DNA from: an uncultured Gammaproteobacteria bacterium
GTDB taxonomy: Bacteria > Pseudomonadota > Gammaproteobacteria > Poriferisulfidales > GCA-002705445
NCBI GenBank assembly: GCA_913050095.1
Contig: CAJXAV010000004.1
Span: forward strand, 1 to 61,599
Direction: 5' to 3'
Length of the DNA: 61,599 bases
Below the pieces are notes generated by a model, which saw only the letters and a program-made list of their open reading frames with translations, did no database searches and was not told where the DNA came from. The stretch's first letter is position 1. Every line of letters starts with the position of its first letter. Positions 1 to 61,599 of the stretch are shown piece by piece. The position numbers and the translations under genes are program-made.

Positions 1-78
1 GAAATAAGGCGTAAATAATGCCATAGCATCATGTGAGGCTCAACCTTTAATTATTCTAATCTTAGATTTTACTTTGGG

Positions 79-942
79 TCAGATTATACCCTGAAGTTGT
101 GCAGCTTTCATGGTATTTTCTAGTAAACAGGCAACAGTCATTGGTCCTGTGCCGCCAGGCATTGGAGTAACAGCTTTTGCTATACCGTCAACTGCTGCAA
201 AGTCAACATCTCCATGTATTCCTTTCCCATCACTACTAATACCAACGTCAAGTAAAATTGCATCTTTTTTTACGTTTGAGGCGTTAATTATATTTGGTAC
301 ACCGATCGCTGGTACTACAATTTCTGATTCAGAAATTAGTTGATCTAAATTCTTAGTCCTTGAATGAGCAAGAGTTACAGTGCAATCAACTCCTTTAGAT
401 CCAAACATTAATACCTGAGGCATTCCTACTAATCTTGATCTCCCAATTACTAAAGCTTTTTTTCCAGATGTTTCAAGTTCATAATATTCAATTAACTTCA
501 TAACTCCTAGCGGAGTACATGGCCTTAATACATCATTTCCAACTATAAGTTTTCCAAGATTTTGTTCTTTTAGTCCGTCAACATCCTTATTAGTAGGAAT
601 CATTTCAATAACTCTGTCTTCATTTAAACCTTTTGGTAATGGCATTTGGATAAGAATCCCATTAACACTTGGATCATTTCCTAGTTCTGAAATTTTATTT
701 TCTAATTCGTCTTGTGAAATATCACCCGGTAAGTTTACATGCATTGATTTTATTGACGATGCGGTAGCTTGCTTGTGTTTGTTATTCACATAAAGTTGGC
801 TTGGCTTATCATCACCAACAAGCACCGTAGCAAGAGTTATTTCAACACCTGAATCGTCAATTTTTTTCTTAATGGAATCCTGCATTTTTTGGGCCACATA
901 TTTTCCATCCAATATTAAAGTCCCTTTTTCTGTATATTTCAT
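79..942 (-). CDS. folD: Bifunctional methylenetetrahydrofolate dehydrogenase / methenyl-THF cyclohydrolase FolD
   Basis: 287-aa ORF with ATG start, full-length FolD-like. Motifs: QLYVNNKHK, ILIQMPLP, RPCTPLGV, GRSRLVG, TPMPGGTGPMTVA. Last gene of a tightly packed 3-gene minus-strand operon. Confidence 0.9.
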   Translation of the reverse strand: MKYTEKGTLILDGKYVAQKMQDSIKKKIDDSGVEITLATVLVGDDKPSQLYVNNKHKQATASSIKSMHVNLPGDISQDELENKISELGNDPSVNGILIQMPLPKGLNEDRVIEMIPTNKDVDGLKEQNLGKLIVGNDVLRPCTPLGVMKLIEYYELETSGKKALVIGRSRLVGMPQVLMFGSKGVDCTVTLAHSRTKNLDQLISESEIVVPAIGVPNIINASNVKKDAILLDVGISSDGKGIHGDVDFAAVDGIAKAVTPMPGGTGPMTVACLLENTMKAAQLQGII

Positions 943-966
943 AATATTAATTTTTTTTAGTTTTTT

Positions 967-1890
967 TTAAGACTGAGGCTGTTTATCAGGATGAAGATAT
1001 ATAAAACTTTTACCCAGTTTGCCGTTATAGTTGCCTGCCGATATCATTAACAAATCCTCAGTGTCTTTAGAAGCCTGAATAGCTGCTTGTGTAGCGGTGA
1101 TTATAGAATTCATATCTTTGCCATTCATAATTATTTCCATTACGGAGTTTACTCCGTCAGGTAGCCCGGCCTCAATATCAGGATTATCTTGAAGCAGAGG
1201 ACAAAATTTTTCATACGTACTAGCGATAGTGAAGTCATAGTCGCTTCCAGCTTTTGAACCACTCCCAGCAATACCTCCAGGAAATGTAGTGATTACATTA
1301 GGGATTGGCAGTATAGCCTCAACCCCTTTTTCAGCTGCACTCAATGCGGATTCTGTATTTTTTCCAAAGTACCATAAATTTCCTCCCATTAATCCATCTG
1401 TATAACCGAAACGTCTATCGATAATAAATTCTCCGCCTAAAATAGGAATCCACCACATTTTTCTACCAAATCTTTCGATTCTTTTTTGGTATTTGTTTCC
1501 GAAAAATGCAACTTTTTTACCAAGTTTAAAATATGCGTCACTATCTTCAATTAAGTTAAAACATGATGCAGTAGGGCATGTAAGAATATTTTGGCTAATT
1601 CTTACTAAAGCTGCTTTTTCTAATTTTTTTGGATCTTTCCAGAATTTTGGAATATGTAACTGAATAATTGCTCCAGGTCTTCCATCAGGTGTTTGAATAC
1701 TTTCATCTCCACCAGGTCCAACATACCTATCTAATCCAGCTTCACAGTCACATAAAATACTACTTGATGCATTCCCAGTAGCGGCATTTATCGCATGATC
1801 TAACCATTTTTTATTAATTGCTGTAATCAGAACTTCAGAATACATGCTTTTAAATGCTTCAGCATAAGTATCATCTATAATAGCAGTCAT
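967..1890 (-). CDS. Ftr-family formyltransferase (formylmethanofuran:tetrahydromethanopterin N-formyltransferase / FhcD-like)
   Basis: 307-aa ORF that aligns by eye along its whole length with archaeal Ftr and methylotroph FhcD. Matching segments: DTYAEAF, LITA, TPDGRPG, LTCPTAS, GGEF, MGGN, FPGGIAGSGSKAGSDYDF..AST, ISAGNYNGKLGK. Its ATG lies 3 nt after the upstream gene stop. Confidence 0.8.
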   Translation of the reverse strand: MTAIIDDTYAEAFKSMYSEVLITAINKKWLDHAINAATGNASSSILCDCEAGLDRYVGPGGDESIQTPDGRPGAIIQLHIPKFWKDPKKLEKAALVRISQNILTCPTASCFNLIEDSDAYFKLGKKVAFFGNKYQKRIERFGRKMWWIPILGGEFIIDRRFGYTDGLMGGNLWYFGKNTESALSAAEKGVEAILPIPNVITTFPGGIAGSGSKAGSDYDFTIASTYEKFCPLLQDNPDIEAGLPDGVNSVMEIIMNGKDMNSIITATQAAIQASKDTEDLLMISAGNYNGKLGKSFIYLHPDKQPQS

Positions 1891-1893
1891 AAT

Positions 1894-2526
1894 TTATCCT
1901 CTTCCTTTTCCTTCGTAAACAGCAGCTTCTGTGACCACTTTATCCATGTAAACATCATGTGGTGCAACAAGAATTTCATCGAAAAGTTGAGATTCATAAC
2001 AAAGGGCTATAAGTGAACAATCTTCTCTGACTTGCTCCATTGTTCTGTCATAATAGCCTTGTCCATTACCCATTCTTCCTCCAGATCTATCAAAGCCTGT
2101 TCCTGGTACCATTATCATATCAAGCTCTTGAGGTGTTACCTCTTTTTCTGGATTACCCCATAATTCTTTTGGTGGTTCTAGTATATCCCATTTACCTACT
2201 ACCATTTCTTCTAAACTAGACATATGCCAAAGCCCAAGTTTATTTTCTCCATTTTCATCTTCCGTGCAGTAAGGCACGATGATTTTTTTTTCTCCCTTTT
2301 CAACTTCTTTAATTAAATGGGGTTTTGTTCTTGTTTCTGACCTACAATCTATATACCACATTATTACTTGAGCGCTTTTATATTCAGGAAGATCCATAAA
2401 CCTTTCACATGCTTGAGCACTAACTTCGTCTTTGTTTTCTTGCGCAGCTCTTCTGTCATATGCTTCTCTTCGCATACCAGATTTTTTTTCCATAATTTTT
2501 TCTAATTCTTCTTTAGATATAGACAT
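1894..2526 (-). CDS. 5-formyltetrahydrofolate cyclo-ligase (MTHFS) family protein
   Basis: 210-aa ORF with N-terminal K..MRREAYDRR and C-terminal GTGFDRSGGRMGNGQGYYDR (the G.G.G-Y/F-YDR signature of the MTHFS/YgfA family). First gene of the operon. Confidence 0.7.
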   Translation of the reverse strand: MSISKEELEKIMEKKSGMRREAYDRRAAQENKDEVSAQACERFMDLPEYKSAQVIMWYIDCRSETRTKPHLIKEVEKGEKKIIVPYCTEDENGENKLGLWHMSSLEEMVVGKWDILEPPKELWGNPEKEVTPQELDMIMVPGTGFDRSGGRMGNGQGYYDRTMEQVREDCSLIALCYESQLFDEILVAPHDVYMDKVVTEAAVYEGKGRG

Positions 2527-2771
2527 TACATTCTCCTAACTTTTATAATTCGATTCTTAAGGTATTTATTATTCTATAGTTTGAAGCAAACAGCTATATA
2601 TTTTTTTTATTTTTTAAAAAAAGCCAAAAATTTATAAAACTGATACATAATTGATGGGTAAAGCACCTACTTTGCAATATATCTTTTATAAGCACTAAAT
2701 GTAAACATTCTATCAATTACATAATATAATAGTGATAATTAAAATTAAGCTTAATTATTGGGGAGATAAAT

Positions 2772-4196
2772 ATGAGCTATTTGCCACTATATATAGATAC
2801 ATCTGGCAAAAAATGTTTGATTATAGGAGGAGGCAAAGTTGCAAGTAGGAAACTTGTGCCAATTCTAAAATCGAAAATGCATGTCACAATGATATCTCCA
2901 GAAATCCATAATGAAATATTAGAATTTGTAAAAGATAAAGATAATTTTGAATATCATAGCAGGGAATTTTTAGATAAAGATATAACCGACCAGTTTTTAA
3001 TTGTGGCAGCTACAAATAATAAAGAAGTAAACGCTTTAGCAGTAAAGATAGCTAACAAAAAAAACATATTGATAAATATGGCCGAAAATTCTGAGTCAGG
3101 AAATACTTTGATACCTTCTGTTGTAGATAGAGATCCTATTAAAATTGCTATCTCGTCTGGAGCTGCTTCGCCAATTCTTACAAGACTTGTTAAAACGAAG
3201 TTAGAAACAGTTATTCCTTATTCATTTAGTAAACTTGCATTAATAATGATTGAATACAGATCTAAAGTAAAAAAAACGTATGAGAAGATCTTAGATAGAA
3301 GAAATTTTTGGGAAGCATTTTTAGAAGGACCAATATCCGAAATGATACTTTCTGGACATATTGATAAAGCAAAAAAAGCTTTAGATGACTCATTAAAACA
3401 AAAAAAATTACCTAATCAAGTTGGAGAGGTTTATCTTGTTGGATCGGGGCCTGGTGATCCAGAACTGTTAAGCTTTAAAGCTCTAAGATTAATGCAAAAA
3501 GCAGATGTTGTGATTTACGATAGACTTGTTTCTCAACCAATAATGAATTTAATAAGGAAAGACTCGGAAAAAATTTATGTGGGCAAGCAAAGAGCTGATC
3601 ACGCCATGCCACAAGAGAATATTAACCAGCTTCTTGCAAGACTTGCTTTAGAAGGAAAAAAAGTTTTACGCCTCAAAGGCGGCGACCCTTTTATATTTGG
3701 CCGCGGTGGTGAAGAAATTGAAAGTTTAATAAATGATGATATACCTTTTCAAATTGTACCAGGTATTACTGCAGCTTCAGGTTGTGCAAGTTATGCTGGA
3801 ATACCTTTAACGCATAGAGATTATTCGCAAGCATGTATTTTTGTAACAGGCCATTTAAGAGATGGTACAGTAAACTTAAATTGGAAAATGTTGGCTCATG
3901 AAAAACAAACCTTGGTATTTTATATGGGAATGCATGGATCAAAAATTATATGTGAAGAGTTAATTAATCATGGTTTGAAAAGTTCAACTCCAGCAGCTTT
4001 AGTCATAAAAGGTACTACAGCAGATCAGGAGGTAATAATTGGTAATTTAGAAAACCTACCTGGAATTATTAAAAAAAATAAAGTTATACCGCCTACATTA
4101 TTAATAATTGGAGATGTTGTTAATCTTCATAATAAACTTAAGTGGTTTGATCCACTCTTATCCCAAGGAAAAAATAATACTCACATGCAATCATAA
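2772..4196 (+). CDS. cysG: Siroheme synthase (precorrin-2 dehydrogenase/sirohydrochlorin ferrochelatase + uroporphyrinogen-III C-methyltransferase)
   Basis: 474 aa. N-terminal Rossmann segment [12 protein letters not shown]-terminal SUMT domain with [34 protein letters not shown] and [21 protein letters not shown] Shine-Dalgarno upstream of the ATG. Confidence 0.9.
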
Positions 4197-4507
4197 ATTT
4201 TTTCTAGTTGCTCTTTTATATTTTTATCATAAGTTTTCTTTAAATTCTTCTGACGTATAGCCTTTCTATTAAAATTGAAAGTTATTTTTTTCTTAATTTC
4301 TTCCTTTTTTTCTTTTATTATTTTAATTTCAATACAGTCAGTTGGGCATTTTGCTACACATAATTTACATCCTGGACATTCCTGATAATTTACTCTGTGC
4401 GAGAAATTTTGTGCACCAATAATTGCATCAAATGGGCAACTCTCAATACAAATTGTGCAACCTATACAATTATCTTCATTTATAAATGCAATTGCTCTTT
4501 TACTCAT
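4181..4507 (-). CDS. RnfB-C-terminal-type 2x[4Fe-4S] ferredoxin with Lys-rich tail
   Basis: 108 aa with two CxxCxxCxxxCP clusters ([24 protein letters not shown]). [11 protein letters not shown]...DAIIGA resembles the RnfB/RsxB ferredoxin domain. The start overlaps the metG stop. The 3' end overlaps the convergent cysG by 16 nt. Confidence 0.8.
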
Positions 4508-6495
4508 TTAACTCGCGATCCATTTTTTATTTTATTATTGGCTTCAATAACAATAATTTCTCCTTCAGAGTCTGCTGCTAAAACCATTCCAGATGAAGTG
4601 CCAAACTTCATTTTTTTAGGTTTTAAATTTACTACAACCAAAACTTTTGAACCTATCAAATTTTTTGCTTCGTAAAATTTTTTAATACCAGCAAAAATTT
4701 CTCTTTCACCAAGATCACCAATATCAACAGACAGTTTCAAAAGTTTGTCTGCCCCATCAATTTCTTCAGCTGTAATGATTTCTCCGATTCTAATTTCTGT
4801 TTTAGAAAAAATATCGTATTCAATTTCGTTTTGCATTTTACTTTCCTCTTTTGAACTTGATTCACTATTATTTATTAGGTTACTTTTAAGTTGTTCAATA
4901 CTTTCATCTTTTATTCTGGTTTTTAAAACTGTAAATTTTTTTATTTTCTTATTTAATAATGGAGAAAAACAATTCTCCCATTTTAAGTTTTTTTCATTAA
5001 AAATTATTTTAGTTTTTTCAAAAAGGTCTGGCATGATAGGAGACAACAAGATAGCTAGCGATCTAAAATAATTTAATCCTTGAGTTGAAATTTGCTGAAT
5101 TTTTTTAATATCTTTTAAAGACCATGGTTTTTCTTGATTTATGTACTGGTTTGCATTATCAGTCATTTGCATTATTTTACTAATCGCATTACTAAATTTT
5201 CTATTAGAATAATATTTTTCTACTTCATTCGCTTGATTTATAAAATCTTTAAATTTTTCATCATTTTCAAGCTTTTCAGATAACGTAAAATTAGAATTTT
5301 TCTCTAAAAAAGACGAGCATCTACTTGCTAAATTTATTAACTTTCCTACTAAATCACTATTAATTTTTTTTGTAAAATCTTCGAAATTTAAATCTATATC
5401 TTCAATGCCGTCGTTAAGTTTACTTGCAAAATAATATCTTAGGTATTCTGGGTCTAAATGTTTTAAATAATCAGATGCTTTTATGAAAGTTCCACGAGAT
5501 TTAGACATTTTTTTTCCATCCACTGTTAAGAATCCATGGCAAAAAATTCCAGTCGGTGTTCTATAACCTGAGCCATTAAGAATTGATGGCCAAAATAACG
5601 CATGAAAGTAAGCTATATCTTTTCCAATAAAATGATATATTTCACCTATATTTTCATTTTCCCATATACCAATTAGTTCCGAATTTTCTTTTGAATATTC
5701 TTCAAAAGCAGCTATATAACCTATTGGAGCATCCATCCAAACATAAAAATATTTTGCTTTTTCGTTCGGTATTAGGAAACCAAAATAAGGAGCATCTCGA
5801 GTAATATCCCAGTCATTTAAATTATCATTTAACCACTCATCAAGTTTATTCTTTATAGCTGGCTGTAGATTATTTTCTTTTGTCCATTTAATCAAATAAT
5901 TTTTAAAATTCTTTAAATTAAAAAAAAAGTGATTTGTATCTTTAGTTTTTGGCTTTGTGCCAGACAAAACTGAAGTTGGATTTATTAATTCAGTAGGCGA
6001 GTATGTTGCTCCACAACTTTCACAAGAATCACCATATTGGTCTTCAGCATTACACTTTGGACATGTTCCTTTTATGTATCTATCTGGTAAAAACATTTTT
6101 TCTTTTTCATCATAGAACTGTGAAATAGTTTTCTGAGATATATGACCAGACTTATTTAATTTGTTAAATATATTTTCACAAAATTCTTTATTTTTTTCAG
6201 AGTTAGTTGAAGAGTATTTATCAAAGTTTATAAAAAACTTCTTGAAATCTTTTTCATGCTCTTTTTTTGTTATAGATATTAATTCTTCCGGAGAAATACC
6301 TTGTTCTTTTGCTTTTAACATTATGGGTGTGCCATGTGCATCATCTGCACAAATATATACAACAGTGTTACCAATTGACTTATTAAATCGCACCCAAATG
6401 TCTGTTTGTATGTATTCTACAAGGTGTCCAAGGTGAATTGGTCCGTTTGCATATGGCAATGCGCTGGTGACCAATATTTTCTTTTTTGCTTTCAT
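4504..6495 (-). CDS. metG: Methionine--tRNA ligase
   Basis: 663 aa. HIGH motif ([12 protein letters not shown]), KMSKS, Zn knuckles (CPKCN...CESCG), and a C-terminal tRNA-binding (Trbp111/EMAP-like) domain. Confidence 0.95.
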
Positions 6496-6572
6496 TATTT
6501 CTCCAATATATATAACTAGTATATAATATTGTTAATGTTAAGTAATGAAAGTATTAAACAAAGGAGAAAAAA

Positions 6573-7658
6573 ATGTCGTTGACTGAAGAGATGGTAGTTG
6601 AGTCACTTAAAAAACTGATTGACCTTAATACAGATAAAAATCTTATTGAAACAAAGTCAGTAAAATCTATCGAAATAGTAGATAGAAAGGTGAATTTAGA
6701 AATTTGCTTGGGATATCCCGCTAAAAACTATGCCGAAACTCTTAACCACATGATTTTAGATAGGTTGACATCTGATAAAATAGAGTGTGGAAAAGTCGAA
6801 ATTACATGGAAAATAGAAAGTCATTCTGTGCAAAAGAGTTTACAGCCAATGCAAAATATAAAAAATGTAATTGCAGTGGCTTCAGGCAAAGGGGGTGTTG
6901 GTAAGTCAACAACAGCAGTGAATCTAGCCTTAGCCCTTGCAGCAGAGGGTTCAAACGTAGGAATATTAGATGCAGATATATATGGTCCTAGCCAACCAAG
7001 AATGCTTGGTTTATCAGGTCAACCAGATTCTGATGATGGTAAGTCACTTGAGCCAATGGAAAATTATGGGCTACAAGCCATGTCAATCGGTTTTTTAATA
7101 GACGAGGAAACTCCAATGATATGGAGAGGACCTATGGTGACTCAAGCCTTAGAACAACTTCTTTCAGATACAAAGTGGCGAGACCTAGATTATCTTATAA
7201 TTGACCTCCCGCCGGGAACTGGTGATGTCCAATTGACTCTTGCACAAAAAATTCCTGTAAGCGGAGCGGTAATTGTTACTACGCCGCAAGACATCGCATT
7301 ACTTGATGCAAGAAAGGGTTTAAAAATGTTCGAAAAAGTTGAAGTACCAGTGCTCGGTATTGTTGAGAATATGAGTTTACATATTTGTAGTAAATGTGGG
7401 AATGAAGAGTCAATTTTTGGTGAAGGTGGCGGGACTTCTTTAGCTAACGAAAGTAATGTTGATTTATTAGGTAAACTACCCCTAGATATATCTATAAGAG
7501 AACAAACAGATTCAGGAAAACCAAGTGTTGTTTTTGAGCCTAGTGGAAGGGTTGCAGAAATATACGGTGAAATTGCAAGAAAAGCTGCAGGCAAATTAGC
7601 TGCACAAGCGAAGGACTATAGCGCTAAATTCCCTAAAATAGTAATTGAGAATAACTAA
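6573..7658 (+). CDS. apbC: Fe-S cluster carrier ATPase ApbC/Mrp
   Basis: 361 aa. N-terminal DUF59-like segment, deviant Walker A ([11 protein letters not shown]), and CSKCG cluster-ligand motif. Good AGGAG RBS. Confidence 0.9.
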
Positions 7659-7663
7659 TAAAT

Positions 7664-8227
7664 ATGTCAATAAAATCAGATCTCTGGATAAAAAAAATGG
7701 CAAAAGAAGAGGATATGATTTCCCCCTTTGAGCCAGATCAAGTAAAGTCATTATCTGGTGATAAAGTGATATCTTATGGTACCTCAAGCTACGGATACGA
7801 CGTGAGATGTTCAAGTATGTTTAAAGTTTTTACAAATATAAATTCTGCAATCGTTGATCCTAAAAAATTTGATAAAAATAGTTTTGTTGATTTTGAGGGC
7901 GACACATGCATTATTCCGCCGAATTCTTTTGCTTTAGCATCAACTGTTGAATATTTTAAAATACCAAGATCTGTTTTGACTATATGCTTAGGTAAATCCA
8001 CTTACGCTAGGTGTGGTATAATTGTAAACGTAACACCTCTAGAGCCTGAATGGGAGGGCCATGTGACATTGGAATTTTCAAATACAACCCCTTTGCCTGC
8101 AAAAATTTATGCCAATGAAGGCGTTGCTCAAATGCTTTTTTTTGAATCAGATACAATATGTGAAACATCTTATAAAGATAGAGGAGGTAAGTATCAAAAA
8201 CAAACAGGAGTAACATTGCCAAAATAG
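7664..8227 (+). CDS. dcd: dCTP deaminase
   Basis: 187 aa, full-length Dcd-like ([32 protein letters not shown]). Conserved dcd-mrp-metG neighbourhood. Confidence 0.9.
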
Positions 8228-8229
8228 TT

Positions 8230-8556
8230 ATGACCTCTGAAATTCTTTATAAGCAAATCAAAAGAGTAATTATTTTTTTAATAGGTTCTTCTGTTGTTTT
8301 AGTAGGGTGTATTTTATTTTTCACTCCTGGACCTGCAATAGTTGTAATACCAATTGGTCTAGCTATATTAGCTACAGAATTTATTTGGGCAAAAAAATTA
8401 TTAGACAAGTTTAAAGAAAAAACACTGACTTTTTCTAAGTCTGCAAAAGACGTAATAAATATTAATAAATTAAAAAAAGAAATAAAATTAAAGGCAATTG
8501 GATTTGTAGCTTTTTTTGTTGTTTTAATCTCGTTGTATCTTTATTTTAAAAATTAA
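8230..8556 (+). CDS. Small membrane protein, PGPGW-type
   Basis: 108 aa with three hydrophobic helices and FTPGPAIVVIPIGLAILATEF, typical of the PGPGW transmembrane family. Function unknown. Confidence 0.5.
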   Translation: MTSEILYKQIKRVIIFLIGSSVVLVGCILFFTPGPAIVVIPIGLAILATEFIWAKKLLDKFKEKTLTFSKSAKDVININKLKKEIKLKAIGFVAFFVVLISLYLYFKN

Positions 8557-8568
8557 TTTTAAGTATTT

Positions 8569-9915
8569 TTATAAAAGAAAAATTGTTCCTAGAGCAAGAA
8601 ATGAAAAAAATCCAATAACATCTGTAATTGTTGTCAATATAACACCGCCGCCAAGAGCTGGATCTACACCAATTTTCTTTAAGATAATAGGTATTAAGAC
8701 TCCAGATAAAGCAGCAAATCCAAGATTAGCAACCATTGCTATCCCAATTACGACTCCAATAAGGTAATTATTGAACCAGTATGATGATAAAACGCCAATA
8801 ACAGATGCCCATAAAAAACTGTTTAACAATCCAACTAATATTTCTTTTATAAGCAAGGATTTTGAATTTGTTGAACTAATGTTGCCTAGAGCAATACCTC
8901 TAATTACAAGTGTTAATGTTTGAGATCCAGCTATACCTCCCATACTTGCAACTATTGGCATTAATACAGCCAATGCTACAACTTTTTCAATTGTATCTTG
9001 AAATAAGCTAATTACACCAGATGCTATTAGCGCCGTAATTAAATTTATTCCAAGCCAAATTGCTCTCCTTCTTGCAGATGGTAAGACAGGTGCAAATATA
9101 TCTTCCTCGTCCGTTAAACCTGCCATATTTAAAACAGTACTTTCGCTTTCCTCACGAATGACATCGACTACATCGTCAATAGTAATTCTCCCAAGTAAAA
9201 TATTGTTTTGATCTATAACTGGCGCAGATACTAAATCTCTATCCTCAAATATATTTGCCACATCAGTAGCTAAAGTATTTGAATTAATAGATATGTAACT
9301 TTTATTCATTGACTCAGATACTGTTTTTTCAGGATCAGCGCAAAGCAAATTTGTAACAGAAAGAGTTCCTAAATAATGGTTATATCTATCAACTACTATA
9401 ATATTATCTGTATTTTGCGGAATCTCTTTTTTCAATCTTAAATATTTAAGAACAACATCAAGAGTAACATCCGGCCTAATTGTAATTGTGTCAGTGTTCA
9501 TTAAACCGCCTGCAGTATCTTCATCATAATTCATTACTGTTTCAAGCCTAGTTCTATATTGATAATCCATGCCATGTAAGGCTTGTTTAACAACAGTTTC
9601 AGGTAGTTCTTCGAGAAGGTCCGCTAAATCATCAACATCAAGACCTTTCGTTGCTGCTAATAAAGATTTTTCATCCATAGATTCCATTAGGCTATTTCTT
9701 ACTTCTTCACCAACTTCGAGTAATACCTCACCATCGTTTGAATGATCTAACATCTCCCATATTAATCTTCTTTGCCTAGTCGGCGAACTTTCAAGAAGCC
9801 TCGCAATTTCTGCTGGATGTAATCCATTAAGTATTAATTTGGCTTTTAGCATGGCTCCTGAATTAAGAGATTCAGAAATTGCATCAAGCTTTAATATTTG
9901 ACTTTCCTTTTGCAT
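8569..9915 (-). CDS. mgtE: Magnesium transporter MgtE
   Basis: 448 aa with an MgtE N-domain, tandem CBS region, and a C-terminal 5-TM domain (MPIVASMGGIAGSQT, GGVILTTITDVIGF). Confidence 0.9.
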   Translation of the reverse strand: MQKESQILKLDAISESLNSGAMLKAKLILNGLHPAEIARLLESSPTRQRRLIWEMLDHSNDGEVLLEVGEEVRNSLMESMDEKSLLAATKGLDVDDLADLLEELPETVVKQALHGMDYQYRTRLETVMNYDEDTAGGLMNTDTITIRPDVTLDVVLKYLRLKKEIPQNTDNIIVVDRYNHYLGTLSVTNLLCADPEKTVSESMNKSYISINSNTLATDVANIFEDRDLVSAPVIDQNNILLGRITIDDVVDVIREESESTVLNMAGLTDEEDIFAPVLPSARRRAIWLGINLITALIASGVISLFQDTIEKVVALAVLMPIVASMGGIAGSQTLTLVIRGIALGNISSTNSKSLLIKEILVGLLNSFLWASVIGVLSSYWFNNYLIGVVIGIAMVANLGFAALSGVLIPIILKKIGVDPALGGGVILTTITDVIGFFSFLALGTIFLL

Positions 9916-9982
9916 AGGTTATCTCAGTTACATTTTCTAATATTTACATAAACTTCAAGTTTAGCAATTTTCTCGCAAAACT

Positions 9983-11347
9983 CTATTTAGTTTTTCTTTT
10001 TGAGGACGATTCTAGATTCAAAGATTCTCTATACTTTGCAACGGTCCTTCTAGCAATATTTATGCCTTGGTTTTGCAATATATAAGCAATTTTATCGTCA
10101 CTAAATGGTTTATTTTTATTTTCAGCATTAATAATTTTTTTTATCTTTTCTTTAATAGATTTTGAGGATAAATCATCACCAAGATTATTAGATAATGAAC
10201 TTGAAAAAAAATATTTTAATTCAAAAATTCCATAAGGCGTCTCCATATATTTTCCGTTTGTTAGGCGAGATACCGTCGACTCATGAACATCAATACTCAA
10301 AGCAATTTCTTTTAAATTCATTGGCTTTATTTCTTCTACACCTTTATTGAAAAAATCTATTTGTTTTTCAAAAATGCTATTAGATATTTTTATAAGAGTG
10401 TTATTTCTGTAGTCTATATTTTTAATAAATAATTTTGCTTCTTGCAAATTATTTTTTAAATATACTTTATCGTTATCTGAAATATTTTTTTCCGACAAAT
10501 TTATATAGTTTTTATTTATCGTAATTTTTGGAGATATTAACTTATTTAGCTTTACTACCCATTTGGAATTTTCTCTCGAAATTTTTACATCCGGGATTAT
10601 ATAGTCTGATTGTTTTTTATTTATAAAAGCTGAGCCAGGTCTTGGGTTTTGTGTCTTTATTAGCATATCAATTTTTTGTATTTCTTCCTTGTCTAGACCT
10701 AAATCTTTTTCAATTTTATTGAACTCTTTATTTACATACTCTTCAAAAAATTCGCTTATTACAACAAAAGCTTTACTTTTAATATAGTCTTCTGCTTTAT
10801 CGTTATTTAATTGTACTAACAAAGATTCTTTAATATCTTCACAACATGATCCGATAGGATCAAGATTTTGTAATAAGTGCTGAATAGCTATAAGTTCATC
10901 TACAGATATTTCTGAAGAACTATAAACATCATCATAAATTTCAAAGATTTTTTTTATTAAATAACCATCTTCATTTGTATAATCTATAATAGCCTCAGCT
11001 ATACCTTTATCTTTATTGCTAATATTAAGCAAATCAATTTGCCATATTAAATGTTTTTTTAAACTATCTTCTTCAGATGTAGTTTTTTCTATAACTTCAG
11101 ATGTAGAGATAACATTATCATTGTTTGGCAAGGGATTATCTTTGTAATGACTATAGTGTTCTTCACATGAATTTTCCTCGTACTCTTCACAAGCATCTTC
11201 TTTTTCAATCAAAGGGTTTGACTCAAAAATATTCTGTATTTCTTGGTTAATTTCTATAGCAGAATATTGTAGAAGTTTTATTGCATTTTGTAATTGTGGA
11301 GTTATTGATATTTTTGATGATTGTTTAGTTGTAAGATTAAATTTCAT
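9983..11347 (-). CDS. rpoN: RNA polymerase sigma-54 factor
   Basis: 454 aa. N-terminal LQNAIKLLQYSAIEI, acidic region II, C-terminal HTH and RpoN box (ARRTVAKYRE). Sits downstream of lptB as in the canonical cluster. Confidence 0.9.
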   Translation of the reverse strand: MKFNLTTKQSSKISITPQLQNAIKLLQYSAIEINQEIQNIFESNPLIEKEDACEEYEENSCEEHYSHYKDNPLPNNDNVISTSEVIEKTTSEEDSLKKHLIWQIDLLNISNKDKGIAEAIIDYTNEDGYLIKKIFEIYDDVYSSSEISVDELIAIQHLLQNLDPIGSCCEDIKESLLVQLNNDKAEDYIKSKAFVVISEFFEEYVNKEFNKIEKDLGLDKEEIQKIDMLIKTQNPRPGSAFINKKQSDYIIPDVKISRENSKWVVKLNKLISPKITINKNYINLSEKNISDNDKVYLKNNLQEAKLFIKNIDYRNNTLIKISNSIFEKQIDFFNKGVEEIKPMNLKEIALSIDVHESTVSRLTNGKYMETPYGIFELKYFFSSSLSNNLGDDLSSKSIKEKIKKIINAENKNKPFSDDKIAYILQNQGINIARRTVAKYRESLNLESSSKRKTK

Positions 11348-11370
11348 TATAAAAATTATTATATTAAGAG

Positions 11371-12096
11371 TTACATTTTAAAATTATCACCAAGGTAAAC
11401 TTTTTTAACTTTTTCATTTTTGAGAATATCTGCTGAATTTCCTTCAGCAATTATTTTGCTATCATTCAATATATATGATCTATCACATACATCTAAAGTT
11501 TCTCTTACATTATGATCAGTTATTAAAATACCAATATTATTTTCTTTTAAATTTTTTATTATTTCTTGAATATCTATAACTGAGATTGGATCTATTCCAG
11601 CAAATGGTTCGTCTAATAAAATAAACTTTGGGTCAGATGCAAGGGCTCGGGCGATTTCGGCTCGTCGCCTTTCACCTCCAGATAAACTCACTCCCATAGT
11701 GTTTTTAATGTGCTCAATATTAAATTTATTTAATAAATAATCTAACTTATATTTTTTTTCCCTGTCGCTTATATCATTTCTTTGTTCTAGGATTGCAAAG
11801 ATATTGTCTTTTACACTTAAGCCTCTAAAAATTGATGGCTCTTGTGCCAGATATCCTAACCCAAGATTCGCTCTTTCATCAATTGATAATGAAGTTATAT
11901 TCTTTTTGTTAAGAAAAATCTTACCGGAATTTGGAGAGATTAAACCAGTTATCATATAAAAACATGTTGTCTTGCCTGCGCCATTAGGTCCAAGAAGACC
12001 AATAACTTCTCCAGTATTTACTTCTATAGATACCGAAGAAACAATCTTTTTTTCGCTGTACTTTTTTGATATGCTTTTTATAGTTAGCTTATTCAT
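11371..12096 (-). CDS. lptB: LPS export ABC transporter ATPase LptB
   Basis: Walker [10 protein letters not shown], signature LSGGERRR, Walker B ILLDEP. The ORF track begins at a TTG (12114). I prefer the ATG at 12096 (MNKLTIKSI...), which overlaps the lptA stop by 8 nt. Confidence 0.9.
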
Positions 12097-12580
12097 TATC
12101 TTTTTTTGGCTCAAGAGTCATTTTAACTCTTGATTTTCCTTCTTTATCCCCCGCCATTATATTTTCACTATCCGTTTGGTATATAATTTTATTGCTTCTA
12201 ACTGTGTTATTTGACTGCGTCAACACCGCTTTATTTAAAAAAATTATTTTTGCCTTATCAGCATAATATTCAATTTTTTTGGACTCACCATTCACGATTT
12301 TTCCATTGCGGGTTTTTTGTCTATATGTTGCTTTTTCACCAAAAACTGTCATTTTGTTTATTTCATTATTTTTTGAAGTTACTATTAATAAATTTCCAGT
12401 TAAAACCATGCTTCCTTGGGTAACCACTACATTCCCTCTATAAGTACTCTTTTGAGATTCCTCGTCCCATTTAGCAGAGTCAGATTCTAAAAATATAGGC
12501 TTGTCTTTGTCAGACTCATAAGAGTGTGCAGGTAAGCATATAATCATACATACATAGATAAATATGAATTTATTCAACAT
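12089..12580 (-). CDS. lptA: LPS transport periplasmic protein LptA
   Basis: OstA-like repeat pattern (PIFLESDSA...[10 protein letters not shown]...[13 protein letters not shown]...KIIY). Signal peptide starts at the ATG at 12580 ([20 protein letters not shown]). The track start at 12616 is a GTG inside lptC. Confidence 0.8.
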
Positions 12581-13136
12581 GTTTACCTCTTGTTTCTTCA
12601 AAAAGTATAAATTCACCTTTCATCAAACTACTTTTCATTCCCACTCCATTTAAAAATGAATTATTTTTTTTTATATAAACTTTTGCATCAGTAACCGCTA
12701 ACTGTTCATTTAGGTATATATATATTTCTTCAGTGTTTAATTTTAAGAAAGGCTCTTCAAGTTTTTCTTTAAAATACATATTTACATCGCCGGATAATTT
12801 TATATTTTTTCTTTTATAAGCGATCGATCCAAATTTAGAAATAACTTTTGTTGGCGGCTTGTCTTTTCTAAACAGTAAGATTTTAGGATAACTAACCTCA
12901 ATAGATTCGCTTTTGTAAAATTGCTTCATTTCTGGTCCAGTCACAGTATACAAAGGTGATCCATCATCATCCATAGCTATATATTTGACTTTTGTAAACA
13001 TATTATCTGGCTTTGTTTTAATATTATTCGAGCTTATATCAAGAATATCTTCTGCTTTGTTATTTATAATTAGCGCGGAAACACAACCTATAATAATTAT
13101 TATAAAATTGAACAAATTTTTCTTTATATAATTCAC
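12570..13136 (-). CDS. lptC: LPS export system protein LptC
   Basis: 188 aa with a single N-terminal TM anchor followed by a beta-jellyroll-like region. Position between kdsD and lptA is conserved. GTG start 3 nt after the kdsD stop. Confidence 0.65.
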   Translation of the reverse strand: MNYIKKNLFNFIIIIIGCVSALIINNKAEDILDISSNNIKTKPDNMFTKVKYIAMDDDGSPLYTVTGPEMKQFYKSESIEVSYPKILLFRKDKPPTKVISKFGSIAYKRKNIKLSGDVNMYFKEKLEEPFLKLNTEEIYIYLNEQLAVTDAKVYIKKNNSFLNGVGMKSSLMKGEFILFEETRGKHVE

Positions 13137-13139
13137 TCT

Positions 13140-14120
13140 TTAGTTTATTCCAGAATTAATTAAAATATGCATATTTACAGCACCAATAATTTTATTTTTA
13201 GAATCAAGAACAGGCAAGGAATTAACTTTGTTTTTCTTCATAATATTTAATATCTCTGTTGCATAATCCTCCTGATAACAAAATAAAAACTTCTTCGTCA
13301 TAATATTTGTTATAGGTGTTTCATGAATATCCAAGTATTTTTCAATTGATCTTCTTAAATCTCCATCAGTAAAAAAACCAATAGCTTTGTTATTTTTATT
13401 TGAAATGATGACACAACCGAGGTTTTTTTTGGTCATTTCTATTAAAGCGTCCTTGAATTTTTTTTTGTCTAATAATCTAGGTATGTCTTTGCCTTTTTTC
13501 ATCACATCTTTAATTTTCAAATTCAAGTTTTTTCCGAGTTTTCCACCAGGATGGTTGCTTGCAAAATCTTTTGATTTAAAATTTTTCATTTTCATTAGAA
13601 TAACGGCGATTATATCTCCTAAAACTAATGTAAGTGTTGTGCTTGATGTTGGAGCAAGATTTAGCGGGCAAGCTTCTTTATTGGTATTAATATTTAAAGA
13701 AATATCTGATTCATCAAAAATTCTTGATTTACTTTCACCACATAAACTTAAAATTATGCAACCAATTTTTTTTAAATTCGGAAGTATTTGTATAATTTCT
13801 GGTGTGCACCCTGAATTTGAAACTAAAAGTATAATATCATTTTTATTAATCGCTCCCATATCACCATGCATTGCCTCACTTGGATGAATGAAAAAGGATG
13901 GAGTTCCTGTGCTAGAAAAAGTTGCAGAAAGCTTTTTTGCTATGTGCCCAGATTTGCCAACACCCAAAATTATTAGCTTTCCTTTGCAATTAAAAATTTT
14001 TCTACAAAATAAATATAATTTTTTATCTAAAGTTTTCTTTAGGCTGTTTATGGCAGAAACTTCTAATTCTATTGTTTTTTTTGCTAAATTTAGCGCATCA
14101 TTTTCTTGAAATTTAGGCAT
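13140..14120 (-). CDS. kdsD: Arabinose-5-phosphate isomerase KdsD
   Basis: 326 aa with an SIS domain (GVGKSGHIAKKLSATFSSTGTPSFFIHPSEAMHGDMG) plus tandem CBS domains. Confidence 0.9.
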   Translation of the reverse strand: MPKFQENDALNLAKKTIELEVSAINSLKKTLDKKLYLFCRKIFNCKGKLIILGVGKSGHIAKKLSATFSSTGTPSFFIHPSEAMHGDMGAINKNDIILLVSNSGCTPEIIQILPNLKKIGCIILSLCGESKSRIFDESDISLNINTNKEACPLNLAPTSSTTLTLVLGDIIAVILMKMKNFKSKDFASNHPGGKLGKNLNLKIKDVMKKGKDIPRLLDKKKFKDALIEMTKKNLGCVIISNKNNKAIGFFTDGDLRRSIEKYLDIHETPITNIMTKKFLFCYQEDYATEILNIMKKNKVNSLPVLDSKNKIIGAVNMHILINSGIN

Positions 14121-14259
14121 AGTTATTTATAAAAATTATATTTACTTAATTATATAAGAAAATATAAGTTATATCTCGTAAATTCTATAGAATGCTGATA
14201 TAAAAACGTAATAATGATAGAATTTAACTTATATATATGTACTTCTTAACACCAGTATT

Positions 14260-16761
14260 ATGAAAATCTTTGATAAAGTAATAAATTTTTACGATTATTT
14301 TACTATTGAGAGACCATTTCTATTGCTCTCTCTAGCATTATTAATAATTTCTTTTTTCTCATTAAGTATTAAAGATTTTAAGATGGATGCTTCCGCAGAT
14401 TCCTTGGTCTTAGAAAATGACCAAGCTTTAAAATATTATAGAGCAACTAGCTCAAGATACTCTACAGAAGATTTCGTGGTTATTACATTTAAGCCAAATG
14501 ATGGGATATATAATAAAAAATCTTTAGAAATGCTGGACTCATTATCTAAGGATCTGCAAGATAATATTCCTGATATAAGTAGTGTGCTAACAATACTTGA
14601 TGTTCCATTACTAAATAGTCCAAAAATTGGGTTTACAGATCTCGCTAAAGAACAAAGAACATTACGAACAAAAAATATTGATTTGGAGTTAGTAAAAAAA
14701 GAGTTTGCAACAAGTCCACTTTATAAAAATTTATTAATGAGTGAAGATTCCACAACTACAGTTTTAGTTGTAAATTTTACTAAAGATAATGAATATTTTA
14801 AATTACTAAATCAAAGAAACGACTTAAGAGAAATTAGGCTAACAAGACAACTTACAGAATCGGAAAAAAAATCTCTTAAAAAAGCAGAAAAACAATTCAA
14901 GGACTATAGCGCTTCTCATGCAATTAAAGAGAAAAAGAACATAAAAAAAATTAGAAAAGTAATTGAAAAATATAAAAGTAATGCTTCCATGTTTTTGGGA
15001 GGTGTACCAATGATTACTTCTGACATGACAGATTTCATTGCACAAGACGTGAAAAAATTTGGACTTGGAGTTTTTATTTTTTTAGTTTTAATATTATTTA
15101 TAATTTTTAAAAGTATTAGGTGGATTTTTATACCTCTATTTGGCTGTATAATTTCTGTAATTTTTGTAAGCGGATTAGCTGGATTTATAGATTGGCGAAT
15201 TACCGTAATTTCTTCAAACTTTGCTGCAATTTTACTAATCATAACCATGTCGATGACTATTCATTTAGCAGTAAGATATAGAGAACTAAAAGCAAAAGAT
15301 CTTAATCTAACGAAAAAAGACGCAGTGTCTGAAACAATTCACTATATGTTTGTTCCTTGCGTATATACATCTTTAACAACAATTGTTGCTTTTATATCGC
15401 TTGTTGTTAGTGGAATAAGGCCTGTTATTGATTTTGGTTATTTGATGACTTTTGGAATAATTTCTGCATTTATAATTACATTTATTGTTTTTCCAACCGT
15501 TTTAATGCTTTTGCCAAATGAGAGTATTTTTGAAAAAAATGACATAACAAAAAATATTACAAATAAGTTTGCAAATTTTTCATTAAATAATTATGGAAAA
15601 ATTATTTTAGTTGCTACTTTGATTTCAGTTGTTAGTATTTTTGGAATATCAAAAATTAAAGTTGAAAATAGATTTATTGATTATTTTCATTCTGATACTG
15701 AGATTCATCAAGGAATGCTTGAGATTGATAAAAAACTTGGGGGCACAACTCCATTCGACATTATTATTGACAAACCTAAATTAGCTTTAGATGAAAAAAT
15801 TATTGGTGAGCAAGATGATGATATGGAATTTGATGAATTATCAGAGTTATTTGGTGAAGAAGATGAAATTGCTGGATATTGGCTAAGTAAACCAAAGTTT
15901 AAAGAAATAGAAAAGATACATGATTATTTAGAGTCCCAGCCAGAAACTGGTAAAGTATTATCCTTAGCTACATTATATAAATTAGCAATAGGTTTAAATG
16001 ATGATGAGCCCTTATCTGATTTACAGATTGGCGCTATAAAAGATTCACTTTCAGACGAAGTGAAAGATGTATTATTCGACCCATATTTGTCAGAAGACGA
16101 AACACAAACAAGAATTACATTAAGAATGATAGATTCTAATGAAAATTTAAATAGAAAAGAATTTATTGAAAGAGTTGAAAATTTTTTATCTAGCGAGATG
16201 AGTTACTCTAGTGACAGATTTAATACAACAAATATGCTTGTTCTATATAACAACATGCTGCAAAGTTTGTTTTCTTCCCAAATCCAGACGATTGGTTTTG
16301 TATTTATATCTATAATGCTCATGTTTATTATTTTATTTAGATCATTCTATTTGGCATTAATAGCTATTATTCCAAACATACTTCCTGCAACACTCGTCTT
16401 AGGTTTTATGGGTCTAAAATCAATACCTTTAGACTTAATGACAATTACAATAGCTGCTATAAGTGTCGGTATAGCTGTAGATAATACAATACATTATATT
16501 ATTAGATTCAAAAGAGAGTTTTATCAAAATAATAATTATTCCAAATCAATACAAATATGTCATGGAAGTATTGGAAAAGCTATGTATTATACCTCTTCAA
16601 TAATTGTAATTGGTTTTTCTATTTTGTCTTTATCAAACTTTATACCTACAATATATTTCGGACTTTTGACGGGCTTAGCAATGTTAACAGCACTTTTAGC
16701 CTCATTGACTTTATTGCCGTCATTATTAATTATCTTTAAACCTTTAGGAAAAGAAAAATAA
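14260..16761 (+). CDS. RND-superfamily MMPL/HpnN-like (COG1033-type) exporter
   Basis: 833 aa. Two repeats, each with one TM, a large periplasmic loop and five TMs. Sequence character matches MMPL-domain 'predicted RND exporters' (GVPMITSDM, SNFAAILLIITMSMTIHL, ITIAAISVGIAVDNTIHY). Confidence 0.8.
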   Translation: MKIFDKVINFYDYFTIERPFLLLSLALLIISFFSLSIKDFKMDASADSLVLENDQALKYYRATSSRYSTEDFVVITFKPNDGIYNKKSLEMLDSLSKDLQDNIPDISSVLTILDVPLLNSPKIGFTDLAKEQRTLRTKNIDLELVKKEFATSPLYKNLLMSEDSTTTVLVVNFTKDNEYFKLLNQRNDLREIRLTRQLTESEKKSLKKAEKQFKDYSASHAIKEKKNIKKIRKVIEKYKSNASMFLGGVPMITSDMTDFIAQDVKKFGLGVFIFLVLILFIIFKSIRWIFIPLFGCIISVIFVSGLAGFIDWRITVISSNFAAILLIITMSMTIHLAVRYRELKAKDLNLTKKDAVSETIHYMFVPCVYTSLTTIVAFISLVVSGIRPVIDFGYLMTFGIISAFIITFIVFPTVLMLLPNESIFEKNDITKNITNKFANFSLNNYGKIILVATLISVVSIFGISKIKVENRFIDYFHSDTEIHQGMLEIDKKLGGTTPFDIIIDKPKLALDEKIIGEQDDDMEFDELSELFGEEDEIAGYWLSKPKFKEIEKIHDYLESQPETGKVLSLATLYKLAIGLNDDEPLSDLQIGAIKDSLSDEVKDVLFDPYLSEDETQTRITLRMIDSNENLNRKEFIERVENFLSSEMSYSSDRFNTTNMLVLYNNMLQSLFSSQIQTIGFVFISIMLMFIILFRSFYLALIAIIPNILPATLVLGFMGLKSIPLDLMTITIAAISVGIAVDNTIHYIIRFKREFYQNNNYSKSIQICHGSIGKAMYYTSSIIVIGFSILSLSNFIPTIYFGLLTGLAMLTALLASLTLLPSLLIIFKPLGKEK

Positions 16762-16809
16762 AATAGCTTGCTTCTTGAAGAATGACTTGTTTATGTGAAA
16801 TAATGCATT

Positions 16810-19306
<2,497 letters not shown>

Positions 19307-19315
19307 CGAGATAAC

Positions 19316-20374
19316 ATGACATTAAAAACAGATGACTTAAGAATTATAGAAATGCAAGAGCTAAGTACTCCCGAGGATGTAAGAGATGAGATCCCTTTAA
19401 GTGAGCAAGCTATTAAAACAATTCTTGACTCTAGAAAAAATATTGAAAATATTTTAGACGAAAAAGATGACAGGGTTTTTGTTGTTGTAGGCCCGTGTTC
19501 AATTCATGATCCAGTCGCTGCAATAGAGTATGCGAAAAAATTAAAGAAAGTCTCAAATGATGTCTCGAATAATTTACTTATAATAATGAGGGTATATTTT
19601 GAAAAACCTAGAACAACAATTGGGTGGAAGGGCTTAATAAATGACCCAATGCTTGATGGAAGTTTTAAAGTAAATGAAGGATTAAGAATCGGTAGAAAGC
19701 TTTTATTAGATATTGTCGATTTAGATATCCCAACTGGCACGGAATATTTGGATTTGATAAGTCCTCAATACATCTCTGATATCATTAGCTGGGGAGCAAT
19801 TGGAGCAAGAACAACAGAAAGTCAATGCCACAGGGAACTTGCTTCAGGTCTATCATGCCCTGTTGGATTTAAAAACGGAACAGACGGCAATTTGCAAATT
19901 GTATTTGACGCAATTAAATCAGGTTCAGGATCACATCATTTTCTTTCAGTTACAAAAAAAGGAAATTCAGCAATTTTTTCAACCAGTGGGAATAAATATT
20001 GCCATACTATATTAAGGGGCGGATCAAAAAAAGTGAATTACGATGAAAAAAGTATTGACGAAGTTTCTGCAAGACTTGATAAAGCTAATTTACCTCAAAG
20101 AATTGTCGTTGATTGTAGTCATGCAAATAGTATGAAAGATCACAAAAAACAAATATCAGTTGTGGATAACATTGCTTTTCAATTAAGTAACGGGGAAAAA
20201 AGAATAAAAGGTTTAATGATAGAAAGTAATCTTGTAGAGGGTAATCAAAATATAAACGACTCAAATCTTATTTATGGAAAAAGTGTCACCGACGCATGTA
20301 TTGGCTGGGAGGACACAGAAAAAGTTTTGTATAAATTATCAGAGGCTGTAGAAAAAAGAAAACTTAATGGTTAA
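19316..20374 (+). CDS. aroG: 3-deoxy-D-arabino-heptulosonate-7-phosphate synthase, class I
   Basis: 352 aa with GPCSIHD, EKPRTTIGWKGL, and the DCSHANS metal/PEP site. Isozyme specificity (G/F/H) cannot be told from sequence by eye. Confidence 0.85.
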   Translation: MTLKTDDLRIIEMQELSTPEDVRDEIPLSEQAIKTILDSRKNIENILDEKDDRVFVVVGPCSIHDPVAAIEYAKKLKKVSNDVSNNLLIIMRVYFEKPRTTIGWKGLINDPMLDGSFKVNEGLRIGRKLLLDIVDLDIPTGTEYLDLISPQYISDIISWGAIGARTTESQCHRELASGLSCPVGFKNGTDGNLQIVFDAIKSGSGSHHFLSVTKKGNSAIFSTSGNKYCHTILRGGSKKVNYDEKSIDEVSARLDKANLPQRIVVDCSHANSMKDHKKQISVVDNIAFQLSNGEKRIKGLMIESNLVEGNQNINDSNLIYGKSVTDACIGWEDTEKVLYKLSEAVEKRKLNG

Positions 20375-21686
20375 TATTAAAAAAATTAGTTCTACCGATA
20401 AAGATTTCGTTGAAACTTTACAAGAATGTATTTCTTCAAGAAAAACAAATTCCCTTAAAACAAAAAATATAGTAAAAAATATTATTGAAGAAGTTAGGAA
20501 TCATAGAGATAAGGCTTTGATAAAATTTTCAAAGGATCTTGATAATTTCTCTGTAAAAAATATAAATGAATTGGAAATCTCTAGAGATATGATTTCTTCT
20601 TCAATTAATAAAATTACAAAAGAAGAATTAGAAGCCCTTAAATTTGCAAAAAAAAGAATACAAGAATTTTCTAACAAACAAAAATTAAAGTCTTGGGAAT
20701 ATACAAGCGAAGGCATTAAATTGGGGGAAAAAATTAGCCCCATTAGTAAAGTAGGAATTTATGTACCTGGAGGATCTGCAGTTTACCCATCAAGTGTTCT
20801 GATGAATGCAGTACCAGCAAAAGTTGCTGGAGTGAATGAAATTATTATGGTGGTCCCATCTCCAAATGGTGAAGTGAATAATTTAGTTCTTGCTGCAGCA
20901 TTTTTAGCTGGTGTAGACCGCGTTTTTAGAATAGGAGGAGCACATGCTGTCGCTGCTTTAGCATTTGGAACAAAAACTATACCAAAAGTTGATATGATTG
21001 TAGGACCAGGTAATCAATTTGTAGCAGAAGCAAAAAAAGAATTGTATGGTGATGTAGGTATAGATAATTTTGCGGGGCCATCTGAAATTTTAGTTATTGC
21101 AGATTCCTCAGCTAAGATTTCCTGGATCGCTTCAGATTTATTTGCGCAAGCAGAGCATGATCAATTGGCTCAATCAATATTGATTTCTCCAGATAATGAT
21201 TTACTAAAAAAAGTGGAAGAATTTATGTTAGAGAAAATTTCATCATTAGACAGAAGCGATATAATTAAATCTTCATTAAATAATTTCGGAATATTTATAA
21301 AATGTAAAAATATAGAAGAGGCAATTAAGATCTCAAATGAACTAGCCCCAGAGCATCTTCAACTATCTGTTAAAGATGGTAATAAATATGTTGATAAAAT
21401 TGAAAATGCTGGAGCTATATTTATTGGAGAAAATAGTCCAATGGTTTTTGGTGATTACTGCGTTGGAACAAATCATGTTCTGCCAACCGTGGGGACAGCA
21501 AAATTCTCTTCGCCTTTAGGTGTATATGACTTTCAAAAAAGGTCTAATGTTATTCAGTGCTCCGAAGAGTCTTCAAAAATACTATCAAAACATGCTGCTA
21601 TTATTGCAAATGCTGAGGGTTTATCATCTCATAAAGAATCCGCAACCTTAAGAAATTATAAAGAAAATAGTGATCCCGATGAATAA
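20367..21686 (+). CDS. hisD: Histidinol dehydrogenase
   Basis: 439 aa, full-length HisD-like (GGSAVYPSSVLMNAVPAKVAGV, AQAEHD, APEHL). The start overlaps the aroG stop by 8 nt. Confidence 0.95.
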   Translation: MVNIKKISSTDKDFVETLQECISSRKTNSLKTKNIVKNIIEEVRNHRDKALIKFSKDLDNFSVKNINELEISRDMISSSINKITKEELEALKFAKKRIQEFSNKQKLKSWEYTSEGIKLGEKISPISKVGIYVPGGSAVYPSSVLMNAVPAKVAGVNEIIMVVPSPNGEVNNLVLAAAFLAGVDRVFRIGGAHAVAALAFGTKTIPKVDMIVGPGNQFVAEAKKELYGDVGIDNFAGPSEILVIADSSAKISWIASDLFAQAEHDQLAQSILISPDNDLLKKVEEFMLEKISSLDRSDIIKSSLNNFGIFIKCKNIEEAIKISNELAPEHLQLSVKDGNKYVDKIENAGAIFIGENSPMVFGDYCVGTNHVLPTVGTAKFSSPLGVYDFQKRSNVIQCSEESSKILSKHAAIIANAEGLSSHKESATLRNYKENSDPDE

Positions 21687-22755
21687 AAAAATAATTAATT
21701 TTTTTAGAGAAGACATAAATTCATTGAGTGAATATGAAGTTTTAGATTCAAAAAATATGATCAAACTCGATGCGATGGAAAATCCATATGATATAGAAGT
21801 TAAATTAGAAATGGATATAAACCAAAATTGGCAGGAAAATGTTAATTTAAACAGATATCCAGATGCAGATTGTCAAAATTTAAAAAAAAATTTATTAAAA
21901 AATTATAGCTTAAACGAAGATTATGATTTTATAGTTGGCAACGGCTCTGACGAGTTAATACAAATTATTTTTCATGCTTTTTTAAAACCAGAAAATATCG
22001 TTTTGCTACCAAAACCATCTTTTAGTATGTATAAAAAAATTGCTCAGGTTGTTGGCCTTAGGTTTGAAGAAATTTTGCTAAAAGATAATTTTGCTTTAGA
22101 TATAAATTTAATGCTTAAAAAGATTGAGGAGCTAAATCCTGCGCTGATTTTTTTAGCATACCCAAATAACCCAACTGGAAATTTATGGGATAAAGAAGAT
22201 ATAAAAAAAATATTACTAAAAGCAAATGGTCTAGTTATTATTGATGAAGCATACGAGGCTTTTTCTGGAAAATCTTTTATTGACCAATTAAAAGATTTTG
22301 ACAATTTATTAATAATGAGAACCCTATCCAAAATCGGTTTTGCTGGAATTAGATTAGGCTATTTATTTGGACAAAAATATATAATCAGGGAGTTAAATAA
22401 ATTAAGGCTACCATTTAATATTAATTCTGTATCTCAAAAAATGAGTCATATTTATTTTAAAAATAATAGTTTCTTTTGTGATCAAGCAGAAGAAATTATA
22501 AAAAATAGAGAATATTTGCAAGATGAAATGACTAAAATACAGCATATAAAAGTCTATAAATCTAAGACTAATTTTATACTTTTTAAAGTATTAAAAAATT
22601 CTGCTGATCAAATCTTTAATGACGTTTTGAGCGATAAAATTTTGATTAAAAATATGACAGAAACTCCAGGCTTGGAAAATTGCTTAAGAGTCACAGTTGG
22701 AACTAGAGAAGAATGTGACTTATTTATACAATCCTTGAAAAATTCACTAATATAA
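21679..22755 (+). CDS. hisC: Histidinol-phosphate aminotransferase
   Basis: Class II aminotransferase with the PLP-lysine segment LSKIGFAGIRLGY. The track start at 21670 is a GTG. The ATG at 21679 (MNKKIINFF) is preferred. Confidence 0.85.
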   Translation: MNKKIINFFREDINSLSEYEVLDSKNMIKLDAMENPYDIEVKLEMDINQNWQENVNLNRYPDADCQNLKKNLLKNYSLNEDYDFIVGNGSDELIQIIFHAFLKPENIVLLPKPSFSMYKKIAQVVGLRFEEILLKDNFALDINLMLKKIEELNPALIFLAYPNNPTGNLWDKEDIKKILLKANGLVIIDEAYEAFSGKSFIDQLKDFDNLLIMRTLSKIGFAGIRLGYLFGQKYIIRELNKLRLPFNINSVSQKMSHIYFKNNSFFCDQAEEIIKNREYLQDEMTKIQHIKVYKSKTNFILFKVLKNSADQIFNDVLSDKILIKNMTETPGLENCLRVTVGTREECDLFIQSLKNSLI

Positions 22756-22785
22756 GAATTTTTCACACAAAAATTTATTTCAATA

Positions 22786-22794
22786 TGCTAGAAT
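22786..22794 (+). promoter_or_regulatory. Putative extended -10 promoter (TGcTAGAAT) for petABC
   Basis: TGCTAGAAT lies 48 nt upstream of the petA ATG, in the only sizeable spacer after hisC. No convincing -35 element. Confidence 0.3.
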
Positions 22795-22841
22795 AGCGCC
22801 AAGTTTGAAATATTAGGAATATTGAAAAGGAAATTTTATCT

Positions 22842-23423
22842 ATGTCTAGTGACAACCCTGACAATGGCAGAAGAAAATTCTTAACAGGTAGTTTATCGTT
22901 AGTTGGTGGAACTGGCGCAGCTGCAACTTTATGGCCTTTTTTATCATCGATGGCGCCTAGTGCAAAAGCTAAAGCTGCCGGTGCTCCGGTTAAAGTTGAT
23001 ATAAGCAATCTTAAAGAAGGCGAGAAAATTGACCTTATTTGGAGAAAAAAACCAATTTGGGTTGTCAAAAGAACAAAAGATATGCTTGATAGTATAAATA
23101 CAAACGAAACTAAGCATAAAGATCCAATGTCAGATAATACTGACCAACAACCAGATTTCGCAAAAAATAAATTTAGATCTTTGAAGCCTGAAATATTAGT
23201 TTTAGAGGGTGTTTGTACACATCTTGGATGTAACCCGGCTTATAAACCTGGGGAAAATAAATTCTTTTGTGCGTGTCATGGTTCAAATTTTGATTTAGCC
23301 GGAAAAGTTGCTAACGGTAGTCCGGCTGGCGCAAACTTAAAAGTTCCTCCATATAGATTTGAAGATGAAAATACATTGATTGTTGGTGAATTACCTGGAA
23401 GTAATGAAACAAAAAAAGGTTAA
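22842..23423 (+). CDS. petA: Ubiquinol-cytochrome c reductase Rieske iron-sulfur subunit
   Basis: Tat-type signal GRRKFLTG. Rieske boxes CTHLGC and CACHGS. Confidence 0.9.
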   Translation: MSSDNPDNGRRKFLTGSLSLVGGTGAAATLWPFLSSMAPSAKAKAAGAPVKVDISNLKEGEKIDLIWRKKPIWVVKRTKDMLDSINTNETKHKDPMSDNTDQQPDFAKNKFRSLKPEILVLEGVCTHLGCNPAYKPGENKFFCACHGSNFDLAGKVANGSPAGANLKVPPYRFEDENTLIVGELPGSNETKKG

Positions 23424-23426
23424 CGA

Positions 23427-24824
23427 ATGAGTGAAAAGAATCAAGCAACTGGCGTAATAGGGTGGATTGATGAAAGACTTCCCATATTAAGCTTTATTAA
23501 AGACCATCTAACACATTACTATGCCCCCAAAAATTTTAATTTTTGGTATTTTTTCGGATCTCTTGCTTTTCTAATATTATTTTTACAAATCTTCACGGGC
23601 ATTTTTCTTGCTATGCATTATAAACCAGATGCTAAGCTCGCGTTCGACTCAGTTGAATTTATTATGCGTGATGTGAATCTTGGTTGGTTAATAAGATATA
23701 TGCATTCAACTGGGGCCTCAGCCTTTTTTGTCGTCGTCTACTTGCATATGTTTAGAGCTTTAATGTATGGATCATTTAAAAAACCTAGAGAGCTTATTTG
23801 GCTGTTTGGAGTTTTTATATATCTTGCACTGATGGCAGAAGCTTTTATGGGCTATCTTCTTCCTTGGGGGCAAATGTCTTATTGGGGAGCTCAAGTAATT
23901 ATAAATTTATTTACTACAATTCCATTTATAGGTCCAGAACTAGGCGTCTGGATAAGAGGAGACTTTGCTATATCAGATCCAACATTAACTAGATTTTTTG
24001 CCCTGCATATTGTAGCTGTGCCTATGGTTATTTTGCTTCTTGTGATTTTACATTTATCAGCATTGCACACTGTGGGTTCAAATAATCCTGATGGAGTTGA
24101 AATAAAGAAACATAAAGATGAAAATGGCATACCATTAGATGGTGTACCTTTTCATCCTTACTACACTGTAAAAGATTTTGTTGGTATTGGAGTTTTTCTT
24201 TTCTTATTCGCATTAACAGTTTTCTTCGTGCCAGAGATGGGTGGGTACTTTCTTGAGCATGCAAACTTCATTCCCGCAAACCCTTTAGTAACGCCTGAAC
24301 ATATTGCTCCCGTGTGGTACTTCACTCCGTTTTATTCAATTTTAAGAGCGATTCCAGATCCGGCTTATGGTGCCCTCGCAATGGCGTTATCAATCGTTGT
24401 TTTATTTTTCTTACCATGGATTGATAAGAACCCAATAAAATCGATAAGGTATAGAAGCTCTCTATTTAAAATTAATCTTTTTGTATTTGTGATAGGTTTC
24501 TTAATTTTGGGCTGGTTAGGAGTAAAAGCACCTACACCACTTTATAGTGCTTTAGCTTTAAGATTCAGTGAGATGTATTTTATATTTTTTGCTCTTTTAT
24601 ACTTTTATAGTACTTCTAGAAGTAATTTCTTCAGCTATTTATTTACAGGAATTTTATTATCTTTGATTACTATCTATGATATCACTAGAATAACTAGTGA
24701 AAATTATTTAACAGTCCTTATTGGTTTAGTCCTAGTTAGTATTTTTGTTATCTTTATGACAATTACTCCTCTTTACACTAGATTAAATACAGAAAAACAA
24801 GTTCCAGATAGGGTTACAGGATGA
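23427..24824 (+). CDS. petB: Cytochrome b of the bc1 complex
   Basis: 465 aa with typical cytochrome b N- and C-domains (RYMHSTGASAFF, PWGQMSYWGAQVI, PEWYF-like PVWYFTPFY). Carries an extra hydrophobic C-terminal stretch. Confidence 0.9.
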   Translation: MSEKNQATGVIGWIDERLPILSFIKDHLTHYYAPKNFNFWYFFGSLAFLILFLQIFTGIFLAMHYKPDAKLAFDSVEFIMRDVNLGWLIRYMHSTGASAFFVVVYLHMFRALMYGSFKKPRELIWLFGVFIYLALMAEAFMGYLLPWGQMSYWGAQVIINLFTTIPFIGPELGVWIRGDFAISDPTLTRFFALHIVAVPMVILLLVILHLSALHTVGSNNPDGVEIKKHKDENGIPLDGVPFHPYYTVKDFVGIGVFLFLFALTVFFVPEMGGYFLEHANFIPANPLVTPEHIAPVWYFTPFYSILRAIPDPAYGALAMALSIVVLFFLPWIDKNPIKSIRYRSSLFKINLFVFVIGFLILGWLGVKAPTPLYSALALRFSEMYFIFFALLYFYSTSRSNFFSYLFTGILLSLITIYDITRITSENYLTVLIGLVLVSIFVIFMTITPLYTRLNTEKQVPDRVTG

Positions 24825-25552
24825 TTAAAAATATAATAATTTCGTTATTGATAATTTTAACATTGAGTAATGTTTCCTATTCCGCGGCAAAAAAAGGTGG
24901 CATAGTTGATAATTATAAAGCTATTAACAATATAAATAATAAAGCTTCACTTCAGCGTGGCGCAAAATATTTTATGAACTATTGCAGCGGATGTCATTCT
25001 TTAAAGTATATGAGAATGAGTACATTAGCGGAAGATTTAGATATTGAGGAAACTGTTTTCGCAAAAAACTTAATTTTTGCAGACAAAAAAATTGGTGAAA
25101 CAATGACTATTGCCATGAAAGAATCAGATGCTTTAATTTGGTTTAATGCAGCACCACCTGACTTAAGCTTAACAGCAAGATCAAAAGGGGCTGATTATAT
25201 ATACGCAAAATTGAATACTTATTATGAGGATGATAACACAGCTACAGGTTTTAATAATTTGGCATTACCAAATACGTCTATGCCAAATATTTTAGCTGGT
25301 CTACAAGGGGGTCAAAAAGTAATTTTAGACTCTAATAACACTCCTATTGCTTTAGAAGTAAAATCAAAAGGCACATATGACGAAAATGAATTTAAACAAA
25401 TGACCAATGATATAACTAATTTTCTAGTATACGTATCTGAACCGGCCAAATTAAAAAGATATTCAATCGGCTTCTGGGTATTATTATTTATATTTATTTT
25501 CACCATTATAGCGTACTATACAAAAAAAGAATTTTGGAAAGACATACATTAA
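24821..25552 (+). CDS. petC: Cytochrome c1
   Basis: 243 aa with a signal peptide, CSGCHS heme motif, PPDLS, and a C-terminal TM anchor. ATGA overlap with petB. Confidence 0.85.
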   Translation: MIKNIIISLLIILTLSNVSYSAAKKGGIVDNYKAINNINNKASLQRGAKYFMNYCSGCHSLKYMRMSTLAEDLDIEETVFAKNLIFADKKIGETMTIAMKESDALIWFNAAPPDLSLTARSKGADYIYAKLNTYYEDDNTATGFNNLALPNTSMPNILAGLQGGQKVILDSNNTPIALEVKSKGTYDENEFKQMTNDITNFLVYVSEPAKLKRYSIGFWVLLFIFIFTIIAYYTKKEFWKDIH

Positions 25553-25569
25553 CCTTTAGGTAATTCAAT

Positions 25570-26178
25570 ATGCATACTATGACACTATATTCAGATCCTA
25601 ATTGTGCTCAATCACATAGAGTTAGAATAGTTTTAGGTGAAAAGGATCTTGTGTTTAATGTAGTCAACGTCCCATCTGGAGAAAATAACGAGGATTTAAT
25701 AGCGCTTAATCCAAATAATTCAACTCCAACATTCGTCGATAGAAATTTAGTTTTGTATGAGTCAAGAGTAATTATGGAGTATTTAGATGAAAGGTTTCCT
25801 CATCCTCCTTTAATGCCGGTTGATCCTGTTATTAGAGCAAAAACAAGAATGGTTCTTCATTACATTGAAAAGGATTTATATGGTTTACTAGAAGACTTAA
25901 AATCTAGTGGAGAAAAAAAATCAAATGCTGCAAGAGAAAAATTAAAAGAAAATTTGATGCTGTCATTAGATTTTATTCAAGGAAAAAAATTCTTCTTAAG
26001 TGATGATTTTTCTATAATTGATTGTAGTATGGCGCCTATTCTTTGGAGATTATCGGAATATAAAATCACATTACCAAAAAGTGCGAATCCATTATTAAAA
26101 TATGCAGATAGATTATTTGAAAGACATTCGTTCATTGAAAATTTATCTGAAGAAGAAGAGGAATTAGGCAATATATAG
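25570..26178 (+). CDS. sspA: Stringent starvation protein A (GST-like)
   Basis: 202 aa, GST fold. Position immediately after petABC is conserved in beta- and gammaproteobacteria. No sspB follows. Confidence 0.8.
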   Translation: MHTMTLYSDPNCAQSHRVRIVLGEKDLVFNVVNVPSGENNEDLIALNPNNSTPTFVDRNLVLYESRVIMEYLDERFPHPPLMPVDPVIRAKTRMVLHYIEKDLYGLLEDLKSSGEKKSNAAREKLKENLMLSLDFIQGKKFFLSDDFSIIDCSMAPILWRLSEYKITLPKSANPLLKYADRLFERHSFIENLSEEEEELGNI

Positions 26179-27552
26179 TTATATAGTCTTATTAGGATTT
26201 AGGATATTTTTAGGGTCAAATTGTTTCTTTATATTTTTCATAAGATTTAAGGTTTCGTTTTGAATTTCTTTCTCTATATATTTTTTCTTAATAATTCCAA
26301 TACCGTGTTCTCCAGATATAGTTCCGTCAAGTTTTATTGTGAGATCAAAGATCTCTTCTAAACATTTTTTTGAATTGGTCGAATTCTTCTCATTTTCGCT
26401 ATCAAATAATAGATTTACATGAATATTGCCGTTTCCAGCATGACCGAAATTCACAATTTTTATATTATATTTTTTTGATATTATTTTTAAGTCATTAAGA
26501 AGATTAGTTAAATTTGAAATTGGAACAGCAATATCTTCATTAATTTTGTAACCACCTATCTCTCTTAATGCAGGAGAAAGTGATTTTCTAGCAGACCATA
26601 GACTTTCTATCTCATCTTTATTATTAGCAATAGTTAGATTTTTATAATTATTTTTCTTAATTGTATTTATAATTTTTTTGCTAATAATTTCAATATATTC
26701 TTCTTCACCATCTAATTCTAAAAGTATTGCTGACTTTGATTCTTTATTATAATGATCTTTTTTCATATTATTTATAAGTTTTATTGATTCCTCATCAATA
26801 AATTCTAATTTGTATGGTGTTATGGGTTGTGTCATCAGGCTAATAATCATATTGGTTGCATCACTAATGGATTCAAAGGTAATTTCTATAGTTTTTATAG
26901 AGTTATTCTTTGGAAGAATTTTTAAGGTTGCTTCCGTAAGAATACCTAATATTCCCTCTGAGCCAGTAAATATTCTTGTTAAATCTAAGCCGACAACGCC
27001 TTTTGATGTTTTAACGCCAGTTTTATGAATTTCTCCTGTACCAGAAATAAATTCTAATCCTAAGATATTATCTCTTGGCGTCCCATATTTAATAGCTCTA
27101 GGGCCAGCAGAATTATTAGCTATGTTCCCTCCAATAGTTGAATATTCTTGACTTGATGGGTCAGGCCCCCAAAAGAAATTATATTTTTCTAAGGTATTTT
27201 GTAGAGTTTTGTTAATTACACCAGGTTCTACGATTGCAAGTCTATTATCAAGATCAACTTTAATAATTTTTTGCATTTTTTCCATTGATAAAACAATAGA
27301 ATTTTCTATAGGAACAGACCCACCTGTATTACCAGTGCCTCTTCCTCTTGTAGTTATTGAAATATTTTTTTCATAACAATAGTCTACAATATCTTTTATT
27401 TGAAATTTATTCTGAACAAATAAAACACATTCTGGAAGAACATGCATTTTACTATTGTCATACCCATATGCCCAACAATCACCTGGTTCACTAAGAACAA
27501 AATCATTTGGTAATATTTTTTTAAAAAAATTTATGTGTTTTTTATCTAGCAT
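26179..27552 (-). CDS. FAD-linked oxidase (GlcD / D-2-hydroxyacid dehydrogenase family)
   Basis: FAD_binding_4-type N-domain (TTRGRGTGNTGGSVP) and FAD-oxidase C-domain (GHAGNGNIHVN, ISGEHGIG). The track start at 27558 is a TTG. The ATG at 27552 lies 2 nt after the lpoA stop. Confidence 0.8.
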   Translation of the reverse strand: MLDKKHINFFKKILPNDFVLSEPGDCWAYGYDNSKMHVLPECVLFVQNKFQIKDIVDYCYEKNISITTRGRGTGNTGGSVPIENSIVLSMEKMQKIIKVDLDNRLAIVEPGVINKTLQNTLEKYNFFWGPDPSSQEYSTIGGNIANNSAGPRAIKYGTPRDNILGLEFISGTGEIHKTGVKTSKGVVGLDLTRIFTGSEGILGILTEATLKILPKNNSIKTIEITFESISDATNMIISLMTQPITPYKLEFIDEESIKLINNMKKDHYNKESKSAILLELDGEEEYIEIISKKIINTIKKNNYKNLTIANNKDEIESLWSARKSLSPALREIGGYKINEDIAVPISNLTNLLNDLKIISKKYNIKIVNFGHAGNGNIHVNLLFDSENEKNSTNSKKCLEEIFDLTIKLDGTISGEHGIGIIKKKYIEKEIQNETLNLMKNIKKQFDPKNILNPNKTI

Positions 27553-27554
27553 AT

Positions 27555-28844
27555 TCAAAAACGTGTCTTTATGGCTTTACCATTTTTAAATTTAACAATT
27601 ATTAGGTTTCTCCTAATTTTATTAAATTCGTCTAGTTTTAAATATCCTGTGTCGCCAGGTAAGTATTTATCTTTATATAATTCGAGTTCATATATATTAT
27701 AAATTATTTTAATAGAATCCATGCCTAAAGCAATGAATCTTAAAAGGTCTTTTTTTTCATTGTTTTCAAAAAAATATTCTTTATCAACAATATTTTTTTT
27801 ATTATATAACCAAGGTATATCGCAAAATTTAATATCATTCAGGTCACTATTTTTTTCTTTGTTAATTATTCCGTTGTAAATATGAGATGTTGAATAAAAA
27901 GGTATATTTTCAGCAAAATTAAAATCAAATTGCGGTTTTATTATTCGCATTTTTTTAGATGTGCCAACGGCAAAAATTGTATTTAAATCATTTGCAATAT
28001 ATGGTTTAAATTGTAATTTTACATTTAGAATATTTTGTATTTTATTTTTTCTTTTTATACTATCTTCAATATTTAGTAAGTTTTTAATTGAGTTATTAAT
28101 AGATTTATTTTCCTCATTATAAACAACGTTATCTATAATTTTCCCCCCTAGCTCTTCAAACCTTAATGAAAAAGACTGCGCTATTCTCTCTCCCCAGTTA
28201 TTATTTGGATAAAGAATAGATGCATTATTATTTCCATCAATGATAGATTTTTCAGCTATGCAAATTGCCTCATCTTCTGGAAGAAGTCCAAATTGATACA
28301 CATTTTTTGAATATTTATTTAATTTATTTGAATAATTTAAGGTTAATATTGGAATAGTCCCTTTATCATAGCTAATTATTTTATTTATTAATGGTTTTTT
28401 AAGAGGGCCTATAACAAAATCAAAATTTTGCCCAGTTATTTCAGAATAAATATTTTTTATATTTACATCTTCATCGCCTGTGTCATAAATAGAAATTTCT
28501 GGTTTTTCGTATTCTGATATTGAATCTAGCTGAATATTAATACCATCTAGTATGGATTTTCCAATCTTTGAATATTTTCCTGTCATAGGTAGCAAAATAG
28601 CAATTTTTTTTATTGGGGTAAGATTTGTTAATAAAATAGGCTCTTTCTCAATGAGAAGCTCGTTTATATTAAATTTATCCCTGTCTTCTTGATTTTTATT
28701 TGAATTTGTACTTTCTTTTTGTAATTCGTCATCTGCTATAATTTCCATAATGTTTGTATTGCAACCATAAAGCAATATACTAATAATTATTATTAAGAAT
28801 AATTTAAAGTAAGTATTTATATTTAAAGGTCTAAAATTTTGCAT
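27555..28844 (-). CDS. lpoA: LpoA/LppC-family lipoprotein (PBP1A activator), short form
   Basis: Lipobox LLYGC. The remainder resembles the periplasmic-binding-protein-like C-domain of LpoA (IAILLPMTGKYSKIGKSILDG, DTGDE, VIGPLKK, LTLNYS, FGLLPEDEA). Divergent from rsmI as in E. coli and Pseudomonas. Confidence 0.7.
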   Translation of the reverse strand: MQNFRPLNINTYFKLFLIIIISILLYGCNTNIMEIIADDELQKESTNSNKNQEDRDKFNINELLIEKEPILLTNLTPIKKIAILLPMTGKYSKIGKSILDGINIQLDSISEYEKPEISIYDTGDEDVNIKNIYSEITGQNFDFVIGPLKKPLINKIISYDKGTIPILTLNYSNKLNKYSKNVYQFGLLPEDEAICIAEKSIIDGNNNASILYPNNNWGERIAQSFSLRFEELGGKIIDNVVYNEENKSINNSIKNLLNIEDSIKRKNKIQNILNVKLQFKPYIANDLNTIFAVGTSKKMRIIKPQFDFNFAENIPFYSTSHIYNGIINKEKNSDLNDIKFCDIPWLYNKKNIVDKEYFFENNEKKDLLRFIALGMDSIKIIYNIYELELYKDKYLPGDTGYLKLDEFNKIRRNLIIVKFKNGKAIKTRF

Positions 28845-29708
28845 AATAGTAATAAAAACATCGAATTTGGTACATTATATGTTGTTGCGACTCCAATTGG
28901 TAATATAAATGATATCTCATTTAGAGCTGTTGAAATATTGTCGAAGGTTACTTTAATTGCAACGGAAGATACTCGCCATAGTAAAAAGTTATTGAATGCA
29001 TATGGTATAAAAACAAGACAAGTGAGCTATCATAAGTTTAATGAGCTAGAAAGGTGTGATTATTTAATAAAATTACTTAAAAAAGGTGACGATATAGCCA
29101 TTATCTCTGATGCTGGTACTCCTTGTATATCAGACCCAGGTGATGTGATAATTTCACAAGCCCATAAGGAAAATATTTGTATTACGCCAATACCAGGAGC
29201 TTCATCCGTGATATCCGCAATTTGCGCTAGTGGTTATGCGGCAAATGGCTTTAAATTTATTGGGTTTTTGCCAAAAAAAATATCTCAAAAGAAAGAAATT
29301 CTAAAAAATAGTACAAAAAATGATTGCGCATTAATTTTTTTCGAATCTCCAAATAGAGTAATTAGTACGCTGACTGAATTAAGAAATATATATAATAATA
29401 ATAAAGAATTATGTATAGCAAAAGAAATATCAAAAATTTATGAAGATATAAAAATAAAAAAAATTGATGATTGGCTAAATTATTTTGAAAAAGATAATAA
29501 AGAAAAGCTTAAAGGAGAGTTTGTATTTATTATTCCGGCTTCAGAAAATAATAATGAAGATTATTCAGAAAATGAAATTGAAGAATTTATTAAATTTTTA
29601 ATAGATTATAAGATTTCATATAGTACAGCTTTAAAAATAGTGTGTAAGCGTTTTAAGATCAACAAAAACGATATTTATAAGAAATATATCCACCTTGCAA
29701 ATAAATAG
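28839..29708 (+). CDS. rsmI: 16S rRNA (cytidine1402-2'-O)-methyltransferase
   Basis: 289 aa with LYVVATPIGNINDIS.RA, EDTRHSKKLL, SDAGTPCISDPG. The only in-frame start is the TTG at 28839. Confidence 0.9.
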   Translation: MHNSNKNIEFGTLYVVATPIGNINDISFRAVEILSKVTLIATEDTRHSKKLLNAYGIKTRQVSYHKFNELERCDYLIKLLKKGDDIAIISDAGTPCISDPGDVIISQAHKENICITPIPGASSVISAICASGYAANGFKFIGFLPKKISQKKEILKNSTKNDCALIFFESPNRVISTLTELRNIYNNNKELCIAKEISKIYEDIKIKKIDDWLNYFEKDNKEKLKGEFVFIIPASENNNEDYSENEIEEFIKFLIDYKISYSTALKIVCKRFKINKNDIYKKYIHLANK

Positions 29709-29730
29709 AATTTAATATTTAATTGAATTT

Positions 29731-30060
29731 GAGTCGACTGTGTAATCGCTTTGTTTTTACAAAGAGGAAAGTCTGGGCTCCAAAGAGTAGAGCGCCAGGT
29801 AACACCTGGGAAGTGTGAACTTACGGAAAGTGCAACAGAAAAGATACCGCAATTTAATTGTAAGGGTGAAATGGTAAGGTAAGAGCTTACCGCAATAATA
29901 GTAATATTATTGGCATGGCAAACCCCGCTCGGAGCAAGGCCAAATAGAAAAGCAATAGTGCTACTCGTACTGCTTTTGGGTAGGTTGCTAGATGTGTTTG
30001 GTGACAAACATACAAGATTAATGATTACATTCAACAGAACCCAGCTTATAGGTCGACTCG
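29731..30060 (+). ncRNA. rnpB: RNase P RNA, bacterial type A
   Basis: Terminal P1 pairing GAGTCGAC...GTCGACTC. P4 halves GAGGAAAGTCTGGGCTCC and ACAGAACCCAGCTTAT. Also carries GCCAGGTAACACCTGGG, AGTGCAACAGAAA, GGTAAGAGC, CGGAGCAAGGCCAAATAG. Sits between rsmI and mraZ as in Pseudomonas. Confidence 0.9.
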
Positions 30061-30182
30061 TCAATTTTTCGCAAAAATTAATACTTAAAGTTGTTTATTA
30101 AGTACAACATATATATTGTTGATTTAATCAGCACTTTTGCCTCAAATTTATTTCGTAAGTCATTGACAAATATAGAAAAATC

Positions 30183-30210
30183 TTGACAATATATTTTTTT
30201 GTAGCATTAT
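30183..30210 (+). promoter_or_regulatory. Putative Pmra sigma-70 promoter of the dcw cluster
   Basis: Perfect -35 TTGACA (30183-30188), a 16-nt spacer, then CATTAT (30205-30210). A second TTGACA lies at 30163-30168. Confidence 0.45.
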
Positions 30211-30235
30211 GTGGCTAAAAGTGGGTAATTGTGGG
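30211..30235 (+). promoter_or_regulatory. MraZ operator: three direct GTGG(G/C) repeats at 10-bp phasing
   Basis: GTGGCtaaaaGTGGGtaattGTGGG lies immediately downstream of the -10 and 13 nt upstream of the mraZ ATG. This matches the TGGGN-N5 triple-repeat architecture described for E. coli MraZ binding. Confidence 0.6.
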
Positions 30236-30247
30236 GATTAAAGAATA

Positions 30248-30700
30248 ATGTTTAAAGGTATAAGCAATTTAAATATAGATGCGAAAGGTAGAGCCTCAAT
30301 GCCAAACAGGTATAGGAAGCAATTTTGTTCTAAAAATAAATGTAATTTAGTTATTACAGCAGATAAAGATAAATGTTTGTTAGTATATACTTTAGCTGCT
30401 TGGAAAATAATTGAAAAAAAATTATCGAACCTACCTTCTTATAACAAGGAAGCACGTTTCATACAAAGATTACTAATAGGTTATGCAACAGAATCAGAGA
30501 TTGACTCTCAGGGAAGATTTTTAATTCCTACTCCTTTAAGAGAATATGCTTCCATAGAAAAAAAAATAGTTTTGTTAGGGCAAGGAAGTAAATTTGAATT
30601 ATGGTCTGAAAGTATCTGGAATAAAAATATTAAAAACTGGCTAGATGTTAATAAAAATAGTGATTCAAACAATGAGGCATTGAGTGAACTTAAATTATAA
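30248..30700 (+). CDS. mraZ: Transcriptional regulator MraZ
   Basis: 150 aa with two SpoVT/AbrB-like halves (DAKGRASMP, DSQGRFLIP). Collinear with E. coli MraZ. Confidence 0.9.
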   Translation: MFKGISNLNIDAKGRASMPNRYRKQFCSKNKCNLVITADKDKCLLVYTLAAWKIIEKKLSNLPSYNKEARFIQRLLIGYATESEIDSQGRFLIPTPLREYASIEKKIVLLGQGSKFELWSESIWNKNIKNWLDVNKNSDSNNEALSELKL

Positions 30701-30710
30701 ATTAGAGATT

Positions 30711-31640
30711 ATGAATACATCACATCAACCGGTAATGTTAAACACAGCAATAAATAATTTAAATATTATATCTGATGGTACTTATATTGATTGTACTTTT
30801 GGAAGAGGTGGTCATTCAAAAAAAATATTGAATAAGATAGGATTAAATGGAAAATTAATTGCAATCGATAAGGATCAAGAAGCAGAATATTGTGCAAGAA
30901 AAAATTTTAAAAATGATAAAAGATTTATTTTTGAGAGAAGCAATTTTAGTAACATTTTAAATATTGTTGAAAAACATAATCAATCAAAAAAAGTTAATGG
31001 TATTTTATTAGATCTAGGAGTTTCATCACCACAATTAGATAATGCTGAAAGAGGGTTTAGTTTTATGAAAGAAGGTCCTTTAGATATGAGAATGGACACT
31101 TCATCAAACCTAACAGCATTAGCCTGGTTAAGAGAAGCTGATGTCAAGGAAATAAGTATAGTTTTAAAAAAATATGGTGAAGAAAAGTATTCTTATAAAA
31201 TTTCAAAATCCATTAAAAAAGCATTAGAAGAAAACTTGCTACATACTACGGTAGATTTATCAAAAGTCATAAATGAATGTTATCCAAAGAGAACAAGTTA
31301 TAAAAAAAATCCAGCAACAAAAAGTTTTCAAGCAATAAGAATTTTTATTAATAAAGAATTACAAGAATTAGAAAAAATTTTAGACGATTGTTTAAAAATT
31401 ATGGAGATTGGTGGGAGATTAGTTGTGATTAGCTTTCATTCCTTAGAAGATCGAATAGTTAAGAATTTTATTAATAATCATTCAACAAATAAAAATATAA
31501 TTAGTAAATTGCCTATAAAAAATATTAGTCAAAATTTAAATTTAAAAAAAGTTAAAACACCTTTAAATGCTACACAAGAAGAAATAAAAGAAAATATTAG
31601 AGCACGTAGTGCGAAAATTAGGGTAGCTGAAAGAATATGA
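30711..31640 (+). CDS. rsmH: 16S rRNA (cytosine1402-N4)-methyltransferase
   Basis: HQPVML, DCTFGRGGHS, DLGVSSPQLD, SFHSLEDR. The track start at 30684 is a GTG inside mraZ. The ATG at 30711 is preferred. Confidence 0.9.
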   Translation: MNTSHQPVMLNTAINNLNIISDGTYIDCTFGRGGHSKKILNKIGLNGKLIAIDKDQEAEYCARKNFKNDKRFIFERSNFSNILNIVEKHNQSKKVNGILLDLGVSSPQLDNAERGFSFMKEGPLDMRMDTSSNLTALAWLREADVKEISIVLKKYGEEKYSYKISKSIKKALEENLLHTTVDLSKVINECYPKRTSYKKNPATKSFQAIRIFINKELQELEKILDDCLKIMEIGGRLVVISFHSLEDRIVKNFINNHSTNKNIISKLPIKNISQNLNLKKVKTPLNATQEEIKENIRARSAKIRVAERI

Positions 31641-31909
31641 GTAATCTGAAAATTTATACAATATGTGTGCTAATAATTCTAAATATAATTTTGTCTTTTA
31701 GCATTATTTGGTTAGAGCATTTAACAAGATCACAATTCAGAAGTCTTCAATCTTTATCAAATCAAAAATATGAGTTAAAAAATGAATGGAAAAAGACAAG
31801 AATCATAGAAAGTAGATATACATCACACAGTGGAATTGAGGCAAGAGCAGTAAAATATTTAAATATGTCAATACCAAAAAAAAGGGTGCTAATTAATATC
31901 AATGATTAA
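31637..31909 (+). CDS. ftsL: Cell division protein FtsL
   Basis: 90 aa with a single TM then a coiled coil. The IEARAVKYLNMSIP tail matches the FtsL family. Position is conserved. Confidence 0.8.
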   Translation: MSNLKIYTICVLIILNIILSFSIIWLEHLTRSQFRSLQSLSNQKYELKNEWKKTRIIESRYTSHSGIEARAVKYLNMSIPKKRVLININD

Positions 31910-33674
31910 TTATTTTAAACAATTAAAAAAAATAGACTATATAAAATTCTTTTTTTTAATACTTGTAAGTATCATTTTAATTAGATGCATCAATTTGCAG
32001 TTTACAGAGAATATAAAATATGTCAGTGAAATACAAAAAAGAGAAATTAGAAAAGTTACTATTAAAGCAAATAGAGGTGTAATAGTAGATAGAAATAAAA
32101 ATATTTTAGCAGATAGTATTTTATTAGATACATTAGAAGTTAACAATCCGAAAATTTTTTTAAATGAAAACGATAAAGAAAATATTCAAAAACTTTGTGG
32201 AATAATAAATAAAAAATGCCCTTCGTTGCTAAATAGTATTAAAAGAAAACAGAAAAAAAAATCTATTTATATCAAAAGACAGATTTCATCACTTAATCAA
32301 ATAAATGAAATAAAAAAATTAAAGTTAAAAGGAGTAGCCTTCAGAAAAGAACCTCAAAGATTTTATCCAGAGGGAGAAACTTTTGCTTCATTAATCGGTA
32401 AAACAAATATTGATCATATTGGTGGTATGGGTCTTGAGTTATCTTTCGAGACTCATTTAAAAGAAAGTGATGGGCAAAAAATTGTCAGGCAAGATAAAAA
32501 TACAAAATATATTGAAGACATAAGTCTTGTTAGCGAACCTAAAAATGGAAAGGATTTAGAATTAACAATAGATAAAAGGCTACAATATGTTGCATTTAGA
32601 GAATTAAAAAAACAAATTAATTTTATCAATGCAAAATCAGGATCTGTAGTAATTTTAGATACAACTAATGGTGATATATTAGCAGCAGCAAGTTATCCAT
32701 CATATGATCCTAATGATAGGAATTCTTACACAAAGAGCGCTGAGAGAAATAGAGCGATTGTTGATTCACTTGAACCCGCATCAACAATTAAACCATTCTT
32801 AGTTGCAGCAGCACTTCATTCAGGAAAAGTTAATTTAGGAGATATTTTTGATACGTCCCCAGGGTATATAAAGTTTGGTAAAAAGATATACAGGGACAAT
32901 TATAAAAATCATGGACCCCTAACTCTAGAGGGAATAATTTTAAAATCAAGTAATGTTGGTAGTATTTTAATTTCAAATCAATTTGATAAAAAAATATACC
33001 ACGAGCTTTTAGAGTATGTAGGTATTGGCGAAATGGTGAATATAAATTTTCCTTCAGAAATTCAAGGTGAGTTAAATCATCATACTGAATGGCAAGACAG
33101 TGATTTACGGTCACATGCCTTAGGGTATGCTTTAAAAGTAACTCCTTTGCAGTTAGCAAAAGCATACAGCGTAATAGCAAATGAGGGTATTGTTATACAT
33201 CCTAGGATTTTAAAAAATATTTCTATTCAAAAAAATAAAGATCAAAAATATAAAACTAGTTTTATTAAAATAAAAGAAATATTAAAAAAGAATGTTGAGA
33301 GCGGAACTGGCTATAATGCTGCAGTAAAAGGTTATAGTGTTGGAGGCAAAACTGGAACAGCTGAGCTATATACAGGTAACAAAAATGAAAAATATGATAA
33401 TAAAGAACACATATCATTATTTGCAGGCATAACCCCAATAACAAATCCAAAATTAGTAATTGTTGTTGTTATTAGTGAGCCAAAAACGAAAGCAAGGCAG
33501 TTTTTTGGAAGCAAAGTTTCAGCTCCGGTATTTAGTAAAATAGCGACTGACTCTTTAAGAATTTTAAATATTAGTCCAGATAATATTAAAGATTATCAAA
33601 ATCAAGTTTCAGCTGAAATTGAAAATACAGAAATATACACTTTAAAAACCCCGGAGGTCCATTATGTCTTTTGA
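31902..33674 (+). CDS. ftsI: Peptidoglycan D,D-transpeptidase FtsI (PBP3)
   Basis: 590 aa with an N-terminal TM and the motifs SxxK (ASTIKP), SxN (KSSNVG) and KTG (GKTGTA). Confidence 0.9.
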   Translation: MINYFKQLKKIDYIKFFFLILVSIILIRCINLQFTENIKYVSEIQKREIRKVTIKANRGVIVDRNKNILADSILLDTLEVNNPKIFLNENDKENIQKLCGIINKKCPSLLNSIKRKQKKKSIYIKRQISSLNQINEIKKLKLKGVAFRKEPQRFYPEGETFASLIGKTNIDHIGGMGLELSFETHLKESDGQKIVRQDKNTKYIEDISLVSEPKNGKDLELTIDKRLQYVAFRELKKQINFINAKSGSVVILDTTNGDILAAASYPSYDPNDRNSYTKSAERNRAIVDSLEPASTIKPFLVAAALHSGKVNLGDIFDTSPGYIKFGKKIYRDNYKNHGPLTLEGIILKSSNVGSILISNQFDKKIYHELLEYVGIGEMVNINFPSEIQGELNHHTEWQDSDLRSHALGYALKVTPLQLAKAYSVIANEGIVIHPRILKNISIQKNKDQKYKTSFIKIKEILKKNVESGTGYNAAVKGYSVGGKTGTAELYTGNKNEKYDNKEHISLFAGITPITNPKLVIVVVISEPKTKARQFFGSKVSAPVFSKIATDSLRILNISPDNIKDYQNQVSAEIENTEIYTLKTPEVHYVF

Positions 33675-34971
33675 ATTAATTGATACTAGAGAGCAGCAAG
33701 CTGATATAAAAGTTGTTGGTGTTGGAGGATGTGGAAATAATGCCATTGAATATATGATTAAAAATAAAGTAGGTGGAGTTGATTTCATTTGTGTCAATAC
33801 TGATGCGCAGGATTTAAAAAATAATCCTGTTAACGATAATCGAAAATGTAACATTGGACATAATATTACAAGAGGTTTAGGAGCAGGCGCAAATCCTGAA
33901 ATCGGAAGGCAAGCAGCTGTTGAAGATAGAGATAAGTTGAAAGAAGCAATTGAAAACTGTGATATGTTATTTATTACCGCAGGAATGGGAGGCGGAACAG
34001 GAACAGGAGCATCTCCAGTAATAGCAGAATTAGCAAAAGAATTAGGTATTCTTACAGTCGCTGTTGTAACTAAGCCCTGGAAATATGAAAAGAAAAAGAG
34101 AATGAAAAATGCTGAAATTGGTATAGAAGATTTAAGATCTAAAGTAGATTCATTAATCATTATTCCTAATGATAAATTATGTGCAGACAAAGATATGCCT
34201 TTATCAGAAGCTAAGAACCAATCAAATGCAGTATTAGAAAGAGCAGTAGGTGGCATTGCAGAATTAATAACAAAACCTGGCGAGATAAACTTAGATTTTG
34301 CAGATGTAAAAAGTGTAATGTCAAATGCAGGTTCAACAATGATGGGAAGCGGTATTGGTGAAGGAATAGATCGAGCAGAGGATGCTATCAGGCAAGCTAT
34401 CGCAAGCCCATTATTAGAAGATGTAAATGTTCAAGATGCAAAAGGTTTGTTAATAAACATAACTTCAGATGGTAGTTTAACGAATGGTGAATTTGAGGCC
34501 ATAGGCGAACATATTGGTAGTTTGGTAGACGAAGAAGAAGCCGATGTTATTGTAGGTACAACAATTGATGAGTCATTGGAAGATAGAATTAAGGTTACAG
34601 TTGTGGCAACAGGTATGAATAATACCCAAACACTAAAAACACAAGAAAATATTAATGAAAAAATAGTTGACATAAAATTAGATCCAGTAATTAGTAATAA
34701 AGAAATTATTTCCGAACAAGAACCTGAAATATTGGTGAATAATTTTGAAGATGAAATAATTAACCAAGAGGAAAATTATATAAGTGAGGATGCATATCCA
34801 AATTACGCAAAACAAGATCAATATGATTCTTATGAAAAGAATGAGGAAAATATTGAAAAGAAAGAAAAAATAAAAATAGAAAAAAATATAGAGTACAAAA
34901 AAAATAGCAATGGTGAATTAGATTTAGATTTTCTAGACATACCAGCATTTTTAAGAAAGCAAGCAGATTAA
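33664..34971 (+). CDS. ftsZ: Cell division GTPase FtsZ
   Basis: 435 aa. T1 loop GVGGCGNNA, tubulin signature AGMGGGTGTGASPV, T7 NLDFADV, and C-terminal peptide DLDFLDIPAFLRKQAD. Strong GGAGG RBS. The start overlaps the ftsI stop by 11 nt. Confidence 0.95.
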   Translation: MSFELIDTREQQADIKVVGVGGCGNNAIEYMIKNKVGGVDFICVNTDAQDLKNNPVNDNRKCNIGHNITRGLGAGANPEIGRQAAVEDRDKLKEAIENCDMLFITAGMGGGTGTGASPVIAELAKELGILTVAVVTKPWKYEKKKRMKNAEIGIEDLRSKVDSLIIIPNDKLCADKDMPLSEAKNQSNAVLERAVGGIAELITKPGEINLDFADVKSVMSNAGSTMMGSGIGEGIDRAEDAIRQAIASPLLEDVNVQDAKGLLINITSDGSLTNGEFEAIGEHIGSLVDEEEADVIVGTTIDESLEDRIKVTVVATGMNNTQTLKTQENINEKIVDIKLDPVISNKEIISEQEPEILVNNFEDEIINQEENYISEDAYPNYAKQDQYDSYEKNEENIEKKEKIKIEKNIEYKKNSNGELDLDFLDIPAFLRKQAD

Positions 34972-34987
34972 ATTAAAGGAGTTATAT

Positions 34988-35122
34988 ATGAAAAAAATTA
35001 TGTATTATGGAATAATATTTATAGGATTTACTCTATTGGTTGGTTGTAACACATTCGATGGAATAGGTAGGGATATATCAGCAGCAGCCGAATGGGTTAG
35101 CGGATCTGTGAATGATGAGTAA
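34988..35122 (+). CDS. Entericidin (EcnA/B)-family small lipoprotein, 44 aa (absent from the ORF track)
   Basis: My own translation gives MKKIMYYGIIFIGFTLLVGCNTFDGIGRDISAAAEWVSGSVNDE. It has the lipobox LLVGC followed by NT..G.G.DI, as in entericidins. AAGGAG RBS lies 6 nt upstream. It fills the ftsZ-murE spacer. Confidence 0.55.
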   Translation: MKKIMYYGIIFIGFTLLVGCNTFDGIGRDISAAAEWVSGSVNDE

Positions 35123-35136
35123 ATTTTGAAAGATAA

Positions 35137-36594
35137 ATGAAATTACAAGATCTTATTAATAGTAAGATATTTTTGCATAGCAAAATAAATATATCTGGGC
35201 TTAGTGAAAATAGTAAAGAAATAAAAAAAAATTATATTTTTTTTTTAAAAGACACTTTAAAAACAAAAGAATCTTATATCAAAGAAGCAATACAAAAAGG
35301 CGCAAGCTTAATTATTTATTGTAAAAATAATCATATAGATATAAATAAATATAATGATTCATGTTTATTTTATAAGGTAAATAATATAAATGAATCAATG
35401 TCTAATCTAGCAAGAAAATTTTATAAAATAAAAAAATTAGATGCAAAGATTATAGGAATAACAGGTACAAATGGAAAAACATCAGTATCTGATTTCATAG
35501 GACAACTCAAAAAAATAAAAAAAGAAAAATGCGGAATAATTGGTACATCTGGAAGCGGTATATATCCAAATCTAAAAAATAAAGAATTAACTACTCCAAA
35601 TATAATTAATATAAATAAGAACATACGAAGTTTCATAAATAAAGATGCTGAAACTATTACAATGGAGGTTTCTTCGCACGGTATAGATCAAAATAGAATA
35701 AGAGGAGTAGAATTTGACACTGTAGTATTTACAAATTTAAGTCAAGATCATCTTGATTATCATAAAACAATGAGCTCCTACTTCAATGTAAAAGTTAAAT
35801 TATTTACAGAGTACAAAAGTAAGAAAAAAATAATTTGCATTGACGGAACTTATGGTAAAAAAATCTATAACATATTAAAAAAAGAAAATAATTTGTTAAC
35901 TGTATCAATAAATAATAATAAAGCTGATTATTACGCTTCTGATATTAATTTTTTAGATTCAGGAATAAATTTTAATATAAACTCAAAATACGGTAAAAGA
36001 AAAATTTCTACAAAATTATATGGAAAATTTTCAATAATAAATCTACTAATATCTATTGCAACAGTAGCCTCAAACAAAAAAGAATACAATTTATTAATAG
36101 ACAATATTGGTAAAATTAAACATGTTAATGGTAGAATGAATAAATATAACTCAAAAGGAAGACCTATAACATTCATAGATTTTGCTCATACACCAGAAGC
36201 AATTAATGAAGTTCTAATTTCCACAAAAAAACATTTTATAAATAAAAAAATTATTACTGTATTTGGTTGCGGGGGTAATAGAGATAGCCTGAAAAGAAAA
36301 TTAATGGGAAAAGTTGTTTCAAATAATTCTGATAAAATCATTATAACAAATGATAACCCAAGAAATGAAGAACCAAAAATGATAGTAAATGATATAATCT
36401 CCGGATTTAAAGACCTCACAAAATACAAAATTATATTTGACAGAAAAAAAGCAATAAAGAAAGCTCTTGAACTAAAAAACTCAGAAAATATAGTTTTAAT
36501 TTTAGGAAAGGGGAATGAGGAATTTCAAATCGTTAAAAATAAGAAAATTCTACATAGCGATGATAAGGTAGTTAAAAAAATATTAAAATTATGA
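35137..36594 (+). CDS. murE: UDP-MurNAc-L-Ala-D-Glu:meso-DAP ligase
   Basis: 485 aa Mur ligase (GITGTNGKTS, DNPR motif TNDNPRNEEP). Confidence 0.9.
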   Translation: MKLQDLINSKIFLHSKINISGLSENSKEIKKNYIFFLKDTLKTKESYIKEAIQKGASLIIYCKNNHIDINKYNDSCLFYKVNNINESMSNLARKFYKIKKLDAKIIGITGTNGKTSVSDFIGQLKKIKKEKCGIIGTSGSGIYPNLKNKELTTPNIININKNIRSFINKDAETITMEVSSHGIDQNRIRGVEFDTVVFTNLSQDHLDYHKTMSSYFNVKVKLFTEYKSKKKIICIDGTYGKKIYNILKKENNLLTVSINNNKADYYASDINFLDSGINFNINSKYGKRKISTKLYGKFSIINLLISIATVASNKKEYNLLIDNIGKIKHVNGRMNKYNSKGRPITFIDFAHTPEAINEVLISTKKHFINKKIITVFGCGGNRDSLKRKLMGKVVSNNSDKIIITNDNPRNEEPKMIVNDIISGFKDLTKYKIIFDRKKAIKKALELKNSENIVLILGKGNEEFQIVKNKKILHSDDKVVKKILKL

Positions 36595-37970
36595 AAAAAT
36601 ATTCATTATCAAAAATCGCAGAACATTTAAATGGAAAATTATTTGGAAAAGATCAATTAGTTTCAAATTTTTCAATAGATTCAAGAACAATAAAGAAAGA
36701 TGACGTATTTATTTGTATTAAAGGTAAAGTTTACGACGGACATGATTTTATCCAAGATGTTATTCAAAACTCTTCATGCATCATAACTTCAAAAAATATA
36801 GAAAATATAAATTTAAAAACAAATTCATATATAAAGGTCGAAAATACAATTGAGGCCTTACATAATTTAAGTAAGTATATTAGAAGCAAAAGTAATGCAA
36901 AATTTATTGCAATTACTGGTTCAAACGGCAAAACTACAGTTAAAGAAATGGTCGCTCATATATTATCAGATTTCAAAATATGTTACACAAAAGGAAATCT
37001 AAATAATAATATTGGTGTACCTTTAACAATTTTTTCAATTAACCAAGATGAAGATTTTGTAATTATTGAAATTGGCTCAAATCACATGGGCGAAATCGAA
37101 CCACTAGCAAAAATTGTTAAGCCAGATGTAGCAGCTGTAACAAATATTGGCTTTGCGCATATTGAAGGCTTCAAAAACTTAGAAAATACAGCAAAAGAAA
37201 AATTTAGTTTATTTAAACAGCTAAATAAAGATGGTGTTTCAGTGATTAATTCTTCAGACAACTATGATAATAATTTTAAAAAGGGCAATAAATTATATTT
37301 TGGAAAAGAATATGGCTTTATAAAAAAATTTATGAATAAAATTAAAAATTTTCCATATAAGACAAGTTTTTTAAAGGTTAATAGATGTGAAGAAAATTTT
37401 TATAAATTTTCTATAAATAACAAGGATATCGATTTAAAATTAGCAATTAATGGTGAGCACAATTATTATAATGCTGGATGCGCTATGTCTATTTGTCTAA
37501 GCCTAGGGATTGAAATAGAACATATAGTAAAAAAATTAGAAAATTTTCAGGAAGTATCATCAAGATTAAATTTATATAAATTAGAAAAAAATATAAAATT
37601 AATTGATGATTGTTATAATGCAAATCCTAACTCTTTTGAAGCGGCAATCACATATTTGTCAAGCTTTGATGAAAATAAATTGGTTTTGATGGGTGATATG
37701 GTAGAGTTAGGAAAAGATACAAAAACTTTTCATGCAGAGATAGGCATGTTTGCAAAAAAAAGAGGAATTAATAAATTTTTAAGTATTGGTGTAAATAGTA
37801 AATTTGCTTCAGATGTATTTGGTTTAAATGGTTATCATTTTGAAAATGCAGAAAGTTTAAAATCATATTTGAATAATAACCTAGAGTCTTCTTCAGTAAT
37901 ACTTATTAAAGGTTCAAGATCAGCTAAACTAGAAGAATATGTGGAATTTTTAAAAACTAGGAGTTTGTAA
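36591..37970 (+). CDS. murF: UDP-MurNAc-tripeptide:D-Ala-D-Ala ligase
   Basis: 459 aa Mur ligase (ITGSNGKTT, DDCYNANP). ATGA overlap with murE. Confidence 0.9.
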   Translation: MKKYSLSKIAEHLNGKLFGKDQLVSNFSIDSRTIKKDDVFICIKGKVYDGHDFIQDVIQNSSCIITSKNIENINLKTNSYIKVENTIEALHNLSKYIRSKSNAKFIAITGSNGKTTVKEMVAHILSDFKICYTKGNLNNNIGVPLTIFSINQDEDFVIIEIGSNHMGEIEPLAKIVKPDVAAVTNIGFAHIEGFKNLENTAKEKFSLFKQLNKDGVSVINSSDNYDNNFKKGNKLYFGKEYGFIKKFMNKIKNFPYKTSFLKVNRCEENFYKFSINNKDIDLKLAINGEHNYYNAGCAMSICLSLGIEIEHIVKKLENFQEVSSRLNLYKLEKNIKLIDDCYNANPNSFEAAITYLSSFDENKLVLMGDMVELGKDTKTFHAEIGMFAKKRGINKFLSIGVNSKFASDVFGLNGYHFENAESLKSYLNNNLESSSVILIKGSRSAKLEEYVEFLKTRSL

Positions 37971-37971
37971 G

Positions 37972-39051
37972 ATGTTTCTGTATTTATTAGATTTTCTTAG
38001 TGACATTAACCAAAACTTTATGGTTTTGGAATATATTACATTAAGATCAATTTTAAGTATTATAACGGCTTTATCAATTTCTCTTTTTTTAGGTCCATTT
38101 ATAATTAATAAATTTCAAATTAATAATCTATCAGAAGTTATAAGAGAAGACGGACCTAGCTCGCACATGAATAAATCAGGAACACCAACTATGGGTGGTT
38201 TATTAATTTTATCGTCATTATTAATTTCAACATTAATTTGGTCAGATTTAGAAAATAAATATATCCTATATTTAATTTCCACAACCATAGTTTTTGCAAT
38301 AATCGGCTTTATTGACGATTACGAAAAGTTAACAAAAAATAAAAATGGTATGTCTGCAAAAACAAAAATTATTCTACAATTACTTGCTGCAGGCATTATA
38401 TCCTTCATCATGTTCAAGTTTATAGAAAGTCCACAAGAACAACAATTTATTATTCCATTCTTTAAAGACATAGTAATTGACCTAGGAATCTTTTTTATTC
38501 CTTTTGTCATGTTGGTAATAGTTTCTACAAGTAACGCAGTAAATTTAACAGATGGGTTAGATGGGTTAGCAATTATGCCAATTGTTTTAGTAAGTGGTGC
38601 TTTAGGAATATTTGCTTATCTAAGTGGGAATATAAATTTTTCTGAATATCTTTTAATACCATATATAAAGGATGCTGGAGAGATTACAATTTTTATAGGC
38701 GCTATAGTTGGCTCTGGCCTTGGATTCTTATGGTTTAACACCTACCCTGCTCAAGTATTCATGGGTGATGTCGGAGCATTATCATTAGGTGCTGCAATTG
38801 GTCTGATGGCTGTTATCGTAAGACAAGAAATAGTATTAATAATAATGGGAGGTATTTTTGTGATAGAAGCACTCTCGGTAATTATTCAGGTATTGTCATT
38901 CAAATATAGAAAAAAAAGAGTATTTTTGATGGCGCCATTTCATCATCACTTTGAGCAAAAAGGATGGGCAGAACCAAAAATAGTAGTAAGATTTTGGATT
39001 ATAAGTTTCATTCTTATTTTAATAGGTTTGGCAACAATAAAATTGAGATAA
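37972..39051 (+). CDS. mraY: Phospho-N-acetylmuramoyl-pentapeptide transferase
   Basis: 359 aa, 10-TM. Motifs: GTPTMGG, NAVNLTDGLDGLA, FMGDVGALSLG, APFHHHFE. Confidence 0.95.
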   Translation: MFLYLLDFLSDINQNFMVLEYITLRSILSIITALSISLFLGPFIINKFQINNLSEVIREDGPSSHMNKSGTPTMGGLLILSSLLISTLIWSDLENKYILYLISTTIVFAIIGFIDDYEKLTKNKNGMSAKTKIILQLLAAGIISFIMFKFIESPQEQQFIIPFFKDIVIDLGIFFIPFVMLVIVSTSNAVNLTDGLDGLAIMPIVLVSGALGIFAYLSGNINFSEYLLIPYIKDAGEITIFIGAIVGSGLGFLWFNTYPAQVFMGDVGALSLGAAIGLMAVIVRQEIVLIIMGGIFVIEALSVIIQVLSFKYRKKRVFLMAPFHHHFEQKGWAEPKIVVRFWIISFILILIGLATIKLR

Positions 39052-39064
39052 AAAATTATAAGTT

Positions 39065-40414
39065 ATGATAAAAAGTAATTTACCATTAGCAATCATTGGA
39101 TTAGGAAAAACTGGAAAATCAATTGCTAAGTATTTAAATAAAATAAATTGTGATTTCATAGTATATGATACTAGAAAAGATTTAGAAATTACAAAAGAAA
39201 TAAAGAAAGAAATAAATGAAAATAAAATAATATTGGGTGAATTTAAAGAAGAATACATAGAAAATCACGATAACTTTATTGTAAGCCCTGGAATAAAATT
39301 AGAAAAAAATATTATAGAAAAAATTAAAATTTCAAAAAAAAATATTCAAACAGATATAGATATTTTTAATGGTAAAAAAAGAAAAAATGTTATCTGCATA
39401 ACTGGCACAAATGGAAAGACTACTGTAACACTTCTTATTGAGCATATATTAAAAAACTTAGGAAAGAAGGTAAAAGCAGGTGCAAACGTTGGTTTACCAG
39501 TATTAGAGTTATTAAGTGAAGATTATGAATATAATATTTTAGAGCTATCAAGTTTTCAATTAGAGATGACGAAAACAATTAATAGCAAAATTTCTTTAAT
39601 AACAAATATAACACCAGACCATTTAGATAGACACGAGAATTTTGAAAATTACGTAATATTAAAAAATAAAATATTTAATAATGCTGAAATCTCTATTTTC
39701 AATAGATTAGATAATAATATAAATTCTAAAGCTACAGAAGAAAGATATACTTTTGGTGCAGATGTAGGCCAAAGTCTTAATGATTTTGGTATCATTAAAG
39801 AAAATAATATTAATTATATTTCTCAAGGAAAAAAGAAAATAATAAGTGAAAATGATGTGCAGCTTATTGGCAAACATAATTTTATTAATATTTGTGCCGC
39901 TTTAGCTGTTATAAAAGCCTTAAAATTAGACGTGGAATTAGCAGCACAAACTATAAAAAAATTTGGTTGTGTAGAACATAGAATGGAAAACTTCTTAAAA
40001 AACGACAATATTTCATGGATAAATGATTCAAAATCTACAAATATAGACTCTACAATATCAGCTATAAAATCTCTTGATAAAAATATAGTACTTTTAATGG
40101 GCGGCAGATCAAAAACTAATGACTATAGCGAATTAGAAAAAGTTCTAAAAAATAAAGTAGATAAAATAATTTTTTTTGGTGAAAGCAAAAATTTTCTTAA
40201 AAATGCCTTGAAATCTGTTAAAGACATTTCAATTGCGAACAATATGGAACATGCTGTATGCGAAGCTATTAATTTTATAAATATAAAAAAAGAAAACTGT
40301 GAAGAAAATATGTATATTATATTATCGCCTGCATGCTCAAGTTATGATATGTATAAATCGTTTGAAGAAAGGGGTAAAAGTTTCAAAAATCATGCAATTA
40401 ATCAATACAAATGA
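39065..40414 (+). CDS. murD: UDP-MurNAc-L-Ala:D-Glu ligase
   Basis: 449 aa (GLGKTG Rossmann, ITGTNGKTT, NDSKSTN). Confidence 0.9.
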   Translation: MIKSNLPLAIIGLGKTGKSIAKYLNKINCDFIVYDTRKDLEITKEIKKEINENKIILGEFKEEYIENHDNFIVSPGIKLEKNIIEKIKISKKNIQTDIDIFNGKKRKNVICITGTNGKTTVTLLIEHILKNLGKKVKAGANVGLPVLELLSEDYEYNILELSSFQLEMTKTINSKISLITNITPDHLDRHENFENYVILKNKIFNNAEISIFNRLDNNINSKATEERYTFGADVGQSLNDFGIIKENNINYISQGKKKIISENDVQLIGKHNFINICAALAVIKALKLDVELAAQTIKKFGCVEHRMENFLKNDNISWINDSKSTNIDSTISAIKSLDKNIVLLMGGRSKTNDYSELEKVLKNKVDKIIFFGESKNFLKNALKSVKDISIANNMEHAVCEAINFINIKKENCEENMYIILSPACSSYDMYKSFEERGKSFKNHAINQYK

Positions 40415-40423
40415 ACAATTTAT

Positions 40424-41578
40424 ATGAATAATAAAAGAAATAATAATTTAAGTAATATTATTAAACCTTTTTTTGATTTAAATCTTTTTTTTATAATTCT
40501 AACAATAATTTTATTTGGGTTAATAACTTTAAGCACAGCATCTATTGAGCTTTCCACACAAGAACATAATTACCCTTTCCATTTTTTATTTCGTCAGGTA
40601 TGTTATCTTTTATTTAGTATATTTGTTTGTTCTTTTTTTATATATTTAAGCACATATAATATTAAAAAAAATTATAAAGTATTCTTCTATTTTTTTATTA
40701 CATTATTAATTATTGTTGTCATACCAAACATTGGAAATACAGTTGGTGGAAGTACTAGATGGCTAAGTTTCTATGGATTCAATCTACAACCATCAGAGTT
40801 TTATAAATTATTTTATATTGTTTGGCTATGTGCGTTTTTAGATTTTAATAGTAAAAATATAAAAAAACTTGAGATATTTGTTATACCTTTTTTTTGGTTT
40901 TTTATTAGCGCTGTACTTTTAATGTTACAACCAGATTTTGGTTCTACAGTTATTTTATTCTTCATGACTTTGATTATGCTTTTTCTAGCAAACGCAAGAT
41001 TTATTTATTTAGTAACTGTTGCATTTTTTGGTTTTATAGGAGGAGCAATAATTATTGCTAACTATGCTTACATTAGAAAAAGACTTGATTTTTTTGAACC
41101 TTGTCAGGATTACTTAGATGGAGGATATCAACTCTGTTATTCATTAATGGCTATTGGTAGTGGTGGTGTTTTTGGGAAAGGTTTAGGATCAAGTACATCA
41201 AAACTATTTTATTTGCCAGAGGCTCATACAGATTTTATCTTTGCTGTTCTCGCTGAGGAATTAGGTATTTTCGGAATACTTTTTATTATTTTATTATTCT
41301 ATCTTTTCCTTAGAAAATGCATATCAATTGGTAAAAAAGCTATGAGGGTTGGTTTAGTTTTTCAGGGTTATTTATCATACGCGATTGGTATATTTATAAC
41401 ATCTCAGGTTTTCTTTAACATGGCAGTTGTATTAGGTATTGCACCTACAAAAGGCTTAGCTCTTCCGTTTTTTAGTTATGGTGGAAGTAATTATTTAGTT
41501 TCATTATTATCTGTAACTATAATATTTAGAATATATAGAGATGTTTATAAGAAAAGTTTGAATAGCTCTATAAGATAG
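40424..41578 (+). CDS. ftsW: SEDS peptidoglycan glycosyltransferase FtsW
   Basis: 384 aa polytopic protein (QPSEFYKL, LPEAHTDFIFAVLAEELG, LPFFSYGGSN). Confidence 0.9.
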   Translation: MNNKRNNNLSNIIKPFFDLNLFFIILTIILFGLITLSTASIELSTQEHNYPFHFLFRQVCYLLFSIFVCSFFIYLSTYNIKKNYKVFFYFFITLLIIVVIPNIGNTVGGSTRWLSFYGFNLQPSEFYKLFYIVWLCAFLDFNSKNIKKLEIFVIPFFWFFISAVLLMLQPDFGSTVILFFMTLIMLFLANARFIYLVTVAFFGFIGGAIIIANYAYIRKRLDFFEPCQDYLDGGYQLCYSLMAIGSGGVFGKGLGSSTSKLFYLPEAHTDFIFAVLAEELGIFGILFIILLFYLFLRKCISIGKKAMRVGLVFQGYLSYAIGIFITSQVFFNMAVVLGIAPTKGLALPFFSYGGSNYLVSLLSVTIIFRIYRDVYKKSLNSSIR

Positions 41579-41587
41579 TTTTAACAT

Positions 41588-42664
41588 ATGAAAAATATAC
41601 AAAAAAAAGTAGTTATATTTGCAGCTGGGACAGGAGGTCATATATACCCAGGTCTTTCAATTGCAAACTATTTAATATCGAAAGATATTTCTGTTTTATG
41701 GATTGGCACTAAAAAAGGGATGGAAAAAAAGATAATAGAAGATACTAATATTCCAATTGAATACGTTGATTTTTCAGGTATTAGAGGAAAGGGATTACTT
41801 ATATATTTAAAACTACCTTACATGTTATTAAAATCAATATTTCAAGCTATTAAGATAATAAAAAATTTTCAGCCAAATGCAGTGTTATCAATGGGTGGTT
41901 ATATTAGTTTTCCATGTGCTGTTGCAGCATATGTACTTAGAAAGAAAATTATAGTACATGAGCAAAATATTATTTTTGGAATGACAAATAATTTAATTAG
42001 ATTTTTTTCAAATTTAGTTATATTAGGATTCCCAATGAACATAAACAATAAAAAATATAAGTTTTTAGGAAATCCTTCAAGATACGAAAATAGTATATTA
42101 GAAAAAAAGAATAATAAAAAAGAATTTAATATATTAGTTATAGGCGGAAGTTTAGGAGCAAAAATATTCAACGAGGTGATTCCTCAATCAATCTATAAAT
42201 TAATAAATACAACAAATTTAAAGGTTAATGTTATTCATCAAACAGGAAAAACATACAAAGTGGCAGAAATTCAGTATAGAAATATAAATATAAATATTGA
42301 TCTGAGAGAATATATTGAAGATATGGAAGAAGTTTATAATTGGTGTGATGTCATTGTGTGTAGGGGAGGAGCAATTACAATTACAGAAATCATGAATTTA
42401 GGAATACCTGCAATTATTATTCCATATCCATATTCTGTAGATGATCATCAAATGAAAAATTGCGAATATTTGCAAAATAATAATGCTGCTATTGTAATTA
42501 ACCAAGAAAACTTAACACAAGATTACCTTGCAAGTATTTTTTTATCTTTAATAAAAAATTCGAATATTACAAAAGAATTAAAAAAAAATGTATTAAAATT
42601 AAATATGAAAGATTCTACAAAGAATATATGCGATGAAATAATTAATAATATGCGTAATAATTAG
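41588..42664 (+). CDS. murG: UDP-GlcNAc:lipid I GlcNAc transferase
   Basis: 358 aa (AAGTGGHIYPGL, GGSLGA, CRGGAITITE). Confidence 0.9.
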   Translation: MKNIQKKVVIFAAGTGGHIYPGLSIANYLISKDISVLWIGTKKGMEKKIIEDTNIPIEYVDFSGIRGKGLLIYLKLPYMLLKSIFQAIKIIKNFQPNAVLSMGGYISFPCAVAAYVLRKKIIVHEQNIIFGMTNNLIRFFSNLVILGFPMNINNKKYKFLGNPSRYENSILEKKNNKKEFNILVIGGSLGAKIFNEVIPQSIYKLINTTNLKVNVIHQTGKTYKVAEIQYRNININIDLREYIEDMEEVYNWCDVIVCRGGAITITEIMNLGIPAIIIPYPYSVDDHQMKNCEYLQNNNAAIVINQENLTQDYLASIFLSLIKNSNITKELKKNVLKLNMKDSTKNICDEIINNMRNN

Positions 42665-42667
42665 AAT

Positions 42668-44071
42668 ATGGAAATTAATTTAAAAAGAAAAACAATGACG
42701 CGCGTGAAAAAAATCCATTTTATAGGTATTGGTGGTAGCGGTATGTCTGGTATAGCATCAATTTTAAGTGATTTAGGCTATCAGGTTAGTGGTTCAGATA
42801 TTAGTAATTCAAAAGTAGTAGATAGTCTAAAAAAGAAAAATATTAAAATTTCTATTGGTCATAAGAAAGAAAATATTTTATCCAGTGATGTCGTTGTTGT
42901 ATCAAGTGCAATTGATATAGAAAATGTTGAATATATATACGCAAAGGAATTAAATATTCCAATAATAAAAAGGGCAGAAATGCTTGCAGAATTAATGCGC
43001 TTCACATTTGGTATTGCGATTGCAGGCACTCATGGTAAAACAACAACAACTTCAATTTTGTCGCATATTTTGAATATAGCAAACTATGACCCAACATATA
43101 TTATTGGGGGAAAAATAATAAACTCTGATAATGCAAAACTAGGCTCTAGTGATTACCTTATAGCTGAAGCAGATGAAAGTGATGCATCATTTTTACACTT
43201 ACAGCCATTAATGTCTGTTATTACTAATATCGATAAAGACCATTTGGAGAATCATAATAATAGTTTTGATGTTTTAAAAAAGAATTTTCTAGAATTTATT
43301 AATAATTTACCATTTTATGGATTATGTTTAATCAATGCTAACGATATTAACTCTAAATCTATAATAGGACAGATATCAAGACCTTTTAAAACTTTTGGTT
43401 TTGAAACTGATGCTGACTATGTGGCAAGCTCGATAGATTTTTCTTCAATACCTTCATCATATATATATAAGGAGGATGGTAATGATTATGAGATAAAGGT
43501 AAGTTTGCCAGGAAAGCATAATGCTATAAATTCACTTGCAGCTCTTGCTGTTTCTAGAGAGTTAGGGGTTTCAATAGATATAATACAAAAAGCATTAATG
43601 AATTTTCCAGGAATAAGTAGAAGATTTGAAATTATAGGAAATTTTTACATTGACGAAAAAAAATTTACATGGATTGATGATTACGGCCATCATCCGTCTG
43701 AAATGAAAGAGGTAATAGATACAATATTGAACGTTTGGAATAAGAAAAGAGTAGTTATGGTTTTTCAACCGCACAGATATTCAAGAACATCAGAGCATTT
43801 TAATCAATTTGTTGATGTGCTAAAAAAAATAAATAACATAATTTTAATGGATATTTATCCAGCAAACGAAAGACCGATTGATAACATAAATTCAACAGCT
43901 ATATTGCAAGAAATAAATAAAGACTTTAAAAGAGCAGTTCTAATTAATGATAAAGAAGAGCTATCAGCGTATCTAATGAAAAATATAAAAAATGATGATA
44001 TTTTATTAACAATGGGCGCAGGAGATATCTCAAAATTTGTTAATTATTTTAAAGATTTTATAAATAGGTAA
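42668..44071 (+). CDS. murC: UDP-MurNAc:L-alanine ligase
   Basis: 467 aa (IHFIGIGGSGMSG, AGTHGKTTTTS, DDYGHHP). The true start could instead be the internal ATG at 42695 (MTRVKKIHF). Confidence 0.9.
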   Translation: MEINLKRKTMTRVKKIHFIGIGGSGMSGIASILSDLGYQVSGSDISNSKVVDSLKKKNIKISIGHKKENILSSDVVVVSSAIDIENVEYIYAKELNIPIIKRAEMLAELMRFTFGIAIAGTHGKTTTTSILSHILNIANYDPTYIIGGKIINSDNAKLGSSDYLIAEADESDASFLHLQPLMSVITNIDKDHLENHNNSFDVLKKNFLEFINNLPFYGLCLINANDINSKSIIGQISRPFKTFGFETDADYVASSIDFSSIPSSYIYKEDGNDYEIKVSLPGKHNAINSLAALAVSRELGVSIDIIQKALMNFPGISRRFEIIGNFYIDEKKFTWIDDYGHHPSEMKEVIDTILNVWNKKRVVMVFQPHRYSRTSEHFNQFVDVLKKINNIILMDIYPANERPIDNINSTAILQEINKDFKRAVLINDKEELSAYLMKNIKNDDILLTMGAGDISKFVNYFKDFINR

Positions 44072-44073
44072 TT

Positions 44074-44970
44074 ATGGAAAATATTGAAACTATACAAAAA
44101 ATGGTTAAAGGAAATTTAAGAAAAAATGTATCTTTAAAAGAATACAATACATGGAAAGTTGGCGGTAAAGCTGAATATTTCTTTGAACCAAAAAATCTAG
44201 ATGATCTAATAACATTTCTAAAAAATGTAAATAAAAAAAATGTAACATTTTTAGGAAATGGTAGTAATGTATTAATAAGAGACGGTGGAATAAATGGCTT
44301 TGTTATATGCTTAAAAAGTTCTTTGAACAATTATAAACTAAAGCAAAATAATGAATTTATCTTTGAGGCAGGCTTATCATGCATGAAAATTGCTCAAATT
44401 ACAGCAAGAGAGAATTTTACCGGACTCGAGTTTCTATGTGGTATTCCTGGTTCACTGGGTGGCGCATTAGCAATGAATGCAGGATGTTATGGAGGAAATG
44501 TATGGGAGTATGTTACATCTGTAGATTTAATAGATAAAAAAGGAAATATACTAAAAAAAACGAAAGAAGATTTTAAAATCGGTTATAGAAAAATTAATCT
44601 TGATAAAGATTTATTTTTTATTAGCGCTACGTTTTCATTAAAAGAAAATTTATTAAAAAATTCCTCAAGTATCATAAAAGAGTATCTTAAAGATAGGCGA
44701 AGTAAGCAACCAACTGGCCAACCAAGTTGCGGATCTGTTTTTAAAAATCCTGAAAATTCTCATGCTGCTAGCTTAATCGATTCTTTAGGATTAAAAGAGT
44801 ATAAAATTGGTGGTGCGCAAGTTTCAAAAAAACATGCAAACTTTATAATTTCAAATAAAACCGCATCCTCTCTCGATATAGAAAATTTAATAGAATATAT
44901 TCAAAAAAAAGTATATGAAAAAAAGAAAATATATCTTGAAACTGAAGTGAAATTTATTGGGACAAACTAA
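44074..44970 (+). CDS. murB: UDP-N-acetylenolpyruvoylglucosamine reductase
   Basis: 298 aa FAD-binding PCMH domain (LGNGSN.LI, GIPGSLGGALAMNAG, PSCGSVFKNP). Confidence 0.9.
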   Translation: MENIETIQKMVKGNLRKNVSLKEYNTWKVGGKAEYFFEPKNLDDLITFLKNVNKKNVTFLGNGSNVLIRDGGINGFVICLKSSLNNYKLKQNNEFIFEAGLSCMKIAQITARENFTGLEFLCGIPGSLGGALAMNAGCYGGNVWEYVTSVDLIDKKGNILKKTKEDFKIGYRKINLDKDLFFISATFSLKENLLKNSSSIIKEYLKDRRSKQPTGQPSCGSVFKNPENSHAASLIDSLGLKEYKIGGAQVSKKHANFIISNKTASSLDIENLIEYIQKKVYEKKKIYLETEVKFIGTN

Positions 44971-45881
44971 TGAATAATAATAGATATGGTAAAGTTCTTG
45001 TTTTAATGGGTGGATGGTCAAATGAAAGAGAAATCTCATTAGTTTCAGGTAAATACGTTTTTGAATCTCTCATAGCTTCAGGAATAAATGCTTTTAAATT
45101 AGATTTAAGCAGATCGAATATTAATGAAATAAAAGATATTAATCCAGATAGGGTTTTTATCGTTCTTCATGGTAAAGGTGGGGAGGATGGTGAAATACAA
45201 AATTATTTAGATGAATTATCTATTCCGTACACAGGAAGTAATAGTATTTCATCAAAAATATGTATGAACAAAAGAACTTCAAAAGATATTTTACTAAAAA
45301 GCAATATACCAACCCCGAGATATTTAAAAATTACAGATGAAAAAAAAATATTTTTAGAAAAAAATAAATTTGAATATCCCTTTGTAATAAAACCATCTTC
45401 TGAAGGATCAAGCATAGGAGTTCATATTGTAGAAAATCATGAAAGTTATATTGAAGCAATAAAAGATAATAAAAAAATTAGTGATGATTTTATTATAGAA
45501 GAATATATAAAAGGTAGCGAGTATACTGTAGGAATATTAGATAATGAAGCATTGCCATCAATTAAACTAGTACCACCAGGAAAATTCTATGATTACGAAG
45601 CAAAGTATAACTCTGAAAAAACAGAGTATATATGCCCCTCTGGTTTACCAAAGAAAATAGAAGAGAATATAAGTAATTTATCTTTTAAAACTTTTGAAGC
45701 TCTTGGTTGTAAAGGATGGGGAAGAGTTGACTTGATAATAGATGAAAAAAATAACCCATGGGTTATAGAGGTTAATACAATACCAGGAATGACAAAACAT
45801 AGTTTGATACCAATGGCTGCTGAAAAGATAAATATAAGTTTTAATGAATTAGTATTAAAAATACTAGATACTTCCATGTAG
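44970..45881 (+). CDS. ddl: D-alanine--D-alanine ligase
   Basis: 303 aa ATP-grasp (HGKGGEDGEIQ, KPSSEGSSIG, VEVNTIPGMT). TAATG overlap with murB. Confidence 0.9.
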   Translation: MNNNRYGKVLVLMGGWSNEREISLVSGKYVFESLIASGINAFKLDLSRSNINEIKDINPDRVFIVLHGKGGEDGEIQNYLDELSIPYTGSNSISSKICMNKRTSKDILLKSNIPTPRYLKITDEKKIFLEKNKFEYPFVIKPSSEGSSIGVHIVENHESYIEAIKDNKKISDDFIIEEYIKGSEYTVGILDNEALPSIKLVPPGKFYDYEAKYNSEKTEYICPSGLPKKIEENISNLSFKTFEALGCKGWGRVDLIIDEKNNPWVIEVNTIPGMTKHSLIPMAAEKINISFNELVLKILDTSM

Positions 45882-45885
45882 AAAA

Positions 45886-46581
45886 ATGGCATTTAAAAAA
45901 AAATCTTCAATAGTTTTAATAATTTTTATAGTAACTATATTCTTATATCATTTTTATAATAAATTAGAAGTCAAAAAAACATATTTCCCAATAAAACACA
46001 TAGAAATTATATCTAATTTTAATAATGTGAATAAAAATACTGTATCTAAAAGATCTGAAATTTACCTTAAAGAGAAATCTTTTTTTAATTTCAATATTAA
46101 AAATTTAAAAAAAGAAATAGAAAAAATAGAATGGGTGAAATCTGTTAACGTTAGAAGAGTTTATCCTGATAAAGTAAAAATTTTTATTGTAGAACATAAA
46201 GCGATAGCAATATGGAATAACAAAGAATATTTTAATAAATCAGGAAAACTATTTAAAGTTAATAAAATATCTAAAAATTTGCCAAAATTGAATTCTAAAA
46301 ATAATCAGAATGTGAAAATGTTTAATTACTTATCGTCATTTACGAAACACCTATCAAAAAATAATATTAATGATAAGATTATTAAAATAGAAGAGAATGA
46401 AATACGGTCAATAAAAATATTTCTTTATTCAGGTATAAATATTAATTTTGGATCAAGAAATATTGATAACAGAATAAAAACATTCTTTAAAATATATAAA
46501 AAACTAAAAAGTAGCGATTTAAAAAAAATAAGGTATATTGATATGAGATATTCAAATGGTTTTTCTATAGGCTGGAAGTAA
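45886..46581 (+). CDS. ftsQ: Cell division protein FtsQ
   Basis: 231 aa with an N-terminal TM and a POTRA region (WVKSVNVRRVYPDKVKIFIVEHKAIAIW). Position is conserved. Confidence 0.85.
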   Translation: MAFKKKSSIVLIIFIVTIFLYHFYNKLEVKKTYFPIKHIEIISNFNNVNKNTVSKRSEIYLKEKSFFNFNIKNLKKEIEKIEWVKSVNVRRVYPDKVKIFIVEHKAIAIWNNKEYFNKSGKLFKVNKISKNLPKLNSKNNQNVKMFNYLSSFTKHLSKNNINDKIIKIEENEIRSIKIFLYSGININFGSRNIDNRIKTFFKIYKKLKSSDLKKIRYIDMRYSNGFSIGWK

Positions 46582-46594
46582 TTTTGGAAATATT

Positions 46595-47821
46595 ATGATC
46601 AAAAGTGACAAAAATTTAATAGTTGGGCTAGACATCGGGACCTCATATGTAAAAACTATTGTTGGATCTGTTAACGAAGACAATGAGATTGATTTTCTGG
46701 GTGTTGGAAAAACTAAGTCTTTAGGTATGAAAAGAGGTGTAGTTATAGATATTAGCTCAACTGTCGAATCAATTGCTAAGTCTGTAGATATAGCCGAACA
46801 GGTAAGTAGTGAAAGAATTACTTCTGTATATGCAACAATTTCTGGTAATCATATACAAAGTTATGCTGCAACAGGAAGAGCAGCTATATCTGATCATAAA
46901 GAAGTATCTAATCAAGATTTAAAAGCCGTTGAGGAGGCTGCAAAAGCTATGAATCTCTCAAATGACCAAGAAATATTACATGTTCTGGCAAAAGAATATG
47001 AAATTGATGGTCAAGATGGGATTAAGGTTCCTCTTGGGATGTCTGGTATAGCGCTTGACGGAAAATATCATCTTGTAACTGGCGCAAAAAATGCTAGAGA
47101 TAATATAGAAAAATGTATTAAGAAATGTTCAATTAGCCCTGAGAAAGTTGTTCTTGAGCAACTAGCTTCAAGTATTTCAGTTTTAACAGAGGACGAAAAA
47201 AATCTTGGTGTATGCTTAGTAGATATTGGCGGAGGCACAACTGATATAGCAATTTTTAGTAATGGAGCCATAGAATATACTTCTTCATTATCTTTAGGTG
47301 GAGATCAAGTTACAAACGATCTTGCTCAGGCATTAAAAACTTCAACTTATAATGCTGAAGAATTAAAAATTACACATGGTTGTATAAATAATGAAATATT
47401 GAATGATGATATCGTAGAAGTACCGGGTGTAGGTGATAGACCACCAAGATCAGTTCAAAAGCATACATTGGTTGAGGTAATGAGTTTAAGATATCAAGAA
47501 ATTTTTGATTTTGTAAATTCAAAAATATTACAAAGTGGATTTGAAGAAAAAATATCAGCTGGCATAGTTTTAACAGGAGGTAGTTCTAAGTCTGATGGCC
47601 TCATAGATCTTGCTGAAGAAGTTTTTCATAAACAAGTAAGGCTTGGGGTGCCGCAACACATTTATGGTGGTGCAGAAGACGTTGTGAAGAATCCTGAATA
47701 TGCAGCTTGTATTGGTCTCTTGTTATATGCAAAAAAACAGAATAATCCTTTAATTGAGCCTTTAAATGAGAATTTTCTATCTGTTGCAAAAAAACTATTA
47801 AAAAACTTTCTTTATAACTAA
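46595..47821 (+). CDS. ftsA: Cell division protein FtsA
   Basis: 408 aa actin-fold protein (VGLDIGTS, VDIGGGTTDIA, LTGGSS) with a C-terminal amphipathic membrane-targeting helix. Confidence 0.95.
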   Translation: MIKSDKNLIVGLDIGTSYVKTIVGSVNEDNEIDFLGVGKTKSLGMKRGVVIDISSTVESIAKSVDIAEQVSSERITSVYATISGNHIQSYAATGRAAISDHKEVSNQDLKAVEEAAKAMNLSNDQEILHVLAKEYEIDGQDGIKVPLGMSGIALDGKYHLVTGAKNARDNIEKCIKKCSISPEKVVLEQLASSISVLTEDEKNLGVCLVDIGGGTTDIAIFSNGAIEYTSSLSLGGDQVTNDLAQALKTSTYNAEELKITHGCINNEILNDDIVEVPGVGDRPPRSVQKHTLVEVMSLRYQEIFDFVNSKILQSGFEEKISAGIVLTGGSSKSDGLIDLAEEVFHKQVRLGVPQHIYGGAEDVVKNPEYAACIGLLLYAKKQNNPLIEPLNENFLSVAKKLLKNFLYN

Positions 47822-48007
47822 TAACGCCCTTTTAATGCCTTTTTTTTTAAAAAAAAGGTTAATTTTCCCTTTATAATTAGCATATTTCTCCAATATGGCA
47901 TATTATATGCATATTAATAATATATGATAATTAATGGATTATTTAAATTTATCCGGAAATATTTTATTAAAAAAAAGGCTTAATAATAAAAATAAATTAG
48001 AATAAAA

Positions 48008-48931
48008 ATGATTAATCAAAGAACTGTAAAAAATACAATCAAAGCAACTGGAATAGGTCTTCACACTGGGAAAAAAATTACACTTACATTAATTCCAGCA
48101 CCAGCTGGAACTGGCATAGTGTTTATTAGAACAGATATAGAGCCAAAAGTAGAAATAAAAGCTTGTCCTGAAAATGTTGGTGATACAACTCTTTCAACAA
48201 CCTTAATATCAAATAATATAAAAGTTTCTACTGTTGAACATTTGCTTTCAGCTATTGCAGGACTAGGTATTGATAATTTATATGTACATCTTGATGGCCC
48301 AGAAGTACCTATAATGGATGGAAGCGCAGGCCCATTTGTTTTCTTACTGCAGTCTGCAGGCATTAAAGAACAGAATAAATCAAAAAAATTCATTAGGATT
48401 TTAAAACCAATTGAGGTTAGAGACGATGAAACTGGCAAATGGGTTAAATTTGCTCCATTTGAGGGATTCAAAGTTGCATTTACTATTGGATTTGATCATC
48501 CCGTCTTTAATGATAAAACACATTCAGCAGTACTTGATTTCTCTTCAGTATCTTTTGTTAAAGAAGTTAGCAGAGCAAGAACATTTGGATTTATGAGGGA
48601 TGTTGAATTATTAAGATCAAAAAATCTTGCATTGGGCGGAAGTTTAGATAATGCTGTTGTGGTCGATGATCATCGAGTGTTAAATGAAGATGGGTTACGA
48701 TATGAAGACGAATTTGTAAAACACAAAATATTAGATGCAGTGGGTGATCTTTATTTACTTGGAAAAAGCTTAATTGGGTCATTTGAAGGATATAAGTCAG
48801 GACATGATTTAAATAATAAACTTCTAAGAAAATTGTTAGAAAACAAGGACGCCTGGGAAGAAGTTGGGTATAAAACAGCAGAAGATCTTCCAATTAATTA
48901 CATGGATGCGTATAGTACTTCAGAAGTCTAA
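48008..48931 (+). CDS. lpxC: UDP-3-O-acyl-GlcNAc deacetylase
   Basis: 307 aa (RTVKN...[35 protein letters not shown]). Confidence 0.95.
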
Positions 48932-49215
48932 ACTTTTGGATCTTTAATAATTTTAAATTTAATTTTGGTTAATTTTAACTTTAGAACTTCACCAAATTCA
49001 TAATTTATATCTTTTAGTATGTCTCTTTGGTAGTTTCTAATAATACTTAGATTTGAGCTATTAGTAGCTCCAAGAACAAGCATATTTTCAACAATATTGC
49101 ATGCATAGCAATTTGAATTTTTACCAGCATATTTGTAAAGGTGTTTGGTAATCCTTTCTAGTACTTTAGCTTTCTCTAATATTCTAATATCAATATGATA
49201 GTTAAGTTTTTTCAT
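48928..49215 (-). CDS. DUF721/DciA-like small protein
   Basis: 95 aa basic protein. It occupies the slot between lpxC and the M23 peptidase/secA where gammaproteobacteria lacking secM carry a DUF721 gene. Assignment rests on position and size. Sequence similarity was not verifiable by eye. Confidence 0.4.
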
Positions 49216-49277
49216 TATTAATTATTAAATTCACAAATAAGTTGTATAATGACCATCTTTATTAAAATTTTAGCATA

Positions 49278-50210
49278 ATGCAAATAGTAATTTTTAAATC
49301 AAATAAAAACAAATCATCTTCTTATAAGATTAATGGATATATTTTTATATTATTATTAGGTCTTACAATTGGATTAATAAGCATATTGTCCAGCTCTGCT
49401 TCATATATATATGGTTACAAAGAGGGTTATAAAGAATTAAATGAAGACAGAATGCAAGATATGAGTATTTATCAAAATCAAATAAAAAAAATTAAGCTCG
49501 AGAACCAAGAAAAAATGCAATTTTTTTCTCAAAAATTAATTACAATTTCATCTCAATTAGAAAACCTAAATTCTTTTGGAAATAAGTTATCAAAATTAGC
49601 AAAACTTGATAAAAAAGATTTTGATTTTAAAAAGCCAAAATATATTGGAGGGGCAAACAAAGTAAATATTGATTTCGAATACAATTCAGAATTTGATAAA
49701 TATTTAGATAGTCTATTAAAAGATATCACATTAAAAAATGAAAATTTAAATGAGATCAATAAAATTATTAATAATTTAGAGATGAAAGAGCAATTTTTCC
49801 CATCCGGTTTGCCAACAAAAAAAGGGTATATGTCATCTGATTATGGCAAAAGAAAAAATCCAATTACAAAGAAAATGCATATGCATAAAGGAGTGGATAT
49901 TGCTCATAAAATAGAAACCAATATTACTTCACTAGCAGCTGGTAAAGTCACATTTTCAGGAAAAAAATATGGCTATGGAAATTTAGTAGAAATAAGCCAT
50001 TACAATGGTTATGTCACAAGATATGCCCATAATAATAGAAATTTAGTTAAGAAAGGAGAATTGGTGAAGAAAGGCCAAGTGATTGCTAAGATGGGCAGTA
50101 CTGGGCATTCAACAGGACCGCACGTACATTTGGAAGTCTTAAAAAATAAAAAACATATAAATCCAAATAAATTTATTCATTATAAAGAAAAGTATTCTAT
50201 TAAAGACTAG
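49278..50210 (+). CDS. M23-family metalloendopeptidase with N-terminal TM and coiled coil
   Basis: 310 aa with HMHKGVDIA (HxxxD) and GSTGHSTGPHVHLEV (HxH). Confidence 0.85.
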   Translation: MQIVIFKSNKNKSSSYKINGYIFILLLGLTIGLISILSSSASYIYGYKEGYKELNEDRMQDMSIYQNQIKKIKLENQEKMQFFSQKLITISSQLENLNSFGNKLSKLAKLDKKDFDFKKPKYIGGANKVNIDFEYNSEFDKYLDSLLKDITLKNENLNEINKIINNLEMKEQFFPSGLPTKKGYMSSDYGKRKNPITKKMHMHKGVDIAHKIETNITSLAAGKVTFSGKKYGYGNLVEISHYNGYVTRYAHNNRNLVKKGELVKKGQVIAKMGSTGHSTGPHVHLEVLKNKKHINPNKFIHYKEKYSIKD

Positions 50211-50229
50211 AAAATTTAAAGGCACGAAT

Positions 50230-52776
50230 ATGAATCTTTTAAAAAAAATTATTGGAAGTAGAAATGATAGAATTTTGAAAGATTATCAAAAGATTTTATC
50301 TAATATAAATGAAATCTCTAATGATTTTAAAAACATAAAAGACACAGATTTCCCCGAAATTACTAATAAATTAAAAAATGATTTAAAAAATGGTAAAGAT
50401 TTAGATCAAATTTTGCCATATGCTTTTGCGCTTGTTAGAGAAGCTTCAGAAAGAGTAATGAATATGCGTCACTTTGATGAACAAATTATCGGTGGATTAG
50501 CACTTCATAATGGCAAAATAGCAGAAATGAAGACTGGAGAAGGAAAAACGCTCGTAGCAACATTGCCAGCATATCTGAATGCTTTGAAAGGGAATGGTGT
50601 TCATATAATAACTGTAAACGATTACTTGGCAAAGCGTGACTGCGATTGGATGTCAAAACTATATAATTATCTTGGATTGAGTACAGGTGTTATTTTATCA
50701 GGCCAAAGTTTACAAGAAAAAAAAATAGCTTATGAGGCAGATATAATATATGGAACAAATAACGAATTTGGTTTTGATTATCTAAGAGATAATATGGTTT
50801 TTTCATTAGAAGAAAAAGTTCAAAATAAATTATCATACGCTATTGTAGATGAGGTTGATTCTATTCTAATAGATGAGGCCAGAACACCTTTAATAATTTC
50901 AGGAGCAACTAGTGAGAGTTTAACGCTCTATAAAAAAATGAATAGTTTTGTAAAATATTTTAAAGAAGGCGATGAGTCTGATCAAAATGCCGACTTTTTT
51001 TTAGATGAAAAATCAAATCAAGCATTTTTGACAGAGAAAGGTCACGAAACTTATGAAAAGTTACTATTTAAGAATCAATTAATTAATAATAATGAAAGTT
51101 TATATGATCCAAATAATATAAATTTACTTCATTTTATGAATACAGCGCTAAGAGCAAATTATCTATATTCAAAGGATATTGATTATATTGTAGAAGAATC
51201 AAAAATAATAATAATAGATGAATTTACTGGAAGAAAAATGCCTGGAAGAAGATGGGGTGATGGCTTGCATCAAGCAATAGAGGCAAAAGAAAATCTCAAT
51301 ATTGAAAATGAAAATCAAACATTAGCATCTATTACATTTCAAAATTATTTTAGACTATATGAAAAATTGTCTGGCATGACTGGTACAGCTGATACTGAAG
51401 CTCAAGAATTTCAAGAAATATACAAGTTAGAGGTAATAGTTATACCACCTCATAAAAAGATGATCAGAAAGGATTTTGGAGATTTAGTATATTTAACAAT
51501 TGAAGAAAAATATAATGCAATTATAGAAGATATAAAAAATTGTCAAAAAAATAAGCAACCAGTTCTGATTGGAACTGCGTCAATTGAATCATCAGAGTAT
51601 TTATCAAAAGCATTAAAAAAAGAAAATATTTCGCATAATGTGTTAAATGCAAAACAGCATGAAAGAGAATCAATGATAATTGAAAATGCAGGGTCTTTAA
51701 ATAGCGTTACAATTGCAACCAATATGGCAGGACGTGGAACAGATATTGTTCTTGGAGGAAAGAAAAATGATATTGAAGAACATAAATGGACTGAATTAAA
51801 TTTAAAAGTATTGGAATCTGGTGGCCTTCACGTGATTGGTACTGAAAGACATGAATCTAGAAGAGTTGATAATCAATTAAGGGGAAGAGCAGGTAGACAA
51901 GGAGACCCAGGATCATCAAGATTTTATTTATCACTTGAAGATAACCTTATGAGAATATTTGCGTCAGATAAAGTTAGCACATTTATGAAGAAGTTAGGAA
52001 TGGAAAAAGGAGAGGCAATAGAACATAAATGGGTTACTAAGGCAATTGGAAACGCTCAAAAAAAAGTTGAAGGACATAATTTTGATATAAGAAAACATCT
52101 TTTAGATTATGATGATGTTGCTAATGAGCAAAGAAAATATATATATAATAAAAGAAATGATTTTTTAGCAAAAGATAATAGAGAAGAATTAACAAATATT
52201 ATTATAGAACAAGTTTTTACAAACATAATAGAAAGCAACCTCTATGAAGAAAATAAAAATAGCGAAATGAATGAAACACTCCAAAGAGACTTTCATATAG
52301 AAATAGATGCCGAAGAAATTATAAAAAATTCAATAAAGAAAGAAGAGGCAAGAGAAAAATTTATTGAAAAAATATTCATAGAGTATAAAAAAAACATAAG
52401 AAGTGTTGAAAAAGATATATATCAAGATTTAATAAAAGAAGTTTTTATTAATATTGTTGATAAAAGTTGGATAGAGCATATACAAGCTATGGATCATCTA
52501 AGACAAGGAATTGGCTTAAGAAGTTATGCTCAGAAAAACCCAAAACAAGAATATAAAAGAGAAGCATTTGAAATGTTCTCAATAATGCAGGATAGTATGC
52601 ATTACAATTTCATAAGCTTATTATATAGAATAGATTATAATACAACTTTTTCAAAAAAAGAAAAAACAGAAAATTTGAATTATAATAGATCTGATGCTGA
52701 TAAAAAAAGTAATACAAAAAATAATAAAAATAAAGACAAAAGAAATAGAAAGCAAAGAAAAAAAAAGAGAAAGTAA
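50230..52776 (+). CDS. secA: Preprotein translocase ATPase SecA
   Basis: 848 aa (MKTGEGKTLVATLP, DEVDSILIDEARTPLIIS, TNMAGRGTDI, RGRAGRQGDPG). The C-terminus is a Lys/Arg/Asn-rich tail with no Cys/His Zn motif. Confidence 0.95.
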   Translation: MNLLKKIIGSRNDRILKDYQKILSNINEISNDFKNIKDTDFPEITNKLKNDLKNGKDLDQILPYAFALVREASERVMNMRHFDEQIIGGLALHNGKIAEMKTGEGKTLVATLPAYLNALKGNGVHIITVNDYLAKRDCDWMSKLYNYLGLSTGVILSGQSLQEKKIAYEADIIYGTNNEFGFDYLRDNMVFSLEEKVQNKLSYAIVDEVDSILIDEARTPLIISGATSESLTLYKKMNSFVKYFKEGDESDQNADFFLDEKSNQAFLTEKGHETYEKLLFKNQLINNNESLYDPNNINLLHFMNTALRANYLYSKDIDYIVEESKIIIIDEFTGRKMPGRRWGDGLHQAIEAKENLNIENENQTLASITFQNYFRLYEKLSGMTGTADTEAQEFQEIYKLEVIVIPPHKKMIRKDFGDLVYLTIEEKYNAIIEDIKNCQKNKQPVLIGTASIESSEYLSKALKKENISHNVLNAKQHERESMIIENAGSLNSVTIATNMAGRGTDIVLGGKKNDIEEHKWTELNLKVLESGGLHVIGTERHESRRVDNQLRGRAGRQGDPGSSRFYLSLEDNLMRIFASDKVSTFMKKLGMEKGEAIEHKWVTKAIGNAQKKVEGHNFDIRKHLLDYDDVANEQRKYIYNKRNDFLAKDNREELTNIIIEQVFTNIIESNLYEENKNSEMNETLQRDFHIEIDAEEIIKNSIKKEEAREKFIEKIFIEYKKNIRSVEKDIYQDLIKEVFINIVDKSWIEHIQAMDHLRQGIGLRSYAQKNPKQEYKREAFEMFSIMQDSMHYNFISLLYRIDYNTTFSKKEKTENLNYNRSDADKKSNTKNNKNKDKRNRKQRKKKRK

Positions 52777-52805
52777 ATTTATGTTAAATAAAATATACTA
52801 AAGAC

Positions 52806-54005
52806 ATGGGAAGAAATATAACAAATATTGATGGTATTAAAATTTCATCAATTCATTCTGGGATGTATAAAGAAAGAAGGTTAGATCTTTCACTAGTAGA
52901 AATATCTAAAGGTTCATCAGTCGCCGGTGTTTTTACTAAAAATAAGGCTAGATCTGACGCTGTTAATGTTACAGAAAAAAATTTAAAAAAGAGATCACCA
53001 AGATATCTAATTATAAATTCTGGAAATGCAAATGCAGGAACTGGAAAAAATGGTTTATCAGATATTTCTTGCTATATAAAAGAAATTTCAAATATTACTT
53101 CATGTAAACTTGATGAAGTTTTAGTTTTCTCAACAGGTGTAATAGGCGAGAGAATTAAATACAAAAAAATTATTAATTCTATACCAAAATTATATAACAA
53201 ACTTTGTAATAATGGTTGGGATGACTTGTCAAAATCAATTTTAACAACTGATAAATGTACAAAAACTTCGGAAAAAAGAATCACATTAAATAATAATAAA
53301 GTTTCTATTACTGGCGTAGCTAAAGGGTCAGGTATGATAAATCCAAAAATGGCAACTATGCTTTCATTTGTAGCAACAGATATTAAAATTAGTAAATTCG
53401 AATTAAATAAATTGCTTAAAGATATTACAGACACAACATATAACATGATTACAGTTGATGGTGAAACTTCCACTAACGATTCAAGTATTATTATCGCTAC
53501 CGGAAAATCTAATGTTGATTATAAAAGTTTAAAAAAAACTGAAAAAGAAATTTTTGTAAAAAATTTAAAAGAACTTTATTTAAGCTTAGCACAAAAAATT
53601 GTAAATGATGGGGAAGGAGCTACAAAATTTATAAAAGTTAATGTAGAAAGAGTATCAACAAAAAAATTAGCGAAAGAAATAGCAATGTCTATAGCAAATT
53701 CGCCATTATTTAAAACTGCTATGTTTGCAGAAGATCCAAATTGGGGAAGGATTTTATGCGCAATAGGAAATATAGAATCTAATGTCAATGATTTATCAAA
53801 AATTGAAATTTATATTGGAAATATTCTTGTTTTTAAAAATAATAGTATTTATAAAAATTATAGTGAATCAAAATCTAAAAAATATTTAAAAAATAAAAAC
53901 CTAGAAATCAATATCAAATATAATAATGGAAAGGAATCAGCAGTTGTGTGGACAACTGATTTATCTTATGAATATGTAGAAATAAATGCAGAATACAGAA
54001 CATGA
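52806..54005 (+). CDS. argJ: Bifunctional glutamate N-acetyltransferase / amino-acid acetyltransferase
   Basis: 399 aa with the autoprocessing site KGSGMINPKMATMLSFVATD. Confidence 0.9.
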   Translation: MGRNITNIDGIKISSIHSGMYKERRLDLSLVEISKGSSVAGVFTKNKARSDAVNVTEKNLKKRSPRYLIINSGNANAGTGKNGLSDISCYIKEISNITSCKLDEVLVFSTGVIGERIKYKKIINSIPKLYNKLCNNGWDDLSKSILTTDKCTKTSEKRITLNNNKVSITGVAKGSGMINPKMATMLSFVATDIKISKFELNKLLKDITDTTYNMITVDGETSTNDSSIIIATGKSNVDYKSLKKTEKEIFVKNLKELYLSLAQKIVNDGEGATKFIKVNVERVSTKKLAKEIAMSIANSPLFKTAMFAEDPNWGRILCAIGNIESNVNDLSKIEIYIGNILVFKNNSIYKNYSESKSKKYLKNKNLEINIKYNNGKESAVVWTTDLSYEYVEINAEYRT

Positions 54006-54579
54006 TATTAAAAATTTAGATAAATACTTTATAACCCCAAATTTTTGTGGAAATAATAGAAAAAATTATTATAAAGTAATTGAAAGTATATTAGATTCTG
54101 GCATAAAACTTATTCAATTTCGTTCTAAAAATCTTACTGAAAAAGATTATCACTTAGTTTCAAAAAATATTTATAAATTATGCAGAGAATATAATGCCGT
54201 TTTTTTTATTAATGATATTAAAAATTTTTCATTAAACCAATATTGTCATGGAATTCATCTTACCTCTGAAAATTTAAAAAACCTAGATAAAAAATCATTA
54301 AGTAATAGTTATCTTTATGCTGGTTCTTGTCATAATATTTCAGAAATTGAGATTTGTAATAATTATAATTTAAATTTTATTGTAATATCTCCAATATTAA
54401 GTACTAATAAAAAAATTGGCTTTGGTTGGGAGCATTTCAAAGACTTAGCTAAATATTCTAATTGCCCCGTATATGCTTTAGGTGGTTTAAATTACGAGAG
54501 AGATATAGATAATGTGATTATTAATGGTGGTAGTGGCGTGGCAGGAATCTCATATTATTATAATTTATTTAATTCCTGA
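53986..54579 (+). CDS. ThiE/TenI-like (TMP-synthase fold) protein
   Basis: 197 aa (IQFRSK, FINDI, GSCHN, ISPI, YALGG). It occupies the position where Pseudomonas carries a Nudix(MutT)-ThiE-like fusion. No Nudix box is present here. Confidence 0.55.
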   Translation: MQNTEHDIKNLDKYFITPNFCGNNRKNYYKVIESILDSGIKLIQFRSKNLTEKDYHLVSKNIYKLCREYNAVFFINDIKNFSLNQYCHGIHLTSENLKNLDKKSLSNSYLYAGSCHNISEIEICNNYNLNFIVISPILSTNKKIGFGWEHFKDLAKYSNCPVYALGGLNYERDIDNVIINGGSGVAGISYYYNLFNS

Positions 54580-55338
54580 TAGCCCAAGATTAAAATCAAC
54601 ATTCTCGTTTATTGCCTTTGATATTCTTTTATTACCTGTTGCGTGTTTAAAAATAATATTAATATTTTGTCTGCTTACACTAACATTTGGATAAATATTT
54701 ATATCTTTATCTAATCTAATTCTTATAAAATCAACATATGTATCTTTATTTAATTTTAATTCAAAATATGATTTAGAGCTTGTATATTTTTCAAATGAGG
54801 AATATTTTCTTCTTGTACTAAGTATTAGTTTTGATGCTTTAAATAGATACTCAAAAGGAGAGTACCATAGATTAATATTATCTAAAATTTGTGTTTTATT
54901 AGATGAAAGAAAATTTAAATATGAAGGCATATCAAAGAAATTATCACCAGCTGGAAGATAAATTTTACTTTTAATTTGCATTAAGAAGTCATTATCGATT
55001 ACAGATTTTGAAGGATTTTCTTCAATACTATTAATTTTATCAATTACAAACTTTAATTTTTCGATTGATTCTTCATAATCAGATAATTTATCATTATTTA
55101 CATCTTTTAAATTATTAATATATAAAATATTTTTTTCTAATTCTTTCAATAATTCAATTTTTAAATTTATCCTTGATACAAAATCAGACGTTTCGAGTAA
55201 AGTTGCAATGCTTGATTTAATCCCCCATATATTATCTTGCTCAAGAGAAGAATTAAATTTTTCAAAGAGGTATTCACATTTAAGTATATTTCTTATATTT
55301 TCTGCAACAGGTTGTTCATATATTATATAGTTATTCAT
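54565..55338 (-). CDS. zapD: Cell division protein ZapD
   Basis: 257 aa. The N-terminus (IIYEQPVAENIRNILKCEYLF...ELLKELEK) is collinear with E. coli ZapD ([20 protein letters not shown]...ELLKELDR). Conserved coaE-zapD pairing. Confidence 0.75.
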   Translation of the reverse strand: MNNYIIYEQPVAENIRNILKCEYLFEKFNSSLEQDNIWGIKSSIATLLETSDFVSRINLKIELLKELEKNILYINNLKDVNNDKLSDYEESIEKLKFVIDKINSIEENPSKSVIDNDFLMQIKSKIYLPAGDNFFDMPSYLNFLSSNKTQILDNINLWYSPFEYLFKASKLILSTRRKYSSFEKYTSSKSYFELKLNKDTYVDFIRIRLDKDINIYPNVSVSRQNINIIFKHATGNKRISKAINENVDFNLGLSGIK

Positions 55339-55904
55339 AATTTTTTTATTATATTTTTTATTTCTTCTTCAAAATTTAATTCTGTAGTATTATTAAAAAT
55401 AATATAATCGCAATTATCTTTGTAACGATCAATGCTATTTTGGTAGTCTATAATTTTATTTATTAAATTATCTTTGTAGCCGGATCTTTTTTTAATTCTC
55501 TCTATTCTAATTTCTTTTTTTGATTCTATATAAATATTTTTATAATTTTTAAATATAGTATTATTTTTTATTACTGGTATAACTTGTATTAATATTTCTC
55601 TATTAATATATTTATTTTTTAAAATTTCAAATTCCTTAATTACTTCTGGATGAATATAGTTCTCTAGTTCTTCCATTTTATACTGATTTGTAAATATTAT
55701 TTCTCTAATTTTGTCAAAATCTATCATATTTTTTCTAACTGATTTTGGTATTATTCTGCCTACCTCTTCAACTATTTTTGGTCTTCTATATAAATCTTTT
55801 ATAATATTATCAGCGCATATACATTTTATATTTAACTTTTCTAATATCTTTTGAGCTAAACTTTTTCCAGATCCAATTTGACCAGTTAAATTATATACAT
55901 TCAA
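55335..55904 (-). CDS. coaE: Dephospho-CoA kinase
   Basis: 189 aa with P-loop LTGQIGSGKS. TTG start (no in-frame ATG nearby). 4-nt overlap with zapD. Confidence 0.8.
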   Translation of the reverse strand: MNVYNLTGQIGSGKSLAQKILEKLNIKCICADNIIKDLYRRPKIVEEVGRIIPKSVRKNMIDFDKIREIIFTNQYKMEELENYIHPEVIKEFEILKNKYINREILIQVIPVIKNNTIFKNYKNIYIESKKEIRIERIKKRSGYKDNLINKIIDYQNSIDRYKDNCDYIIFNNTTELNFEEEIKNIIKKL

Positions 55905-55975
55905 TTTTAATACCTTTATAAATATGTTTTAATATATATCATATATTAATAAAAATTTATTTGATAATAAATATT

Positions 55976-57610
55976 ATGAAAAATAAACTAGAATTCATCA
56001 TTGTTCAATTTAATGCTACTGTTGGTGATATAGAAGGCAATGCTACAAGAATAATTGATATTATATCTAAAAATAGGTCTTTAAATACGACCAAAATATT
56101 TGTATTTCCAGAACTAGCCTTATGTGGTTATTCTCCAGAAGATTTACTCTACAGACAAGATTTTGAAAACTCTATAAATACTTATATAAATAAAATTGTT
56201 AATTTTATTGAAAATAATGAATATCTTATATTTGGAGCGCCAAGATATTGTGATAAAACAGGTAGAATATTTAATAGTGCATATACCATAAATGGTAAAA
56301 ATATTTTAAATATATATGATAAGCAGGCTTTACCAAATTATGGTGTTTTTGATGAAAAAAGATATTTTTCAAAAGGTAGTAAAAATTTTATTTTAGATGT
56401 GTGTGGTAATAAATTATGTATTTTAGTATGCGAAGATGCATGGAGTTATGAATCACTTAAATCTGATAATATGAAAAATATAGATTTTTTAATCAGTATT
56501 AATGCTTCTCCATTTGAAATTGAAAAAGATAAAAAAAGAAAAAATTATTTTAAGAATCTAACAAAAAAAAATAATATTAATTTAATTTATTTAAATACAG
56601 TTGGTGGTCAAGATGAAATAGTTTTTGATGGTAGCTCTTTTTTAGCGAATAGAGAGGGTGTTATTATGCATTCCCTCAAATCTTTTTCAGAAGAAATTTT
56701 TAATTTTTCTGTAGAAAATAAAGAATTTATAAAAGGTTCTGTTCCAAATATTGTTGGCAATATTAATAATAATTCACTTACTTATGAAGCAATTAAATTA
56801 GGAACTAAAGATTATATCTCTAAGAGTAATCTGAATGGTGTTCTTATTGGTTTATCTGGAGGTATTGACTCGGCTTTAACATTAGCAATTGCCGCAGAAA
56901 TATTTGATAAAAAAAATATTGAAGCTATCTTGATGCCATCAGTCTATACATCAGATTTAAGTATACAGTTAGCTAAAGAACAATGTAATATACTTGATAT
57001 CAATTATTCCATTATAAGCATAGAAGATATTAACAACGAAATAAATAATACATTAAAAGATAAGTTTAAAGGATTATCAAAAGATATTACCGAAGAAAAT
57101 ATTCAAGCACGTGCAAGGGGTTTAATTTTAATGGCAATATCCAATAAAACTGGAAAAGTACTATTAACAACCGGTAATAAAAGTGAGCTTGCAGTTGGTT
57201 ACTCTACTCTTTATGGGGATATGTGTGGGAGTTTTGCTCCTTTAAAAGACCTGTATAAAACTGAAGTTTTTACGCTTGCAAAAGAAGAAGCAAATAGGGG
57301 TAAAATATCTATACCAGAAGCTGTTATTGAAAGATTACCTACAGCTGAATTATCAAAAGATCAATATGATATTGATACACTCCCCCCGTATAGCGTGCTA
57401 GATGAGATATTAATTAATTTTATAGAAAATAAAAAATCTTTGGATGAAATATGTGAGTTAGGTTTTGAAAAAAGTCTAGTATCAAGTGTAATAAATATGG
57501 TAATTAGAAATGAATACAAAAGAAGACAGTACGCACCTGGTGTTAAAATTAGGTCAGAATCTTTTGGAAGAGATAGGCGCTTTCCGATAGTGTCTAAGTT
57601 TAAATATTAA
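55976..57610 (+). CDS. nadE: Glutamine-dependent NAD+ synthetase
   Basis: N-terminal CN-hydrolase domain (VFPELALCGY, ILVCEDAW) plus C-terminal NAD synthase PP-loop (GLSGGIDSA). The track start at 55961 is a TTG. The ATG at 55976 is preferred. Confidence 0.9.
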   Translation: MKNKLEFIIVQFNATVGDIEGNATRIIDIISKNRSLNTTKIFVFPELALCGYSPEDLLYRQDFENSINTYINKIVNFIENNEYLIFGAPRYCDKTGRIFNSAYTINGKNILNIYDKQALPNYGVFDEKRYFSKGSKNFILDVCGNKLCILVCEDAWSYESLKSDNMKNIDFLISINASPFEIEKDKKRKNYFKNLTKKNNINLIYLNTVGGQDEIVFDGSSFLANREGVIMHSLKSFSEEIFNFSVENKEFIKGSVPNIVGNINNNSLTYEAIKLGTKDYISKSNLNGVLIGLSGGIDSALTLAIAAEIFDKKNIEAILMPSVYTSDLSIQLAKEQCNILDINYSIISIEDINNEINNTLKDKFKGLSKDITEENIQARARGLILMAISNKTGKVLLTTGNKSELAVGYSTLYGDMCGSFAPLKDLYKTEVFTLAKEEANRGKISIPEAVIERLPTAELSKDQYDIDTLPPYSVLDEILINFIENKKSLDEICELGFEKSLVSSVINMVIRNEYKRRQYAPGVKIRSESFGRDRRFPIVSKFKY

Positions 57611-58836
57611 TCTACTATTAACTCTAAAATTTCATTCTCAGAGTTTTTAGACTCAGTCTCTTGTTCATTAGATGAGTTATCATTTTTTTCTTTAATAATT
57701 TCAATTTTATTTTCATTTTTTTTATTATCAACAATAACATCTTTTACTTTAATATCGGAATCATCATCTGAAGTAAAATAATCTAATAAATTCAAAGGCT
57801 CTTTTTTAATTTGATCTTTATTTTTTCTGATATGTTTTATTGTATATTTTTCTGGTTTAACATTTAGTGGTATCTCAACTAAATTGTCATTTTTGAAATA
57901 TTCTACATTGTATACACCAGTGAAATCGTCCTCTTTTTGTTCTTCGATATCAAACCCTAAATTTATTGCAATATTGTCAGCTGCTTCGCTAGCAGCCGAT
58001 GCATTTTGTTTTATCGAATTATTCGAAGCTTCCTCAAAATATTTTGATTTATAATCAGGATAATTAGCTAATATGATCTTTTCTACATCTCTAGCGTTAT
58101 CTTTCATGAGAAGTTTCTCATATGATGATTTTAAAAAAATAAGAGCGTCTCTGTTTGCAGGAGAGTTTGGGTACTTTTGTATTAAATAATTACATCTATT
58201 TATAACGGCTAGATACGCCTTCCTTTTATAATAAAAGTTAGCTACATGAATTTCATATGATGCAAGTGTATTTCTTAAATACTCCATTCGTTTTAAAGAA
58301 TCTTTTATATATTCGCTTTGTTTAAAATTTTTATAGACATAATTAAAATCTTCATATGAATTTCTTAAATTTATTGGATCTTTATCAATTTGTACATGAG
58401 GTAAGAGAACATTAAAGATTGTTTTACCTCTATTGAAATTAATAAGGCCTCTTAGGTAATATGCGTAAGGTAAAAATTCACTTGTATTATTCATAGAAAT
58501 AAATCTATCTATTATCGCTATTGATACATCCCAATGTTTCAACTTATATTCTGCGTATGCTAGTTCAATGTGACTCTTTGAAGCAAATTTTGAAAAAGGA
58601 AAGTTTGCTTCAATTTTCCTATAATTTTCTATAGCAATATCGTACTGTTCGTTTTTAAGTGACGTCCTAGCTAGGCTATATATTTCTTCAACTGTTTCGA
58701 CCTTGCCCTCTGAATTGACGACATTGCCTTTTTGATCAATTGTGTGACCATCGTCAGTACCTTTAAACGCTGCACATCCATAAAGCGTAAAAATTAAAAG
58801 TATATATATACTTATTTTTATCATATTCTTATACAT
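57607..58836 (-). CDS. bamD: Outer-membrane protein assembly factor BamD with long C-terminal extension
   Basis: Lipobox LYGC and TPR-like BamD core (YDIAIENYRKIEANFPFSKFASKSHIELAYAEYK...YYLRG...VANFYYKRKAYLAVINR). Divergent from rluD as in E. coli. 409 aa in total. Confidence 0.75.
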   Translation of the reverse strand: MYKNMIKISIYILLIFTLYGCAAFKGTDDGHTIDQKGNVVNSEGKVETVEEIYSLARTSLKNEQYDIAIENYRKIEANFPFSKFASKSHIELAYAEYKLKHWDVSIAIIDRFISMNNTSEFLPYAYYLRGLINFNRGKTIFNVLLPHVQIDKDPINLRNSYEDFNYVYKNFKQSEYIKDSLKRMEYLRNTLASYEIHVANFYYKRKAYLAVINRCNYLIQKYPNSPANRDALIFLKSSYEKLLMKDNARDVEKIILANYPDYKSKYFEEASNNSIKQNASAASEAADNIAINLGFDIEEQKEDDFTGVYNVEYFKNDNLVEIPLNVKPEKYTIKHIRKNKDQIKKEPLNLLDYFTSDDDSDIKVKDVIVDNKKNENKIEIIKEKNDNSSNEQETESKNSENEILELIVD

Positions 58837-58860
58837 ATTAATTATTATAATTTTTTTACC

Positions 58861-59808
58861 ATGAACGATGAAGTTTTAAATAACGATATTATAGAATATA
58901 TAATATCAGAAGAAAGTAAAGGTTTAAGGGCAGATCTTGCGATAGCACAAGAAAACCAACAATTCTCAAGAAGTTTAATAAAAAAATGGATAAATAAAGG
59001 TAATATCTTAATTAACGGAAACACATTAAAACCAAGAGATACTTTAGCTGAGAATGACAAAATAACAATAATCCCAGAAGAGAATATTAATCCAGAAGAA
59101 ATAATTCCAGAAAAAATTCAATTAAATGTAGAGTATCAAGATCAGGATCTAATTGTGATAAATAAGCAATGTGGAATAATTGCTCATCCTGCAGCAGGAA
59201 ATCATAAAGGAACATTAGCAAACGGGTTAGTATATTTATTTCCAGAATTAAAAAATTTACCAAGATCAGGATTAATCCACAGACTTGATAAAGATACAAC
59301 AGGTCTTTTAATTATTGCAAGAAATATTAAAAGTTATACGGTATTAGTAAAGCAAATGCAGAATAGGGAAATAAAAAAATTTTATATTGCGTATTCACAT
59401 GGCTTAATAATGAAGAATGATACTGTACATCAACCAATATCAAGACATAAAACAGACCGAAAAAAAATGTCTGTAAATGCAAACGGAAAAGAAGCAATTA
59501 CAGAATATGAGGTTATAAAAAACTTTAAAAAATCAACAAAATTAAAGATAAAACTACATACTGGCAGAACACATCAAATTAGAGTGCATATGCATTTTAA
59601 AGGCTACCCATTGATTGGCGACCAAACTTATGGATCTAAAATGACTAGTATAGAAAACAATAACGACTATTTAAAAAAATTTAAAAGGCAGGCACTTCAT
59701 GCGTATAAATTAGAATTTGATCACCCATTAACAAAATTAAAGATTAAATTAGAATCAAAATTACCAAAAGATTTACAAGATTTAGAAAAAATACTTGAAA
59801 ATGAATAA
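58861..59808 (+). CDS. rluD: 23S rRNA pseudouridine synthase RluD
   Basis: 315 aa with an S4 domain and catalytic HRLDKDTTGLL. GRTHQIRVH motif present. Confidence 0.9.
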   Translation: MNDEVLNNDIIEYIISEESKGLRADLAIAQENQQFSRSLIKKWINKGNILINGNTLKPRDTLAENDKITIIPEENINPEEIIPEKIQLNVEYQDQDLIVINKQCGIIAHPAAGNHKGTLANGLVYLFPELKNLPRSGLIHRLDKDTTGLLIIARNIKSYTVLVKQMQNREIKKFYIAYSHGLIMKNDTVHQPISRHKTDRKKMSVNANGKEAITEYEVIKNFKKSTKLKIKLHTGRTHQIRVHMHFKGYPLIGDQTYGSKMTSIENNNDYLKKFKRQALHAYKLEFDHPLTKLKIKLESKLPKDLQDLEKILENE

Positions 59809-60517
59809 AATAATTGAAGATATAGGGTGGAATGTATCAGCATCCGTTAAAATTATGGTAACAAAAAAAAACTTTTTGTCAGATAATAATTTTAATTTGA
59901 GTCGTACAAAAAATAATTATAACAAAGTGAAGAAAAACCTTAATTTATTATCAAAAAATTACCTTCCTTCAAAGCCAATAATATTAAAACAAGTGCACGG
60001 CAAAAAAATTATAGATTTAACAAAAGATAGAATAATATCAAATATTGGTGACGGGCTAATAACAAAAAATAGAAATCAAGTTTTATCAATATTAACAGCC
60101 GACTGTATTCCGCTTGTAATCTCTAGTATTTGCGGGAATTTAATATGTATATTGCATGTTGGAAGAAAGGGGGCTGAATTTAATATTGTTAAAGCTGCAT
60201 TTAAAACTTTAACAAAATATAATTACAAATATGAGGCGTGGTTTGGCCCTTCTATATCAAAAGAACACTATCTTGTTGATAAAGAAATTAAAAATGATTT
60301 TGTATCTATTGATTCGAAATATGAAGAGTTTTTTATTAAAATTAAGACATCTTACAAGATGGATTTAATTGGCATCGTCTCTCATCAACTACGTCAAAAT
60401 TATATTAATAATATTTTTTATTCGAATCTTTGTACTTATGAAAATTATAGAAGTTTTTTTTCATATAGAAAATCTTTAGATACAAGAAGATTTGCTACTT
60501 TTGTATGGCGTGAATAA
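59801..60517 (+). CDS. pgeF: YfiH/PgeF-family (purine nucleoside phosphorylase/laccase-like, peptidoglycan editing factor)
   Basis: LKQVHGKK, LTADCIPL, HVGRKG motifs. Conserved rluD-yfiH pairing. The track start at 59795 is a TTG. The ATG at 59801 is preferred. Confidence 0.8.
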   Translation: MNKIIEDIGWNVSASVKIMVTKKNFLSDNNFNLSRTKNNYNKVKKNLNLLSKNYLPSKPIILKQVHGKKIIDLTKDRIISNIGDGLITKNRNQVLSILTADCIPLVISSICGNLICILHVGRKGAEFNIVKAAFKTLTKYNYKYEAWFGPSISKEHYLVDKEIKNDFVSIDSKYEEFFIKIKTSYKMDLIGIVSHQLRQNYINNIFYSNLCTYENYRSFFSYRKSLDTRRFATFVWRE

Positions 60518-60550
60518 AAAAAAGGCGATATTTTCATATCGCCTTTAATA
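60514..60550 (-). terminator. Rho-independent terminator (possibly bidirectional)
   Basis: Perfect 11-bp stem AAAGGCGATAT / ATATCGCCTTT (60521-60531 and 60536-60546) with a 4-nt loop. On the minus strand it is followed by a run of T (complement of the A-run at 60514-60520). It lies between the convergent pgeF and substrate-binding-protein genes. Confidence 0.8.
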
Positions 60551-60568
60551 TTACAAAAACTTTAAAGA

Positions 60569-61599
60569 TTATAAGTCGAAGTTATCTCTATCTTCTTCGT
60601 TGTTACAATCACGTTTTTTAACACCATTATCTGCAGCGTACTTTTCAGCACCTTCATCAATAATAGCTTGTGATAATGCTACATCACCTTCGATCCAGTC
60701 ACTTGCAACTTTCCACTGACGTTTTCCAGCATCCCATTGTTGGAATTTAGCTAGATGTCCACCAACGTGGTCCATACATGTGATATTGATTTCAGGTACT
60801 AATCCAGTTGCACCAAGTGCATCTAAATCAGATTTATTTAAACGTAAGTTCTCAAAACCCCAACGTACTTGCGCACTGTTAACTTTTGGTCCAAAACGTT
60901 CTTGCGCTGTTTTTAAAGCTTCTGTGTGGAATACACCAGCTAAAACACCAAGGTTCCAATATACAGAACCGATACGGCTTTTATCTGCTAAATCACCTTT
61001 ACCAGCTTTATAAACTGTAGCAACGATATCATCAATTACTTTAGCAACTCTTCCCGCAGGGTGAGTTGTAATCGCGTAATATCCTTCAGCAGCGTCTCCA
61101 GCAGGAATAACGTCACCATCTGAGTTACTCCAGATGTTTCCGATTAATCTTCCAACTGAGAAACCTGTTCTTACAGCTGTTTGCATAGCAACAGGGTTCA
61201 TCACACCCCATCCACGTAATAGAACATAGTCAGGCTTCATTTTACGAATTTTTAGCCATTGAGACTGTTGCTCGTTACCAGGATGTGGTACTTCGATAGC
61301 TGTGTGTTCACAACCGTGTTTTTTACACATCATGTCCATGAACATAATTGCTTCACGTCCATAAGGCGAACCGTGGAATAACATAGCTATTTTCTTACCT
61401 TTTAGCTTACTTCTGTCACCTTCTAATACATCACCGATGAAGTGCATCATAATTGAATGCTCATCATATGTATTAATTCCAGGCATAAAGTAATAAGGGA
61501 AAACGTCACCACGTTGTCCAGCTGTTTTACCATGGTTTACAGCAATGATTGGCATTTTGTCTTTACGACCAGTTTCAATCAAAGCAGTAGAGATACCCA
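60569..61599 (-). CDS. ABC transporter periplasmic substrate-binding protein, LivK/type-I PBP family (partial; N-terminus beyond window edge)
   Basis: The reading frame stays open to the last base of the window, so the track 'start' at 61582 is an internal TTG. Leu/Ile/Val-binding-protein-like sequence. Distinct codon usage from the rest of the window. Confidence 0.75.
   Translation of the reverse strand, partial: GISTALIETGRKDKMPIIAVNHGKTAGQRGDVFPYYFMPGINTYDEHSIMMHFIGDVLEGDRSKLKGKKIAMLFHGSPYGREAIMFMDMMCKKHGCEHTAIEVPHPGNEQQSQWLKIRKMKPDYVLLRGWGVMNPVAMQTAVRTGFSVGRLIGNIWSNSDGDVIPAGDAAEGYYAITTHPAGRVAKVIDDIVATVYKAGKGDLADKSRIGSVYWNLGVLAGVFHTEALKTAQERFGPKVNSAQVRWGFENLRLNKSDLDALGATGLVPEINITCMDHVGGHLAKFQQWDAGKRQWKVASDWIEGDVALSQAIIDEGAEKYAADNGVKKRDCNNEEDRDNFDL

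Follow-up and report, generated by a model that had tools for sequence, protein, structure and literature searches.

The adjacency of ftsA and ftsZ is among the most persistent in bacteria. How a dcw cluster can do without it, where the separated ftsZ came from, and by which signals it would be expressed are the questions raised by the 61,599-nucleotide stretch of DNA (hereafter, the window) analyzed here. By NCBIfam assignments of the genes and a gap table for their spacing, the cluster reads mraZ-rsmH-ftsL-ftsI-ftsZ-(44-aa lipoprotein)-murE-murF-mraY-murD-ftsW-murG-murC-murB-ddl-ftsQ-ftsA-186 bp-lpxC, all on the plus strand. The first gene, mraZ (30248-30700), which has promoter-like matches and MraZ-type boxes upstream as candidate sites, is followed by rsmH (30684-31640), ftsL (31637-31909), and ftsI (31902-33674), with overlaps of 17, 4, and 8 nt, respectively. 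The adjacency of ftsI and murE (35137-36594) is interrupted by ftsZ (33664-34971, 435 aa) and the 44-aa ORF (34988-35122). From murE to ftsA (35137-47821), the canonical collinear order is kept, with gaps of -4 to +14 nt, and the contiguity of ftsQ, ftsA, and ftsZ is broken, as ftsA (46595-47821) is followed by an AT-rich spacer (47822-48007) and then by lpxC (48008-48931). An earlier note on this DNA, made from the letters alone, had listed this order with its 186-bp spacer and had described ftsZ as uncoupled from ftsA, overlapping the ftsI stop by 11 nt (33664-33674), provided with its own GGAGG ribosome-binding site (33653-33657), and situated about 3.4 kb from the promoter Pmra (~3.46 kb to the promoter-like pair found here); all of this is borne out by the gene calls and the sequence.

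The gene found between ftsI and murE encodes a bona fide FtsZ. Its product scores 387.7 bits against the NCBIfam model TIGR00065 (cut-off 295.2) and matches the Pfam families Tubulin (PF00091, 172.7 bits) and FtsZ_C (PF12327, 94.8 bits). Present in the translation are both the tubulin signature GMGGGTGTGA (GGGTGTG) and the T7-loop region (N-x-D-F-A-D) as INLDFADV, which act in GTP binding and hydrolysis. The C-terminal end, LDIPAFLRKQAD, carries the conserved peptide that is the binding site for FtsA, ZipA, and ZapD, and its last 11 residues, DIPAFLRKQAD, match those of E. coli FtsZ. The E. coli-type FtsZ P0274 is frameshifted at its end, and its tail is not visible. Two partners of FtsZ, FtsA and ZapD, are encoded within the window, zapD (54565-55338, minus strand; Pfam ZapD PF07072, E=8e-39) being counted as a partner gene because ZapD binds the FtsZ C-terminal tail; zapD was also found in the relative L012.

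In canonical Gammaproteobacteria, ftsZ lies exactly at the ftsA-lpxC position, and the downstream order of the window, lpxC-(DciA-like, minus strand)-M23-secA-argJ, is the canonical one minus ftsZ; the same order with ftsZ present is seen in L016, L017, and L018. The block from lpxC through the M23 peptidase to secA (48008-52776; NCBIfam, Pfam) is on the plus strand with the exception of the DciA-like ORF (48928-49215, minus strand), a weak match to DciA (PF05258, E=1.9e-4, below the cut-off). No remnant of ftsZ was found in the ftsA-lpxC spacer (47822-48007). The spacers of relatives are ~120 bp long with the same ends, and lpxC directly follows ftsA in all 7 informative in-clade loci (L012, L013, L025, L026, L028, L029, and L030). 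The spacer is thus the vacated ancestral ftsZ site, cleanly closed. These empty sites also weigh against a canonical ftsZ elsewhere in the genome, beside which the relocated gene would be an additional copy; there would be room for one, as the sequence analyzed amounts to 61.6 kb for this genome and to no more than 21 kb for any relative. In addition, no canonical FtsZ feature, the partner-binding tail included, is missing from the relocated gene, genomes of 0.8-1.1 Mb would seldom retain redundant essential genes, and a pattern scan of the GTDB genomes, which a divergent paralogue would escape, gave one locus per genome. We therefore consider an extra copy very improbable; for the deep L014 lineage, relocation rather than duplication is assumed.

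The relocated order is not a peculiarity of this contig. The string ftsI-ftsZ-ORF-murE is also found in L001-L004 (GTDB genomes, including the single-cell genome SAG AG-390-O20), in L005-L011 (among them an 817-kb and a 1.1-Mb contig), as well as in L025 and L028, where both junctions are on one contig; one 133-kb contig carries both. The supporting assemblies comprise the SAG, several MAGs from different studies, and ENA, JGI, and Logan contigs. A deep sister lineage (L014/L015), whose FtsZ is 48% and whose neighboring dcw proteins are 40-68% identical to those of the window, has also kept the relocated order together with the 11-nt overlap. Among 70 other loci surveyed for comparison, 33 of the 34 that were informative for the gene after ftsA had ftsZ there, and all 24 that were informative for the gene after ftsI had murE. 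The order is thus common to the relatives, and no published description of the ftsI-ftsZ-murE arrangement was found. A chimeric or mis-joined contig might also have put ftsZ between ftsI and murE, since the contig evidently derives from a metagenome and AT-rich, micro-diverse populations are difficult to assemble (PMC13558084). The chance of this is negligible, because identical junctions recur in many independent assemblies produced by differing methods, and loci that have diverged to 48-91% FtsZ identity have nevertheless kept the overlap to the base.

Whether the gene is native to the cluster was judged from its divergence, composition, and surroundings. FtsZ is 47% identical to its counterparts in canonical Gammaproteobacteria, compared with 44-46% for MurC, 39-47% for MurB, 44-45% for Ddl, and 52-53% for FtsA, and within the clade its identity is likewise in step with that of the neighboring genes. 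The GC3 of ftsZ is 0.177 and that of its neighbors 0.13-0.21. Because the divergence of FtsZ follows that of its neighbors and the GC3 values match, the gene appears to be a native one that moved, and not a recent import. In a neighbor-joining tree, the two relocated clades were united with 78% bootstrap support among the gammaproteobacterial FtsZs, with deep nodes unsupported, and the nearest outside relatives were ordinary Gammaproteobacteria and no other phylum. No repeats flanking the ftsZ-ORF block or linking it to the ftsA-lpxC spacer were found, the search returning only AT-rich chance matches and the P-loop paralogy of the Mur ligases; neither were there tRNA genes in the window, integrase genes near ftsZ, or extra ORFs beyond the 44-aa gene. 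Insertion of a mobile element or genomic island was rejected for lack of flanking repeats, tRNA, and extra ORFs, with a GC3 like that of the neighbors. The suggestion in the earlier note of a fixed rearrangement rather than a recent insertion, with no flanking repeats or mobile-element remnants, is hence upheld by the repeat and tRNA searches, by the lack of compositional scars, and by the deep sister lineage; of the refuting conditions that it named, misassembly is answered by the independent assemblies, and an order shared by all relatives is indeed what was seen, which makes the move look less like a one-off, although no publication documenting it was found.

One alternative to this reading is a xenologous replacement, in which a foreign cassette of ftsZ and the lipoprotein gene was inserted between ftsI and murE and the native copy behind ftsA disappeared. 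In a cassette-like manner, ftsZ is indeed accompanied by a small gene absent from canonical dcw loci, and the FtsZ clade is on a long branch, with a core identity to any outside FtsZ of only 52-59%. However, the divergence of FtsZ matches that of the flanking genes in every comparison, its GC3 is indistinguishable from theirs, the tail DIPAFLRKQAD is of the gammaproteobacterial, E. coli type, ordinary Gammaproteobacteria are its nearest relatives outside the clade, and repeats, integrase genes, and tRNAs are lacking nearby. The replacement is improbable on this evidence, and only disfavored, because an ancient transfer from a related gammaproteobacterium would look alike. Relocation of the native ftsZ long ago, before the members of a deep, AT-rich lineage diverged, is what we consider very probable.

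At its new position, ftsZ starts within ftsI, the stop codon of which (TGA, 33672-33674) sits across ftsZ codons 3-4. The Shine-Dalgarno region (33648-33659, plus strand), with GGAGG 6 nt before the ATG, is embedded in the codons ACC CCG GAG GTC of the FtsI tail (T-P-E-V). Its predicted duplex with the anti-Shine-Dalgarno sequence, at -10.2 kcal/mol, ranks first among the 59 ORFs of the window (median -2.4). The codons used are rare ones, accounting for 7.3%, 7.9%, 21%, and 7.1% of their families, respectively, and giving a joint expectation of 8.7e-5, and the motif is kept in 7 of 7 aligned lineages, in the form GGGAG in L003, while the junction ATGTCTTTTGAA is unchanged across 7 lineages. 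As the ftsZ Shine-Dalgarno is also strong at canonical loci (-5.8 to -9.1 kcal/mol), its strength has been retained rather than newly acquired. What distinguishes the relocated gene is that the motif is upheld inside the coding sequence of ftsI, where, we infer, it is held against the codon bias of the genome.

Upstream of mraZ are two overlapping sigma-70-like matches (TTGACA-16-GACAAT and TTGACA-16-CATTAT, 30163-30210, plus strand), which constitute a candidate Pmra ~3.46 kb from the ftsZ ATG. No other plus-strand site near a gene start combines a 10/12 match with a complete TTGACA. The scan as a whole returned 120 matches against 134 expected by chance in DNA of 28% GC and was no richer than shuffled sequence. 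Directly after them, three direct boxes, GTGGC/GTGGG/GTGGG, begin at 30211, 30221, and 30231 (30211-30235, plus strand), with a spacing of 10 bp. The E. coli MraZ operator consists of GTGGG repeats with 10-bp periodicity, which these putative sites resemble, and comparable boxes are upstream of mraZ in L019. No terminator-like site was found on the plus strand in 29700-49300. In model organisms, FtsZ supply relies on promoters inside ftsQ and ftsA and on a tuned FtsZ:FtsA ratio. In the window, ftsZ would be fifth on an mraZ operon transcript starting at an MraZ-operated promoter 3.5 kb upstream, which would replace the ftsQ/ftsA-internal promoters as the source of ftsZ transcription. The much higher output of FtsZ than of FtsI would be set mainly at translation initiation, by the strongest Shine-Dalgarno of the window, with ribosomes possibly passed on to ftsZ through the start overlapping the ftsI stop. 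If output is set in this way on a shared operon, the FtsZ:FtsA ratio would be fixed by operon position and ribosome-binding strength instead of local promoters.

This model of an operon promoter under MraZ control and a dosage set by the Shine-Dalgarno is built on sequence signals, and its chances of being right or wrong are about equal. Its competitor is an own ftsZ promoter within the 3' end of ftsI, which would leave the transcription logic the same and change only the address. FtsZ must far exceed FtsI in amount, an excess that E. coli reaches through extra promoters, and a TTAAGA-N18-GATAAT match (33555-33584) that precedes the ATG by ~80 nt is shared throughout the window clade. However, it is just a 9/12 match from a scan whose yield does not exceed chance, its -10 element is not preserved in the deep L014 lineage, and it lies within the codons of the conserved FtsI residues SLRILNISPDN, so that its conservation is explained by coding constraint. 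We regard an own promoter as possible, although doubtful. Taken as a whole, an ancient and fixed relocation within the dcw cluster, joined to the operon-promoter model, is the best explanation of the locus and a likely one.

The gene that follows ftsZ encodes a 44-aa lipoprotein with the lipobox LLVGC and has its own AAGGAG. The ORF is present in every locus with a relocated ftsZ, including the deep L014 lineage (57-91% identity), while its motif was not found in any canonical locus surveyed. Its invariant residues, C20, N21, T22, G25, G27, D29, and I30, are common to E. coli EcnA/B, as seen when the lipobox signal peptide and the C-N-T-x-x-G-x-G-x-D-I core were aligned with ecnA and ecnB translated from E. 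coli NC_000913.3. Entericidin A/B are its best NCBIfam family matches (E ~2e-4), at scores far below the cut-offs (NF007319, 21.1 bits vs. 86; NF007487, 20.6 vs. 94), and there was no Pfam match at E<0.1. It is alike to EcnA/EcnB of Enterobacteria in size (41-48 aa), lipobox, and core, but differs from them in being single, inside a dcw operon, and distinct in its C-terminal half (SAAAEWVSG); no tandem pair of the ecnA/ecnB type was found, with one copy per locus and no second motif match nearby. Of the label "ecn-like" given in the earlier note, the lipobox and the core motif stand, while family membership does not, at ~21 bits against cut-offs of 86 and 94 and with no Pfam match. The likeness of the small ORF to entericidins is thus confined to the motif.

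The lineage that shares this order is one of abundant, very AT-rich marine Gammaproteobacteria with small genomes (26-30% GC, contigs of 0.8-1.1 Mb), and is possibly the GTDB order GCA-002705445, sister of SAR86; SAG AG-390-O20 is absent from the SAR86 genome tables. The window encodes an H4MPT-type formyltransferase, and this trait, together with the marine origin, low GC, and small genomes, fits published descriptions (PMC13558084, PMC8371827, PMC11582366). Since the cluster has been kept while the ftsA-ftsZ link has been stably broken over long evolution, their adjacency is not mechanistically required. The locus offers a natural experiment on how operon position and translation signals by themselves can set FtsZ dosage, a question that can be addressed with existing marine metatranscriptomes and metaproteomes, and the order ftsI-ftsZ-murE provides a simple genomic marker for a poorly known clade.

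Other non-canonical positions of ftsZ were seen in L019 (mraZ-ftsZ-rsmH), L075 (ftsZ-ftsI-murE), and L076/L080 (ftsZ-rsmH...ftsA-rpsF), all of low GC (31-37.5%). Of these, L075 and L076 at the least come from marine metagenomes, and the L076 type is perhaps from outside the Gammaproteobacteria. As in the window, ftsZ is promoter-proximal in these dcw clusters and not after ftsA, but the insertion points are others and the entericidin-like gene is lacking. Because their FtsZs group separately from the window clade, they probably arose independently; they hint at a recurring tendency and suggest a more general rule of streamlined genomes. That a promoter-proximal ftsZ is a recurrent adaptation of streamlined low-GC marine bacterioplankton, with the lipoprotein tied to FtsZ amount, is a tentative idea that we consider rather unlikely. 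If true, the loss of internal promoters and regulators would have left FtsZ dosage and the FtsZ:FtsA ratio hard-wired by position and Shine-Dalgarno, the independent insertion points would be after ftsI (window), after mraZ (L019), and before ftsI (L075), and the lipoprotein might serve as a new factor of the envelope or of division.

Compared with the canonical proteobacterial dcw cluster of E. coli and Pseudomonas, the window has the same genes in the same order except for ftsZ, a mraZ-first operon with a promoter and GTGGG-type MraZ boxes (candidate sites in the window), and the same flanks, with rsmI-RNase P RNA upstream and lpxC-DciA-M23-secA downstream. It differs in that ftsZ is 11.6 kb farther upstream, overlaps ftsI, and has an additional lipoprotein gene behind it, and in that, unlike in E. 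coli, promoters internal to ftsQ and ftsA can no longer feed it. A further parallel is the minimal dcw cluster of Mollicutes, which in Mycoplasma genitalium is reported to be mraZ-mraW-MG_223-ftsZ (PMC8475190, PMC12957436). There, too, ftsZ is near mraZ and on an MraZ-regulated operon promoter, which is only proposed here, but the proximity arose by loss of the intervening cell-wall genes, whereas the window keeps all of these, and only ftsZ has shifted while ftsA stayed.

[quoted passage not shown] The cluster is complete, with all of its genes on the + strand: rsmI (28839-29708) is followed by the RNase P RNA (29730-30064, +; Rfam, 317 bits), mraZ, rsmH, ftsL, and ftsI (31902-33674), and then by ftsZ (33664-34971), a 44-aa ORF with its own AAGGAG (34988-35122), murE, murF, mraY, murD, ftsW, murG, murC, murB, ddl, ftsQ, and ftsA (46595-47821). 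A 186-bp spacer, read at base level, separates ftsA from lpxC (48008-48931), after which come a DciA-like ORF on the - strand (48928-49215), an M23 peptidase, secA, and argJ, the last being 3' of secA also in the in-clade relative L012. The placement of ftsZ between ftsI and murE and the 186-bp ftsA-lpxC spacer, both claimed in an earlier note on this DNA, were confirmed in every particular. No RNA family besides the RNase P RNA was found in an Rfam scan of the window. This RNA is also visible by eye between rsmI and mraZ in the spacer of a distant locus, L019, so its placement is an old synteny. The ORF is only weakly DciA-like (95 aa; E=1.9e-4 on PF05258, narrowly missing the cut-off), and it occupies the position of clear DciA genes in canonical gammas, where they measure 135-152 aa.

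Three canonical marine gammas (L016, L017, and L018; 43-46% GC) carry the order murC-murB-ddl-ftsQ-ftsA-ftsZ-lpxC-DciA(-)-M23-secA-argJ, and the downstream synteny of the window is the same, minus ftsZ. A MurC scan collected 70 non-clade loci (29-70% GC); where the neighbour of ftsA is informative, ftsZ comes after it in 33 of 34, and murE comes after ftsI in 24 of 24. Judged from this synteny and these counts, ftsZ has evidently left the ftsA-lpxC site, which has shrunk to a 120-186 bp spacer. No recognisable ftsZ remnants were found in the ftsA-lpxC spacers, which align at their ends only. Directly after the ftsA stop, the window has about 59 nt (47822-47880) that are extra relative to L012 and L013, two in-clade relatives, and this stretch contains the A/T palindrome GCCTTTTTTTTTAAAAAAAAGG. 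A repeat search of the window detected no flanking repeats around the ftsZ-ORF block, as the earlier note had stated, nor any linking the block to the ftsA-lpxC spacer; no tRNA genes were found in the window.

The same arrangement was recovered from independent assemblies. When GTDB was scanned for the pattern with each species represented by a single genome, four relatives had the order rsmI-mraZ-rsmH-ftsL-ftsI-ftsZ-ORF-murE, all uncultured marine Gammaproteobacteria and one of them the single-cell genome AG-390-O20; their FtsZs are 67-91% and their flanking proteins 52-89% identical to those of the window. In marine metagenomes this FtsZ family is extremely abundant. An identical FtsZ lies on an 817,209-bp JGI contig (3300046171, Ga0494230_0036) and a 79%-identical one on a contig of 1,098,683 bp, both in the same order. 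At the other junction, FtsA homologues of 75% and 80% identity are directly followed by lpxC, a small minus-strand ORF, M23, and secA. The MurC-based metagenome scan added ten further in-clade loci, in which ftsA precedes lpxC in 5 of 5 informative cases and ftsI precedes ftsZ in 2 of 2, and both junctions occur on one contig in the in-clade loci L025 and L028 (133-kb contig). The same junctions are thus present in a SAG, MAGs, and long metagenome contigs, and the arrangement is not a mis-assembly. In the in-clade locus L009 (JGI 3300046170 Ga0494229_00038, a 1.1-Mb contig), mraZ, murE, murF, ftsW, and murB were each called in at least two pieces; the genes are intact in the near-identical L010 and L011, and the splits look less like pseudogenes than like frameshift errors made in sequencing or assembly.

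In an exhaustive search of representatives, the FtsZ clade of the window stood isolated, with its own representative at 69% identity and the next, P0243, at 47%. P0243 belongs to a less common marine lineage (29.8% GC), and its contig (ENA ERZ6778701 NODE_33, 239.7 kb) reads cytb-cytc1-GST-...-LppC-rsmI-mraZ-rsmH-ftsL-ftsI-ftsZ-44-aa ORF-murE, with the same 11-nt ftsI/ftsZ overlap. The dcw proteins of this deep lineage are 40-68% identical to those of the window, FtsZ being mid-range at 48%. A neighbor-joining tree was built from 308 columns of the FtsZ core with 100 bootstraps; in it, the two relocated clades were joined at 78% support and fell among the FtsZs of E. coli, Methylophaga, Methylocaldum, and marine gammas, with deeper nodes unsupported. 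The simplest reading of these sequences is that a single relocation took place in the common ancestor of the window and P0243 lineages. We consider the relocation itself well supported and very probably real, and the order shared by diverged relatives and the deep lineage upholds the fixed rearrangement proposed in the earlier note, whose interpretation as a whole is supported. Three FtsZs tried as sister lineages (P0449, P0474, and P0505) proved to be ordinary high-GC gamma proteins. P0258 (locus L022) sits on an uninformative 1.7-kb fragment of 24% GC.

The relocated gene encodes an ordinary FtsZ, scoring 387.7 bits on the equivalog model (cut-off 295.2), with Tubulin and FtsZ_C Pfam domains and the GGGTGTG and NLDFADV motifs. 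It ends in LDIPAFLRKQAD, the last 11 residues of which we take to be identical to the E. coli FtsZ tail, and its core is 52% identical to P0274, an E. coli-type FtsZ frameshifted at its end. FtsA and ZapD, which bind the FtsZ tail, are both encoded in the window. Against canonical gammas, FtsZ is 47% identical, in proportion to MurC (44-46%), MurB (39-47%), Ddl (44-45%), and FtsA (52-53%), and the GC3 of ftsZ (0.177) lies within that of the neighbouring genes (0.13-0.21). This proportional divergence, the GC3, and the C-terminal tail disfavour horizontal transfer of ftsZ; an ancient replacement by a gene from a related gamma, which would leave the same traces, is the less probable reading. Together with the presence of FtsA and ZapD, these features favour a relocation of the lineage's own ftsZ. 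The clade has its own substitutions in very conserved motifs, GGCGNNA for GGGGGNA (residues 21-27) and KPWKYEKKKR for KPFxFEGxKR (residues 137-146), the Trp of the latter being common to the in-clade P0241 and P0244 and not to P0243. The representative search also returned P0242 (840 aa) and P0245 (826 aa), both unrelated to this lineage, in each of which a single polypeptide comprises a tandem pair of complete FtsZ cores.

From mraZ to ftsA, genes overlap or are at most 14 nt apart, and no terminator-like sites were found on the + strand in 29.7-49.3 kb. Promoter-like sites in this interval (120 found vs 134 expected) are informative at the mraZ leader only, where two candidate TTGACA-type matches lie upstream of mraZ, immediately followed by GTGGC/GTGGG/GTGGG boxes at an exact 10-bp spacing. 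GTGGG boxes at this spacing are the operator pattern of E. coli MraZ. Given this packing, the lack of terminators in the scan, and the candidate promoter with MraZ-type boxes, ftsZ would most simply rank fifth in the mraZ operon, with 3.46 kb between it and the predicted promoter, in keeping with the approximately 3.4 kb noted earlier. Because E. coli requires many more copies of FtsZ than of FtsI, a downstream step would be required to amplify FtsZ relative to FtsI.

Translation initiation of ftsZ may be such a step. The 11-nt overlap and GGAGG reported before are both present at base level: the ATG is at 33664, the ftsI stop TGA at 33672-33674, and the GGAGG 6 nt upstream of the ATG. Pairing of this SD with the anti-SD (-10.2 kcal/mol) ranks first among the 59 ORFs of the window (median -2.4). 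The SD lies within the FtsI tail codons ACC CCG GAG GTC, whose shares of their respective codon families in the window are 7.3%, 7.9%, 21%, and 7.1%, for a joint expectation of 8.7e-5. The SD motif is kept in 7 of 7 aligned lineages, as is ATGTCTTTTGAA, which includes the ftsI stop, and the conservation of these elements points to selection acting both on the translation signal and on the overlap. SDs of canonical ftsZ genes are also good (-5.8 to -9.1 kcal/mol), so the strength would be an old feature that was kept. A search of the ftsI/ftsZ junction for conserved RNA structure gave none (-1.2 kcal/mol, no covariation). An internal ftsZ promoter within ftsI is possible, as a 9/12 promoter match at 33555-33584 is conserved in the window clade; however, it lies within conserved FtsI codons, whose coding constraint explains the conservation, and its -10 is lost in the deep sister locus L014. 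The expression model for the relocated ftsZ, read from sequence, may prove right or wrong with about equal chance.

The 44-aa ORF accompanies ftsZ in every relocated locus, deep lineage included (57-91% identity). It has the lipobox LLVGC, and C20, N21, T22, G25, G27, D29, and I30 are invariant and common to E. coli EcnA and EcnB (translated from NC_000913.3). In a motif scan of all compared loci, this pattern turned up only beside a relocated ftsZ and in E. coli, included as a control. Among NCBIfam models, those for entericidin A and B score best, yet they reach only about 21 bits where the cut-offs are 86 and 94, and there is no Pfam match. The 'ecn-like' label of the earlier note is thus supported by the motif and not by the family scores; the product is a putative lipoprotein, entericidin-like by motif.

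All in-clade loci have 26-30% GC. Published SAR86 genomes have 31-40% GC and are no smaller than about 1.05 Mb, the MAG-only marine orders GCA-002705445 and PIVX01 are sisters of SAR86, and AG-390-O20 is absent from the genome tables of that study (PMC11582366). Two proteins considered as possible SAR86, P0426 and P0482, come from canonical loci of 45-46% GC. Members of GCA-002705445 have very low GC, are up to 15-fold under-represented in Illumina reads, and yield small circular genomes that are rated incomplete (PMC13558084). At 79-2526 on the - strand, the window encodes in a row folD, an H4MPT-type formylmethanofuran:tetrahydromethanopterin formyltransferase (FTR, both lobes), and a 5-formyl-THF cyclo-ligase. 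This row is a C1-oxidation signature in a tiny genome and fits the dissimilatory methylotrophy described for GCA-002705445 (PMC8371827). SAR86 was accordingly set aside as the primary assignment, and GCA-002705445 is a plausible candidate for the lineage.

Other early positions of ftsZ were observed in partial loci. L019 (ENA ERZ27294333 k141_34407, 37.5% GC), whose 6350 bp stop short of the ftsA end of the cluster, reads rsmI-RNase P RNA-mraZ-ftsZ-rsmH-ftsL-ftsI at 2101-4702; its FtsZ (P0250; 400 bits on TIGR00065, annotated start without an SD) falls outside the window clade in the tree. L075 (Tara contig CETM01000478.1, 33% GC; 1-14978), partial upstream of ftsZ, reads ftsZ-ftsI-murE-...-murC-ddl-rpsF-rpsR-rplI-dnaB, with ftsZ directly upstream of ftsI (13-nt gap), the FtsZ tail DYLDIPSFVRTQLD, and no ftsQ or ftsA between ddl and rpsF. 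On Tara and JGI marine contigs of 31-32% GC, L076 (2-14062) and L080 (29-13806), and also L081, L084, and L085, represent a further type; the order in L076 and L080 is ftsZ-like-rsmH-ftsL-ftsI-...-murC-ddl-ftsQ-like-ftsA-rpsF-rpsR-rplI-dnaB-alr. The FtsZ fragment of this type has no canonical C-terminal peptide and best matches long FtsZs of 500-600 aa, its FtsA is 31-35% identical to that of the window, and it may belong to a non-gammaproteobacterial plankton lineage. The partial FtsZs of L075 and L076 were compared by BLAST only and are not in the tree. The motif scan found no entericidin-like gene in the L019, L075, or L076/L080 types. These loci hint that moves of ftsZ toward the promoter end of the cluster may recur among streamlined marine genomes. 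In seven additional loci of 35-38% GC (L048, L052, L057-L060, and L065), murC-murB-ddl(-ftsQ) is isolated: the flanks, up to 10 kb per side and shorter in some loci, showed no other dcw gene, so the cluster is fragmented in further marine lineages.

No description of ftsZ between ftsI and murE was found in a literature search that covered the gene order of dcw clusters, rearrangements of ftsZ, and SAR86, but not the largest known dcw survey. Of the earlier suggestion that relatives might share an already documented order, the sharing was borne out; documentation was not found in this search. The relocation implies no new molecular machinery. What would surprise a cell-division specialist is that the ftsA-ftsZ link is dispensable within an intact cluster, an abundant ocean lineage carrying a stable break of this adjacency. 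Two known arrangements are closest to this one. In the minimal dcw cluster of Mollicutes, ftsZ comes to lie near mraZ through loss of the intervening genes (PMC8475190). The canonical dcw cluster differs from that of the window in the position of ftsZ only; the parts and biochemistry of the window cluster are ordinary, and it is the stable ftsA-ftsZ break in an otherwise intact cluster that is unusual.
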